Positions 1 through 64,000 of a DNA stretch of 64,000 nt are shown here, in pieces (within the stretch, counting starts at the first letter, position 1; each line of letters starts with the position of its first letter). This stretch comes from Raillietiella orientalis (lineage: Eukaryota). Under the pieces are notes generated by a model. The model was given only the letters and a program-made list of their open reading frames with translations, made no database searches and was not told where the DNA came from. Where the stretch lies: NCBI GenBank assembly GCA_036172245.1, contig JAYWIR010000044.1, positions 1,054,001-1,118,000 on the forward strand, written 5' to 3'. The position numbers were made by a program, and so were the translations under genes.

Positions 1-99
1 AAAGTTCCCTCCTTTTCCCAACGCCGCCCCCACAGAGTTCCCTCGATGCCAAGTGGCGTGGCAGTCCCCCTTCCTGCCGCGCATCGCACCTCCACTTCC

Positions 100-740
100 T
101 CCCCCATCCGGGACGCCTGCATCTCTTCTCCCCTTCAGCTGACGGACGAAACGATCAGCCGCCGCTGGGTCACTCCCTACGCTCGGGCCCACCGCAAGAA
201 TCCCCCCGGCAGCAGACCTAAGCGATGCGAGCGACCGCAGAGCCCCTATCGTGGAACGCTGCCGCAACGAGCCACCACGAAAAACCGTCGAACCCCCTTG
301 GGACCCTGAGGACTCCGCGGGATTACCCGTGCGACCTCTGTCCGGGGCAGGTGCTCTTCGCCCCTTTCCCCGTCCTCGTTCGGTCGGAGTCAGCGCGAGC
401 GTTAACACACCCACGCACTTCGTGCGGGCACCAGCAGCAGCACGAGATGGCGAAGCAATGGTGTCGTTTCCTCAACGCCGACGCGCGCAGGCGTGCGCAA
501 ACAGAAGGTGGCGCCGCTGCTGCACGTACCTGCGACGATGGCTGACGAGGGACAGTGCCAACGGTAGTCTCCAGAACGCGGCCGTCGACAGCCAGGTCCT
601 GATGGATGCTGTGGGCAGAGCAGCCGCGCACCAGGAGAGCGGTTCCTGCCGGCGGCTTCCTGTGTCCGTGGTCGCTGCGGAGGATTCTCCTGTATCAGCC
701 TTACGCTGCCCCCCTCCCCTGTCCCAGGGACACCAGTGAC
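100..740 (+). mobile_element. Possible Helitron relic (pre-Rep region)
   Basis: VTPYARA, VLFAPFPVLVRSE, GSLQNAAVDSQVLMD (cf. GxLxQQxxVD). Confidence 0.3.
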
Positions 741-2084
741 GTCGGCGCCAATCGGAAATGCATGAGGTCAACTCGCCCTCTCTCGCGACGAGCGCGCGGA
801 ACACGTGTCGGCGATACTCCGACCTCAGCACAAGTTGTCCAAATTCCCGACTCCCTATGCTTCTCTCGGGAATGGGAGCTTTTGCCACCGCACCCAGCCT
901 CTCGGCTCCAAGTTCGGCGTCGCTCGAGACTGAAGGTCATCCTCCTCAGACGCAGCTGTGCCCGACCCGTGCCCTTTCGTCGAAGGTTCGACCCAGACAG
1001 TACTTCTAGGAGATCTGGCTGCGTCGAATGTCCAGCATCTCGACGAGCTGTCCTGCGCGCGTTCGAAACCTCCATCCTTCCAAGAATGAGCGCCTCCTTG
1101 CGCCGAAGCTCCGACCACGTCCTTGCTTCCTGGGTTGCCTCCGGCTGCCGGATCCAGGATCACTTGTGCTGCTGCCACTACGAGGCTCAGCGGCTTCCTG
1201 GTCACAGGGACTGCTCATCCCACGCTGGACTCGCAGCTGCGGAAGATCTCAAGTCGGAGGGGAGGCTCCGCGTCTCGGCCACTCTCTCCTGGGCATCCGG
1301 CGACGCGGCGCACTCTTCACCGGTTCAGGTGTGCGGTGGAAGGCAGCAGAGAAGTAACATGAGTTCATCGCTGGAATGAGCTCCCTCCCGTTCCTGAACA
1401 AAGGAACAGGGATGGTCTCCCCACACGCCGCCTGCTCCTTCGATACCACCTTGAGGACTCTCGGAAGGGCGCAGGGAAGGAAGCAGACCACATGCAAAGA
1501 CCCGCTGCCTTTCTGCATCAACGGAGGGATCCCAGCAGCTGTGTTTCCAAGGTCGTGGGATCCCCACGATGGGGAGTCGTTGCGAAGGCTAGAGATCTCG
1601 TGGCTGTGAAATCTTCGAGAAACGAGATGTCTCATCCAACGCGGCCGCAGGGGGCATCCATCGCTCGGGACATCTTGCCGATGAAGAAAACGTCGGGAAC
1701 GTTGACGCCAAGAAGAACTGGCTCCAGCGGGTGCGGAGCGAACTGAGCATTTATGGAATATGGACGCCATCGCCTGATACGGAAGGGAAGTGGAGATGAG
1801 AGGGAAATGAAGATGGTGGAGAATTTGGAACCGTTCGTCCGATGCGATAAACGGCTGCTTCCTTCACACGCCGTTGGTATTTCTTAGTCAGCTATTCTGT
1901 GGAAAGCTGCTTTCGAGACCGTTGAGACCTTTGCCACCCAATCGTTGACAGAGCTGCGTCTTTCGCACGTCGCTTGTATTTGCAGCTATCGCTGCTCTTG
2001 GAGTCTCGATGGATGAACCGATGGCGCCTACGCGATCTGGCTGTTGAAAGTGAAAGACAGACGCAACAGTTCCAGTGATTCCTT
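740..2084 (-). mobile_element. Helitron relic; 1115-2084 is a near-identical inverted copy of 22650-23620
   Basis: ORFs 1249-1770 and 22964-23485 translate almost identically; VFHFQQP, FPQN, SLPYQ..HKC, RFLHRQD, AGCGGKS. Confidence 0.5.
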
Positions 2085-2365
2085 TTCGTTCGTGCACCTC
2101 TCTGGGTGCTGCCGGTGTGTTCCCGGATGGGCGGCTGCTGTGCTGACCCTGAGGCGACCGGTTCGAAATACGACGGCTTCGCTCCGGGAGTCCTCGGCCG
2201 CTGTCCAGCTTCTGTCACTGTCCGTGCGCCGCCTCCCTCCCGCAGTCGATCGAGTCGTGGAGCACCCCTCTGGTGCAGTGCTGTAGGTGCCGCACGCATG
2301 CAATGATTTAAGATGTATGGCAGTGTCGTTTAGTTTCTGCCACCTACGGCAAGATCGACTGTCGA
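2085..2365 (+). mobile_element. Helitron helicase fragment, diverged inverted homolog of 10440-10745
   Basis: Shared GTGCCGCACGCA..CAATGATTTAAGATGT and CCCGGATGGGCGGC with the reverse complement of 10440-10745. Confidence 0.5.
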
Positions 2366-2699
2366 ACTGTGTCCTTGCGGGCCTTCGGATAGATGGTGCG
2401 TGGTCGGAGTCTGTTTATGTGACTACTAAGAAATCAGCTGGCTATTCCACTTGACCGCTGATCGTCGAGAAGCAAAACTTTGGAAGAAGCCGACAGGGAA
2501 CCGTGGGCGTGGGTGGATGGGCAATGGGGCACGGAGAAAGGTTCTTACCTCGTACAAATACGTGGTTTCGTCAGTCTTTCATCTGTATATCTTTTTATAC
2601 AACGCAGAAGTTCGAGCAGTCATTCTCCAAGGCGGCTCACTGCTTTCCGGTTCTGCCGTTTTCTCTCCCCAAGTTTTCTATCGAATCCGCAGACCATGC

Positions 2700-4150
2700 T
2701 TCTCCAAAATGCGGGTTGGTTAGGAAAAGGGGAATTCTTGCTCTGCAAGGGAATCTGCTGTGCCATGCTAACTCCGAAGGGATCGGAAGAGGGGCTGGAA
2801 CCCGAAAGGAACAAGAAACCGATGGGAAACAGAGCTGCTATGAAAACGTGTAATTCTACGAAGGCGGATAACCCGTTGTCTGCGGAGAGGATGAGTGGAG
2901 CACGGCGGCAGGTTTGGTTGGCTGCGGGAGGCAAGACAAAGGTGGCATCTTTGCAGGAAGTCAGCAGCCCTGCTCCGTCCGTCAGTGCGCGGACGCCGAA
3001 GCTGTTGACGAACGCTCAAAGATACTGTATCTCTCCCTCTTCATTGTCACGTGGGCATCACTGTGGTTGCCTAGGAAACGGCTCGACAGCAGCGATCTCG
3101 TTGTTCATTGCTAGCGACACAGTCCTGTCCATCCACGAAACGGGGTAGGAACCTGATCTGCCGTGAAGGGTCCACTTAGCTACAGAAAGCAGAGCAAGGC
3201 ACTGCTTTCTGCTTTCTCCTTCTATGCCAGATGCCTCGGGCAAGAAGACCCTCAGATCTTCGCACCCCGACCCCACTGCTTCTTATGGACACCTCTCGCA
3301 CGGACAGCAGTGTTAATCGAACAGCGTGTACAGCGCAGCTCTCCCTGACCGTGTACAGAAACAGCACATCTCTCTCTGACCATCTCTTGGTCAGGGAGAG
3401 ATGCGGAATCTCGGGAGTGGTTGCCGTGCGCATTGCTCGTTGACTATGTCCCTTGGAGATGCCTCGCGAACGGACTGCGGAAGATTCCTGCGGCCGAACC
3501 GGAGACTTCGAACCGAAGAGACGCATGCAGTCATGGATCCTCGATGAGGTCAATGGGGAGTGCACGCTCGGAATGATAGGGGAAGCTCTGAGAACATCAT
3601 CTGCGTCTTTCTCGAATGGGTGATGCGGGAGAAAGGTGCCCATCTTTGGTTTTTGCCAGCGAATGCGCGCAAACCACGCGCGTTTCTTCATCGCATCAGA
3701 ACGGAGGGAATCTCTACATCATGCCCTTGCTCAGTACTTCCGTTAGGAGGGTTCGCGCCGGTGTCTTCCTTAGAAGAACTGCGGATGCGGAGCTCAAATA
3801 GGCAGAGCTCAAGAGATGCAAGGCCCAGCAGCGCATCGCCTGCAATTCTTCGCCCGAGCTTTCCTGGAAGCTTTTGATCAAGTCTTGCCTGTTCGTTCCT
3901 CAGGCAAGTGATCCAGCGTTGGCGTCTGAAGATTCTCCAGCTCCAGGATGGCAAGTACTGGCAAGCACCCGGGAACACCTCGATCTTTCCCAGAGGCCGC
4001 TCCACGAGTGCTCGGCTCGCACAGGGGAAGGAGGGAGGAAGGGAAGGAGTAGTGGGAAGGGCGTAGATTCGCTGCTGACGACCGCTCGAGACCAGAAGAT
4101 GCCGCGACGCACATGAAGGGAGGAGTCTCGCAGTCTCTCAACCTGCAGGC
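2700..4150 (-). mobile_element. Possible very old LINE RT relic
   Basis: Only faint ordered resemblance (FARIRW; FPRQPQ*CP; SCKDATFVL); unverified. Confidence 0.25.
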
Positions 4151-4469
4151 AGGCACTCTCCTCCGTCTCCCGCTCTCCTCTTTTTGCGCACGCGTGTCCA
4201 TCTGACCGCACGTGTCGCACATTTCCGGTCCATTCGCCAGAGTGCGGATGTTTCCTCCTTTCTCTTCTTTCTCGGTCTGCCGCCCGCGCGGGAATCAGCC
4301 GACTGGAAGGCTGGAATCTCCGCTCACGTGTTGACAAGATGCCCCGCTCTAAGTAAATTTACAACTCCCTTCGCGGTGTGCGCCTTGGACGCCCCTCGAG
4401 TATCCTGCAGGATTCGTTCCCGTTGTGGGGCAGAGGCCGATGCAGACCAGCAGCGCCAAACGAATCTGC

Positions 4470-7400
4470 ATCATGGAATCACAGCAGTTGGGGATGCTCG
4501 CCATCATCTGTCAATGCAATCACCATAAATTTCCGTCCTCTGAGGGCTGCGTCACCTTCGGAGAGACGGAAAGCGCCATTTCGGGGCCAAGCAGCAAAAG
4601 ATGCGGCGGAAGGAGGGAAGAAGATTTATAAAAATGGGAAGGAAGAGGCTGGGGGGTAATAAAGATGAGTCGGCTGCTCGATGTTCGAGAGAGCAGCCGA
4701 GAGAGGCGCGACCGTGAAAGCTCTTGGATTTTTGTGCTCCAGAACAGCATCAGAACAGATGGATGAGCGGCTAGATGGACCAGAAAATGCTTCAGGGAGA
4801 GTGATTCCGAAGACTCATAGTCGGAGCGTGCCGGGATCAGCTACGTGAGAGGCTAGGATGGCAATCGGAGAATTTCATCGATCCCGGACGTTCGAATCTC
4901 AGCGAGGCGGCTCGAACGCGCAAAACCATCCGCCCTCCTTCGGCCGAGCAGCAAAAGGGACCTCGGGCAAGAAGGACGCATCCGTCCTTGGACGCGGGGG
5001 GTTCAGACGTGCACGTGCGCAAACAGCGAGCTGAGAGCGGTCCCCGAGCATCGTGGAGGAGTCATCCGGCGCGGCACCAACGGGTGACGACGCGCACTTT
5101 CTACCCGGCTCGGCTGCCGTTCTCGCAGAAACCTCTACGCCGGCCGCGCGGCTGCCTCATCCTCGTTCCAGCTCGCTTAACAGGGGAAGTCCGTCCCAGT
5201 GGGGCCTTCTCTCTCTCCTGCACAACACCCCGTTGCACGAGGGCGTTCTAGTCCGAACAAAGCAAAGCCAACAGACCGCGGAGACTAGCAAATCCTCCGC
5301 GACAACCGATTCACAGGCCGGCTGCTAAGAAGACATTGGGGAGCATGGAGGGGGAGGGGGCAAGAGAAACGAAAAGTAAAAAATCGAGAATGGGAGGAAG
5401 AAGCAGGGATTACCGATCACACCTGCCACGCGTTCTGAAACCTTCATGCCATGCAAGCAGCGGCGTCTTCCTCAGTTCTGTCATCCGTCCACGGCCACTC
5501 ATCACTGTTGGGTCGAGGTGCGTGGTCCTCCTCCTTTCCCTGCTAGCGCGCCTCCTGCGTGTTCCAAGACGCACCATGAACCTCCTGATGCGACAACAGG
5601 ATTGGACGCTGGGGGAAGCAAGAGAAAACCCGTCCCACGTGAGGCAGAGCTGCGACGGATCTTCCAGGGTGTCTTCGGGTCGAAGCACGGCGGCCGCTGG
5701 GTCTTTTCTTTTTCAATCTCTCCAGAGGTCAGCGCATCCACATGGGATCTGGAAAAAAGGTGCAGATCAGCTACCCAGCACACTTGGAAGGGAGCAATGG
5801 GAAAACTGTCCTCCTACTGGTCCCGCCCGTAGCTAGGGAAAACGTTTCTTGGCAACACTTGCTGCTTCGTAAGGGGTGTCCACTTCGCCTCCTGTGGTGA
5901 GGAATCTACCCTTGAGGGGGATAGGACTCCCGCGAGTGTAAATCGATTTTTTCGAGATTCCTAGAGGGAATGCCGAGATCATCGACTTCCTGGTCGACGC
6001 CTATATCCTCTCTGCGACACAAGGGTACCGTCCGCCATTTCCCTGGTGCATTGGGGCTTCCACGGAGAAAGCAGCGTCCTCACATGATTCTGACATGCAT
6101 CCAGACCGCAGCAGAGACGGAAGGGCTCCTCAGAGGCAATTGAAATGGACCCAGGGGATCCGTGCACCCACCAGTTGACTCTCCTTGCGGATTCTTCCGA
6201 CACGTGCGAGCAGCGGCGGTCGGTTAAACTGGAAAGGCGCGGTCATCCAAGGGGGCCGTTATCAATCCCCATCGTCTCCACGTAGCGGAGCGTGGATCGA
6301 ATGGTCCAAAGTGAAACGTGGGGGCAAAGGGGGGCCCGGAATTTCCGCGGAGGTACTGATTATTGCCACCTTTCTTCCTCCCTAACGTTCCCCACACGTT
6401 TCCACGGGGTCACGTCAAGCGCGGCCTCTCCTCAAGGTGCAGGTGAGCTCGGTGTTTCCGTGGTCAGGTGGTGCCGCCTCGTCGCGCCCAACATACGGCG
6501 GGGGGCAGTCACCATGAGACGCCGCACGTCGGCCCTTCGGGGAAGTCCGCGGCGCGCGGAGGATGCGCGCAGTTGCGACTCTCCGGTGGTGTCTTCCGCA
6601 TGCAGCGGCGCTGAAGTCAGCCTCCTCCTCTGCAGCCCTTCCTTGGTGGACGAAGGAAGCGCGGGAACGATTCGATCGTTTCGCGCTGGGAGCAGTTGGC
6701 GGATGCGGTTCCCCCGGAAACGAGGTGGACATGGCACACTCAGGCGGAGAAGGTGATGCGCCACCTCGCGCTTCCGTCCGAGGGGCAGCACCGAAGTGTC
6801 CATGCAGAGGGCAAGGGCCACGGGTTCTGCTGGGGGCTGCCCTCTCTGGAGCAGTGATGCACGCTGTCCTCACCTATCGGTCGGTCCAGCCTATTCTCAG
6901 CCGCTGTCCCCTCCCTAGTTGCCGGGGAGAATCTTGTTTCGTCCCGGGAGGTGTTTCTGATCTCTTTGGCTGCACCTCTTGGAGGCCCAGCATCCCGAGC
7001 TTACTGAAAACTTCGCTGCGGCACTCAGGCGCGCGCCGTGGCATCCCGGCGAAGGGTCTTTGGACGGTGGCGGCTTTCCTCACGGGAGGTGCGCGTGCGT
7101 GCAGACGGTGGTGCAGATGGGAATCGGGCAGGCGCTCCGGCGAGCCGTGGAGGGGATGGAAATGGTCCCGGGTGCGAGGAGGAGCTCGTCCAGAGCCCTG
7201 TCGGAGGGTGCAGCATGCCCTCGGCGATCAACTCGAGACGGTCGGTTCGCCAAGATGTAGTGTGGACGTCGCGAGTGGTGCTCAAGACACCCCTGCGCGG
7301 GAGTAGATCTCTTTCTGTTGTCCGTGGTTACCGAGCTCCGAGACGTGGAGTCCAAACGTGAAGTGTCAAGGCACCGAGTTCTTCAGTAGGGCTCTGAAAG
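4470..7400 (+). mobile_element. Decayed Helitron RepHel relic spanning N-terminus, Rep and helicase
   Basis: Ordered eroded motifs: LGMLAIICQC..FP..E; VFLSSVIRPRP; GVFG..WVFSF; EIIDFLVDAYILSA; GQGPRVLLGAALSG..RCPL; FLTGG..VVQMG. No intact catalytic motif. Confidence 0.5.
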
Positions 7401-7899
7401 CACAGTGTTACTGAGGTGAGGCCCAAGAGACGAGCTGCTTTCTCCGTCGGAAGGATGAAATCCCTGAAGGATTCTGTTCGGACGAACGGTACGCACACGG
7501 AGAAGAAACCGGACTGATTTTACCCTGAAGGGGATTCCGTGGGCACAGCCACGACAGAGTTGCAGTCGACGAAGCACACCAAAGCAGCTGCGGCCTGTGA
7601 TCTCTTCCGAATCCTGCTGCGCTGCAGATGGGCACTCGTCGATGGCCGTTCGCCCACGCAGAGAACAACTTCAACGCCTTACCCCCGCGGCACCGCCATC
7701 GGCACGAATGCAGACAGCTGGGCGAGAGTTGCGATGAACTGCCATGGAGGCGTGGGATTATCTCGAAGTCGCCCCCCGCCCACGCCGTTGCTGCCGGCGC
7801 AGTCGAGGAAACCAGCTGGGTTCCTGGGGTGCAGAAGAGACACCTTACGAGACCTCGAGCCGAGCCACCCTGCTGAGCCTTCTACGCGATGACCAGGGA

Positions 7900-9700
7900 C
7901 AGTTCTGATTGCAACAGGGATTCCCCGATGCCCTTTCCCTCCCACTACTCTTAAAATTGAGCAGCCTGGAGCGCGGCTTCGTGGCGTGACGTTCAAAGCG
8001 CACTCTAAAGGGTTCGAGAGATCGTTGTCTTCCTTGAGCCAGCCTTCCTTTGTCTTCCCAAGCGGGAGAAAGAGGTGGTGGAGAAGGTCGATAGGTGGGA
8101 AGCAATCAGTAACTCGTGAAGAGGCTGTTGGGTCCTGAGTCCGGGTGGAGAATTGGGGGTAGAAAATAAAATGAGGGAGGGAGAGAGGCGAGAAGGTGAT
8201 TTGCTGTTCACTGTGGGACGCGTCCTCCAAACGGTGGCGGATACAGGCTGCTCCATCTCTTCCGCTGCTGTTGCTGTTGTTTCAGCTCTCTGAAGATGGA
8301 GGAGTGTAAGATGGGAGGAACCTTTCGGGCGCAACAGTTGGCGGGAAGGATGTTTGGCTGCTAAGCACGATGCTGTTTGCACCTTCCATCGCGACGCTCC
8401 TAGCGATGGCAACCAGGTGAGGCGGTTTTGGGATGCTTCGGCATTGTCGCAGAATCACAGGAGTGCGAGGACCATTCGAAATGGACGTCGACTGCTCAGG
8501 CACAGAGTCTCACGTGACAGATCCATGTAGCATGGCATTACTTTACCTCCAGGCTTGGGTTCTGCGGCCGAAGGCATCGGTTCTAAATGGCAACCAAGAC
8601 CCCACCAGGTTTTCACGAAATATATCGTCACTGCCTGGAGTCCAAAGGAAACCCTTTCCCTATGCTTTGTCGTTGTTCCCATGTGGCCGTTGTCTTCAGC
8701 AGTGGGCGCGTGGGCAGCGAGGAAGGCCGTGGAGTCGGCGTTGCGAAACCATTGGTCATCCGCACGAGGTAGCAGGACTTCCCCTGGAAGAGAGCAGTCG
8801 ATGGAGACCGGATGCAACAGCCTTGCTTGCAACCCACGTGGCCTTTTGCTGACGTCACGTTCCCGTTCAGGCGCAAGCTCGGAGTCCTTCGTCCAAGAAC
8901 GAGACGGGGAAAGGCGCGGAATGCGACGTGCTCCTCCATCGCAAAGAGCGGGTTTTGGTAGTCACGGTAGGCGTCATCGTGACCGGTTTTCGAAAATCGT
9001 GGGACCCTTAAAGAATGTCCGATCGTTTGCCGTGCCCCAGGTTCAAGTCTGTTACCTTGAAGGAGGGGCCATGTTTTTTTTTTTCCGAAAAGGATGGAGC
9101 ATTCACTTCACTGTGGGTTCCCTCTTGTCTGCTGCCGCTCCCCTCTGATGAAAACGCGACGGGCTCGATAAATCCTGGCCGAAAGGTGAAGAACAAAGCG
9201 AGAACAATAGGTAGCCACCCGCTCGTGGTAGGGGAGATGGCTGGGATGGAGAGCTCGTTGAAAGTGACACCTCCATATGGTAGAGAAATGATGAAGGAAC
9301 TTCCCACGCACACCAGGGAAGGCAGCAAGCATGATTGGTGGGCGATGTGGTGAGGCAAAGAAGAAGGCTCGTTGTGAACGCAACGCCTCACGGTGCGGAG
9401 GACGGGCAAGAGGCAGAGGTGGGCGTCGATTCTACAAAAGGTCAAATTGGAAGATTCCTCGTGGTCCAGGAGGACCTTCGATAAATTAAATGCTAGAAGG
9501 ACTGAGTGGAGGCCCACGCCCCCTACAGGCTTGCCCGGGAAACCACTCAGATGGCGTCCGGGCGGGGAGTGAGTGCTGCCGAGGTCGAGGTTGCTGTGGT
9601 CTTCAAGCTTCAGAGATTCTGAAGGGCCCCCTGACCCGTCGTTTGCGATCTGATCAGGGGCCTTGCCCCCTACTAAGCTAGAATGAGCGTGCATCCGCGG
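7900..9700 (-). mobile_element. Highly decayed LINE ORF2 relic (AP-endonuclease region and start of RT)
   Basis: Ordered weak motifs: GGVGL, PYGGVTFN (cf. GGDFN), KRSDIL (cf. RIDYIL), EEMEQPVS..KSP (cf. pre-RT P....EI..KSPGPDG). Confidence 0.4.
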
Positions 9701-9749
9701 CTAGAGTGGAAAAGGCAGACGTCTTGCCTTGCAAACAGCTGCGACCACT

Positions 9750-10360
9750 CATCAGATGGACCACCAACTTCCATTGATCCCCACGGCTATCCACGTCAGC
9801 ATGAGTTGTCTCGACCGAGTTCCCTGTTGCTGCCTCTCGCATTGTTTCATTTCAAAGGAATCAGTATTGAACATAGGGAGAAAAAGAGGAATTTCGGTGG
9901 CAAAAGTGTGATTTCAAGGAAGAAGCTCGACAGCTCGAAGCTTCTGTTTGTAAGAAGAAAGAAAATGTCCAGCACACTTGCTTTTCTTTAAAGGAAATGG
10001 AGTCCACATCTGGATGTGATAACCCTGAAAAAAGAGGTCAGCGGGTACTAACAACTACAAAGGTTTTCCTCGAGGTTCTCATTGTTTCGGTGGTCAGTTG
10101 CAAAAGCGTCCAGATGCAATGTCCAGCAAGAACGGCATTCTGAAACGATTCTGACATGTTCTGTTCTCCCTCTCTGGTTCATTGCAGAATGCTTGCCCAA
10201 ATTCTCATCTATGGAAGGAACAGAGCACATGACATGGCTTCTCTGACCCTTTCTTCAGCTTCGCATTCAGCAATCGTACCATATCAACTCAGCGAAGCAT
10301 GGAAACCCTTGACTGATGAAGACACCGATCAGAGAAGGGTCGCATTGATGTTTTGACTAC
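9750..10360 (+). mobile_element. Possible Helitron N-terminal relic
   Basis: CCCLSHCFISKE and MLAQILIYGRNRA (cf. FAQLYIYD). Confidence 0.35.
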
Positions 10361-10373
10361 ACTTTGCGGGACA

Positions 10374-10745
10374 CTAGTTTGCCCACGCTGCACGCTTTAG
10401 TCCATTCTGCACTCGAAAACCAGGAACAAAACAAATAGAGAGTTGACCTTGCCGTAGATGGCAGAAATGAGACGAGACGCTGCCGCACATCTTAAATCAT
10501 TGAGTGCGTGCGGCACTTGGAGCATCGCACCAGATGGACTATCCAAGACTCCATCGGCTGCGGGAAGGAAGCGGCGAATGAATGGTTGAAGCAACTGACC
10601 GGAGGTCGAGGAACCTAGGCTTCCCGGCACAGAAGCCGTCGTCGTGAGCCGGTGGCGTTTTTCATCATAGCGTGGCACTCGATCCGTTCTGCCGCCCATC
10701 CGGGAGCATACCGACAGCGTTCCAGAAGGCACGCGAACAAAAGGG
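10374..10745 (-). mobile_element. Helitron helicase fragment with candidate 3' terminus
   Basis: FIRRFLPAADG..LQVP..LISAIYG resembles the PIF1 segment; downstream GCGTGCAGCGTGGGCAAA-CTAG|T. Confidence 0.45.
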
Positions 10746-10869
10746 AGGCAATCACTGTCTTCCACTCTCAACAGCCAGCCCGCCTAGTTGTTGTCCGTTC
10801 ATCCATGAAGACTCCAAGAACATCGATGGCTTAAAATACCACGGACTTGAGAAAGAAGAATTTCTGTGA

Positions 10870-11135
10870 ACGACTAGGTGGCAAAGATCTCTACGGCTTC
10901 CAAGGCAGGATTCTATAGGATTAAGTGACCCTTTAGTCTTCAAGGCAGCATTCCATAAAATAAAGTAGCCAAGAACCCTATATTCTTTGAGGCAGCATTC
11001 TATAGAATAGGAGGGCAAAGGTCTCTATAGTCTTCAGGGCAATACACCGAAGCATAGGATGTCAAAGAACCTTACAGTCTTCGAGGCAGTATTTCGTGGT
11101 ATAGATGGCTAAGAACCATGCAGTCTTCAAGAAAG
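10870..11135. repeat. Degenerate minisatellite, ~46-47-bp unit, ~5-6 copies
   Basis: Recurring AGTCTTCRAGGCAGCATT..ATAG..AAGAACC at ~46-47-bp spacing. Confidence 0.8.
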
Positions 11136-12699
11136 CGTTGTCGCCTTAACATTTGACACAGCACAAGCGTTTCCTGGAGATAGCGCCTGGGACATTCTCC
11201 GAATCAACGAGCGCAGACCTACGTAGTCGGTTCACGCGTGGAAGGGCGACCCACAGTTCCGCGCGGCGGTGTGACTCATGCAAGAAGGCTCAGCTCAATG
11301 GAGAATTTGGGTTCAGGATTCGAACTGCGGAGGTGGACCTGTGCGAGACTTCGAGGAGGAACGCTGCGGTTCATGGACATCTCTCGCAGGATTGGAGGTT
11401 CTGTGCCGACAAGAACCTATCCGGCGCGGTCGAAGACGCGACGGAAGTTGCGGAAGACGCCTTCGTATCGAGTCGCTGTACGTAATCTCGATCTCGTAAG
11501 TGCCGGCGTCCGTGTTTCAGCGGCACCTCCTGGAGCCGAATGTTCGTATGTCTGCGATCTTGATGAGTTTGATGACCTTCTTGATAAGTCTTCCGTTATA
11601 AATCGGCAGCGGGTGCTAGGGGTCGAAGTGCATGCGTTTCGCCTACTTCTGTTGCATGTGCTGGACGGGTCGCTGGGACACTCGAAGTGACTCCTGGACT
11701 CTATCTATTCCTCGAACCTGGATGCACCCAGCATCCTCTTCTTAGCGGGTCTTTGATTCCTTCTTTCCGACTCAGGGACAGATCGGAAGCAAAGCCAAGG
11801 ACCCCCCTGTCGGAACGAGGAAAAGTTGGTGCAGGACGGATGTTGGAGGTGTGTTTGTTGGGGAAGCCCCGCCGATCCTCGACCTTAGACCATGAGTTCG
11901 GCACGGCCGCCGGTTTCCGGAACTCAGTGTCTCCTAGCACACGCTCAGAGCCGTTCTCAAAGGGCTCTCGGAATGTCTCTGGAAGACTTTCCTCCAGACC
12001 ATGAGCTCCGCTCTCACGGGAACGGTGCCGAGAGAGATCATGTCCAAGCCATCCTCATCCACCTGCCCTCTAGATCCGGGGGAAGGAGAGAAAGAAAAGA
12101 GACCCACCGCTGCGCCGCCGCAGAGCGGTCAGCCGCCCCAATCATCTTCAGGGCTGGTCTCTACTTGCTGGATTTCCACCCCACTAGTCTGCCACTGCCA
12201 TCCCGCTGACTCTAGAAGCCGACGGTGCCTCCTTTCACGCGGCCCGCAGAGCGCTCGCGGTGCTGGGTAGTGGATGCCACCGACACGCCCCATCTTCATG
12301 GAGTTTCGCGTTCAGGTCGGACTTGAACCAGTCGAGGTCATTCGCGCTCCGAGAGCGTCTCCTAACCATCCACTTTAACAGGACCGAACTCCCCGCTTTC
12401 CTTGCACCCTGGACGGGTGCCTGCTACTCTGAGTGGCGGATGGGGGCGGTGGCGCTTATCGACGGCGATGGTGGTGGTGAACGAAGCGGGCGACGATTAT
12501 TGGAGAAAGCCGCTGCCGGGAGTCGCTGATGAGGATGGTGGCGACGGCAACTGGCAACAGGCAACCGCGACGACTGGAGAACTAGCTGGTAACGATGGCA
12601 TTGAAGCCAGCCGCCAGGGTGCTCTGAAGACCAGGACTTTAAGCAACCCATGCTAGGGAATGGGAGCCGTAGGAGATGTCAGTCCAGAGAACGACCGAC

Positions 12700-14490
12700 C
12701 GCCCGTCGGTCGCAGAGCGTTCGATTCAGTCTGCTTTCCCCCCTTGACGTCCCAGGCCGCGCAGAACAGTGTCGGTTGCACTGCAGTGACTGTCTTCGTT
12801 CTTGACGGAATCTGAGGAATCTGAGGAATCTGCCTCCTCCCCGACGCAGGATTGCAATCCATCTGCAAGGCCGCTTGCCTCGGCAGACGAGTAGCCACTG
12901 CGGTCTCCTACCTCAGGACAAAATTGTCGCTGGTGCCAGTCGGTTGACGTGGACAGCACGGTCGGACTGAATCCCCTTGTGAATCCCCGCGGGAGGGAGC
13001 ATGAACTGCCTTGGCGTTCCGTCGGGGGGCTTCTGCGTTGCAGAAGCCTCGTTCGTCCATCTCCAGAAGGTAGAGATAGATGCAAGTTTTACTTGCAGGA
13101 ATGGGCCGTGATGTGGAACTCATTCGCGGCTCCCTCCTCCGCCCCCTGCTTTTTGCTTGCTCTGCCCCACCTGATGTCAAGAGAAAGATTGAGGATCTCT
13201 TCAGAAAAGCCATGTGAGCACAGGAAGGTCCTGAGTCCGATTCAAAGACTTGTGTGCTCCGCATGAGGGTAGCGTACTGGACCCCCTCATGGTGAAGAGG
13301 ATGCAGCGTCAGCTCCTATTCAGAAGACTCGCCCTCGAGGCGAAGTTATGAACCATGCCGTGGTCCGCGCCAGCACGCTCCCTGGCCAGGAGAACAGCCG
13401 GTTGCAAAGGACTGTCTTCGGTTCTCATAGCCAACGACACCAGTTTAAGACACTGTGGTTTCCAACTGAGGCGAATGGTTGCCTTGGTGGAAGAGAACAC
13501 CTGGATCTCTCCGCGAGCTGTATTGTCTGGCTGCAGGAGTCAATTTCCACGTAGGAAAAGATCCACGGTGCGAGCGAAGTGGAGTCTGCCTGACTCCGGT
13601 GAGGAAGGCAGCTCGACAGCCAATGCAGGAGAACGTGAAGAATACACGCAAGCTGTTGTGGACTTCGTTTACCCCCACTGCCCCAGAGCTTCTCTCCCTG
13701 AGGGAAGGAAGGAACAGCGACCTTCCGACAGGATGGAAAGTGTCCTGCTGCATTGCAGGAAAAAAGGAAATCACTAAGCAAGTGGACAACTCGGCAGGCC
13801 ACGGAGACTGCCAAAAGGACTGTCATGCTGGGGCGAGATGCTAGGACAGTGGCACCCTTCCCTCAAGTGACAAGAGACGGCGTTGCTGGCGTTGCATTGA
13901 AGAATGCCATGCAAAGCGCGCCTCCACAACTGAACACGGGGAGTTTGGATGCCAATTGTAGAAGGGGAAACGAAAATGAGACCCTTCCCGCACCTCTTGC
14001 TAGACTGTGATGCTCTCCGACCCCTTTTCACATCGTCTCTCGACGATCCTAGGAATCCCAGTGGCGGCCACAGGGACATTTTCAGATGCCTCTTCATGCG
14101 TGGTGCCTCACTGCCACCACCAGTCACGTCCCTCTTGGATCTCCGCTGTCTTCGCGCGATCGCGAAGGTCTGGAACGCCAGAAGAAGAGGCCGAAATGGC
14201 AGAGACGCCATCCACTGGCCGCGGACCTTCCTGAAGAATGCCCCGAGATGACCCCACCTGGGTGAACCCACAATAGAACTTGTCAGCATCCTGGATAGGA
14301 TGCAGAAGGCGTCTCCCAGCGACATGTGTCGGCGACTTTTCCATCCTCCCCTCCCCCAAAAGTCTTTCTCTTTTTTTTGTTTGTTTGCTTTTTCGGTTTC
14401 TCCTTTTCCGTGGAAACGGACTTCGCTGGTCAAGGTAACGGTCGTGGCAAGTTTCAAGCACGTGGAAGAACTAAGCGTTCTATCAACCCA
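12700..14490 (+). mobile_element. 5'-truncated copy of the same L1/Tx1-like family
   Basis: RAFDSV, LGVPSGG..LQKVE, QLLFRRLALEAK (cf. QLQCTTLALEAK at ~33720), decayed zinc finger DANCRRGNENET..HLLLDC, shared T-rich 3' UTR. Confidence 0.75.
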
Positions 14491-15475
14491 TTGTTACTGA
14501 CACGTCTTTTGTTATTATTTTAATAATGCATGCCCTGGAAACATCGGGTGAAAAACTTCGGTTGTCCAGATCTCCGACCCGGGGAGCCATCTCTCTGAGG
14601 AAACCCAACCGAAGGCACGAAAGCGGGCGCATTTTTATTTTTATCTTCCGTCTTCCTGGGAGGTGATTTCCCGGCTTAAATCTTCCTCCTCCTGGGATGT
14701 CAGATCTGATCTCGAGATGGTTCGGGAACTGCAATCGAGATGTATCGAATTAGACAGAACCCAGCATTAGATAAGGGCGGAATTCAATTTTCCCATCCCA
14801 TAGCAATGCCCACAAAAGAAGGAGCAGCGGACCATGCGCACTCCAGAGACCGCGCTGCAGCTCCAGCGGCGGAAGCGCACGCACAGCTGCCAGGAGACGC
14901 TCAGTAGCTCTCTGGGAAGATGCCGTCGAGTTGCTTGGATCTCCGCACGGTCCTCTGGGTTCGAGGGAAATGATGGTGAAGTCGCCCGTTCATGGAGTTT
15001 GTTCCAAGGTCTGCACGTAATCCTCTCGTGCTGCCTCCTTCCTCCACGAATCGCAGAGTCCACCATGCGGCGCAGCGCCCACTTGCAGCGGGCACTGGAG
15101 CCAAGCGAGGTGAAACCACGAAAAATTTGATCGGGACCCTACGTTTCCACTTCAACTTTCCGCAGAGGAGGGGTTCCCTAGGGAACCGATCCGCTTCAAG
15201 GAAAAGATGCCACTCCCGTTCTCTACCGGAGAGACTCGGCTCGCTCCAGTATCTCCTCGCTTTTCTCTACCTGCCTGAATCGTTTCATTTCAATATCCTC
15301 TTCTCTTTTAAATTTCATCTCTTCCCCCTCCAGCCTCATTTTTTTTTCTCCTCTCCGGGGAAACATGTACGGTGCGAAAGGCAGAACTCCCACCTTCTCT
15401 TCCCGTAGGCGCAGCTCATTCTCGGGCGCGAGAGCAAGTGCTGCAGCAACCATGGTCACAGAAAATCCTTTTGGA

Positions 15476-16110
15476 TGATTACAACCCGGTTTTGCCGGGG
15501 CATTTATTAAATATAACAAAAATACATTCTCTCCACGAACCTGCCGAAGAGGGTGCGCAGACCGGCGAGGTCCACTTCGGCAGCGTAGGGGAAGCGAAAA
15601 CAAAACACAAAAAAGATGAACTAACAAAACGGGGGAGGGAAATTTATGCACGGAGAGGGAGGGAATCGAGGGAGGGATCACAGTACGCTGCCAGGAGTCC
15701 TCTGTATCCTGCTCAGGATGCCGGCAAGTTCCGTCTCCGGATAGCGTCCAGATGGGGCCATCTCGAGGCGGTCTTCAGGAAGATCTGCGCCCAGTGGATG
15801 GCGTCTCTGCCATTCTGGCCTCTTCTTCCCGCGTTCCAGGCCGCCGTGGTCTCGCCAACAGGGCAGGGAACTGCGAGGGACACGACTGGCGGCAGCGCCA
15901 CATCCTGCAGGAAGAGTCGTCTGAAAATGTCCCTAGGACCACCTGCAGGTCATTTCGAGGGGACTCCAAAGGGGTCAGTGGACAAGGCAAGGACAACAGC
16001 AGCGGCGGGAGGGTCTCCATCTTCCCGCGCCTTTCGCACTGAGCGTCCACGCTCCTCCCCCGTATCCAGTGGTAAAGTTGCGCTTTGCAAGGGATTTTCC
16101 CATGCACCAC
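15476..16110 (-). mobile_element. 3' fragment of the L1/Tx1-like family
   Basis: QCERRGKMETLPPLLL zinc-finger remnant, WNAGRRGQNGRDAIHW (cf. WNARRRGRNGRDAIHW at ~14170), T-rich 3' UTR with AATAAA. Confidence 0.7.
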
Positions 16111-16112
16111 CA

Positions 16113-16825
16113 GCAATAGGGAACGATACCTTTCCCTTCAAACGTTCCTTCCAGGATCTCCATCTTTGTTTCCGTCTGCCGGCCGGTCACCGCCTTCAGC
16201 TTTGTCCAACCCTGGAGCAGGTGGGACTCGCTGCCCGACGCTGCGTTTCCGAATCTCCGCAGACCTTGCAGAGCACGTCTTGGTTGTCGCATGTCCGATA
16301 CTTCCTTCCTTCCTTCCAGGATTTCCCCATGGTAATACGTCTGGAGGTCATCTCGACTGTACGCGGTAGGTCGCTCCTCCGTACCGTTGGGCGAGCAGTT
16401 TCATGTTCCGGATCACCTAGAGATCCCGCAGACCTTGTCGGGTGTGTCATCCTGTTTCCGTTTCCCTTCATTCAATCGCGGATGTTAGCTCTGGTGATCA
16501 GGCGCCTTCGTGTTTCCAGATCTCGCGAGTCCTGTGGCTGAACCTTCTCATCATTTTCGTGACGCGGAGATGCAACCGCGTTTTGGGGCAGCTGAAACTC
16601 GTGACGAACTGTTAGCAAGTCATTCGCGGATGGTCATTCGTGGTTTCTGGAGCATCCATTGTCTGATCTCCGGAGGGACCCTTATGAAATAAGTAATCAC
16701 CATGGTGACTTCCTCCTAACGCAGTTCTTTGGCACCTTGGCACCATCTTGAGTAGGCTTTCCGCACGGATTTGCCAGGGAGTTCATCATTGAAACAACAA
16801 CAGAAGACGTGTTCAGTAGCAATAG
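16113..16825. repeat. ~710-bp near-identical direct repeat, copy 1 (copy 2 at 43835-44547); LINE-like zinc-finger remnant on the minus strand
   Basis: Identical ORF translations 16196-16471 = 43918-44193 and 16510-16692 = 44232-44414; LCKVCGDSET..TC. Confidence 0.95.
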
Positions 16826-16827
16826 AG

Positions 16828-17550
16828 TGGTTTGACGGCCGATTGCGCTGAGGCATTTATTTACATAAAAAATAACGTACAGATCAATGGCAGGACGCTT
16901 GGTCCTGCCATGTTGTACTAAAAGGAGCCTGCCGAGAACCCGCACGCAGGCCAGCGTAGTTCTCCCGGCAGCAGAGGGGGGGAGGGTAAACAGCAACAAA
17001 AAAAATGAAGCAAAAAAATATATACAAAAAAATTGGGAAGGCTCTGGAAGGCATCACCGGGTGCTGAAGGGCTTCTTCTGTATCCTTGCAAGGATGCCGG
17101 CGAGTTCCTTCCTCTGAATGCACGGATGGGGTCATCTTGACGCCATCCTCACGAAGAGGACAGCAGAATAGATGGTGTTCCTGTCGTTGTGGCCTCCTCT
17201 GGCATTGCTCCATGCTGCTACGATCCCGCTGCGAGGGCAGCATAGTGTTGCCAGGGATGTGGTCTGCCGGCGTGAGGGCGTCGCTCTGGAAGAGGTGCTT
17301 CAGAAGGTTTCTGGAGTTGCCTTCGGGGATCTGCAGGGGCGCGGCAAAGCGTTCCCACAAGAGGCGGAGGGCCACACAATCCACGATCAAGTGCGGGAGG
17401 GACCTCCCTGTGCTCCACAGGGCTTTTCTCAGGAGGTCTTCGGTCTTTCTCTTGATGTCAGGTGGGACGAGGCAAAAAAAAAGCAGGGGTCAGAGGAGGG
17501 GAGCCGCGAACGCATTCCGCACCACGTCCCGTTGCTGTAAGAAAAACTTG
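16828..17550 (-). mobile_element. Internally deleted 3' copy of the L1/Tx1-like family
   Basis: KFFLQQRDVVRNAFAAP..LLRKALWSTGRS joined directly to LPHLIVDC; full 3' UTR with hairpin at 16887-16911 and AATAAA. Confidence 0.75.
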
Positions 17551-17744
17551 CCGTTACCTCGTGCCACTGATGGCGCTCTCACGAAGTGCGCGGGCGCGCC
17601 AACGCTCGCTCCGGAACTCTACCCGAACGAGGACGGGGGAAGGGCGAAGAGCACCTGCCCCAGGAGAGGCCGAACAAGAGATCGCGGGGGCGACCGACGG
17701 ATCGGGAGACTCGTCGAGCTCTCTGGAGGCAAAGCGCGAGAGTT

Positions 17745-18700
17745 TTCTTTTTTTGTTTTTTTTTTGGTTCGCTAAGTACCTCAGAGCCGGTCGCGTGCCT
17801 CGCGGCGCAAGTGGCTCTTTTTAAACATTAACACTGTTTTGTTTCCACGCCTGTCCGCGGCAACCCGCAGGTGGGGGGACATGTAATTCTTCAGTGTAAT
17901 TCTTCAGGATAGGGGGCACCCTGGGATGGGTTCCGGCCTATGAATCCAGGAAGGGCTCGGAGTCCGTTCCTCTCACGCTTGGGGAAGGATCCCCCACAGA
18001 CGGGGGGGATCGCACCTCCCACCCTAGTTGTCTCCGAAGGGGAACCCCGAAGGGAATCTCCTTCCTCATTCTCTCCGGAGGGACACTCCCTGGGAGGGGG
18101 GTGGTCCTCTCCATCTCAACTTCTCCGAAGGGAACCCGGAAAGGATCCGCTTGCAGGAATTTCTTCTTCGGAGGGAACCCGCAAGGGAACCGCTCCTGTT
18201 CACTCCTCTGAAGAGAACCCCGAAAGGACTCTTCCGAAACTCAGAAGGGGTGCTGCAGCTTTCCACAGAGGAATCGCTCTCGCTGGCTTCCTTGTGCACA
18301 CTTGTGAAGAGGCGACGACTCAGAGGGACCCCCCAACAGGGGGGTCCGCTCCTTTGAACAACTGGAGAGGTGCCCGTGAGGGCTCCTGCTCCATCTTGAA
18401 ACCGGAGGCGGTCCCCCGGTGACTGGGGTCCACTCTCCGTTGCACATCGGAGGGGGAACTTCCCACTCTTTTATTCCTGGGAGGACCCGAAGGTCGAATC
18501 CCATTCTTCCGGCCTTCATCGTTTGGGAGGCCCCCGGCTTTATCCACCGCCGGCCACGCCCGCATGTCATGGCCAACCAGCGCCGTTGCTGGAGAAACTC
18601 AGAACCCAAACGACGCAGTGACGTCAGTGTCTGCCGAAGTATTCGAACCCGCGACGCATGGTGCCACGAGCGGAAGCCTTAACCACAAAGCCTCCGACGC
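17745..18700 (-). mobile_element. tRNA-headed SINE-like repeat, most complete and uninterrupted copy (~0.95 kb)
   Basis: Minus strand begins ..AGGCTTTGTGGTTAAGG..GTCGCGGGTTCGAATAC (A/B-box-like); body has ~40-bp subrepeats (plus strand YCTCCGAAGGGAACCC at ~18031, 18072, 18122, 18165, 18205); A-rich tail at ~17745-17765; homologs elsewhere in the window. Confidence 0.7.
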
Positions 18701-20489
18701 GGGCAGGGAGGGTAGGAGAGCGAGAGGGGTGGTGGCTCCTGCGTAACGGGGCAAGGGCTAGCCAATATCGCCACCTGACGAGTTTCATCGGGAAGACGCT
18801 CTCAAGCGTCGCGGCTCCAAGGGAAGGAACGGAAGGCTGACACCAAGATCCTTTCCCTTAGGTGCTTTCCGTGTGACCCTGAGAGCCTGTAGATGGCGCG
18901 CTCAGGGTCTCGCCTTTCGCGCGCCTTCCTTCCCAGAGTGACCCGATGGTACGCCCGCTCGGGGCACCTCGCGTGCGCACATCAACGATCCGAGCCATCT
19001 GCCGGAGGCCGCAAAAGCGGGCCGGGGATTTCCGGGACAGCCCGCGTTCTCGTTTGAGTGTTACCCCTCCTTCCCCCGTTTCGCCCCCTCCGGGACGCCG
19101 ATCCTCGTCCTTCCATCTTTTTTTCTCCGCCGCCGCTCTCGAGAAAGAGGACGTCCTCCGAGGAGTCCCCGAGGCTGCGGTTGGTGGAAACCTCGTGTTG
19201 AAGCACCCGCCAACGTCGCAACGGAGTGCTGGCGTTGGCGGGTGAGTGACAATGGCCGATGGTGATGACGACAATGATATAGAGACGACGATGATGATGA
19301 TAATGAGGAGGAGGAGGAAGGGGGACAAAGGCCCCCGGAGCTGCTGAAGGATTGACGAGCACTCCAGGCGGCTGTCCCTGAGGGAGGACGGAGACCTCCT
19401 TGAAAGGAGGCGGGGTCGCTCGTGTACAAAGTGGCCGGGGCGGAGATGGCCACTCCTCAACGGCGCACGTTCCGGGATCGGCGCTCACGATGGCACTTCT
19501 GGGCACTTCCTGGCTGAGGCAATCCTGGAGTCTGTTCCCGTGGACATCCCCGGATGAGCTCTTGTTTGCCTTCCTGGAGGAGAAACACGACGACGCCGAA
19601 AAGCTTTTAACCGAAATGCGGTCTGCTCGGGTTTTTCGTTTTTCTCTTCCCCTCCTCTTCTCCTTTGACCAGCAGTCCCGGAGGAGCTTTCCAGAATATC
19701 GCTCAAAGACTCTCGAATGGCCTTCAAGAGGCACTTACGAGGAGCAAACAGATCCGCGTATACGCACGTGCCAGCCACTTCCGACGAAGGCGAAGTTCAA
19801 GCCGCGAGGGTTCCGCAGAGGTCCAGACTCTGCGGCTGCCTTTCCGATCTTCGCGCGTCATCCCTCTGAGGTTCCAGGCGCCACCGGAAGCGCGGCGCAC
19901 ATCCCCGAAGGCGATTCCGGCGAGACGAGGCGCTCGTCTCCGGAGGTCTCCGGAGACTTTCCTGATAGGGGTTGCCCCGCAGGACTGCAGAGGTGGAAGC
20001 CTGCGGAGCCTTTGCTGCCTCTGGAGGGTTGCGGGGCCAAAGTCTCGCGGGGAGGCAAGTGCGAAGGGAGGCGGGACACCCGTTACTAGAGGGCGCGTTC
20101 CCGAAACCGCATGGGCTCCCCACGCACACGCCGCGGACTCTGTGCCTGGTGGCGGGCTCGAACTGATACGGAGGCAGGGAGAGATCGTTTCCTGTTTCCA
20201 GGCAACAACCGGGCGAGCAGCCTGCAGTCCCTCCAAAACCACACGAGTTGCACGGGTGGTCATGTCGAGTCGATGCACTTGTGACCCCTGACCGCCCATC
20301 TGATATCAAGAGGGCATGCCTTCATGGACCCTAAAGCCAAGGCGGAGATCGTGAGAACTCGGGTCGCCGGGCAGGGAAACGTGAACCTTGGAAGGAAACG
20401 CCTGCCCGCTAGCTTGCCCACCTGCCCGAGATTGCCCATCTGCCCGCAGGCCTGCCCATCTGCTTGCAAGGTTGCTCTGCTTGGAAAAA

Positions 20490-21810
20490 AATTTATTCCA
20501 TTTTATTTTTTTCTCGTTTTTTTCGGGTTTTTCTTTTTCCTTGCTTCGATGAGTGCCGAAAAACCATTCGCCTCCTTGAGGACCTCAAGAAGCTCTTTGA
20601 CACGAAGGTGCGTGCAACTTTTTAAGTTATGGGCGGCACACCGGGGGAAACCACCCTAAGGAACCAGGGAGGAAGGAGTCCGTTCCTCTTACGTTTGGAA
20701 GGAAACCTTAAAGGGTACCTCCGCCGTGGCTGCTCTCCAAGGAACCACGAAGAAAACCGCTTCCTTATTCTCTTTGAGGGATTGGAGTTGTTTCTCCTTT
20801 GAAGGGAACCTGGGAAGGATCCGCTCCTGGAATTTCCTCTCTGAAGGGAACCTTTGCAAGGAAACCATTCCTTATTTGATCCTCTGAAGAGACCCCCGAA
20901 TGAGCTCATCCCAATTTCTCTGAAGGGTCGCTCCCCGGAGGGAGCAGCATTCTTGAAGAGGCGTCAGTCAACCAGCTCCGTGGTGTGGCTCCATTTTCGC
21001 AAAAGGAGATCCCGAACGGTTCTTGAATTCTTGGAAGGACCCCGGAGAGTCCACTTCAAATCCAAGTCAGTCAACGAGGTCATCCTGTTTCCAGATTCCA
21101 AGAGTGCCGCACCTCCTAGTGAACTGTGTTGTCCTCCGACCCCTTTGGGGACGCTTCACCACTACCCTTGGAATTCCCGGCGACAACGCCCGAGATGTTG
21201 TAAAGCTCCTCTTTCAGCGCGATGCCCTCACGCCAGCCGCAGCCCCAAGCAGCACTTTGCTGCCTACGCGGGATCGTGGCTGCATGGAGCTCCGCCAGGG
21301 GAGGCCAGAACGACAGAGACGCCATCTACTTTGTTATCTTCTCCATGAGGATAGAGTCAAGATGACCCCATCTGGGAATATTACTCGCCGTCAGGAACTT
21401 GCCGGCATCCTTAGAGGGATGCAGAGCGACACCCTCCAGAACACAGTGATCCCTTCCCAAACCCCTTCATTTTTTCACTGGATTTTCCGTTTTTCTTTTT
21501 TTCTTTCTTGTTTGTTCCCTCTCGTCCCTTCTGCTGCCGAGGCAAACCCTACTGGACTGCATTCCGGTTCTCGGCAGGTTCCCATGGTTACATTTGCAGC
21601 GTGGAAGGACGAAGAGTTCTGCCACTGATCTGTATGCTTATTTTTTATATGAATGAACGCCCAAGCGCAACCAAATGTCAAACCAGAGTCTTTCCAAGAG
21701 GTGAACTCGAAACCCACGACTCACCCACTTCTCAGCATCGATTTTTTTGCGGGCTGGATTCGAACCCGTAACGCTCCGCACAGCGGACGGAGATCGCAGC
21801 CGCGCGGCCG
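20490..21810 (-). mobile_element. SINE-like repeat copy interrupted by a LINE fragment (21105-21685)
   Basis: Shared blocks GCGTCAGTCAACCAGCTCCGTGGTG..GCTCCATTTTCG, GGAAGGACCC, and GGATTCGAACCCG at ~21756. Confidence 0.7.
21105..21685 (+). mobile_element. Short 3' copy of the L1/Tx1-like family inserted in the SINE-like repeat
   Basis: HLLVNCVVLRPLW zinc-finger tail; nucleotide similarity to 39147-39708; hairpin at 21601-21625; ends AAACCA. Confidence 0.78.
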
Positions 21811-22099
21811 CCGACTCGGGCTCGAGAAATTTTCTCTTTTGCTGCTGACGACGCCCGGAGTCCCAGAAGCGGCTGGGAGGCTGCTTCTTCTTCTGTGCGG
21901 CCGATCCGATGCATCCGCACTGATTGATGTGCCCGAAACTCAGGTTCAACGTCTCCTTCCGCGCCCACGGAGCGAGAGCGGAGTCCCGGTTCTCTCAAGC
22001 AGACGAATGTGGGACCCAACAGGAATCCAAGGGTCAAAAGAGAGAATGAGAGCAAAAAAACACAGAATGAGAAGGAACAACAGAAAAAAAACTCGCCTT

Positions 22100-24450
22100 C
22101 TTTTCCTGCCTCGATCTCCAGACTCCGTTTATTTCATGAGCGGAGGGATCGCACAGGATGAAAGGGGACGTGATGTTTGCGCTTACCGCTATCTTGTCTC
22201 GTGAGTATTAGGTTATGCTCTCATTTCCGGAAGTCCACTGCCCAGTGGGCACCGGTCTCTCTTAGACGCCGATTGAACCAACGTTTCCTTCGTCTGGAGG
22301 ATGTCCTGATCGATGGATACCACAGCCAGCTGCTTCCCAGGTTTCCGATGCCAAAACATTGCGACGACGAAAAGTAGCAGCTCTGTTCCTTGAGTAGACA
22401 GAGGAATTGCATGGGATAAACGAGCGAAGATTGCCCACCGCCTTCACTCGGCGGTCCATCTCGACCCGTCCAGATTTCGCTCTTGCATCATTTTCCCAAA
22501 TCCTCCATTCGCATCCGCTCCCACTGCTGGACCTCGATGTTCTCGGCGTTTCCTTCATCGGGATGATGTCTCGACCGATGGGTCCAGTTCGTATGGCGGT
22601 CACTTTGCGGCACCTTATTTTGTCAAGATGCAGCTAGCGAACGGAGAGGAAGGAATCACTGGAACTGTTGCGTCTGTCTTTCACTTTCAACAGCCAGCTC
22701 GCGTAGGCGCCATCGGTTCATCCATCGAGACTCCAAGAGCAGCGATAGCTGCAAATACAAGCGACGTGCGAAAGACGCAGCTCTGTCAACGATTGGGTGG
22801 CAAAGGTCTCAACGGTCTCGAAAGCAGCTTTCCACAGAATAGCTGACTAAGAAATACCAACGGCGTGTGAAGGAAGCAGCCGTTTATCGCATCGGACGAA
22901 CGGTTCCAAATTCTCCACCATCTTCATTTCCCTCTCATCTCCACTTCCCTTCCGTATCAGGCGATGGCGTCCATATTCCATAAATGCTCAGTTCGCTCCG
23001 CACCCGCTGGAGCCAGTTCTTCTTGGCGTCAACGTTCCCGACGTTTTCTTCATCGGCAAGATGTCCCGAGCGATGGATGCCCCCTGCGGCCGCGTTGGAT
23101 GAGACATCTCGTTTCTCGAAGATTTCACAGCCACGAGATCTCTAGCCTTCGCAACGACTCCCCATCGTGGGGATCCCACGACCTTGGAAACACAGCTGCT
23201 GGGATCCCTCCGTTGATGCAGAAAGGCAGCGGGTCTTTGCGTGTGGTCTGCTTCCTTCCCGGCGCCCTTCCGAGAGTCCTCAAGGTGGTATCGAAGGAGC
23301 AGGCGGCGTCCGGGAAGACCATCCCTGTTGCTTTGTTCAGGAACGGGAGGGAGCTCAATCCAGCGATGAACTCATGTTACTTCCCTGCTGCCTTCCACCG
23401 CACACCTGAACCGGTGAAGAGTGCGCCGCGTCGCCGGATGCCCAGGAGAGAGTGGCCGAGATGCGGAGCCTCCCCTCCGACTTGAGATCTTCCGCAGCTG
23501 CGAGTCCAGCGTGGGATGAGCAGTCCCTGTGACCAGGAAGCCGCTGAGCCTCGTAGTGGCAGCAGCACGGGTGATCCTGGAATCCGGCAGCCGGAGGCAA
23601 CCCAGGAAGCGAGGAGATGGCATCGCGAATGAGCCAATGATGGAAGATCCGCGCTGCATCATTGGCGGCCGACCAGGAGTGGGGGCAGCATAGGGGTGGT
23701 ACATCAAAGAGATGAGGGTGAACGACACACGTCCGCTGTCACCATCAGCAGGAGACATGACAAGTTGCTGCAGTTTTTCGCAGCCCCCCGCGGGGCTCGG
23801 CAACCTCGGATCCAGACGAGGGCACGGCTGGCGCTTCTGCGCAGTGCAGTGCGCGACGTGGCTTTTTCCTTGGTCTTTTTCTCTCGTCAAAGAGTGCCGC
23901 TCCTCTCTGCGCTGAAGATCGTGGGCTCGACGCCAGCTTGGGTTTCACGGTTGCAGCGAGAGCACCGCCTCCGGAGAGAGCCTTCCGGCTATCCTCCTGC
24001 AAACGGGCATCTCGCTTCCGAAGCGGCGAATGCGCGCCATCCTGTTTCGTTTTCGGGCACTTTGGAGATTGCGCTGGTGTTCGCAGGTCCGGGCGGATGG
24101 TTTGTTTGCCCGTGGGAGCCACAAAGCGTGTAGCAGAGTCGCACATCCCACTTCGGCAACACCCTGGAACTCTGTGGGCTGCAGCCAGCTGCCTAGCCAA
24201 GGGTGGTCGGATGAAAGCCATCGATTCAAAGAGGATCTTCGGCACCCTTCCTTACCCTTGTTCCTCGAAGCCCATCACCGAGCTAATGGGCTCCATTTTC
24301 AGGCGTCGAAGAGGAAAATACTCGATCCTTTGAAGCAACTCGCGATTGCCCCAGCCTTTGCATGCGGAGCACTTCGATGTTCTCTTCGTGGTGGAAACGC
24401 GGAGATAATTCCTTCCGCTTCTCGCGCGTAAGAGAAAGTTGGAAGTGATA
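22100..24450 (+). mobile_element. Helitron relic(s), Rep C-terminal region to helicase start
   Basis: VASVFHFQQP, AIAANTSD, SLPYQAM..HKC, RFLHRQD, SPSAGD..LLQFF..RGA, in the expected order. Confidence 0.5.
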
Positions 24451-24529
24451 GTCTCTGGTGCCGTCTCAAGCTAGAGACCTCCAACCCCACCCTCCGAGCC
24501 CTTGATTGATTCATTTACTGTCCCTTGTT

Positions 24530-26700
24530 AGTGCCTTCCGCCTCGGGCTGACCCAGCGAACGACCCGCGTGTCTTGAACTCCCCTGCGCTCTCATCGCAG
24601 CTACGGGGGGTCGCTACCAAAGCTCCTGCAGCAGCAGGTCGAGGAAGCGAGGAATCCGCGCGCGGAAGCAACAAGCTGGTTGCTGCTTCCTGACCAGCTG
24701 AGCAAGGTTGCCCCCCGAGTTTTCCTTCCTCTTGGTCGGAGTCGGTGGAACCCATCCTCAAGGATCGAAGAGACGGAACGAAGGTTCTGAAAAAATGGCA
24801 TGCTTTCGCCGCTTCGACGACATGGGGAGTCGCCTTCTCGAAGCGGTGCACCTTTGCGCCAGCTGCTCCGACGACTTGGCAGCCAAGGCGCAGACCCTGG
24901 TGGATAGAACAGACTGCCCGTCTGGGGGAAGGTGGACGCGTTGGAACCCTCTCATTTCCCGGATTCATGCACCTGCAAGGCTTGCACCTGCCGCGAGGGA
25001 CATATGTGGCTATGGCAACCGTGGACTTCACCTGCTGATAGCTTTGTACAAAAGGTTTCTATATTGTCGTCCGAAGATGACCATCCAGACAGCGATTTTG
25101 AAGTCTTCGGAAGTATGGCCCAAGGAGCTCAGTGGTTTTCCCTCACTTGGAGTCGCAGTGCTGCATCAGTAAAGGTCCACTCCGCTTGCATCCGGCTGGA
25201 AGAATGCCCTCCAGCACTCCGCGTGCCACTGATGTCGCCGGCGAGCTTTCCGATTCCGCCGGTTGTTCCCACTCCCTGACGCCATTGCCAGTGGCCGGTG
25301 CGAGGATTCTCTTCCCTACCATTTCCTTTCAATGTGCTAGAAGAGATGAACGAGTCGGGGTTGTCAGCAGACTGAAGCGATTGCCTATGGCAGAAGGATT
25401 GGGTTCAAATCCCAAACGCCCAAATCTCGAAAGAACATAAAAAGTAAATACACATGTTTGTTATATGTACCAATACATATCTTTCTCATATGAAACAATG
25501 CACGTTTTGTATACATACGAATACACACGTTTGTTATACATATCAATATACATGTTTGTTACATATATTTATATATATTTAATTATAACTTATTTCCATT
25601 ATAAAGATAACAGAAAATACACATGCATGTTTATAGTTCAATATTTCTACCTCCGTTTAGTATATGTTTATTATATATAATAACCACATATATTTATCTC
25701 TTGATAATTTCTAATGTAGGCTTTAAGAGTATATATCAACATATATTAATAATTTGTATGTTAAACCGTATGTAAATAAATGTTTTAATATACAAATGAG
25801 AATACATACTTACTTATTGCATTCTTTATAATATATATTCATTATTAAATATTCCCTATAATATATATATATGTATACAGATCTACATATGAATGTACAT
25901 TTTACGATCCTTTGGGATTTCGACGTTTCGGATTGATCCTTCCTCTTGATCGCTGCCGGCTGCAAAGTCAGCACCTTCTTGAATCTTGTCCGACGCCAGG
26001 CATCCCTTGCTGCGGTCTCCACGCGGGTGTTGATTGGCCGCCCTGGCTGGAAGATTCGGGCATTCCTTCACCATCCAAAGCATCCGAGGCGTCTGGAACC
26101 AGCATTCCCACCAAGGTGGCAGTCGCGGCCGTAACGTATCAGCGACACGGTGGAGCCGCCGTCGATCTCGAAAGCGACTCTTTTACATTCCGGAGTCACC
26201 ACCGAGATGCAGTCGAGGACGAGGGCTTCGTCCGATGTCTGGGATAGGAGAGGAAGGTGCTTCGCCGCCCAGCCAGGCCGGTTTTTCACGGGTCTCGCCG
26301 CTGCGCCCGACGATCAAGCGTCGCGGCTTTCCTAGTTAGTGCACCTCCGAGACCTTCCTCTCAGTCTGACCATCTTTCTGTCTTTTTTTGTTGTTGCTGC
26401 TGTTGTTCTTGCAACTGTGCCAAGCATTCTTGCCCTCGATTGCCACCGTTGGGACGAGCCACTTGTCCGTCCCCTGGCAACACGATCGCGTAAATCTGCT
26501 TCCGGTCCTTCCGAGAATATTCTTGCCGATGAGTACTGACTGCGTTGCATGTCGGACGACATTGTCATGGCAATGATGAGTGGCTAGGACATGCTGAGTC
26601 TCTTCTTTGTCGAATGCCACCGCGATCTCTATGACATGTTGCGTCCGCGGCACTGAATCCATCTGCAGTCTCGCCAGCATCCAGGGCAGGCCACTCGGCT
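24530..26700 (-). mobile_element. Helitron relic (N-terminus to Rep) interrupted by an AT-rich tract
   Basis: HCH..RFTRSCCQG, LIRYGRDCHLGG, RLQVRENH, PPSPRR..HQ..VVG, in order. Confidence 0.45.
25440..25900. repeat. AT-rich low-complexity (TA-rich) tract
   Basis: Abrupt switch to TATA/ATAT-rich sequence within GC-rich flanks. Confidence 0.85.
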
Positions 26701-27439
26701 AGAAGCTTCTTTGCCCTCATTTCTTTTATTTATCCACTGTTTCTCCTCCTCCCCCGATCTCCGTACAAGGTCGACCAAAGGGTCGTCACCTTTCCCCGAA
26801 CAAATTTCTTTCCCTTAGTAGCAACCCAGTTCCTATTGCTTCAGGTGCATTCAAGTTCATCGCGTCATTAAACGCCCTCGTAACCAGGTGGAAATGGCGA
26901 CGATGACAGCTTGCTGCTCGTGGGTCCTGAAATTCCCAGCTCCTCCAAAACACCATCATTCTCCAGATCCAAACGACTCCATGATGACCCCACGATGATC
27001 CCTAGGATGAATGCGCTTTCGACTTCTGGGAGTGCAAGGAAAAAGGCATGAGTCCAGAATTTTCTCCCACGGACGAGGGCGGCTCCAACTTCATGGACAA
27101 GGGGGGCTCCGACATCATCTGCATCCAGCCTTACGCTCCACCGTTCCCATCTGGGGCAAGAAAACGTGCTCATCGAGAGAAACTGCTGACTCGCAACTTG
27201 CACCAAGAACACCAAGTGAGAAAAATAGGGCTTGGTGGACTGCTGTGGCATCCACTCCAGCAACGGAGTGAAACGTAAGAACGGAATAGCTGCCACTGGG
27301 TGACGGAGAAAGAATAATAGAGAGCGTCGCCTGCTTCTACAGATCCGCTGCTGAAACACCAGAGTGGGCAAGGCGAAGAAAGAGAAGGACCAACTGAGGA
27401 TGGGGACTTTGCCCGACTCAGGAGAGCCAACCCGCTTCA

Positions 27440-28100
27440 GGGCAACCCTTCGTAGCACGTAGCGAACGGCGGAGTCATAGGATAACTAAAGGTTCCCAAG
27501 CGGCGGGTGGGGCCCATGAGGGAAGAAGCCATGCGCTCCAACACACACCGCTCCAAGGAAAAGCCACTGCAGATGCAGACTGTGACGTCGGTCGGGATAA
27601 GGAAACGTCCGCTCGAGGCGGCAGCATCGAGCATCACCAGAAGGCATCCGCGAAACGAAGATCGTTGTACATTTTCCTCAACGAGCCACCCACGATCGAA
27701 GGAGCACACAACGGCAGCACCATGCCTCTTGCTGTCCGGCCACCTGCGCGAGGACGTCGCCGACCTCGGAAACGCTGTTTCCAACGGAGACACTCATCTC
27801 CCCACAGCTCGAATCCGGACTCACATGCGCCCAGCACCTACTTGCTCTCGGCTGCTTTCCCAGCAGGCCATGAACAAGGCATGGGTAGGGATGGTGGTGG
27901 ACATGCAGAGTGCCGGATAGCAAGTGGTGAGAAGCGCCAGATGGCTGAACGACGCCTGCCGCCGCGTGCGTCTGCGCGTGCAAGTCGTCCTTGCGCGACC
28001 GCGGCAAGCAGCGCTTGCGTTGGTGCGGAATGCGCTCTTCATTGGCGGTTCGTTGTGGAAACCGACCGCGCTTCTTGCACAACAGTGGTCCTGCTCTTTT
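27440..28100 (-). mobile_element. Possible Helitron N-terminal relic
   Basis: VEENVQR..LDAA, VLERMASSL, PPFA. Confidence 0.3.
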
Positions 28101-28959
28101 CAGAGATGTTGACCGCTAGTGGCTGGTGCGGGCCATCCAGAGTGGATGAAGAAACGCCACGCTCTCGAGTCAGCAGCACCGACGATCAGAAAGAGAAGGC
28201 GTCCAGGGAGCGAACATGGAGGAGAATCCCTTGACCGACCTTTGGCGGACCACTTTCAAAGATCCTGGGTGCAAAGTCCCAAGGGGAAGAAGCCCCAAGG
28301 GGAGAAGACTGTCCGCCTTAGGGCTTCTTCTTTCTTCGATTCGCAGATTGTGAAGTCGCTCATGATGCGTGACCCTGCCCTCTGTGCCCTGGAGCGCGCA
28401 CCAGCGATGACTCCGGCTGGCATTGAGGGAGCTGCGGAGCATAAGAACAGTCTCTAGGCCGCATCCTCAGCCGGCGAGTGGGGAAACGAATCCACGGTCG
28501 CGACGGACCGGTGACGAACATCGGGTGGTCTCTGGGGGTCGACAGCCGTCAGTCGCGCCGGTTCCGGGAACGGAATCAAAGTTCGAGGAAGACGCCGGTG
28601 CTTCAGGGTTACGGAAAGAGGACGAGTCTTTCCCTGGTGAGCCTTCGTCAGCGGTACCCGGAGAGGCAAGAAAGAAGGGAGAGGGACGAAGTGGAGAGGA
28701 CGAAGAGTCTTGCTCCGAAGGGGACGCCTGAGACCCTGATGGCAACCGCCTAGGGATGGAGAAAATGTGCAGTGCTGAGAACCTTCCAAGAACGGCACGT
28801 TGTAGACGACTCTTCCGGGCATGAGACAGTCGATCGTCCTTCTATGGGAATCGAGCTGGACGTCCAGCTGAAGAGAAGAGCCGCGTTGGCAGACGCTCTC
28901 CTTGAAAAGAGCAGCGCGCTTCTTACACTCTGGAAAGGCAACCACCCTCCGAGGAAAGT

Positions 28960-29260
28960 ACCAACCAGCTGCATGGCACGCAATGGACGGCTCCATTTGC
29001 ACAACCGGATTGGAACCCCGAAAAGCTCCCTGATTTCTGGAAAGACCCTGGAGGGTCGACTTCCTATCCCGGATAGCCAACGACGCATCCCGTTTCCGAC
29101 TTCCACCAATGCCGCCGCACTTGAAACCAACCGAGGTCAACCAGCGTCATCTTGCGGGGAGGACTCGAAATCCCCGAAGCAGTCCGTGTTCTCGACATCG
29201 ATCCTCCAAGTGAGGATTCGAACCCGTAACGCTCTGTGCCATGCCCGAGGACCCCAGCCA
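28960..29260 (-). mobile_element. Partial SINE-like copy (head portion, no LINE insertion)
   Basis: GGCTCCATTT..GGAAAGACCCTGGAG..GTTTCCGACTTCCA..GGTCAACCAGCGTCATC..GGATTCGAACCCGTAACG, collinear with the other copies. Confidence 0.65.
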
Positions 29261-29339
29261 CAAGGCTGCCAGCGCGTCTGTTGAGCTGGACGTCCAGCCC
29301 AAGAGACATCCGGGAGACAGACGCGAGGGTTCCAGCTGC

Positions 29340-30080
29340 TGGGTGTTCCTGGGGTGGCTTTCTCGACTTGTAGAAGTTCAGTGCTTCGGTTTTCAACAGA
29401 AATTCAAGTGTATTCATGGTTGCTGGGTCGGATGTGGGGTCAAGGCGGACTAAGAAGTTTTTCGGGGAGACGCAAACGGAGACGTTCGTCCTGACGCATG
29501 ACCCCTGATATAAGGCTGACGGTGCTGCATACGATGACTGAAGATGGCAGCATGGGTTTCGTCGCAGTTTCTGGAGCCTCCCGGTGCCCATCCGTTTTCA
29601 AGCTGGTTTTCCGTTGGACCAGCGATTGCGTTTCGGAGCGAGGGTGGATTCTCAGAATGGAAATGCCGTGAATGAGCCAACGCTGCTGATTTATTTGCCC
29701 TGACCAGGGCGTTCATGAACCAAGGATGGTTAGCGCCGTTCCGTTGTACAGTACGAGCCAGGTGGCGACGACTACAAGGACCCATACGGTGTTCCCCATC
29801 TGTTTAAAGGATATTCGGAAGGCAGCATTACAATCATCGTTTCGATATAGCAGCGATCCGTGTGGCTGGATGGCGCGAAATTGGTCCCACAAAGGTTTTT
29901 CTGCCACGGATGGAGTGCAACCATATGTAGATCTTACATTCATGCTGACCTCATGGCAAGCATTTTGCTGTGTTGTCGCCCGTTCAGCCAGAGGAAAGCT
30001 GCATGGGCGAAGGATGGAGGCTTGGTCGAATCGCCAAAGACGTAGCAAACGTAGGGCATGGTGTCTATAGGTCACAGAGA
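29340..30080 (-). mobile_element. Helitron N-terminal relic
   Basis: PCSFPLAE..NACHE, YRNDDCNAAF..MG, LYNGTALTILGS, RNP..Y, DPATMN. Confidence 0.45.
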
Positions 30081-30399
30081 AGGCACACGCCGAGTCGAAC
30101 GCCAGTACTTTGGCTGATGGAGTGCAAGGCAGCGAGTAGCAAGGATGCCGCAGTCGAGACAGAGTGGATTTATAAAAGGATGGGAAATGACGAACATTCG
30201 CTTGCTGGCTGGATTTCTGACAAGTGAGGAGACAAGAGCAAGCCTAGATCGCAAGGGGGTTACAGGGGGTGGCCGTTCAAACAAGCACTCCAAAAGGACT
30301 TCACCGTCATCCCTGGAACGAGAGTCTGTTGCAGGTGTGGAAGATCCGTCCTCACGAATGGGATTGGTCCCGTCCCCTTGTTTTCTTTACTTAACCATC

Positions 30400-31640
30400 T
30401 CAAGTTTCATGTGGACCATGAGAGCGTTCCTGGCTTCCAGCTTTTAGTCCCTGGTTCGATGACGCAAGCTCTGTGTACACACTCCTGCCTTCTCAACCCC
30501 GGCCTCCAAAGGAGCAACTGTAAGGCCACATCACACAGTCGGCTTAGCTCCGGGACCACGGCCAAGTTTGGGAGTGCGTCACTGTGCGACACGGGGTGGA
30601 GAAGGGGACCTCCCGTTTGATGCACCTACCGCACCTCTGGCCACGCTGCGAGGAGCTTGCAATTTTTAATTCCAGTGCGCGCTGTCGGGACGCGGTGGGG
30701 AGGTACGCGCTGCCTGGATTCACACCTGCCTTTCTAAGTTCGGTGCCGCGTCCCAGGAGGCACCCTAGTTGGAGGGAAAGGACGCTGGCGGCGTTAGAGA
30801 AGGGAGCAGGAGCCTGCCTTCCCGAATGCCGCGTCGGATTCGCGGAGAGCAACCTCACACTGAACGGGCCGAGAACCATCTCGGTCCGTTCCTCGAAGGC
30901 AAGTTCGTCTTGCCGGAACGGGCCTTCACCTGGAACACTTTTGTTGCCTCCTTCCTTCGCTCCTTATTTTTTGTTTGCCTGCCCCCTCATTTGGGGAAGA
31001 TCTGGGCGCAGCGCCTACTACGCAAAGCCTTGTGGGGTGCTGCAAAGTCCCGGATCTGACTGAAAGACTTGGTAACGTGGAGCCGGGACGGGCACCCTGA
31101 TCATCAAGAAAATCAGACTACAGTCTCAATTCCGACTTCTTCTCTGCCTGTGTAGGAAACTGTGGTCCTCGCATTGGTGTGCTCCGTCACGCCACATCCT
31201 CCAGGGATGCCTTAGTGCAGGAATTCTTCCGCTGCTGCCGCGCAACCTACTTCGGAGGGCTGGATTCGGCGGCTCCCTGAGGCATCTGTTCACCCTGCTG
31301 CTAGCCCATCCGTTGATCCCCTGCAGCCCCATAAACTGAAATGTCTGGCAGCAGGAGGTTCTAAAGTCCTGGGCTGCAAACTTTGGAAGTGCGCCCAGAG
31401 GAACTGCGACTGCTGCAGTCTCCTACGCAAACCACTAGGAGATCTGCAGCATTGGATGCAATGGTCCCGGATAGCCCTCTCACCCCTTGCTGCGGCGCGA
31501 TCCTCCCTCAGGGGAAGCAATCGCAGCAGCCAACCGGCAGGGTAGGAGTTGTCCTGCAATACTGCAAAAGTCGAAAAACACCTGGAAGGCAGCAAGACGA
31601 GCGAGTTGGTCAATGCCGCCACTCCTCGTTTCCGGACGAA
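30400..31640 (+). mobile_element. Decayed RT/C-terminal fragment of the L1/Tx1-like family, tail-to-tail with the 31668-35690 copy
   Basis: EGKFVLPERAFTWNTFVAS..LLRKALWGAAKSRI (cf. DNFLLPKRAAVGNTLV), LQSQFRLL..KLWSSHWC (cf. LESQLQ..KSWSTDWC). Confidence 0.6.
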
Positions 31641-31667
31641 GGGACTGATTCGGTGGAGTGGCCTGCA

Positions 31668-34600
31668 TGGTTTATCACCCAGTCACACCGAAGCGTTTAT
31701 CATAAAAAATAGTAAATAAACACATGTGTAGGGCCATCGGCCCTACATTGTCCGAAAATGCTCGGAACCTGCCGAGTAACCGGCACGCAGGCCGGCGAGG
31801 TTCGCCTTGGCAGCGGAGCGGGAAAAGGAAAACAAAATTAAAAATGAAACAAAAAAATACATACTAAAGGATTGAGAAGGTTCGGGAACGGATCACTGGG
31901 TGCTGGAGGACGTCCTCTGCATTCTTTCCAGGATGCCGGCAAGTTCCATTCGAGTATGCTCCAGGTGAGGCCATTTAGCTGCCGTCCTCATGGAGCTCAG
32001 GGCGGAGCAGATGGAGTCCCTATCGTGCCGTCCCCCTCTTGCTGGCCCTGGGCTGCCGCGATCACTCACAGGCAACAGCAAAGAGCTTCTGAGGATACGG
32101 CAGGCGAAAGGGCATCGCGCACGAAGAGGCGCCCCTGGGATTGTCCGTCGGTGCGCCAAGGGCCGTTGCATAACGCAACCACAAGCTTAAGAGCATGAGA
32201 AAGAAAATGAGGAGAATCGAGATCATTTGTTACTGGAGAAGGGGGATTGTCATCTTCAGAACGAGAACGATGGTGTAACACAGCAGATTCGTCTACGTAT
32301 TTCGACAAAAAAGCCTTTAGTCCCCGAGTAGGCATGAATTCATCTAGAATGCGACTTGTGTCACAAACACTGTATGCACCATCTCGAATACTAACCAATT
32401 CCTCTGTCCTCATCTGCACATCAATGCAGTAAATGGCACAGAAGGAAAGGCGAACATGCAACAGAGACAAAGGCAGCACACTGAACAAATGGTGGCAACC
32501 TCTGCATTAGGCTGCTGACTGGTAGAACACTACCTCCTAATTGCACAAAACTGGGCAATTTGCTCAAGGAGAGCAATGGTGCATAAGTGCTATCCGATAA
32601 ATACATGATATCAGAAGTGCAATTCAACAAAGCTTCAAGATAAGTTCTCATCATGCAATGAGGATTAGAGAGAGGAGAACCTCCATTAGTTCCTAAGTGT
32701 AATCGATAACTACCGTCTGCATCCCATGTGAATGTTACTGTACATTCTAATTGAGCACCATAAGCCACTGTCAGCTTTTTATAATTATAAACCTTAATAG
32801 AGGGACTATTAGATTGGCAAATAGCTGGCAGTTGCAAAACTAAATGAAATGAATGGCACATAGCTGCCCCAATCAGCTAGGAAGGAGTTCACTACTTTGA
32901 CAGGATCATTCATATCATACACCAAATTCACAGGAATACGGGATTCTCGATGCAAAATGACTGCCAGTTAGTTAGACGCCGAAGGGTAACACAGCTTACA
33001 AACAGGTGAGGGAGCTGTGATTCTCGTTCCCCGCTCCTGCCACAGTTCGGATTTACAGCCCTTCGGGTCCAGTGAGACCGGCAGCCGTTCTACGGGAGAC
33101 TCCAGTGCAACAGCAGAAGTGCCGACTCCCGTCACTTCAGGGGGAGGGCCTGACTGTTCTTCAGCTCTGTGGGCCACTCGAGGTCTTCCCGTGGGATTCC
33201 CAGCAGCTCACTGCAGCGCAATAGTCCTATCGGTGGTGCACTTGCGGTTGCAGCGTCCGTGAGCTGCCCTGTGGTCCGACCACCTAATTCCTTTACCCGA
33301 AGACGTACTTCGCAACTGCCCTGCGATTTGGCCGGCTGGTTGCTGCCCAGTTGCTCCCTGTGGGAGGGCAGTGCCGCGGCTAGGGAGGTTCTTTGCGCCC
33401 ACGCACACATGGTGGGGCCGCACGATGACGTCCTGCAGCGAACGGTTGTTGTAGAAGGAGCACAGCAGTCGTTGCCGAATCTCCAGAATCGCTTCGTTGT
33501 CCATGACCCACGTGCAGACGGCTTCCTGCAACCAGGTGCTACCTTTCGCGGGCCGGCAGAAGATCCAGTTGTTGGCCCTGTTAGCTTGGTCACAGGTTGG
33601 AGCTTTAGTCCCCATGTGGACACGTTGCATCTGCGCCGCCGCGCCAGGAGCGAAGACGACCGGTGGCTCGCTTGACCAGGTATCGTGCGGGATGCACCAG
33701 TCTGTGCTCCATGACTTCGCCTCTAGGGCGAGTGTCGTGCACTGGAGCTGTGACTCCAGGCGCTCCAGCGTCAGGAGGCCCAAGACCTCCGTCGCGATGC
33801 GCAGCGCACAAGCCCTTCAGGCGGACTCGGGACCTGCCTGTGCCTCACAGAGTGATTCTCAGGGGGTTCTTCATCAGCTGTTTTTACTTCTCGGTGGGAA
33901 AGCAGGGGGTGGAAGAGGAGGGTCACTAACGTGTTCCCCACCGCGGCCCGTTTCGGCAAGAGAAAATTGTCATCCTTGAACGGGCTGATTGCCGACTCTG
34001 CCTTCTGGAGGCAACTGAACCGCGCCTTCACAGGGAGATTGCCCCCCAACGGTACACTGAGGTACTTAAAGCACCGAACTGTGGGGATCCCCAAGAGGAT
34101 CCAGTCCAGCTGCCCTGCATACACCGAACCGACTGCTACCACGGACGATTTCGCCCTGTTCACCTACAGTCTTGTCCCGCAGGTTAACATCTTGAAGAAG
34201 TGTTCGAGCACCAACGCCGGGGTGGACATGGAGAGCAGCAGCAGGAGATCGCCCGCATATGCTGACATCACCGATATGGCTTGGTACGCGCGTGACAGGC
34301 GAGCCAGAGTTTTCTCTTACGCCCTCAGCACCAACTCGAAGTAGGTGCTGAAGAACAAGGGGTTCAGGCTGCCGCCCTGCCGTATCCCGCAGCGCACCAG
34401 TACACCGTACACGCTTTGTCCTCTGAAAGAAATCGTTAGCGCGTGGCGCCATCAGGAGCTCAGTAACGCCGTGAAAGAGATCGGGAAGCTCATGCGTTCC
34501 AGAAGCTCCAGAAGAAGCTCCTGGTCGACCTAGTCGAATGATTTGCGCAAGTCGACTGCGACCGCAAGGACCCTCACTCCCTCCTGACCATCCAGCTTAC

Positions 34601-35690
34601 CACCGGTGGGCGTCCCGGAATTCGAGATGCCGACCGTGTTCCCTTTCATTCGCTCTGCACCTCTGGAACTCGAACCAGGTGTTCACGAAGAGCAGATTGG
34701 CATCCATGCTCTTCCCGGGAAGCATAGGTCTGCTCCGTGCTAATCACGGTCTCTGTCACCCGCCCCAATCGCTACCATCACAGTTTCTCCAGCAACTTGG
34801 CGTCCGCGTTCAACATGGTGATCGGACGCCAGTTGCTGAGGTTCCTTAGGTATCCTCCCTTCGGGAGGAGACGCATCCCTGCTGATCGGAAGGAGGCGGG
34901 AACGTCGCTTATCTCCCGATTCATCAGGGTTAAGCGCTGCACCAGGAGGGTCAGCTCCATCGCGAAACATTGGAAGAACTCCGAGGGCAGGCCGTCCTCC
35001 CCTGGGGCCTTCCACCTCTTGAGCTTCCCGATTGCGGTGATGATTTCACCCATCGTGAAAGGCTCGTCAAGACGTTCTCTCTCCTCCTCACTCCTCCCCG
35101 AAAAGCAAGAGCCGAGAGATGCCCCGCTCTGGAGGAGCCCTAGCGTACAGGAAGAAGTAATAACTGCGCCGCAGGGTTCAAGTGCTCCTGACCTTCTTCG
35201 TCCAGCAGGCTGACCGACCTGGATTGCCAGGCTTGCCGCACAACCCCGGTTTTGTGCTTTGCCAGTCGGCGGATGTCTATCGGGTGTGGTGACAAGCCTG
35301 CAAATGCACTCTTTCGTTCCAAACACCCTCGCCGAGTCCTCTTAGAGACGGTCCAGGAGGAAATGCTCGCGGAACTCTCAGACCAAGACCTTCAAATCGT
35401 CCCATTCGTCGAGCTGCAAACTGCAACCTTGCAGGAACGCGCGGAGGTGTTCCGCGGCACCTGGCATTTTTGATCCAGTTCCTCGGAAGTCACCACGCCT
35501 AAGAAGGAGGAGGGTCCTCTGTCACGCGAAAGAATTTCAAGTTCCATTGGAACAGTGTTAAAGAGCTACGTGAGCCGCGAGGCACGCGACGGCTCTTGAG
35601 GTACTTAGGAACCTGCTTGCTGTGCCCCCCGAAGAACTCGTAGTCCGTTCCCTTTGCATGAACACCTTCGTGTTCCCGTTACGATGAAAA
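31668..35690 (-). mobile_element. L1/Tx1-like non-LTR retrotransposon, longest copy: end of endonuclease, RT, C-terminal region and 3' UTR; inactive; interrupted by MED14 fragment
   Basis: ORF 34778-35326: LDEPFTMGEIITAI..KAPGEDGLPSEFF..LLPKGG..NWRPITMLNADAKLLEK; downstream VDLRKSFD*VD, GIRQGGSLNPLFF, AYAGD (decayed YADD), VNRAKS, FKYLSVPL, RDGGLGL; several stops and frameshifts. Confidence 0.9.
32190..32967 (-). pseudogene. MED14: Mediator subunit 14 internal fragment, frameshifted, no introns seen, embedded in a LINE copy
   Basis: Translation VVNSFLADW / IKVYNYKKLTVAYG / NPHCMMRTYLEALLN / STYAPLLSLSKLP / LVSIRDGAYS..DEFMPTRGLKAFLSKYVDESAV..RSRSEDDNPPSP matches the recalled animal MED14 segment; frame changes at ~32868 (G run) and ~32487; no start or terminal exons. 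Confidence 0.88.
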
Positions 35691-35694
35691 TAAG

Positions 35695-36345
35695 ATGTTC
35701 GGCTGTTTCTGCACCGGGGATCCCAGTGCAAGCAGCTCGGACGAGTTTCCGGTTTCCGGGGAAGTTGACTCCTTGTACTGTTCCAGGTGCAGGGCAATAG
35801 AATCGCTTCCACGCCTCCTGTTGAACTGCAGTGCCCTAAAGGACTTGTGGTGGAGACTCATTCCGTCGACCGCAGGACGATGCCACGGACTTGCTGCGAC
35901 GCTTCTTCACAGAAAGCGGACTGGAGAAGGGAGCTGTGATCGCAAAATCGGTTGGATCGCAAAATTGGATTTCGCAAAATCGGATGGCGCCACAGCGACA
36001 GCCCGCTACGTGTTGGAGTCATGTTTGCGGCGAAGAGAGGCCACCGGTATGGCAGCAGCCCTCATGAGGACAGCAGCAAGGCGGTCTCATCTGTCAGAAG
36101 AAGTCAACGAGGAGCTCGCCACCATTAACAGCCGCTTTTAAAGAGGAAGGAACATCTTTAACCAAAGATCCCTCTCAACACCCTCCCGCCTTTTTTTATT
36201 TCTTTGTTATCCCCTCCCTCCATTCCTTACTTTTTGGAAGCCGGCCTGCGTGTCGGTGGTTATCCCGGACGATCTTTTTTTTTGGCATTGTGAATACTTT
36301 TCCACTCTTACTGGTGGCTTACTTTGTGTTTTTAAGAATAAACGT
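35695..36345 (+). mobile_element. 3' end of a second, different LINE family
   Basis: YCSRCRAIESLPRLLLNCSALKDLW resembles the C-terminal CCHC finger; stop at 36141, T-rich UTR, AATAAA at ~36337. Confidence 0.55.
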
Positions 36346-36649
36346 CCCGAAGTAACGGGGTTCGAACTTCACGCCGAAGGCTCTCCGTCATACGTGCCCT
36401 CAGATAGTTGCTGGTGGTGAATGCTGAGCAGATGGTCCGTCAAGGCGAGAACTTCCTACCTTCTTTCCTTTTCCGATGCGTTCATCACGTCTGCGGAAAG
36501 ATCGATGCCGCGGTTTGCATCCCAAGGGCACCCCTGATCTGCGAAGGGCATAGCCAGGGAAAAGGCGCGGGAAACCACGGAAGAAATTCGGAAGCCGCAG
36601 CGGGGCAGCGGCGGATCGGAGCCTTCCAGGAGAGGTAGCGGACTTGGCT

Positions 36650-37100
36650 CACTCTCGCGGGAGTCATCGCGGGAATCGAAGGCTCCCTTCGGACGAGCTG
36701 CTACAGCGCGACCGTTCCAGTGAGGATCACCGCCTCCAGGCGACGTTCCCACACCTTTCGCAGTGTCCCAATCTGCTCCCGGACTCACGGTAGACACGAC
36801 CCGCATCGTTGTTTCCAAGTGGGCTTGCTGAATGAAGGTTGTCCAGGGGAGGGAGGGCGCAGCCGAGGTAGGCCAAAATCAGCACGGATCGGTAGCGGCG
36901 GTAACCAACAAAATCCCTCCACGTGACCCCGGGGCGTTGGCGTATTCGACAGGTCGCTGCCATGGCGGCAAAGGCCTTGTGGAAACGACCACGTGAGGGT
37001 GCCCGACGACGTCCAAGTCAAGTCGCGACTCTTCAGAACTGAAATGCCGGGGAGTCCACTGGAAAAGCGCTCATGAGCACGACGTGCACGCCGAAGTTCG
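36650..37100 (-). mobile_element. Helitron PIF1 helicase C-terminal relic
   Basis: SSGLPGISVLK..QGLCRHG (cf. GxPxHxLxLK..GLCNG), GLPRL, EQIGTLRKV..L..VILTG (cf. SQGQTLxxVG..VFxHG). Confidence 0.5.
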
Positions 37101-37464
37101 AGGAAGCGCAGCCGCGCACTTCTCAGGAACCAAGCAGCCTCGCGAAAGTTGCGATTCACGCGATCCGTTGCCTGGTGCACGCTCCTTCTTCCTACCTATA
37201 AATGGACGAGCCGCTTCCGAAGGAGGAACTCAACCAAACTCAAGCAGGCGTCCCAGCAAGCAGACACAAGGAGCCACCGTCGAACCGACACCCGGCGGCC
37301 GCCGACCTTCATCTGAACAAAAATGAAGGAGGAACTCTCGTTCTCGACGCGGGCCATATTTCTTTTTTTTCTTTCCAAACGCCAGTAGCGGCCTCACGGA
37401 GAGATCGTTGTCAAGATGATGGAAATCCCTTTGGGGTTCTTATGCTTCGCTGCTTTCCTTCCGG

Positions 37465-39880
37465 ATGGATCTTTTTTCTTTTTCAGATTTTCCTCTTTTT
37501 AGTGGTTCGCCAGATGCTGAAGAAGGTGCTTAAGGGTAGCCCACGAAGCTTTTGGACGCTGTTCACGTACCCGAGGGTGCATGTGACTCTTCAAGTTGTA
37601 GGGGTGACCCCGAGGGACCACTCTATGGATCCAGGAAGGGCCCCGGAGGATGGAGTCTGTTCCTCTCTTACGCTTGATAGCAAAACTCCAAGGAAGCCTC
37701 TTGCTTATTCTCTCCGGAGGGACCCCCCGATTTGATGGCCATTCCTTGGTTCTTCCCAGAACAGAATCCGAATAGGATCCGCTGTTGGAATTTCTTCTCT
37801 AGAAGTAACCCTCAAGGGAACCACTCTTCGTTTTCTCTAAAAAGAATCACGAAGGGACGCTTCCCAATTTCCCTGAAGAAAGCTTTCCGAAGGAATCAGA
37901 GCGCTTCTTCAGACCCCGTAGAAGCGTCAGTCAACCAGCTCCGTGGTGCAGCTCCATTTTCGTAACCGGAGGCGACTCCCGAAAGGTTCTTGGATTCCTG
38001 GAAGGACCCTGGAGGATGCACTTTGAATCTCGATCAGTCAACAGGATCATCCGGTTTCTGACTTCCAACATTGCTGCCTGAGGATCCCCATGGTCCAATA
38101 CTTAAAGTACCTGGGCGTTCCGTTGGGAAAATTCTGCTCTGAAGAAGCACCGCGATCCAGCCGTCTTCAGAAATCACTGCAGACGCTCGCCCCGTTTGAA
38201 TGAGGCAGATTCCACCTGCCGGAACGGACCGCGGTGTGGAACACATCCGTGGACCCCCACATCCGCCCCCGTCGTCTTGTTTGTCCTCTACCATGCAGCA
38301 TCAGGAAGCGGACAAAGGACCTCCTCCGAATCGTCCTTTGAGTCAAAGGGAGACCCGGAGTCCTGCTGAAGGACTTCCGTGCCGAGACGGAGGCCTAGGA
38401 CTCTTGATGCTGGAGCGAATAGAGCTGCAACTCTAGTTTCGGACACTGGCCCTCATACCAAACCTCTGGAACACCACCTGGTGCCAACCTGCACGTCCTC
38501 TCGTCTAGCGAGCCACCGGCAGCCTGGGACTCGCCTCCTTCCTTGAGTGCCCTCCATGCAGTCTCATCCACTGCGGACTGCACCTTCGGCAGGTAGCCAC
38601 GCTGGCCAGGAAAAACGGATGGATCCCGTGCCGCCCCGCGAACGGTATTCCCTGGCTGCAAGTGGGCGAGGATCCAGGAGCCAAGCGCGGAACAGGTGCG
38701 ACGTTTCCTGTACGCGCGTAACAACAACTTCACGCTCCGGGAGTTCCTGGAGGATACCTCGAAGAGTGCATGGGCAAACAGAACCTCCTTTGCCGCCGCG
38801 CTGCCCTTCCTTAGAAAACACATGGGCCGCAGCCTCAAGGTTAGATGGGAGGTTACCGTGGGAACCTCCGGAAGGAGGAAAAGAATGGGGGAGTGGACGA
38901 TGGGCCAGCTCACCGACGCTGCCATCCCGAGTGCCCGACCTCGTGAACTTTTGCGCTGGGGCATGCTATTGGGTATTCCGGAGGAAGACCTGCAGTGGCC
39001 CCCGGTGCTCACGAACACCCGCGCGCTTCCCTTGAAGTGTCGGAAGTCGGCGTTGATGATGATGCACTGGAGTCTCTCGTCCCGCAACGCCCGCCGGCAT
39101 CTGTGTATCGAAACTGTGCAAGGTGAGGGGAGTGGGAATCCCTCCGGCACCTCCTAGTGGACGGTGTTGCACTCCGGCCTCTTTGAGAACGCTTTGCCGC
39201 GATCCTTGGAACCCCCGCTGGCCACGCCACGGACGTTTGAAGGCTCTTCTTCCCGAGAGACGCCCTTACGCCGGCAGACCGCATCCCTAGCAACACTATG
39301 CTGCCCTCTCAGCGGGATCGTAGCAGCATGGAGCAACACCAGAGGAGGCCATCTATTCTTGCTGTCCTCTTCATGAGGATGGCCCCAAGATGACCCCATC
39401 TGGGAGTCTTGAAACAGTCTTGAAATTGGCGGCATTCTTACGAAGATGCAGAGGACGCCCTCCAGCACACAGTCATCCCTTCCCGAACCCTCCCCGTTTT
39501 TTGACTGTATTTTTTTTATGTTTAATTTTTTCTTTTTGTTTGTCTCCCCTTCCCCTGTGCTGCCGAGTCGAACCCCGCTGGCCTGCGTTCCAGTTCCTGG
39601 CGGGTTCCTTCTCGTAGTTACAACTAACGCGGCAGGATCACACGTCCTGCCACAGACGTGTATGTTTATTTTATACATAAACGCTTCGGCATGACCAGGT
39701 ATAAAGCAGTGCCGCACACGAATAGGCCAATCAGCGCCATCCTGCGGTGGGAACTTGAAAACCACGACTCACTCATTTCTCAGCATCCATCCTTCCGCGG
39801 ACGGGATTCGAACCCGCAACGTTTGATACCATGCGTTGAGGCCGCAGTCATGCGGCAGTCCTCGGAGAGCAGTCGCAGCC
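37465..39880 (-). mobile_element. SINE-like repeat copy interrupted by a LINE fragment (38079-39708)
   Basis: Same blocks as 20640-21100 at 37600-38075; GGGATTCGAACCCGC at ~39803 (perfect B box on the minus strand). Confidence 0.7.
38079..39708 (+). mobile_element. 1.6 kb 5'-truncated copy of the L1/Tx1-like family inserted in the SINE-like repeat
   Basis: LKYLGVPLG, RDGGLGLLMLERIELQL, LLRWGMLLGIPEEDLQWPP, 3' UTR with hairpin at 39631-39651, ends AAAGCA. Confidence 0.85.
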
Positions 39881-40240
39881 ACGGGAGGCGTCCTTCTGCG
39901 CATGCCCCCCGCATCATGCGAATCCTTTCGCGCCGAAGGTGTGCTCTGCTTATCCAGGACGTCCCAGTACTTGATGAATGGATCCGTCTGTGACGGCCAG
40001 TGAAGCGCTGTAACGGAGAAGACCGCAGATGTGCCCTCCGAGCAGGAGGGCGCAGCACTCCGCCTGCTCGCGTGCAGACTGTGCATCCCGCAGCCGCCGG
40101 GAGGACACCTCGACCCCGCTTCGCGTCGGAGAAGGGCCGAAGGCGGGCTCGGCACCTGTGCTGGGATGCGGGTGAGAAATCCTCCCGTTCTTTAGTTCAC
40201 CGGGTGGAAATTCCTCTCCGTGGCTTTCTGGAACGCAGCT

Positions 40241-41430
40241 TGGGTTTCCACCGGGGTTCCCGGGGCGTTTATACATTAAAAATAAACATCACAAAGGTGG
40301 TAGGGTCCACTGACCCCACCACATCCAGACCATTACAACCTTGCTGTGAATCAGGGAAAGATGGCCTCGACAACGTAGGGGGAAAGAGGAAAGAAAAACA
40401 TAATAAAAATAGAAACAGGAATAAAATAACTTTGGGGGGCACGGGAAGGGATCACAGCCTGCTGGAGGCTGTCCTCTGCATCCTCTCGATGCCGGCAAGC
40501 TGCTTTTGCATTTTGTTCTAGCGGTGCCATCTCTCTGCCCTTCGCAAAATCAAGTGGATGGCGTCCCGAGTGCGTCCTCCTCTGGCGTCGTTCCAGGCCC
40601 TCACAGTCCCGCGTAGGCTGCAGAGAGTTGCTAAGGATGCGGCTGGAATCAATCCCTCGCACAAGAACGGGGGTTTCAGTGCGTCCATGGGGTTGTCACA
40701 TGAGGTGCGAAGGACGGTCTCTGCGAAACGATCGCGAAACGGTCGCAGGGTCTGGGTCCACCCCTTCCTTCCAGGTCCAGAAAGGCCAGTGATATCGGCG
40801 CGTGTTGCATAGGGAGGTCCCAGTGCAACAGCAGAAGCGTTGAGTCCTGCCGGTGGAGAGGGAGGATGCGGCTGCTCAGGGACGTAGGGGGTCACTCGAG
40901 ATCTTCACGAGGAACTCTCAACAGCTCATCCCAACTCACAAATCTTTCCGGCTGCTGACTTAGGATCTCAGCATCTGCATCAGCTGGCATATGTTCCTGC
41001 ACCTGGAGATGATTCATTTGGCCTGTGGAATGCTGCCGATGTGCTCCCACAAGGAGGACAGAGCCGCGGCAGGGGAAGTGCTCTTTCCGCCCACACACAC
41101 CTGGTGGGACGCATGATGGTCTCCTGGAGCGAGCGGCTGCTGCAGAAGGAGCGCAGCAGCCTCTGCCACAAATCCGGACTTGGCTCGTTGATCTTCGCTC
41201 ACGAGAGGAATAGCTTCCTACAACCAGGCGCTGCCCTTCGCAGGACGATGCAGCTCGGATGTGTTTCCTAGGAAACGGGCTTTCGGAAAGAGCTAAAAAT
41301 AACCGAGTGGAGTTCAAAGAACGGTGGTCATCAGCGGAGACCTTTGAGAGCAATGCGGGAACCCGCTCGTCTGTCTCCCGTGCGCTCTGGTGGCAGCCTG
41401 TGGGTTTGCACCTGGTCACGACGGGGCGTT
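40241..41430 (-). mobile_element. 5'-truncated copy of the L1/Tx1-like family
   Basis: VSWDELLRVPREDLE (cf. LLGIPREDLEWP), AWNDARGGRTRDAIH, 3' UTR with hairpin at 40297-40322. Confidence 0.75.
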
Positions 41431-41849
41431 CATTTAAAAATAAATAAGCTGTAAATCATTAAACTACTAAATCAGAAGACAGCGTCTCCTGAGTGCATAA
41501 CAACAGCAGCAGCTCGTGGGAGGAAACTTCCGGGAGGAGAGCGTTTCCAAGCGGTTACCACCGCCAGCTCCTCCTGCAGCACTCTGTCAAACGGAACGGA
41601 AAGTTGCTGGGCAGGCAAGCCGTTGAAGAGGTGAGCATCTTCCCTCCTGGCACTTTTGCAGCGCAGACCGCGGGGTGTCAGTCCTCGGGGAGCAGTCGCT
41701 GCCGTGGGTAGCAGCGCCAAGCATCGATTCGCGTCCCGCCCGCCGTTGATCTCGTTATGAGCCCCATCAGCTCAGCGGACCGCACGGAATACGCGTAGCG
41801 TTTCCAGAAATCGACGTGGCAACGTTCCTAATTCGCTCAGTGGGACGCA

Positions 41850-42300
41850 AGCTAAAAGCCCAGGCAACCCCGGGTTCGAACGGGAAGAGGACGAAAGGAC
41901 ACAAAGTAAAAAATGGAGTCCATCAGAGAGGCGGGAAGTGCAAATCACAGATCCAAGAAGCTCTCTGGCAGCCGCCTAACAGAGGATGCAGAAGATGCTC
42001 TTCATCCTCCGTACTGAGGGAAATTAAGATGGGCGACTTCCGAGACGCTGGCGTTTGTCCAGAGCTGAAATCATTCAGTTCGCACGCCGCGTTCTTCAAG
42101 GAACAGTGCCTGCAGCACCGCAGGCTGCATACCAGAACTGTGGATGGTGACGCCTTCTTGTCAAACGCGCCTGCCACGTGATTTGCTCTTCAGAGACAGG
42201 GCGAAGTCTTGCAACACCGCTTATTCTAAACAGCTCTCCAGGAAGGATGCCGCTGAGAGGCATCGGGAATGTGGATGCCTGAGGTAGCAAGTACCTTTCT
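41850..42300 (-). mobile_element. Possible Helitron helicase relic
   Basis: STFPMPL..ARL..ITWQ (cf. HSxFxIPL..IIWDE). Confidence 0.3.
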
Positions 42301-43834
42301 TTACCCTTCGAGTACTATGCACGCATAGATGCGTCCGACCAAAAATTATCGCCGTGGACCATAGACTCATATAATGCGTTTGGCAAATGTTTTTTACCTT
42401 CTACACCTACAAGGTAACACTATGCTTGAGATGGACCCAGACACTTAAAGTCGTCATCATTACCTTAGCAGCGACAGTGAGCAAAATTCTAGCTATATCG
42501 GCTAACTGTTCTTCTCGGTGCCGTATAGAATTCATTATATTGTTTTTTTTTTTTTTTTTATCTTTGTGAAAAAATGCCGAACCATTTTGAAGAGATTATT
42601 GCAAGAGACGGCAGTGAAATGGATGAAGAGTCGGATTCGAATGAAGCATATGAAGATGAAAGGGAGAGAATATCCCTATGCTTTTCATCGTCATTGATTC
42701 TGAAGATAGGAAAGGCATTATAGATAATAGAAAAGCCAAATATAGATGCGAAAATAGAAAACGTATGCTTGGGAAAAATGAAAATGCTTTATTTATTGTG
42801 GCATAAATGAACAATTATATTGGCAACTTTGATCAGCACTTTCTATGGTCAATCGGTGCTTTGATGGAGAACGCGGCACGCTAAAAAGCGTTCCGTCCAC
42901 AGAGGTCGCCACTGCGGCTCGCTTGCCAACACGGAAGTTTCAGTCTGATGAACTTCACACCCAAAGGGCTAATAGCGAGAGAAAATCGACACAAGTCGTG
43001 ACGGTGCACAGCACGCGCAGTGTTCAGTGTGGTGGCTGCGCAACCGCACTGAACGAAACACTGCAGCAGCGGAACAGGCGTGAAGCGACCGAGCCCCATT
43101 CACCCCTGAATGTGCATGAACTCATATACGAATGGCTTTGCGCAAGGATTAAAGGAAAGGTTCGGCCGTCTTCTGCTGATGCCAGAAAGAAAATGCCCAG
43201 ATCTCATTTCTTGAAGAGGCTCGTGAAGCAGTAGCGGAGAGTTGAGGTCGGCATCTCACAGTCACCAGACACATTGCTGTCGCCAACACCACGCATGCCT
43301 GGTCCACGCTCCGCAAAAGTTGCTTCACAGCTCAGTCGACGTTTCCTACCAGGCCTCCCATCACTCGTGAGACAAAAGAAAACGAAACGGACTGGCAGCC
43401 TTGAGTTGGCTAGCGCTTTGCCATGGAAACCAGGCCTTCATGCACCATTAGCCCAACCGTGCCCAGTCTGACCAGCGGTAATGTCCGTTGATTGAACAAC
43501 TTTCATATCATTCACACATTTCTGCAGACACCTTGTTGAGTGTTCCTGCATGCAGAAAAAGTTCAAGGTCACTTTCTTCCTTCGCGTTAGGGATTGTTTC
43601 TCTGGGAGGGGGTCACTGGGGTCTGATGGAAGTTCCAACCCCTCCAGCAACGATCCGCTATTTTCTCCAAAATGCAGCGGTATGTCTCTGCCTCAGTCCC
43701 CGATACCGATTTGCTTCTGTAAAACTGCCTGGAGGATGCTCGTAGAATGCAGTAGCACGCTGGTGTTCCACATTTTTTGTCCTTATCACGGTGCTCGTGA
43801 TGAAGAGGGCGATGATGGTGCAGGCCACGGGATT

Positions 43835-44547
43835 GCAACAGGGAACGATACCGTTCCCTTCAAACGTTCCTTCCAGGATCTCCATCTTTGTTTCCGTCTG
43901 CCGGCCGGTCACCGCCTTCAGCTTTGTCCAACCCTGGAGCAGGTGGGACTCGCTGCCCGACGCTGCGTTTCCGAATCTCCGCAGACCTTGCAGAGCACGT
44001 CTTGGTTGTCGCATGTCCGATACTTCCTTCCTTCCTTCCAGGATTTCCCCATGGTAATACGTCTGGAGGTCATCTCGACTGTACGCGGTAGGTCGCTCCT
44101 CCGTACCGTTGGGCGAGCAGTTTCATGTTCCGGATCACCTAGAGATCCCGCAGACCTTGTCGGGTGTGTCATCCTGTTTCCGTTTCCCTTCATTCAATCG
44201 CGGATGTTAGCTCTGGTGATCAGGCGCCTTCGTGTTTCCAGATCTCGCGAGTCCTGTGGCTGAACCTTCTCATCATTTTCGTGACGCGGAGATGCAACCG
44301 CGTTTTGGGGCAGCTGAAACTCGTGACGAACTGTTAGCAAGTCATTCGCGGATGGTCATTCGTGGTTTCTGGAGCATCCATTGTCTGATCTCCGGAGGGA
44401 CCCTTATGAAATAAGTAATCACCATGGTGACTTCCTCCTAACGCAGTTCTTTGGCACCTTGGCACCATCTTGAGTAGGCTTTCCGCACGGATTTGCCAGG
44501 GAGTTCATCATTGAAACAACAACAGAAGACGTGTTCAGTAGCAATAG
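43835..44547. repeat. ~710-bp near-identical direct repeat, copy 2
   Basis: Offset 27722 from 16113-16825. Confidence 0.95.
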
Positions 44548-45340
44548 TGCTAGAACACTTGGTTCTCCCACGTGCTTGAAACTTGCCACGACCGTTACCT
44601 TGACCAGCGAAGTCCGTTTCCACGGAAAAGGAAAAACCGAAAAAGCAAACAAACAAAAAAAAGAGAAAGAGTTTTGGGGGAGGGAGGATGGAAAAGTCGC
44701 CGACACATGTCGCTGGGAGACGCCTTCTGCATCCTATCCAGGATGCTGACAAGTTCTATTGTGGGTTCACCCAGGTGGGGTCATCTCGGGGCATTCTTCA
44801 GAAAGGTCCGCGGCCAGTGGATGGCGTCTCTTCCATTTCGGCCTCTTCTTCTGGCGTTCCAGACCTTCGCGATCGTGCGAAGACAGCGGAGATCCAAGAG
44901 GGACGTGACTGGTGGTGGCAGTGAGGCACCACGCATGAAGAGGCATCTGAAAATGTCCCTGTGGCCGCCACTGGGATTCCTAGGATCGTCGAGAGACGAT
45001 GTGAAAAGGGTCGGAGGGCTCCAGCAAGAGGTGCAGTAAGGTCTCCTCCTCGCCGCACTTTCCACAACTGGCATTGGCATCGCAGTAGCAGCGTCCGCTA
45101 ACTGCCGAGTTGTCCACGTGCTCAGAAGTTTTTCCCTGTCTTCGGTGCGACGGGGCACCTTCAGTCGGTGGGCGACCACCAGTACCTGTTTTTCTGTCTA
45201 CGTGGTATCGATGTTCCTCCCATCTCCGTGTTTGCCTATTAGAGCTGACATGAGGCTCGAGCTGTTGACCAGCTTCGAGTAGGCTCTGGGGGCTGCTCAA
45301 GGCCACGGGTCGTTTGCGAGATCCAGGCGCTATCGAGCGT
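44548..45340 (-). mobile_element. 3' copy of the L1/Tx1-like family; 44570-45020 is a near-identical inverted copy of 14010-14465
   Basis: ASCGKCGEEETLLHLLL zinc finger; LLSTWTTRQLADAA; matching ORF translations 13774-14457 vs 44572-45039. Confidence 0.78.
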
Positions 45341-45449
45341 CAACGCCAGCCCAATCCATGCGATTCCGACTGAGCGAGCGGCCGAGCTGTGCCGTGCATT
45401 TGCAAGTATCAGTGTGATGCAACACGTGTGATGACTCCGAACATTGCTT

Positions 45450-46500
45450 TTAGGCAACCTGAAGGCACACGGAATATTCCTGTCGGGGCAATCAGGAACA
45501 GATGTGGCTTAGTGGCCCTTCCTTGAGGTGCGCATGCTTAGGCTTACTGCCGCAAACAGAGCTGGGATTATAGAATGATTCAGAATTGGAATTTTATTCA
45601 GCTCGAGAGCGCGGAATTCTGTGATGTTTCGTGGGTCAATGGGCAACGCCTGTGGCTCCGCAGGTAGTGCGCAGTCAACTTCCAGATACTTCCTCCATAG
45701 CATTCAAGGCATGCAATACGGTGCTGTGTGCCTTCGTCTTTGAATAACACACTTCCAAATGATGGCAGGAAAACTGAAATGCACTAAATTTTCCTTGAAA
45801 GTCCTAAAACCTCGCACCATCCCTGATACAAAGAAGCATTTCATTCTGCCGCCTTTGCCCCTTTCATTCAAACTGTCTTTTCCAGGGAGTGCTCCATGAA
45901 AATTTCCACCCGCTGCCAAGGGAACATCGCGATTGCTTCAGCCGGTTGTACGAAGAGGGCTTTACACAGTCGTTAAGAGAATTCCCGAAACTCTTTCGCA
46001 ACCGCCACTTCTTGCGATCATGACGGAGGACTCACGCTGTCTGCACGTCAACGGCGCGTCACGTGACGGCGTGTGATTGAGCAGCGTGGAATCGTGGGCT
46101 ATAATTTTCAAAGAGCCCTCTCGACGAGTTATCTAAATGGGCCAGAGGCATTTGTATCAGTGCCAATCCATGACGTGTCAGTAATGGAAAGAAAGTTGCT
46201 CCAGCCTTGTGCAGTATTGGTGAAAATTGGAGGCGCAGCATCTGCAGTATGAATGCAAGCCTTCAGCCACAGGAGTTTGCACCGGCTCGCTGCAAACATC
46301 AGCAACGAGCAACTGCATGGGATTTCCAGATCACGGGATCTCCCGATCAGCAGTGACGATCCGAGAGCGCCAACGGCACGTGGTCAGCGGTGGACGATTT
46401 GTACAAACGCCCTTGGAAGCGTCTTTGCGAACGTGTACGAAATTCAGTCGAGCTCCTTCAGGGAAACCGAAACCGCGAAGTGCACTTCAGTTACGTCAGT
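45450..46500 (-). mobile_element. Helitron relic (linker to helicase)
   Basis: IGRSRDL, LFENY, CFFVSGMVRGFRTF (cf. CFFxDGxGGTGKTF), ALFAAVSLSMR. Confidence 0.45.
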
Positions 46501-47808
46501 GGAAGCTGGGATCAAAAAATAATAATAAAGCAAAATAAAATCACGAGCAGACATCGTAGAATGCCCTGGCATTTCCATTACCCCACTCCTAAAAGTGAGC
46601 GGCGGTTTCTTTTTTCTTCCTCCTTTGCAGAGCCGGCCGCAACTGCTGCAGATAATCACGTCGGTCGGGGTACCAGTCACAGCTGCCAACATCATGACAG
46701 CTTTCCGTGCTGTTATTCGCACTTGGAGATATGTGATGAGATGGTGGAGATGACATCATTGGTAGATTTCACGATTCCTCAAATTACCGATCCTTCAAGT
46801 CCTTAAATGCAGTTTATAAGCCGAATTTTCGATGCACCCGCAGATTCGTGCATCTTCGGACTCTTCCCGAGTACGATTAAGTTCATCGACGCTTCTCATT
46901 CTATGAGCGGAACGCTCGCTTTTCTTTTTCTGTGCGTGAGGTGACTGCTAATTTTTCTTTGTCAGAAAATACAGACTTTGGAGGGGAGAGAAATCCAAAT
47001 TAGAGCTTTCCCCGTTAACTGTTTAATACTTGAAACGGCGATGAAGAGAATTCGTAAATCTCTCGCCAAATGGGATGATTTACTTTCTTCTTAACAAGCA
47101 CTTTATTCGATAAGATTGATTTCGGAAATTTTTCTCTCTCCTTCCTCGAGAAGAAAAACTCTAATTTAAGATAGCTTAGGGAAGAGGGAGAAGCAAAAAA
47201 AACAAAAACAAAAACACAAAAAATGAAAATGGATTTGAAATAATATCAATATTTTCCCATAGAAAATGGTCAACGCTTGGGTGTAATCTCCAGGGACAGA
47301 CTTTAAATTAATGGCAAGATAACAGGACTACAATGATCACACATGGTGGAGATTTCATGTAGACTCTGGAGCTGGGTACGCCCACACATCAAGCAAATGA
47401 AACAAATGCATAATCTGTATAAGCCTACCGGAGAAAAAACCATAGCGAGCCAAAGAAAAAAGAAACTGCAAGCCCTCTGTGGCGGGAGGTTCAACCGAAA
47501 ACAAAGACCAGCAAATTGAAGATGGCACCCCTGACAGAGGTGCGCGGATGTACTTTCCTCAAGTCTTGCACTGGATCATGGACATACTTTGTCAATGATT
47601 TCCTCCGGACTTCAAATTCCTCCACTGCTTCATATTCACCCATTCGTGAACACTAAATGGATAGCATTCGCAATTTACCTCACGTTTGATGGCTCGTTTA
47701 ATCACTTCTCCACCTTCCTACGTGCTTTCTCGCACTCAGGGCAAAGCCGCGACACCGTCTGCAGGAACAAATACCTGCCGGAAACCGCGGACACAAATCA
47801 AAATGATG

Positions 47809-47834
47809 CATGTGTGTGTGTGTGTGTGTGTGTG
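47809..47834. repeat. (TG)n microsatellite
   Basis: About 12 TG units. Confidence 0.95.
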
Positions 47835-48109
47835 TTTTCAAAGCAAACGACTAGTGTCATCGAGGCGGAAACATCAACTGCAAACGCTGCAACCCCACTG
47901 TAGCAAATCCCGGACCTGCCACCTTTTGGCACAGAAACCTTTTCCCGAAAACCGGGCAAAGAACAAAGTGGTAAAACACTTTCTCTTTAAGGTGCCTCTA
48001 AAGTGGAAATGCAGCTTTCTCGTGAAGCACAGACTTCGACGAAACGATGCCCATTCCTTGCAGAGCCTTTTTAACGGCAACGTCCGCCACCTCACACATG
48101 GAACCTCTT

Positions 48110-48490
48110 CTTAGCAAGAGGTTCCACGTAAACAGGAAGGCTCCGGTGGAAGAAGTCCGTTCCTCCTTACGCTTGGTGGAGAACCCTGAAGGGAATTTCT
48201 TCCCTTTTATCTCCGGAGGGATCCTCGAAAGGGAGGCGCTCCTCATTTCTTCTCCGACGGGAACTCGAAAAGGATTCGCTCCTCGTTTCCTCCTCTGAAG
48301 AGAAGTCCGATGGGACGCATCCAGATTTATCCCCGAAGGGATCAGCGTGCTTCTTACACTCGGGAGAGACAACCCCCCGACGAGGGGAACCTGATCATGC
48401 TCTTTGATTCCTGGAGGGGCCCCGGAAGATCAAATTCCAATCCCGGCCAACCAAACGGGACCTTTGGTTTCCGGCTTCCAACCTTAGCCT
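48110..48490 (-). mobile_element. Partial SINE-like copy (subrepeat body) just 3' of ELP1
   Basis: GTCCGTTCCTCCTTACGCTTG, TCTCCGGAGGGATCC, GATTCCTGGAGGGGCCCCGGA, GTTTCCGGCTTCCAAC shared with the other copies. Confidence 0.6.
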
Positions 48491-48764
48491 ACGGGCCCAA
48501 ACTTGGAAGGCACACCCGTAAGCTCGTGGGGAAGACGAGGCCATCGCCTCGCGAGGCACGCGAGTCAACAGATCGAACAACGGGTTTTCCAGAAAGGAGA
48601 ATCCAGGAACCAGGAGAAGGAGTCTCCCGAGAAGTTGCCTCCGCTCTGCCCTCACCATTCGAACAAAGCGCTCGCCTCACAACCGCCCAGGCGAATCGTC
48701 AGGGACGCTGCCTCCTGGAAACGGCCAACTGAACGAGAAGACGAACCCCGGGAGATTTCCGATT

Positions 48765-51700
48765 TTATTCCAATCTCAGGATCTCCAGCGACCAGCGATC
48801 GCCGGGCGAGATCGCCGGCGGAAAACGACGCTCGGGCTCTGTGGGGAACACACTTTGAGCACCGACGCAAACATCGCCACCAACCTAAGAGCAGCCACCT
48901 GCTGCGCAAGTCCCTTCGGGCAGCGTCCTCCTCATCTTCGTCAACTTCCTGCAAAACAACGGTGCACCAAGCTAACCGGCACCACCCGACCTTCGACAGG
49001 GCTTCCTTCGGCCAAACCACTCCAACTTGCGCTCTCACGATCTGCAGCAGCTGCGCGTACAGTTCCTGCAGGTCCACGGCGCTCTCAAACACCCCAGCGA
49101 CGTACAAGGCGTGCAGAAGCTCGCAGACTTCCTCTTCAGGGCAGGCATCGAGGGCTCTTTCCGGCGGGCGACCAAGTCTTACCTCGCAGGCCCTCGGTTC
49201 GCGCGACCAACTGATGCAAAGACACCACCAGCGCCAGGTCCTCGGTGTGAGATCCTTCCCGCAGGCTCAACTTGGGGAACACGCTTTTCACCCTCCTTGA
49301 TCTCCGGGAGCTGCCGCTCGCCCTGCAATCGACGGTTGCCGTTGCGGCAATCGCGGAACGCGTGACGGTTAGTTACGAGCTTGCCGTGCTCGAGTCCGTG
49401 TCCGTCGTCTCCGACGCGTGGTCACAGGCATCCCCGTTCAGCGCTCGAACGCCGGCTCTTTGCGCACGCTGCTGCCTCACCACGCGCAGGCGATCGCACT
49501 GCTGCGTGAAAACCTCCCGCAACTTCTCGATTTCGTTCCTCACGCCTGCTACGTGAGACGTCAACGAGGGCAACAGGTATGCGTCTACGGAACAGGGAGA
49601 AACCACCCTGTCACGGAATGCTTTTCACGGTAGGAACCTGCAAAATTGTCGACGCCGTGCTGGCAAGCCACCCTCCGGGCGTCGCCGTACAATCTTCCCT
49701 TCAGGAGCGCGCCGATGGCACCACCAGCATCGTCCAGGTACTGTTCGTACAGCACGGCCGCATCCCTGTGCTTTCCGTTCAAATCCAACCGTTCCGCCAG
49801 TTGCCGGGCCAGCGAATCCACCTGGCTCTTCTCAAACTGATGCTGCTGGGCGGCTGACATCGCATCCTGCCAGGCATCCGCTTTGCAGAAGGCCGTGACG
49901 GCCTGCTCCGCATCCTTTGCACGAAGCAGCAGCAAACCTGCCTCCCTATACTGGCCCCTTCGCAGCAAATCGCGGGCCCACAGACGACATATTTCCTGGA
50001 AACAACAAGCATGCTGAAGTTGCACGGAGCAACGCAAACTCACTTCGTGCTCCGCGGTTTCAGCACCATATATGGCCATACCTTCCCCATACAAGCGCTG
50101 CTGCTCGATCAGCTTCCGGCATTCGGGCCAGTACTCTGCTCCGCAGGCAGCTAGGTGTTTCAAAGCAACGCGGTATCTCCCGAGATGTACATCAATGGCG
50201 TACTGGCGATATGGAGGACTGTGACTGAGTAGCTTTTCGAGGAAGGGCAAGTACTGCAAGGGATCCTGGTAACTCTGCTGCTGGGCCACCATCAATGCCA
50301 ATTCCACATGATATGTGCCCAGTGCTGCACGATACAGATTGCTGCCATCTATGCGCGTCAGCAAATGGTGTAAGGCAGCATCGCGACTGTGGGGCTGATC
50401 TGAACATCACTGGTATTGGTTTTCATGCAGCGCACTCATATACCTTGCACATCCAACAAGCACAGCAACGCATCTTCTAATCTCGATGGTTTTTCCTTCA
50501 CGTACGTTGTAATCAATGGTAACAACTGATGCTTTGCACCATCCAAACATTTCCTCACAGCCTGGCACAACTTGTTCACTTTATCTGTCACGTGATCTTC
50601 AACTCTATCCGTGTATGCCCATCGATAGATGGTCCGAGTTACGTCCTCATCACTGCATAAAGTTCAATGTCCGCTTTGCTATCAGCATCCACTCTTACCT
50701 GAATTCCTCCAAAAATGTGCAAAATGTGGTCACGTTTGTACTCAACTCTTCCACCATATGCTCCATGTTGGCAAATGCAACAGCTGGGTTGTGATCAATT
50801 AACAAATTGACATGCAACCTGTGGCGACGGATCATGCTCAATGCTTTGCTGTACTTTGGGGGATCGTGATTCAGCAGCTTGCTGATGCTCTCCAATAACA
50901 GCCACCTGGGACGCACCAACTCCAAATTGCCACGGGGCATCTGTAGCACACACGAGTCACTGGCTGACAGCACAAGTTCGCATCCTGCTTCCACTGCACG
51001 CTTTTCGCAAACACTATCCAACACTTCGCTAATCGAAGCACGAGAGCAGTTCAGCACTTTATGCAATAAACTGCTGTCCAGACGGATGCATAGCAACTGA
51101 TGACTGAGGGTAGTGGCGAGAATAAACGGTTCATTCACAACAAGGGTGGCAATGTTGCTCAGAAGCATTGTCTCATTGAAAAACAGGCGACCACAAGATG
51201 AGCGAGTGATCAACAAAGGTCCTCTCTCTGGTACAAAGGTAAGATGGCCATAGACACAGGCAACAGGCAATGTGAACCACAGGACACCATCCCAGAAAAC
51301 ACGCCCATCATGTGCTTGGAAAGCCTGATGCAAGACATCCCCATCGTATGAAGCACACAGGAGCACCACACAGGTGTCCTCTTCTTCCTGTCTAAAGCAG
51401 GAGGACAAGAAAATGAAACCAACTCGAATCACATCACAACCTGAGCAATGCTTTCCCCTTGTCTCTCTCCAGAATGACTTGCACGCGACGCCCTTCGCAG
51501 AGGGCAAGCAACACATCTTTCCCAGGCCAAACCAAGCAGTACAACAAAGAAGGAGGCACTTCAGCCAGTTGCAGACAGCAGGACAAGTGGTGCAGCTGAA
51601 GAAATGATGGCATTTCACACAACACTTGAGTGCCTGCTCCCACTGCATTCTGCTCCTCAGCTATCATGCAATGCACATTGGAATATCACTCCGTTCCCCC

Positions 51701-54050
51701 TTCCTCACTTAATTCGTAAATACGTATGGTTCCAAGATCATCAACCACCAGCAGTTCTCCCTGAGGACCGAAAACCATACTATTCATGCTGGGAGCTTTC
51801 TTCAAACTGTACATAGCTAAGGGAGGAGGAAGCAGCGCTCCCAACAGAGGAGAAATCAGGATCTGTTCTTAGGAATCACCAGATCATAAAGCATGCTCTG
51901 CAAAGTGTCTCCCCTGCTTACCACCATCCACAACAGCAACATGGCCTTGTTTGCTGTGGCAGAAGGACCAGTGGAATTCGTACCTTTGCCAACACCCTGT
52001 CTTCCTTACAACGCAAACGCAGTTTTCTTTCAGAGGGTCCCAGTCGCAACACAGGATATCATCAGCACCTTCCCATTTGCAATACCAATGCCCGTTGCTG
52101 TGCGACCACACTTGTGGCTGGCTGAGGCCAGTTTTCCAGCATTCCAACCAAACCAGCATCAAGCTGCCACTCAAATTCCACCTCAACTCCCGCACCTGAT
52201 CATCCATCTCTTTCGACGGACCACAAATGCTAATGCACTGACCATGCTGCTGCAGTCTCGCACCCCAAGATGGAAATTGGAATAAGGAAGGCCATTTTGC
52301 TCCACGGTCACGATTTTCACTCCGGAAGGACCATGCTGGCTTGTTGTCAGCAGAGTGCTTTGCCCCTTCCAGGACAGAGACTGACCCAAGTATGCAATCG
52401 GAGCTGCCACGTACAAAAGAGCCCCTTCTCGACTGTACGTTCTTATTGTTCGGCTTGCTGCTATTTGTTAAAGAACTGCTCATCTCTTTGTATACTTACA
52501 GGATGTGGGATCCACAAAACTTAAGCCAATCATTAGGCCATCTGCACGCCATGTCACACGAGACAGCAGGTCATCGTGCTCCTGCACTGGAGTGCTTTCT
52601 TCGGATGCGGCCTGAGCTGCCTGCTTCCCCTTCTTCCCATGAAATTGTGTACTTTTGCTTCCCCAGCCCACAGAAACAGGGCGACCTGGAATCAGTGGTC
52701 ATTCTCTCCCATATAGCATGTCTACCTGGCTTGATTTCTGGATCCAAAAGATACTGTTCAAAAAGCACATCAAAATCGGCTGTCATCAGCAAGAAATAGC
52801 GATGTAAGGTAACCAAGGCAAGGAGCTCCTGATCAGGGCTCCACGCCACTGTTTCCATTCCTGCATTTACATTCCCAACACACCTAAGCTAAGTAAGGTT
52901 CATGTTAAGAGGTAATAAAATTGAAGAGATGTCAGAGATTTGAAGAGTACACAAAGCCATGCTATTTTCGTTAGATACAGCTTCCAGCAAAAATTTACTG
53001 CATTTATAAAACTACAAATGAATTGTTGATACTGAGCATCAAATCCATCGATAACATTTATAGTTCTTTTGATACAATACTTATTTAAAAAATCAGATTA
53101 TATAAATTGATTCCGTCTACAGCATTCAGAACTTAATGAAATTTGGCGCACATAACTTTGAAGATAACAAAACTTGCAATCTCAGCAAGTTAATGTTACC
53201 AGATACCAAACTATGGTTATATATTCCCACCATCACAGCAATCTAAGCAGCAGTATGAAACATGAGACTATACTCAAAAGCAAGAGTATACACAAACTAA
53301 ACATCACTTTCCTTCATCATGGGGCATGAAAAAATGATAAACAGTGCCAAGAATAAAAATGAAGCAAATTATGGCAATTTATATGAACATGCTATTACCA
53401 TTGGGAGACTGACCACAAACATAAATAATGGTTTTCCTGAAAGGAAGAAATGACACTGAAAGTGATACAGTTGATGTGGATTATGAATATGAAAGAATGA
53501 AGGTTTGATTTGAATTTCCATGAAGTCCATATCTGGACAAAAGTTCAGATCAAGAAACATTCCTTTAGCATCCATATGAAGAATACTATTTTTAAAATAT
53601 TAGTGTCTCAATGTAGTCCGTATGAATTTCATTCAAGTAAGCATTGATGTTATCTCCTAGTATTTCATTTCAGAAAGGCACATTTTTCTGATAAATTGGC
53701 CTCACTTATCCAATGCTTGCATGATATATTAAAAACACAGAAAACAAATCAACACTCACTTGCTCTACGTTGAAATCGTAGAGAAACAGTTCACCTTGCT
53801 TGAAACAAACACATAATGCATTGGCGGCCCAAATGTAGGTGATGTCAATTGCTACACCTACTTCATGTTCACTTTCAAATGTACAACAGTGATTTGTGGT
53901 GGATGGCCTGTTTGTAATATTAATGTAGTAAAGATCTGGACCTTTTGTAAAATATAATCGGCTCAATGTTTCAATGAAACAGAGCTTATCCACTGATGAT
54001 AAGAATGCATTTTTAACTGAATGTATGGCTTTCACCACGGGGTTCTTCAT
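48765..54050 (-). CDS. ELP1: Elongator complex protein 1 (IKI3/IKBKAP family), 16 exons, ~1251 aa, apparently intact
   Basis: Family motifs: LRCVGNVNAGMETVAWSPDQELL, VGWGSKSTQFHG, VTWRADG, SNGHWYCK, VAVVDG..LLPPP, VLQMPRGNLELVRPR, LLIDHNP, DEDVTRTIY, ALGTYHVELALMVAQQQSYQDPLQYLPFL, SLREGSHTEDLAL, C-terminal FPP..RWSLEIL. Exons with GT-AG introns: 54050-53760, 52888-52726, 52685-52500, 52460-52243, 52195-51922, 51867-51709, 51660-51441, 51391-50699, 50652-50444, 50399-50044, 49995-49638, 49584-49377, 49322-49183, 49133-48991, 48948-48899, 48852-48765; total 3756 nt, in frame; stop TAA overlaps an AATAAA. Confidence 0.95.
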
Positions 54051-54599
54051 TTCTCACATTTCCACAGAAGATATTCCATTTGCCAGGTTAATAGATTGCT
54101 TCGTGCATCTTTTAAACAAAAATTAATGAACACATAACCTAAAGATTTCTAATGTTGTGTTAGTTTGCCATTACTATTTTCTCAAACGTAAAGAAAATTC
54201 CATGAATGGACCAAAGAGCGCAAACATGCACGAATGCCGAGCACGTGTGAGGGGTGCAACTGTGTAAATAAAGCTGTGTAATATACATTAAAATTCTCAT
54301 TAGCACCGCATGAACATAAATAAATCAATATGCGTACATACTTATACAGTTTGCCAATGTACAGCAGTCATCCAATAGCTGACTGCTGTCGGATGCTTGT
54401 TTTGTACAATAGCTCTATGCTTTAAGGTGCTCTTAGGTATATGAAAAAAAAAAAAATCTACACATAAACATATCTACACATACATGTATCCAAATCTATA
54501 AAGTGTATGTATTTTCAAAAGGAGCGTATATTCCACAAAGAATGCGTACAGATCAGGAAGGGACAGATGCCCTGAAGCATTTGAAACTTGACGTGAACA

Positions 54600-57500
54600 T
54601 GGGTGGAACGAGTGCAGCTCAAAAATACAAAACGGTCACAATCCACTGAGATTCTTTGAGATTTCTTGGAAATAAATAAGTTATACTGCTCGATACTTTT
54701 TGTTGTACAACTGATTCCTTTAACAAGCTCACTGTATCACGGTAAGGCTTGTGCTTCACTGAAATCCATTCTTATTTCAGTGAACTTGAAACATGATAAC
54801 CAGTTCTCGAATTTTTCAAGTTGGAATGAAGATGAATTTTGTAGAGAACCGCCACTGAATTTGCCAACAAAAAATCGGCGAAAGTGTGTGCACCCCAATT
54901 TCCTGAATGTCCTGAATCTTGCAATATACACAAAAAGAGAACTGGAGCAATTGAGACCTCAGACATAAGTGAGTAATGCCGAAGAACCGAAGAGCACAAC
55001 CGGAATGTTCTGTGTTTGATTAAGTTTATACTACAAGCAGATTCCATGATAACCAAATAAAGGGAGAAAAGCATTATTTTCACGCATTAGCAGCTCAAAC
55101 CTTGAGTTCGTAGGAACGTTGGATTGGGTCTGCTGTGTGACCGTGTGACCTGCTCGATCTTGTTTTCTTTGACGAACTAACTCGAACTCGAGCAGTTCCA
55201 GAGAAATTTGTGAAGAAAAGCATGTACACGGTTGCTATGGAAGACAGATGTTCAATCAGTCATGCTGAAGTGCTAATCACATTTTCTCACTCTGAGGAGT
55301 CTGCTCGCTGGAGTAGTATTCGATCAGAGTTCGTCAGAGTTCGTTCACCATCATTATTCTTAGACTCCGGTTTTCTTTTGAGAATTAGCTATTCTCTTTA
55401 TCTTAAACTCTTTTTTCAAGTGTCACTTCAGAATTAGTGTCACTCTTTTTAAGAAAATCTTTTTATGATGGGTTTTCTTTCTTTTGCCGAAGACTGTGGA
55501 GTAAGGATACTCCCACAAACTCTCTCTATACACGGTTTGCTCTATTCAGTTGGGAATTCCAGAAAAGCACCGTGCAGCTTCAAAGTTCTGCAACTTCAGT
55601 CTTGGTGATCTACTTGCTCAGTCAATCCTGACAATGACACTTCCATATTGTAAAAGTGGATCTCGTTGGAGATGTTGCATGCAGTGTTTTCCTTTTGCTT
55701 TTCCCCAGCAGCAGCCGACAGTAAATCGAAAATTCGGAACTTTGGAAAAGTATTGGAACATTTGCTGTAAATCCCAGTTTCACGGGAGATACTGCAATAG
55801 TTATTAAAAATACTCGTTTTACAGTACAAAGCTATCTATTATTGTTATCTCTTTTTATTATTGTAAAAATAAGTATTTTACTTAGTATCAGTAAGGCAGC
55901 AGTTAAGAACTACAAGTAGCAGCATATTGAGGAACCAGCGGAGCATGCCAATGGAGCTCATTTAGCTCACGTGGATCCATTAGGTTATTTTCTACTGAAA
56001 GGGTCTGCATGATGTATGCTGATGATTAGATACCATACTCACTGGCACATCACAACATTGCTGGCTTTGAGCTAACTATAAAAGAAAATCCTTTATAGAG
56101 AAATAGCTAATGAGTTTCCAATCTTTCAATCGTTCGAGGATCATCCTTAACTACTTACAACTTAACTAAGTAACATCCTTAATTACTTAATTCTGTGTAA
56201 GTTTCAATCCAGTAGAATCCACTAGGTTATTGCAGCTCATTACAATTGTAGCTACAAATTTGAGCAGGCAACTCAAATAGCTTCTAATGCAAGCTTTTAT
56301 TTACTCACAGATGTCAAATGCCACTTACATTCGAAATTGAGGCAATTAAATTAAATCACTTGATGGAAGCTACACTGTTATCTATAAAAATATGCCGATT
56401 TCCAGATAATTTCAGACAGAGATACTTGGAACACTCCTCTGTAACAAACAAATGCAATTGTACTGATTCATGCGAAACCAAAGTGAGTTTATGAGCAATC
56501 TGAATTTTTTTTCATTCTTGGCAAGGAGCTTTTCATGTTTCATCTTAATCATCCTTCAGTTGACTCATGCATTCTTTGTTTCATGTGATTGTTCTACAGA
56601 ATTTAATTTGCATTTAATATTTTATGGGAACATTGATTCCTAGAGAAAAACTTGATTTCATGCTGTATTATCCTCAAGTTCCTTGAACAAGAATGGTCTT
56701 GGCATGTTGCAATGCTTAAATGCTTACCCATCAACCTTTCAATCGAGTTGCTGGATTGGTTCAAACCCAGGAATGCATCGTTCATTGTACACATTCTCCA
56801 CAAGCATGGAGTGGTTTCCAAACAAGCGATCACTTCCCACTGCTTTGTTTTCTATTGTTTTGTTTTTTCCTAGCTGGTGTGTTGGAAATATTCCTCTTAC
56901 TTGTTTAAATCAACTTGCATTTATAATCTTTTCCTTCCCTTGCAGATTATTTCTGTAAACTGGAATAGTACGTGCCTTGCAAATTGCATCATCATTCCTT
57001 ATTTTGTGAAGACTTTCTAACAGGAAATGAATTGCAAAGCTTCTTTGTCGAAACCACATCTGGTTTTCAAGAGTTTTCTAGATTTTAATGAATTGGTTTT
57101 GAGTTTTTTTCAAGCAGTCAGAATGCTTGCGGAGACAAGAAAAACACTTGCGAACAAATGGTTTTTATGTCATTCCAAATTTTTTCATTTAGTGCAAAAA
57201 TAACCTTTGCCAATACTGTTGACATGTTTTTAAGAATTTTATTCTACAGTGCAGACACTCAAATCTTAAATTTCTTACGCCGTATTATATTACTTATCGT
57301 TTATTTGTAAGAGATATTCTCAGTAGCAATTACATAATGTAACAGCCAGTAAAAATAAACCCTGCATTCTCAAAAATTCGACAACTTGAATGATTAGAAA
57401 AAAGCAGCTGACATCTACCGGACAACTGAATGTTTGCCAACTCTTAGAGTCCCAAGGAACAATTTCGTGTCATATCTCCATGTAAACTTATGATGGCCAC

Positions 57501-60500
57501 TTACAAATTTTCTAAAACTTCTCCTGCCATGATCTCTTTTCACATCTAATGTTTTGGTGACAATTGAATACCAGACTGATTCTTAATCAGCAGCTTCTCT
57601 GCAGTTACCCACGAACGATTGAATCTGGACACGCGACTTGAAACAGCATAAATATAATTGGAAATATCCTATGGTTTCCCTCAGGCCTTGTAGATTTACC
57701 GATAGTTGACCGAGTTGTCTTCAGCAGTTTCAGTTGTCCTAAGTCCTGTCCAATGACTTCATCCTCTTTATCTTCTTCATTTATATATTTTCCTAATAAT
57801 ACGTCGTGAATTCTCAGAGTATAAGTTCCTCGATCATACATACTCTGATTACAATGCAAAAAATAGGGAATTTTCTTATTCCAATTGCGTAGAAAAAAAA
57901 CTGCATTAACTCAACGCTTTAAAAAGGAAGGGTGAATTTTCAATCTGAAGACTTAGTGCACAATGATGCAAAGTCTGTTTAAAATGTTGGATGTATGCAT
58001 AAAATAGTCTGTTCATTTGGAAATTTCCGTTTGCCAAATATGCGCTTTTCCTATATTTTTGTGACAGGAACCAAGATATACATTTCTTTGCACTTTTCTA
58101 AATTCTATTCTATTAGAGTAAGTCTCATTTCAGGATTAATTTAAGCATTAACTGGTATACTAACATTGGCACTGAAATAGCAATAATAAACTTAAACTTG
58201 AGCCATAACAGAACAGATTTTTATAGCAGAGTGACTTTTTCAATTATAGCTGAAAGGTCTCAAAATTTCTCAAAGTCGTTTGAAAATGGTGCCTTTGAAT
58301 TCTCAGTGTGCGTGGGAATCCTGCTATAGTTGCCACCGGTCACCGCTCAAGTTGGTGTGTTGGTGGAAAGGTGAACTGTGTGTGCATTTTATGCACGTAC
58401 ATGCGAAGTCTGTTTCTGTCCAAGTCTATAAAATAGCTATTTCATTATTTGAGTTTTCAATTCTTCAAATATTAAGTGGAAGCCGATGTGTGGTAGGTCT
58501 CAAAGACCAGGTGTTGTTAGATACTTGAAGTACCTAACAACGTGTTAAGTTATCATCACTTCGGTTAATATTAGTGTATCATTACTTAACATAAGAGATG
58601 TATTCCATAAATTCTTCAGGTGCTTGAAACAGCGTACTCATTAAGATGAGTTGCAGTAAATAATCATTTTTTTCAAGCGTACTTGATTTGTGAATAAATT
58701 ATCATTGACAATCAAGACTGGAAGCATAAGATCTCGACTTGATTCCAAACGAGATAAAACAATGCTATAGAGGTTTAGCTTGTTAAGTAACGTAGTTAGG
58801 AGTGATGTTTTCCGTTCAACGTTAGAGAAAGCACATAAGTATAATACACATACTGCTTAATAATGGTAGGCTCAACAAAATGTGGATTTTCATTAAGTGC
58901 AAAGCTGAAATGCAAATAGAAACAGAAAGCAAGCGAATGATGGAGCAAGGTTTTCCTTTTAAAGTCAATAAGCTGTATTGCTTCTAGATTTATTTTTGGT
59001 TACATCGAGTTAACACATTATTCTTCAGGTACCACAGACCATTCATTTAGTGCAAATGAGTTTTATAGCAAAGTATTTCGGAATCATGAAAAAGGCAAAA
59101 TTACGGTAGACTTCTAAGCGCCCTGTCAAAGAGGCGTGATACTGGCAGGTAAGTGGTACCTCAAATAAAGCTGACAGCTTTATTTGGCTACCAGAGTGTA
59201 GACTCTGCAGTGTCCACTTTGCCCTTGCTTAACCCATGGGGCTACCAAGATCTTGTCCTAGTTTAGTCGAGAACCTACTTGACACACCAATTAAGGTGTT
59301 GAGAATACTTGCCATCACAGCTTGTGGCCATGTCATTCTGAGTGATTCCAGAAGGATGCATGCAAAGTCCAACATTATCAGGCGAACACTTCATGGTTCA
59401 GAACTAGTCCTGCTTATTTTAAAATATGGATTCTTCATCGTCCTTTGTATTTTTTGGTGCTTCCCTGTTTTTTCCCAATGCTGCTCTTTGAAAGTTCAGG
59501 GTGTGCATATTCCCAAGTCAGTTTTGGAACTGTGCACATTGCACACACCAAAGCACATTTTAGTTTGTAAGGAGAAAACTTCAAACATTCACTTACGATG
59601 TAAGAGATGCTTGTGAACATGCAAGCATCACTTTCTGTTGGGTCTCCATCCCACTCCAGCTTTTTATCAGTTGTGAAATGGTCAAGCTGCATGGTGGTGG
59701 TTTCATAAGTGTTGCTTTGAGGAGTTTTCAAGATAATTCCAGATAAGATTGCACACCAAGCCCCAACTGGCATTTTAGACATAATCAATGAAACAACACA
59801 AGGAATTGTGAGACTGTGACTTACAATAGGAACTAAACTGTGATTCCACCCTAGCATCCGTTTACACTGCATACGAATCCATTGAGGGAAGTTTGCAGTG
59901 GACTGCTTTGTGATCAATTATATGCTGCTTCGTCAGATTTGCGTTTCTTCTGTCGAGGGACGTATTAGAAGGGTTGGCGCTTACTGTGTCTGATCATTAC
60001 AAAATGCGAGTGTTGGCTTGATTGTGAGATGAGGCGGTTTTGGAATGGGTACTTAGCTGGGATCAAATGCTTCCCTTTTCCGCGAATAACTTTTGTGGAT
60101 AGCTCTGGTCGACCTCGTGTGTTTTTTCATTTCAATAATCCAATGAGATGTGTTTAGGCAGAGTCATCGTTTTCCTATTCAGCAACATTCTAAAACACAT
60201 CAGGTGAGTGGAAGGATGGAGCTTTGAACGCTGAGATCTTTTCTGTGATTGTCTATGGTGCGTTAAAGTCCGAAGTCAGCGTCGGGGTGAAACGCCACAG
60301 GCATCCGAAACACAGCCATCCGAAGGCACGTGCAGCACGGATCTCCGAAGACAAATGTCCCGTTGCTTGACGGTCAGCTGACAAAAACCTTCCGGGTGAA
60401 GTTCAGTTTCAGTGTCCCTCCCACAGTGCCCGAATCCAGAACCATTATCTTGCGTAGAAGTTAACAGGAATTTGCACTTGGATTCTTGGGGGATGCTCAC
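54600..60500 (-). other. Probable unidentified multi-exon gene
   Basis: Several short open segments bounded by AG/GT and ~45-70-nt intron-like gaps (e.g. ~57697-57845 SMYDRGTYTLRIHDVLLGKYINEEDKEDE; ~55290-55390; ~59435-59917). I could not assemble a continuous frame or recognise a family. Confidence 0.3.
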
Positions 60501-63500
60501 GCATCAACTCTTCTATTTATCTGCGGGCAGAGTGATTCCTCGAAAGAGGTAGCCAAGTCACTCGTGTGTGCACTTATTTCCATTGATGCGGCAAGCCCTA
60601 TGATTAAAAATGCCAGTCGTTGTCTTCTGTGCCTCTCCAGGTCAGTGAGGACGAGGTTCCTGAAGACGGCCTCAATATGCAATCCTGCACTGATTGGAAT
60701 TTGAGGGAAAAATTCGATCGTGTGATTGAAGCGGGAATCGAGCGGTGCCCTCAAGGGATGCACACAAAAAACAAATCGCTTGTTTAATAAAATGCAAGGA
60801 GAATTTCTTATAGGCGATTAAATTTCCTCCGAGATGAGGTCGCCAGTGTTTGGTAATTCAGTCAAACTGAAACAACTTTGCTGGAGAATTTCGATTTCTT
60901 TTTTTTTCTTTTTTTCCCTCGAGCATTCCAGGCTTGTATTTCTGAAAGCAGGAACGGTTTCAGGATTGGTGCTTTCCTTGAAAATGTTCCTTCTTCATGG
61001 AAAGATGTGTGCCGCCACTGGTATAACCAAGTCGTCATCAGTGGCCATCATCTGTCCACGAACGCGTTCCTCAAGTTTACGTCGCCACGGCCACTTGGTG
61101 CCGTGGTTTGTTTAATCTTGCCCACTCCTGGAACGGCAAAGCGAAACCAGAGGTCCCGTTAGTTTTTCTCTCTGCCAAGCAACTCTTGAGAAGGCAGAAA
61201 TGCTCAGGTGTCTTCCGACTCTGACCTGTGTCGAGGGCTTAAGCCACCAATGTGTCTTCCTGCCTTGAAGCAACCTGCGACATTTCCTTGAGAGCGTTTT
61301 CCCGGAGCGTGTTGCTCCCATCAACCGAACCAAAAGACTGATGCAGAGGCACTGGCAACTGGGGCTTCAACCGTTCCCACCTGAAAACGGTTGCGCGTGA
61401 TGTCGTTGACGACCACCAGCGTAATAAGTGAATCTGTTTACACTTCTGAGAATTCTCATCTTCATTCTCATTTCCCTCGCCATCAGTGTTCACGGATCGA
61501 ACGATTGGTCACGGTGCAGCCTTAGCAAACAGAGTGCCCATTTTAAAATTCGTATGCAGGGTGTTTGGCGACGTAAATCCCACTCAGCACTGCACGATAA
61601 TCTCTGCCGATCTTGGAGGCTGCAGCGTGCTCTTCGAAAATGAAACGAAAGTGATGAACAAAAAGTTGGTAGTTTGTAATTATCAGATTGCTTTTTTCCT
61701 GAATCCCTGACAGCTGGCAATGCGACTCACAAAAAGGAAGCCCCTCTGCCAAGGAGCCACTGCACTGTCTCTCTCCATAGACTATTTTATATTTGCTGCA
61801 CACATATGCAAAGACACATTCATCATATTTTGTGTTATGTAATGAGATGAAGAACCTCTGCGGAGTACTAAGTGAAAGCCTCTTTCTTGATCCCGATTAC
61901 GATGGCGACTACTTGCTTCTGCTTTCATCCCGAGAACTGCATGCAGATATCTCAATGTGTGTGTGTTGTGGTGTGGAATCTCAAGATGCAGGCGTCCGGT
62001 CAAGTGCTTTCTGTCGGCAGCTCAGAAGCTTGAACGCCTTGGGCCTGCGACCACTTTGAAGTTTTTCCCCTGCGACAGAATAGCGAGTCCCATCGAGAAT
62101 TATATTGAAAAAAAATGTGAAATAAAAAATAGGTACGTTGAAGTGCATGCTGTCGATGAGCACTTACTGACGGGGAATTGCTCTCTTTATCTCGCGTTCT
62201 TGGACAGTGCCAAGAGTCTGCCAAGTAGTGCCAAGAGAGAGTCTTGAAGTGTCTCTAATATTTTCAGCACAGTCTTAAGAACGGTGAATTCCTCTTTATG
62301 CATGTTTTCCTTCAAAAAAAAAAGGAAAAAAAAAAAAAGGGAGGTGTGTGTTGCTCTCCTTCACAACAGATTGTGAACAACACCATTGCAAATGTTAATT
62401 TTTCCATTAGAAGACTGCTCATCGCAGCTGACACAGCACAGCACCCTGCTACGAAAGCATGGATTCAGCATAATCATCATGATTTTCAATTACGCTCTCT
62501 GGAGAGTTTTATTAATTAAAACATCGTCACGTGCAGTAGTGGCTGAGATCAAAATATCGCGAAGGTAAAGTCTGTTACCGGATGAACACTACCGTGCTAT
62601 GGCGTCCTGGATTTATATTGCACGAACTCGGAGGCATCAATTCAGAATCTCGAGCAAGTGAAAAAGCCTTGCACCTGCAGTCCCTACATAAAATAAACTC
62701 ATCTATCCCTTCGCTGCCTCCGATGCCGTCCAAATGCGCTCCCGTTCGAGGAACGAATGTTCGGCAGGAAGCTCTCCGGAGGAAATCGATGTCTCCTCCT
62801 CATTTGTGTACTCAAACGCGGCTTGCGGTTCAGCAATGCCTTTCTTCTTCTTCTACAAGGGAGCGCCAAGCACGCTGCAATCCATTTGAACAAAAGTCGC
62901 CTTGTAAGATTGGGGGCTGCGCATGAAGTGCAGATTTACGAAAATATCCCGGGTTCCCATGAAGATACTGGTGCCATGACATTGCTTGTGCGGGGAAGAC
63001 TTACTGCGGCGCTCTGTTCGCGATAAGCCGGACTTCTAAAAGATAATAGAAGATATGGTCATCGTCGATACATGTGTACGTATCACGAAGATAGTGTATT
63101 CTCAGTGATCCCAACGGGGCACCACTCTGGAAACACGGGGTGTTTTCCCAACATTCACTTCATGCGCAGAAGAAATTTATAAGGCAAAACTTGCGCTTCT
63201 GATCCTCAGGCCGCTGATTAAACGAGAATTCCTTTCCATAGTTCGTACAGAGATACACTAGGTCGGAACATCCGAGTCTCATCAGGGTATAGTTCGCTGA
63301 TGGAAAGAGCGTCCCTTTACCTGGAGGGCAACTAAATCTTGCTGGTCCACGGGGAGCGTCTCCAGACCAGTGAGTTTGAGATCGGCCGGCCGAATCTTGT
63401 GAATTTGCATGCCGTCACTCAAGATCTTCCTGTTCCATTCTTTTCTTGCGTGTGATCGCCTCACCCTCTCACTTGGGTTGCTTTCGCGACGGTCGATGGA

Positions 63501-64000
63501 TGCTCAGCGTTCATCATTCAGGTGGTTTGCGTTGTGGGCTGCCTGTTTGTCGTGTTTTTCCTCTCTAGGTGGCCCGCTTCGCCTTTTGGACGCAGCATCG
63601 GCACGGTCGATTTCTTCATCGCGTCCTGTTCTGAAGACCATGCTTCCTGAAAACACAAGAGTTGGTTTCCTAACGTCGACGACTAGCAGTTCTTGTTCTT
63701 TCTCTGGAGGAGAGTTAGGCAGACACCTTTCTTGTCCAGCTCTTTTCCAGTTCGGGAAAGATGGACTTTACAGCTTGACCTCTGCTGCTGAGTGGCGATT
63801 CGGCGGTCTGTTCGGTTCTCCTGATCCCTTAAGCTCGTTTGTTCCTTCGGTTGAAAGACCCCTTCTTGTTTCCGTTCACAAAGTCCCCTAATCCCATCCC
63901 TCAGATGTCTCTCCTGTCATGCGTTTTTTAAACTCCCTAATTATTCCCGTTCCATTGGATTCCCTCCCTGCTCATTAGGGGTTCTAGAAGCGGATGTGCA

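Follow-up and report, generated by a model that had tools for sequence, protein, structure and literature searches.

Two copies of a SINE-like repeat in the 64-kb stretch of DNA analysed here (the window) are interrupted at one shared point (TGCCGCAC) by 5′-truncated pieces of one LINE subfamily. How did two pieces of one LINE come to lie at a single position of a dispersed repeat? The preliminary description had noted two inserts of the same orientation at one SINE position, an arrangement confirmed here by self-BLAST, profile searches and alignments, and had proposed either that the LINE targets the SINE or that one chimera was propagated and later internally deleted. Two independent insertions at a preferred, non-exclusive SINE site offer the best reading of the locus, with a probability a little short of even. 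We infer the independence of the two events and the existence of a preference as the most likely interpretation.

Copies of the SINE-like repeat

Self-BLAST and profile searches of the 64-kb window recovered five copies of a ~0.8-kb SINE-like repeat, which are dispersed and have unrelated outer flanks. The tRNA-like head is on the minus strand, and all five copies are oriented alike. The copies measure 0.75-0.96 kb, which is long for a SINE. In the alignment, the left end has T-rich runs on the plus strand, that is, A-rich runs in the SINE sense, and the LINE 3′ module profile gave no match to this tail, so that SINE and LINE tails have no similarity by this measure. The sole candidates for SINE target-site duplications are 7-mers. 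Three copies lack a LINE insert:

17743-18707, minus strand: SINE copy S1, uninterrupted (SINE profile positions 17-806; insertion site at ~18550-18566)
28895-29275, minus strand: SINE copy S3, uninterrupted but short (SINE profile positions 445-798)
48124-48482, minus strand: SINE copy S5, headless (SINE profile positions 166-634)

The headless copy S5 adds to an earlier picture of four copies; its detectable homology stops ~10 profile positions short of the insertion site. Four copies keep the site, and two of these four are empty, copy S3 reading TGCCGCCGCAC at 29110-29120. S1 and S3 had been described as empty alleles. They are indeed uninterrupted, but they are paralogues at other loci, not alleles of the filled copies.

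The description of the repeat as tRNA-headed is weakly supported. Heads are present in four copies, and a B-box-like GGTTCGAATCC occurs in all four; no A box was recognised in the heads by eye. An Rfam tRNA-clan model matched one of the three heads tested, that of copy B, at 25.6 bits (E 0.0029), below the gathering threshold of 47. ARAGORN found no tRNA in the window at default settings, and at 90% thresholds (-ps90) the heads of copies A and B were two of the four calls made.

Anatomy of the two filled copies

The filled copies, A and B, consist of the following parts:

20509-21112, minus strand: body and tail of SINE copy A (E 8e-185 over SINE profile positions 6-644; ends ...GAGTGCCGCAC)
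~21109/21113-21686, plus strand: LINE insert A, 0.58-kb 3′ module (LINE 3′ module profile positions 3-596; alignment)
21687-21829, minus strand: SINE copy A, head side (alignments; GGATTCGAACCCG at 21756)
37466-38078, minus strand: body of SINE copy B with its A-rich tail, which reads T-rich on the plus strand (nhmmer, E 4e-186 over SINE profile positions 2-645)
38079-39709, plus strand: the 1.63-kb LINE insert B (matched by residues 382-577 of P0002 in tblastn; 3′ module profile match at 39131-39710)
39710-39872, minus strand: SINE copy B, head side (SINE profile positions 631-805; starts TGCCGCAC)

As the LINE pieces lie on the plus strand and the SINE head on the minus strand, both inserts are antisense to the SINE. 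The tRNA-like head begins ~155 nt away from the TGCCGCAC site. Insert B is truncated inside the C-terminal part of the reverse transcriptase, starting ...RIPMVQYLKYLGVPLG, and reaches the LINE 3′ terminus ...TATAAAGCAG; insert A ends ...GTCAAACCAG. The tRNA-like segment of copy B spans 39793-39867, with the B-box complement GGATTCGAACCCG at 39804, and the head of copy A corresponds to the relaxed ARAGORN call c[21745,21814], made only at -ps90. Downstream of both inserts the same SINE continues, with sequence that in the empty copies S1 and S3 directly adjoins the part found to the left of the insert. The outer flanks of copies A and B have zero shared homology by self-BLAST, so the pair is not a segmental duplication.

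Junctions of the inserts

Measured along the SINE, A and B have their 5′ junctions 0-4 nt apart, in agreement with the few bases reported earlier; the SINE-left part ends ...ATTGCTGCC in copy B and ...GAGTGCCGCAC in copy A. On the LINE side, the 5′ breakpoints differ by 1.07 kb (38079 in B against the equivalent of ~39147 in A). One SINE breakpoint combined with LINE breakpoints 1.07 kb apart is the pattern given directly by two insertions at one target. The microhomology proposed for the junction of copy A is present, with 4-6 nt (CCGCAC/GCAC) common to SINE and LINE. The check for target-site duplications divides the two copies: B has TGCC on both sides, at 38075-38078 and 39710-39713 (imperfectly TGCTGCC/TGCCGCA), but no duplication flanks the LINE insert in A. 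A short target duplication and junction microhomology are ordinary footprints of a 5′-truncated L1-type insertion.

The 3′ junctions agree less well. Both inserts had been described as followed by the SINE head, and this is true of A and B, but the SINE does not resume at the same base: copy A is without ~28 nt that copy B keeps after the LINE (TGCCGCAC...CCAATCAGCG) and resumes that much deeper. The AAYCAG read earlier as SINE head in copy A is in fact the LINE's own terminus (AAACCAG). In target-primed reverse transcription the 3′ junction should be the precise one, and since those of A and B lie ~28 nt apart, one has to suppose that copy A lost bases, either from the target or in a later deletion. 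The 28-nt loss falls between two similar 9-10-mers, GTCAAACCAG and a GGTCAACCAG-like sequence.

A 151-nt contig of sequencing run X1 covers 38034-38184, including the 5′ junction of copy B, with 0 differences; we note that this run (8% of sampled words) may be the assembly's own source. The X1 contigs were placed at ≥80% likeness and are mostly 151 nt, and the parts that they leave uncovered are uninformative. Two further X1 joints were left uncounted. One, 29064 to 39137, has a shorter side of 26 nt and is best explained as the copy C locus, situated outside the part of the window compared with X1, aligning by paralogy; the other, 39669 to 29135, has a shorter side of 36 nt and could be a further LINE-to-SINE junction.

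These junctions bear on template switching, in which the reverse transcriptase would have left the LINE RNA at varying points and jumped to a "SINE-left" RNA at its 3′ end, as in U6-L1 chimeras. A constant end of the upstream partner, a variable LINE 5′ point and a shared strand are the known signature of such chimeras, as described in PMC4494074, which cites Buzdin 2002 and Garcia-Perez 2007. However, there is no evidence for a plus-sense RNA ending at TGCCGC, and the continuation of the SINE in register after the LINE indicates that the LINE entered a unit already in place and is not the 3′ portion of a chimera that landed at an arbitrary target. The in-register SINE-right flanks already largely refute template switching, which we consider very improbable.

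Other copies of the LINE and its classification

The window holds nine LINE 3′ ends, two of them inside the SINE. Three LINE copies outside the SINE are needed for the argument:

16828-17409, minus strand: LINE copy C, 0.58 kb, same subfamily as A and B (profile search, alignment)
31667-35251, minus strand: LINE copy D, the longest, with a reverse transcriptase domain (Pfam RVT_1 E 1.1e-09; tblastn)
12914-14556, plus strand: LINE copy G, 1.64 kb, different subfamily (profile search, tblastn)

Copy C lies outside any SINE, nested in a LINE copy that belongs to another subfamily; over the 150 nt upstream, identity is 83% with copy G but 70% with B. Its 5′ end is 3-12 nt from the 5′ start of insert A. 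A 0.58-kb LINE form thus exists independently of the SINE, as this non-SINE member of the subfamily starts near the start of A. In terms of the LINE sequence, copy G begins ~65 nt upstream of the start of B. Copy D contains ~0.8-0.9 kb of foreign sequence at ~32190-33090, with a GC content of 0.44 against 0.54-0.59 in the LINE parts. A SINE location was considered for copy D and rejected, as its 3′ flank is without significant SINE similarity; a SINE fragment upstream of it (35529-35611) matches profile positions 42-133, at the SINE's far end.

By its reverse transcriptase sequence, the LINE is assigned to the L1/Tx1 group, so that the earlier label "L1/Tx1-like" holds at group level only. Besides the RVT_1 match of copy D, a 60%-identical relative of this copy, P0002, matches human LINE-1 ORF2p chains with E ~1e-39, against ~1e-17 or weaker for R2-type chains. 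Source names of relatives such as "Transposon TX1..." are automatic labels. The nearest full-length relatives carry APE, RVT_1 and zf-RVT, most full-length relatives at ~30% identity carry PF03372, and PF13966 is found in many relatives. No APE-coding stretch was found in the window by tblastn with 121 related proteins as queries, because all LINE copies are 5′-truncated. Pfam searches gave no zf-RVT in copies D and B; "NPNCGRSGERESQLPHLFVSC" of copy D aligned by BLASTP to the zf-RVT knuckle of P0003 only at E 6.5, and copies D and I show a C..C..E..H....C pattern on inspection by eye.

The LINE tail has no poly(A) and instead consists of a short hairpin-like CCGG..CCGG segment plus ..GAAAC/AAACC, and all eight LINE tails of the window finish with a similar ...GT-AAAMC-like terminus. 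Four pairs were predicted for a conserved hairpin in this tail and none has a compensatory change, giving no covariation support.

Shared origin, chance or preference

The same pair of inserts could have arisen from a single LINE insertion into one SINE that was copied to a second locus, whether by SINE retroposition with the LINE as a passenger or through ectopic gene conversion from one SINE copy to another, after which one copy lost 1.07 kb of LINE and ~28 nt of SINE. Such a composite needs no target specificity and would account for the same orientation and the same SINE-side 5′ junction, and the position of the 28-nt loss in A between similar 9-10-mers suits a deletion. The identity between A and B is also alike across SINE-left (74.4%), LINE (76.4%) and SINE-right (71.4%). 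SINE quartets lean mildly to A+B (19 against 11 and 11), which fits a shared SINE subfamily equally well. However, LINE quartets with D as outgroup (AB 14, AC 11, BC 13) do not unite A and B, so that neither set of quartets clearly pairs them in the comparison that had been suggested, and the LINE of B is if anything closer to C (80.0%) than to A (76.4%; A-C 74.5%). The deletion would moreover have to start no more than ~4 nt from the SINE/LINE junction and to stop within ~3-12 nt of the 5′ end of the independent copy C. Because the outer flanks of A and B differ, the composite itself would have had to transpose. The 1.63-kb insert also has four runs of T4 or longer in the SINE sense, which oppose polymerase III read-through, an argument that is weak since similar runs occur in the decayed SINE body as well. 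Copy C, the required deletion ends and the LINE quartets thus weaken the proposal of one chimera with a later internal deletion, and we consider it unlikely.

Two independent insertions could also have met at one SINE position by coincidence, with no real preference, and the window would then have been singled out because rare coincidences draw attention. Nested LINE copies saturate the region (nine LINE 3′ ends and five SINE copies in 64 kb), and in simulation ~7% of random placements put at least two LINE ends in SINEs. In 200,000 simulations of nine random LINE ends, two ends of like orientation came to lie within 30 SINE positions at p = 0.0033, a post hoc value that covers 3′ ends alone and is uncorrected for the selection of windows by the scan; a p of 0.003 is not rare over ~250,000 scanned windows. 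The other LINE flanks do not help a preference either: the seven 3′ ends outside the SINE, which include one of the three A/B/C subfamily members, have no common flank motif, and none of 28 flank-versus-SINE comparisons reached p < 0.02. Against coincidence stands that the value of 0.0033 comes from the 3′ ends alone, to which 5′ junctions 0-4 nt apart and a shared orientation are added. We consider coincidence quite unlikely, somewhat more so than a copied composite.

The SINE site accounts for 2/9 LINE 3′ ends (22%) overall and 2/3 in the subfamily, in a single 64-kb window. One point against a preference is that it concerns two events, chosen post hoc from a very large scan. From this one window a local insertion preference is probable, short of proof.

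A possible insertion mechanism

For the favoured reading, we propose that two separate target-primed reverse-transcription events put 5′-truncated copies into two pre-existing SINE copies, both at the short TGCCGCAC site and antisense to the SINE. The cause of such a preference may, speculatively, be a nicking preference of the endonuclease. An equally speculative alternative is that the LINE RNA terminus ...GTCAAACCAG anneals to GGTCAACCAG/GGCCAATCAG of the SINE, ~20 nt downstream of the site; annealing there would also explain the in-register joining of copy A to the SINE at this point. The similarity between LINE terminus and SINE is too short for significance, with p ≤ 0.05 in 2 of 32 comparisons; this is the chance level, and the idea that the "empty" SINE sites already hold a LINE tail remnant was rejected on the same alignments. 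That the LINE subfamily evolved a position- and orientation-specific preference for one SINE site, maybe helped by pairing of ..GTCAAACCAG downstream of the nick, is possible, and we hold it more tentatively than the two insertions themselves.

Comparison with known elements

Strictly sequence-specific LINEs (Tx1L, R1, R2 and Keno type) have nearly all copies in one target, with a precise 3′ junction. The window departs from this on both counts, with 2/9 ends in the SINE and 3′ junctions ~28 nt apart, and targeting in the strict sense also disagrees with the negative flank comparisons (0/28) and the two empty sites among four. What fits is a weaker preference for a position, as reported for some Tx1 families inside other transposons (PMC4494074). 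According to that source, Tx1 families prefer fixed positions and a fixed orientation inside other transposons, with Tx1L in Tx1D, Tx1-Mar at positions ~240 and ~830 of Mariner-N4_AMi and Tx1-9_AMi ~300 bp into Harbinger elements as examples, and a target preference is recognised there when one sequence type makes up >20% of flanks. The elements described here resemble these target-preferring LINEs in their L1/Tx1-group reverse transcriptase, in inserts that recur at a single position and orientation within a mobile element, and in a probable preference without exclusivity; as at Mariner position 240 (PMC4494074), the inserts are antisense to the host. They differ in that the target is a tRNA-related SINE-like repeat and that two events are known, with 3′ junctions ~28 nt apart.

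Ordinary nested, 5′-truncated L1-type insertions share the 5′ truncation, the duplication in B and the microhomology and target deletion in A, but here two events have one site and one orientation, and the tail is without poly(A). Composite retroposons (SVA-type, and SINEs with LINE-derived parts) likewise have a SINE-like unit containing a LINE-derived segment. Here, in contrast, the LINE piece is internal and antisense rather than the SINE 3′ tail, some copies are empty, and the two filled ones have inserts of different length.

Known multicopy targets of L1/Tx1-group elements are DNA transposons, snRNA, tRNA and 5S genes, and microsatellites. Should the preference prove real, a SINE would be added to these as a "safe harbour" target for a LINE, in a lineage distant from the animals known for such targeting, and the endonuclease or RNA tail together with the ~30-nt target would form a natural pair in which to study target choice by APE-type LINEs. 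If the inserts are instead a copied composite or a coincidence, they would represent ordinary nested-repeat decay of no wider interest. A narrow literature search gave, among the papers listed, no description of a target-specific non-LTR insertion into a SINE, and such a case may already be in print.

Searches outside the window

A 17-mer conserved in A, B and C was used in a metagenome search; nhmmer found 0 LINE relatives among the at least 118 loci listed, so these loci are chance matches. A P0002-guided search of genome contigs returned one unrelated reverse transcriptase of 26% identity on a 1.8-kb contig, the P0002-guided search of viral contigs gave no locus, and a second DNA pattern had 0 matches there. 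As a separate observation, which places the source organism among poorly sampled eukaryotes, its ELP1 is only ~30% identical to the best database matches.

LINE and SINE-like copies in the window

Two copies of a SINE-like repeat, A and B, are each split by a LINE insert that lies antisense to the SINE. With a profile made from three of the LINE's ~590-bp 3' modules, eight module-length copies were found in the window, and a profile search found five SINE-like copies, all in one orientation. The LINE copies C, D, F, G, H and I lie outside the SINE site, S1 and S3 are uninterrupted (empty) SINE paralogues, and S5 is a headless SINE copy.

Features found by profile search (the small SINE fragment also by self-comparison)
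21102-21686, +, LINE copy A, 3' module
39131-39710, +, LINE copy B, 3' module
17409-16828, -, LINE copy C, 3' module
32184-31667, -, LINE copy D, 3' module
16018-15478, -, LINE copy F, 3' module
13978-14556, +, LINE copy G, 3' module
40767-40244, -, LINE copy H, 3' module
45048-44477, -, LINE copy I, 3' module
41449-41401, -, LINE tail fragment
36034-36208, LINE internal fragment
17743-18707, -, SINE S1
20509-21112 and 21664-21829, -, SINE A
28895-29275, -, SINE S3
37466-38080 and 39704-39872, -, SINE B
48124-48482, -, SINE S5, headless
35529-35613, -, small SINE fragment (profile hit 35529-35611)

At its right end, the SINE has GGATTCGAACCCG, complementary to a tRNA T-arm/B box, in all four heads. 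Of three heads tested, one (39793-39867, minus strand) gave a sub-threshold match to an Rfam tRNA-clan model (25.6 bits, E 0.0029), and ARAGORN, which called no tRNA at default settings, made four calls at 90% thresholds, two being the heads of A and B. These sequence features make a tRNA derivation of the repeat plausible, its sense strand being the minus strand and its left end forming an A-rich tail. The copies measure 0.75-0.96 kb, which is long for a SINE. No clear target duplications were found round them in the window. Their outer flanks are unrelated to one another, so the copies spread through transposition rather than segmental duplication. The single orientation of all five copies within 31 kb (17743-48482), with unrelated flanks, is a mild bias (1 in 16 for one given strand). 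The small fragment at 35529-35613 is a tail-end piece, 89% identical to S1 at 17766-17820; it precedes the 5' end of LINE copy D by ~300 nt, with the relative orientation seen in the filled copies, and is far from the insertion site.

The LINE had been labelled L1/Tx1-like, and this label holds at group level. A reverse transcriptase domain is kept only in copy D (Pfam RVT_1, E 1.1e-09), whose one close database relative, the protein P0002 (60% identity), aligns with structures of human LINE-1 ORF2p at E ~1e-39 and with R2-type proteins at ~1e-17 or weaker. Most full-length relatives at ~30% identity contain APE and RVT_1, and many also zf-RVT; no endonuclease-coding part survives in the window. 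The eight tails are alike in their endings, a hairpin-like CCGG..CCGG segment and then ..GAAAC/AAACC, and lack poly(A); none of the four predicted pairs shows a compensatory change, giving the hairpin no covariation support.

Pairwise identities place A, B and C in one subfamily (A-B 76.4%, A-C 74.5%, B-C 80.0%); D comes next, F and H are more distant, and G and I are a young pair (94%). The LINE 5' ends pair up, G (12914) starting ~65 nt upstream of the B start position (38079) and C (17400-17409) starting 3-12 nt from A's (21109-21113), which may reflect preferred truncation points or discrete short LINE forms. Copy D contains ~0.8-0.9 kb of unrelated lower-GC sequence (0.44 vs 0.54-0.59) at ~32190-33090, between the zinc-knuckle region and the 3' module, probably a later insertion. 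In copy I, the zinc knuckle looks intact by eye (45020-45090, minus strand; ...C.KCGEEETLLHLLL..), and compared with G and B an internal deletion of ~190 nt lies immediately upstream of it. A 713-bp segment occurs at 16113-16825 and 43835-44547 with 99.7% identity. It consists of the last ~73 nt of an I-type LINE tail plus ~640 nt of copy I's 3' flank, and at the first locus it fits exactly between the copy C 3' end (16828) and the copy F upstream part (16112). It looks like a recent, severely 5'-truncated retrocopy with a transduced 3' flank, which would imply recent activity of the G/I-type LINE.

Junctions of the two filled copies

In copy B, the SINE is interrupted between 38078 and 39710 by a LINE insert of 1,631 nt, which starts inside the C-terminal part of the reverse transcriptase and ends at the LINE terminus. 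The insert is bordered by TGCC on both sides (38075-38078 and 39710-39713), and with one TGCC taken out the SINE sequence matches that of the empty copy S3. One exact 151-nt contig bridges the 5' junction; it comes from the sole public sequencing run found, which may be the assembly's own source. In copy A, the SINE extends to ...TGCCGCAC (21105-21112), the insert starts at the equivalent of ~39145-39151 in B with 4-6 nt common to SINE and LINE, and beyond the LINE terminus (21686) the SINE picks up at a point ~28 nt further in than it does in B. The alignments confirmed the insert coordinates and junctions of the preliminary description except on four points: this offset of the 3' junctions, the AAYCAG in A, which is the LINE terminus, the TGCC duplication, which is limited to B, and the fifth SINE copy. 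A template-switch origin was ruled out in practice by the in-register continuation of the same SINE after both LINE pieces.

We infer the following steps from the junctions. In B, the SINE-sense strand would be nicked immediately before TGCC, the 1.6-kb LINE RNA reverse-transcribed, and the second strand broken at a distance of 4 nt. In A, the same nick may have been followed by a later loss of 28 nt between two 9-10-mers that resemble each other, GTCAAACCAG at the LINE end and the GGTCAACCAG-type segment of the SINE. Alternatively, the nick may have been made ~20-28 nt beyond that point; the end of the LINE RNA would then have paired with the GGTCAACCAG-type segment (a very short resemblance), and the 5' end would have been joined via CCGCAC microhomology.

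Site preference and origin of the insertions

The shared site had been attributed either to site-specific targeting or to one propagated SINE+LINE chimera. Strict targeting is unsupported: only two of the nine LINE 3' ends in the window are inside a SINE, and two of the four SINE copies retaining the site are empty. The other seven 3' flanks show no SINE similarity (0/28 comparisons at p < 0.02) and no common motif. These seven include copy C, a 0.58-kb piece of the A/B subfamily. C is preceded by LINE sequence from a different subfamily (83% identity to G, 70% to B), which marks it as a separate, independent insertion that involves no SINE. Among the matches listed, a metagenome scan for LINE relatives gave only chance matches, and other sequence collections gave no relatives.

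The chimera reading, in which a composite was copied and later partly deleted in A, is doubtful. A and B are near-equally identical across their parts (SINE-left 74.4%, LINE 76.4%, SINE-right 71.4%), and SINE quartets, counted in the right part together with the final 330 nt of the left part, lean towards A+B (19 vs 11 and 11). However, the deletion would require a left end within ~4 nt of the SINE/LINE junction and a right end where copy C begins, the C 5' end being only 3-12 nt from A's; LINE quartets show no A+B grouping (14, 11, 13), and the LINE in B, if anything, resembles C more than A (80.0% vs 76.4%). Since all copies are about equally diverged (about 70-80%), the LINE and SINE trees are near-star and do not decide between one insertion and two.

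Two insertions could also have hit the same SINE position by plain coincidence, which we consider less likely than a site preference. Of 200,000 random placements of nine LINE ends in the window, 0.33% had two ends within 30 SINE positions and with one orientation; chance co-location is unlikely for a single window, yet not negligible for a finding picked from a very large scan. We tentatively regard two independent insertions reflecting a non-exclusive site preference as the most likely reading. If true, this would add a SINE as a target to the known Tx1/L1-group elements favouring positions inside other repeats. A study on crocodilian Tx1 families, with preference defined as >20% of flanks, reports favoured fixed positions inside a Mariner, a Harbinger or LTR elements, the inserts at one of these running opposite to the host element (PMC4494074). 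The two of nine here would exceed that value, but a single window with nine ends is much too small a sample.

Genomic setting

The window consists of nuclear DNA from a eukaryote (52% G+C), and self-comparison shows mostly decayed, nested retroelements at 12-45 kb. A gene for ELP1/IKI3 (Elongator subunit 1) with large exons lies at ~49588-52495 on the minus strand (Pfam). Its best database relatives, from fungi, a nematode and an oomycete, are only ~30% identical, suggesting that the organism is poorly sampled. An inverted duplicate of 966 bp (1120-2084 and 22650-23615, 98.6% identity) arose much later than the LINE and SINE copies.
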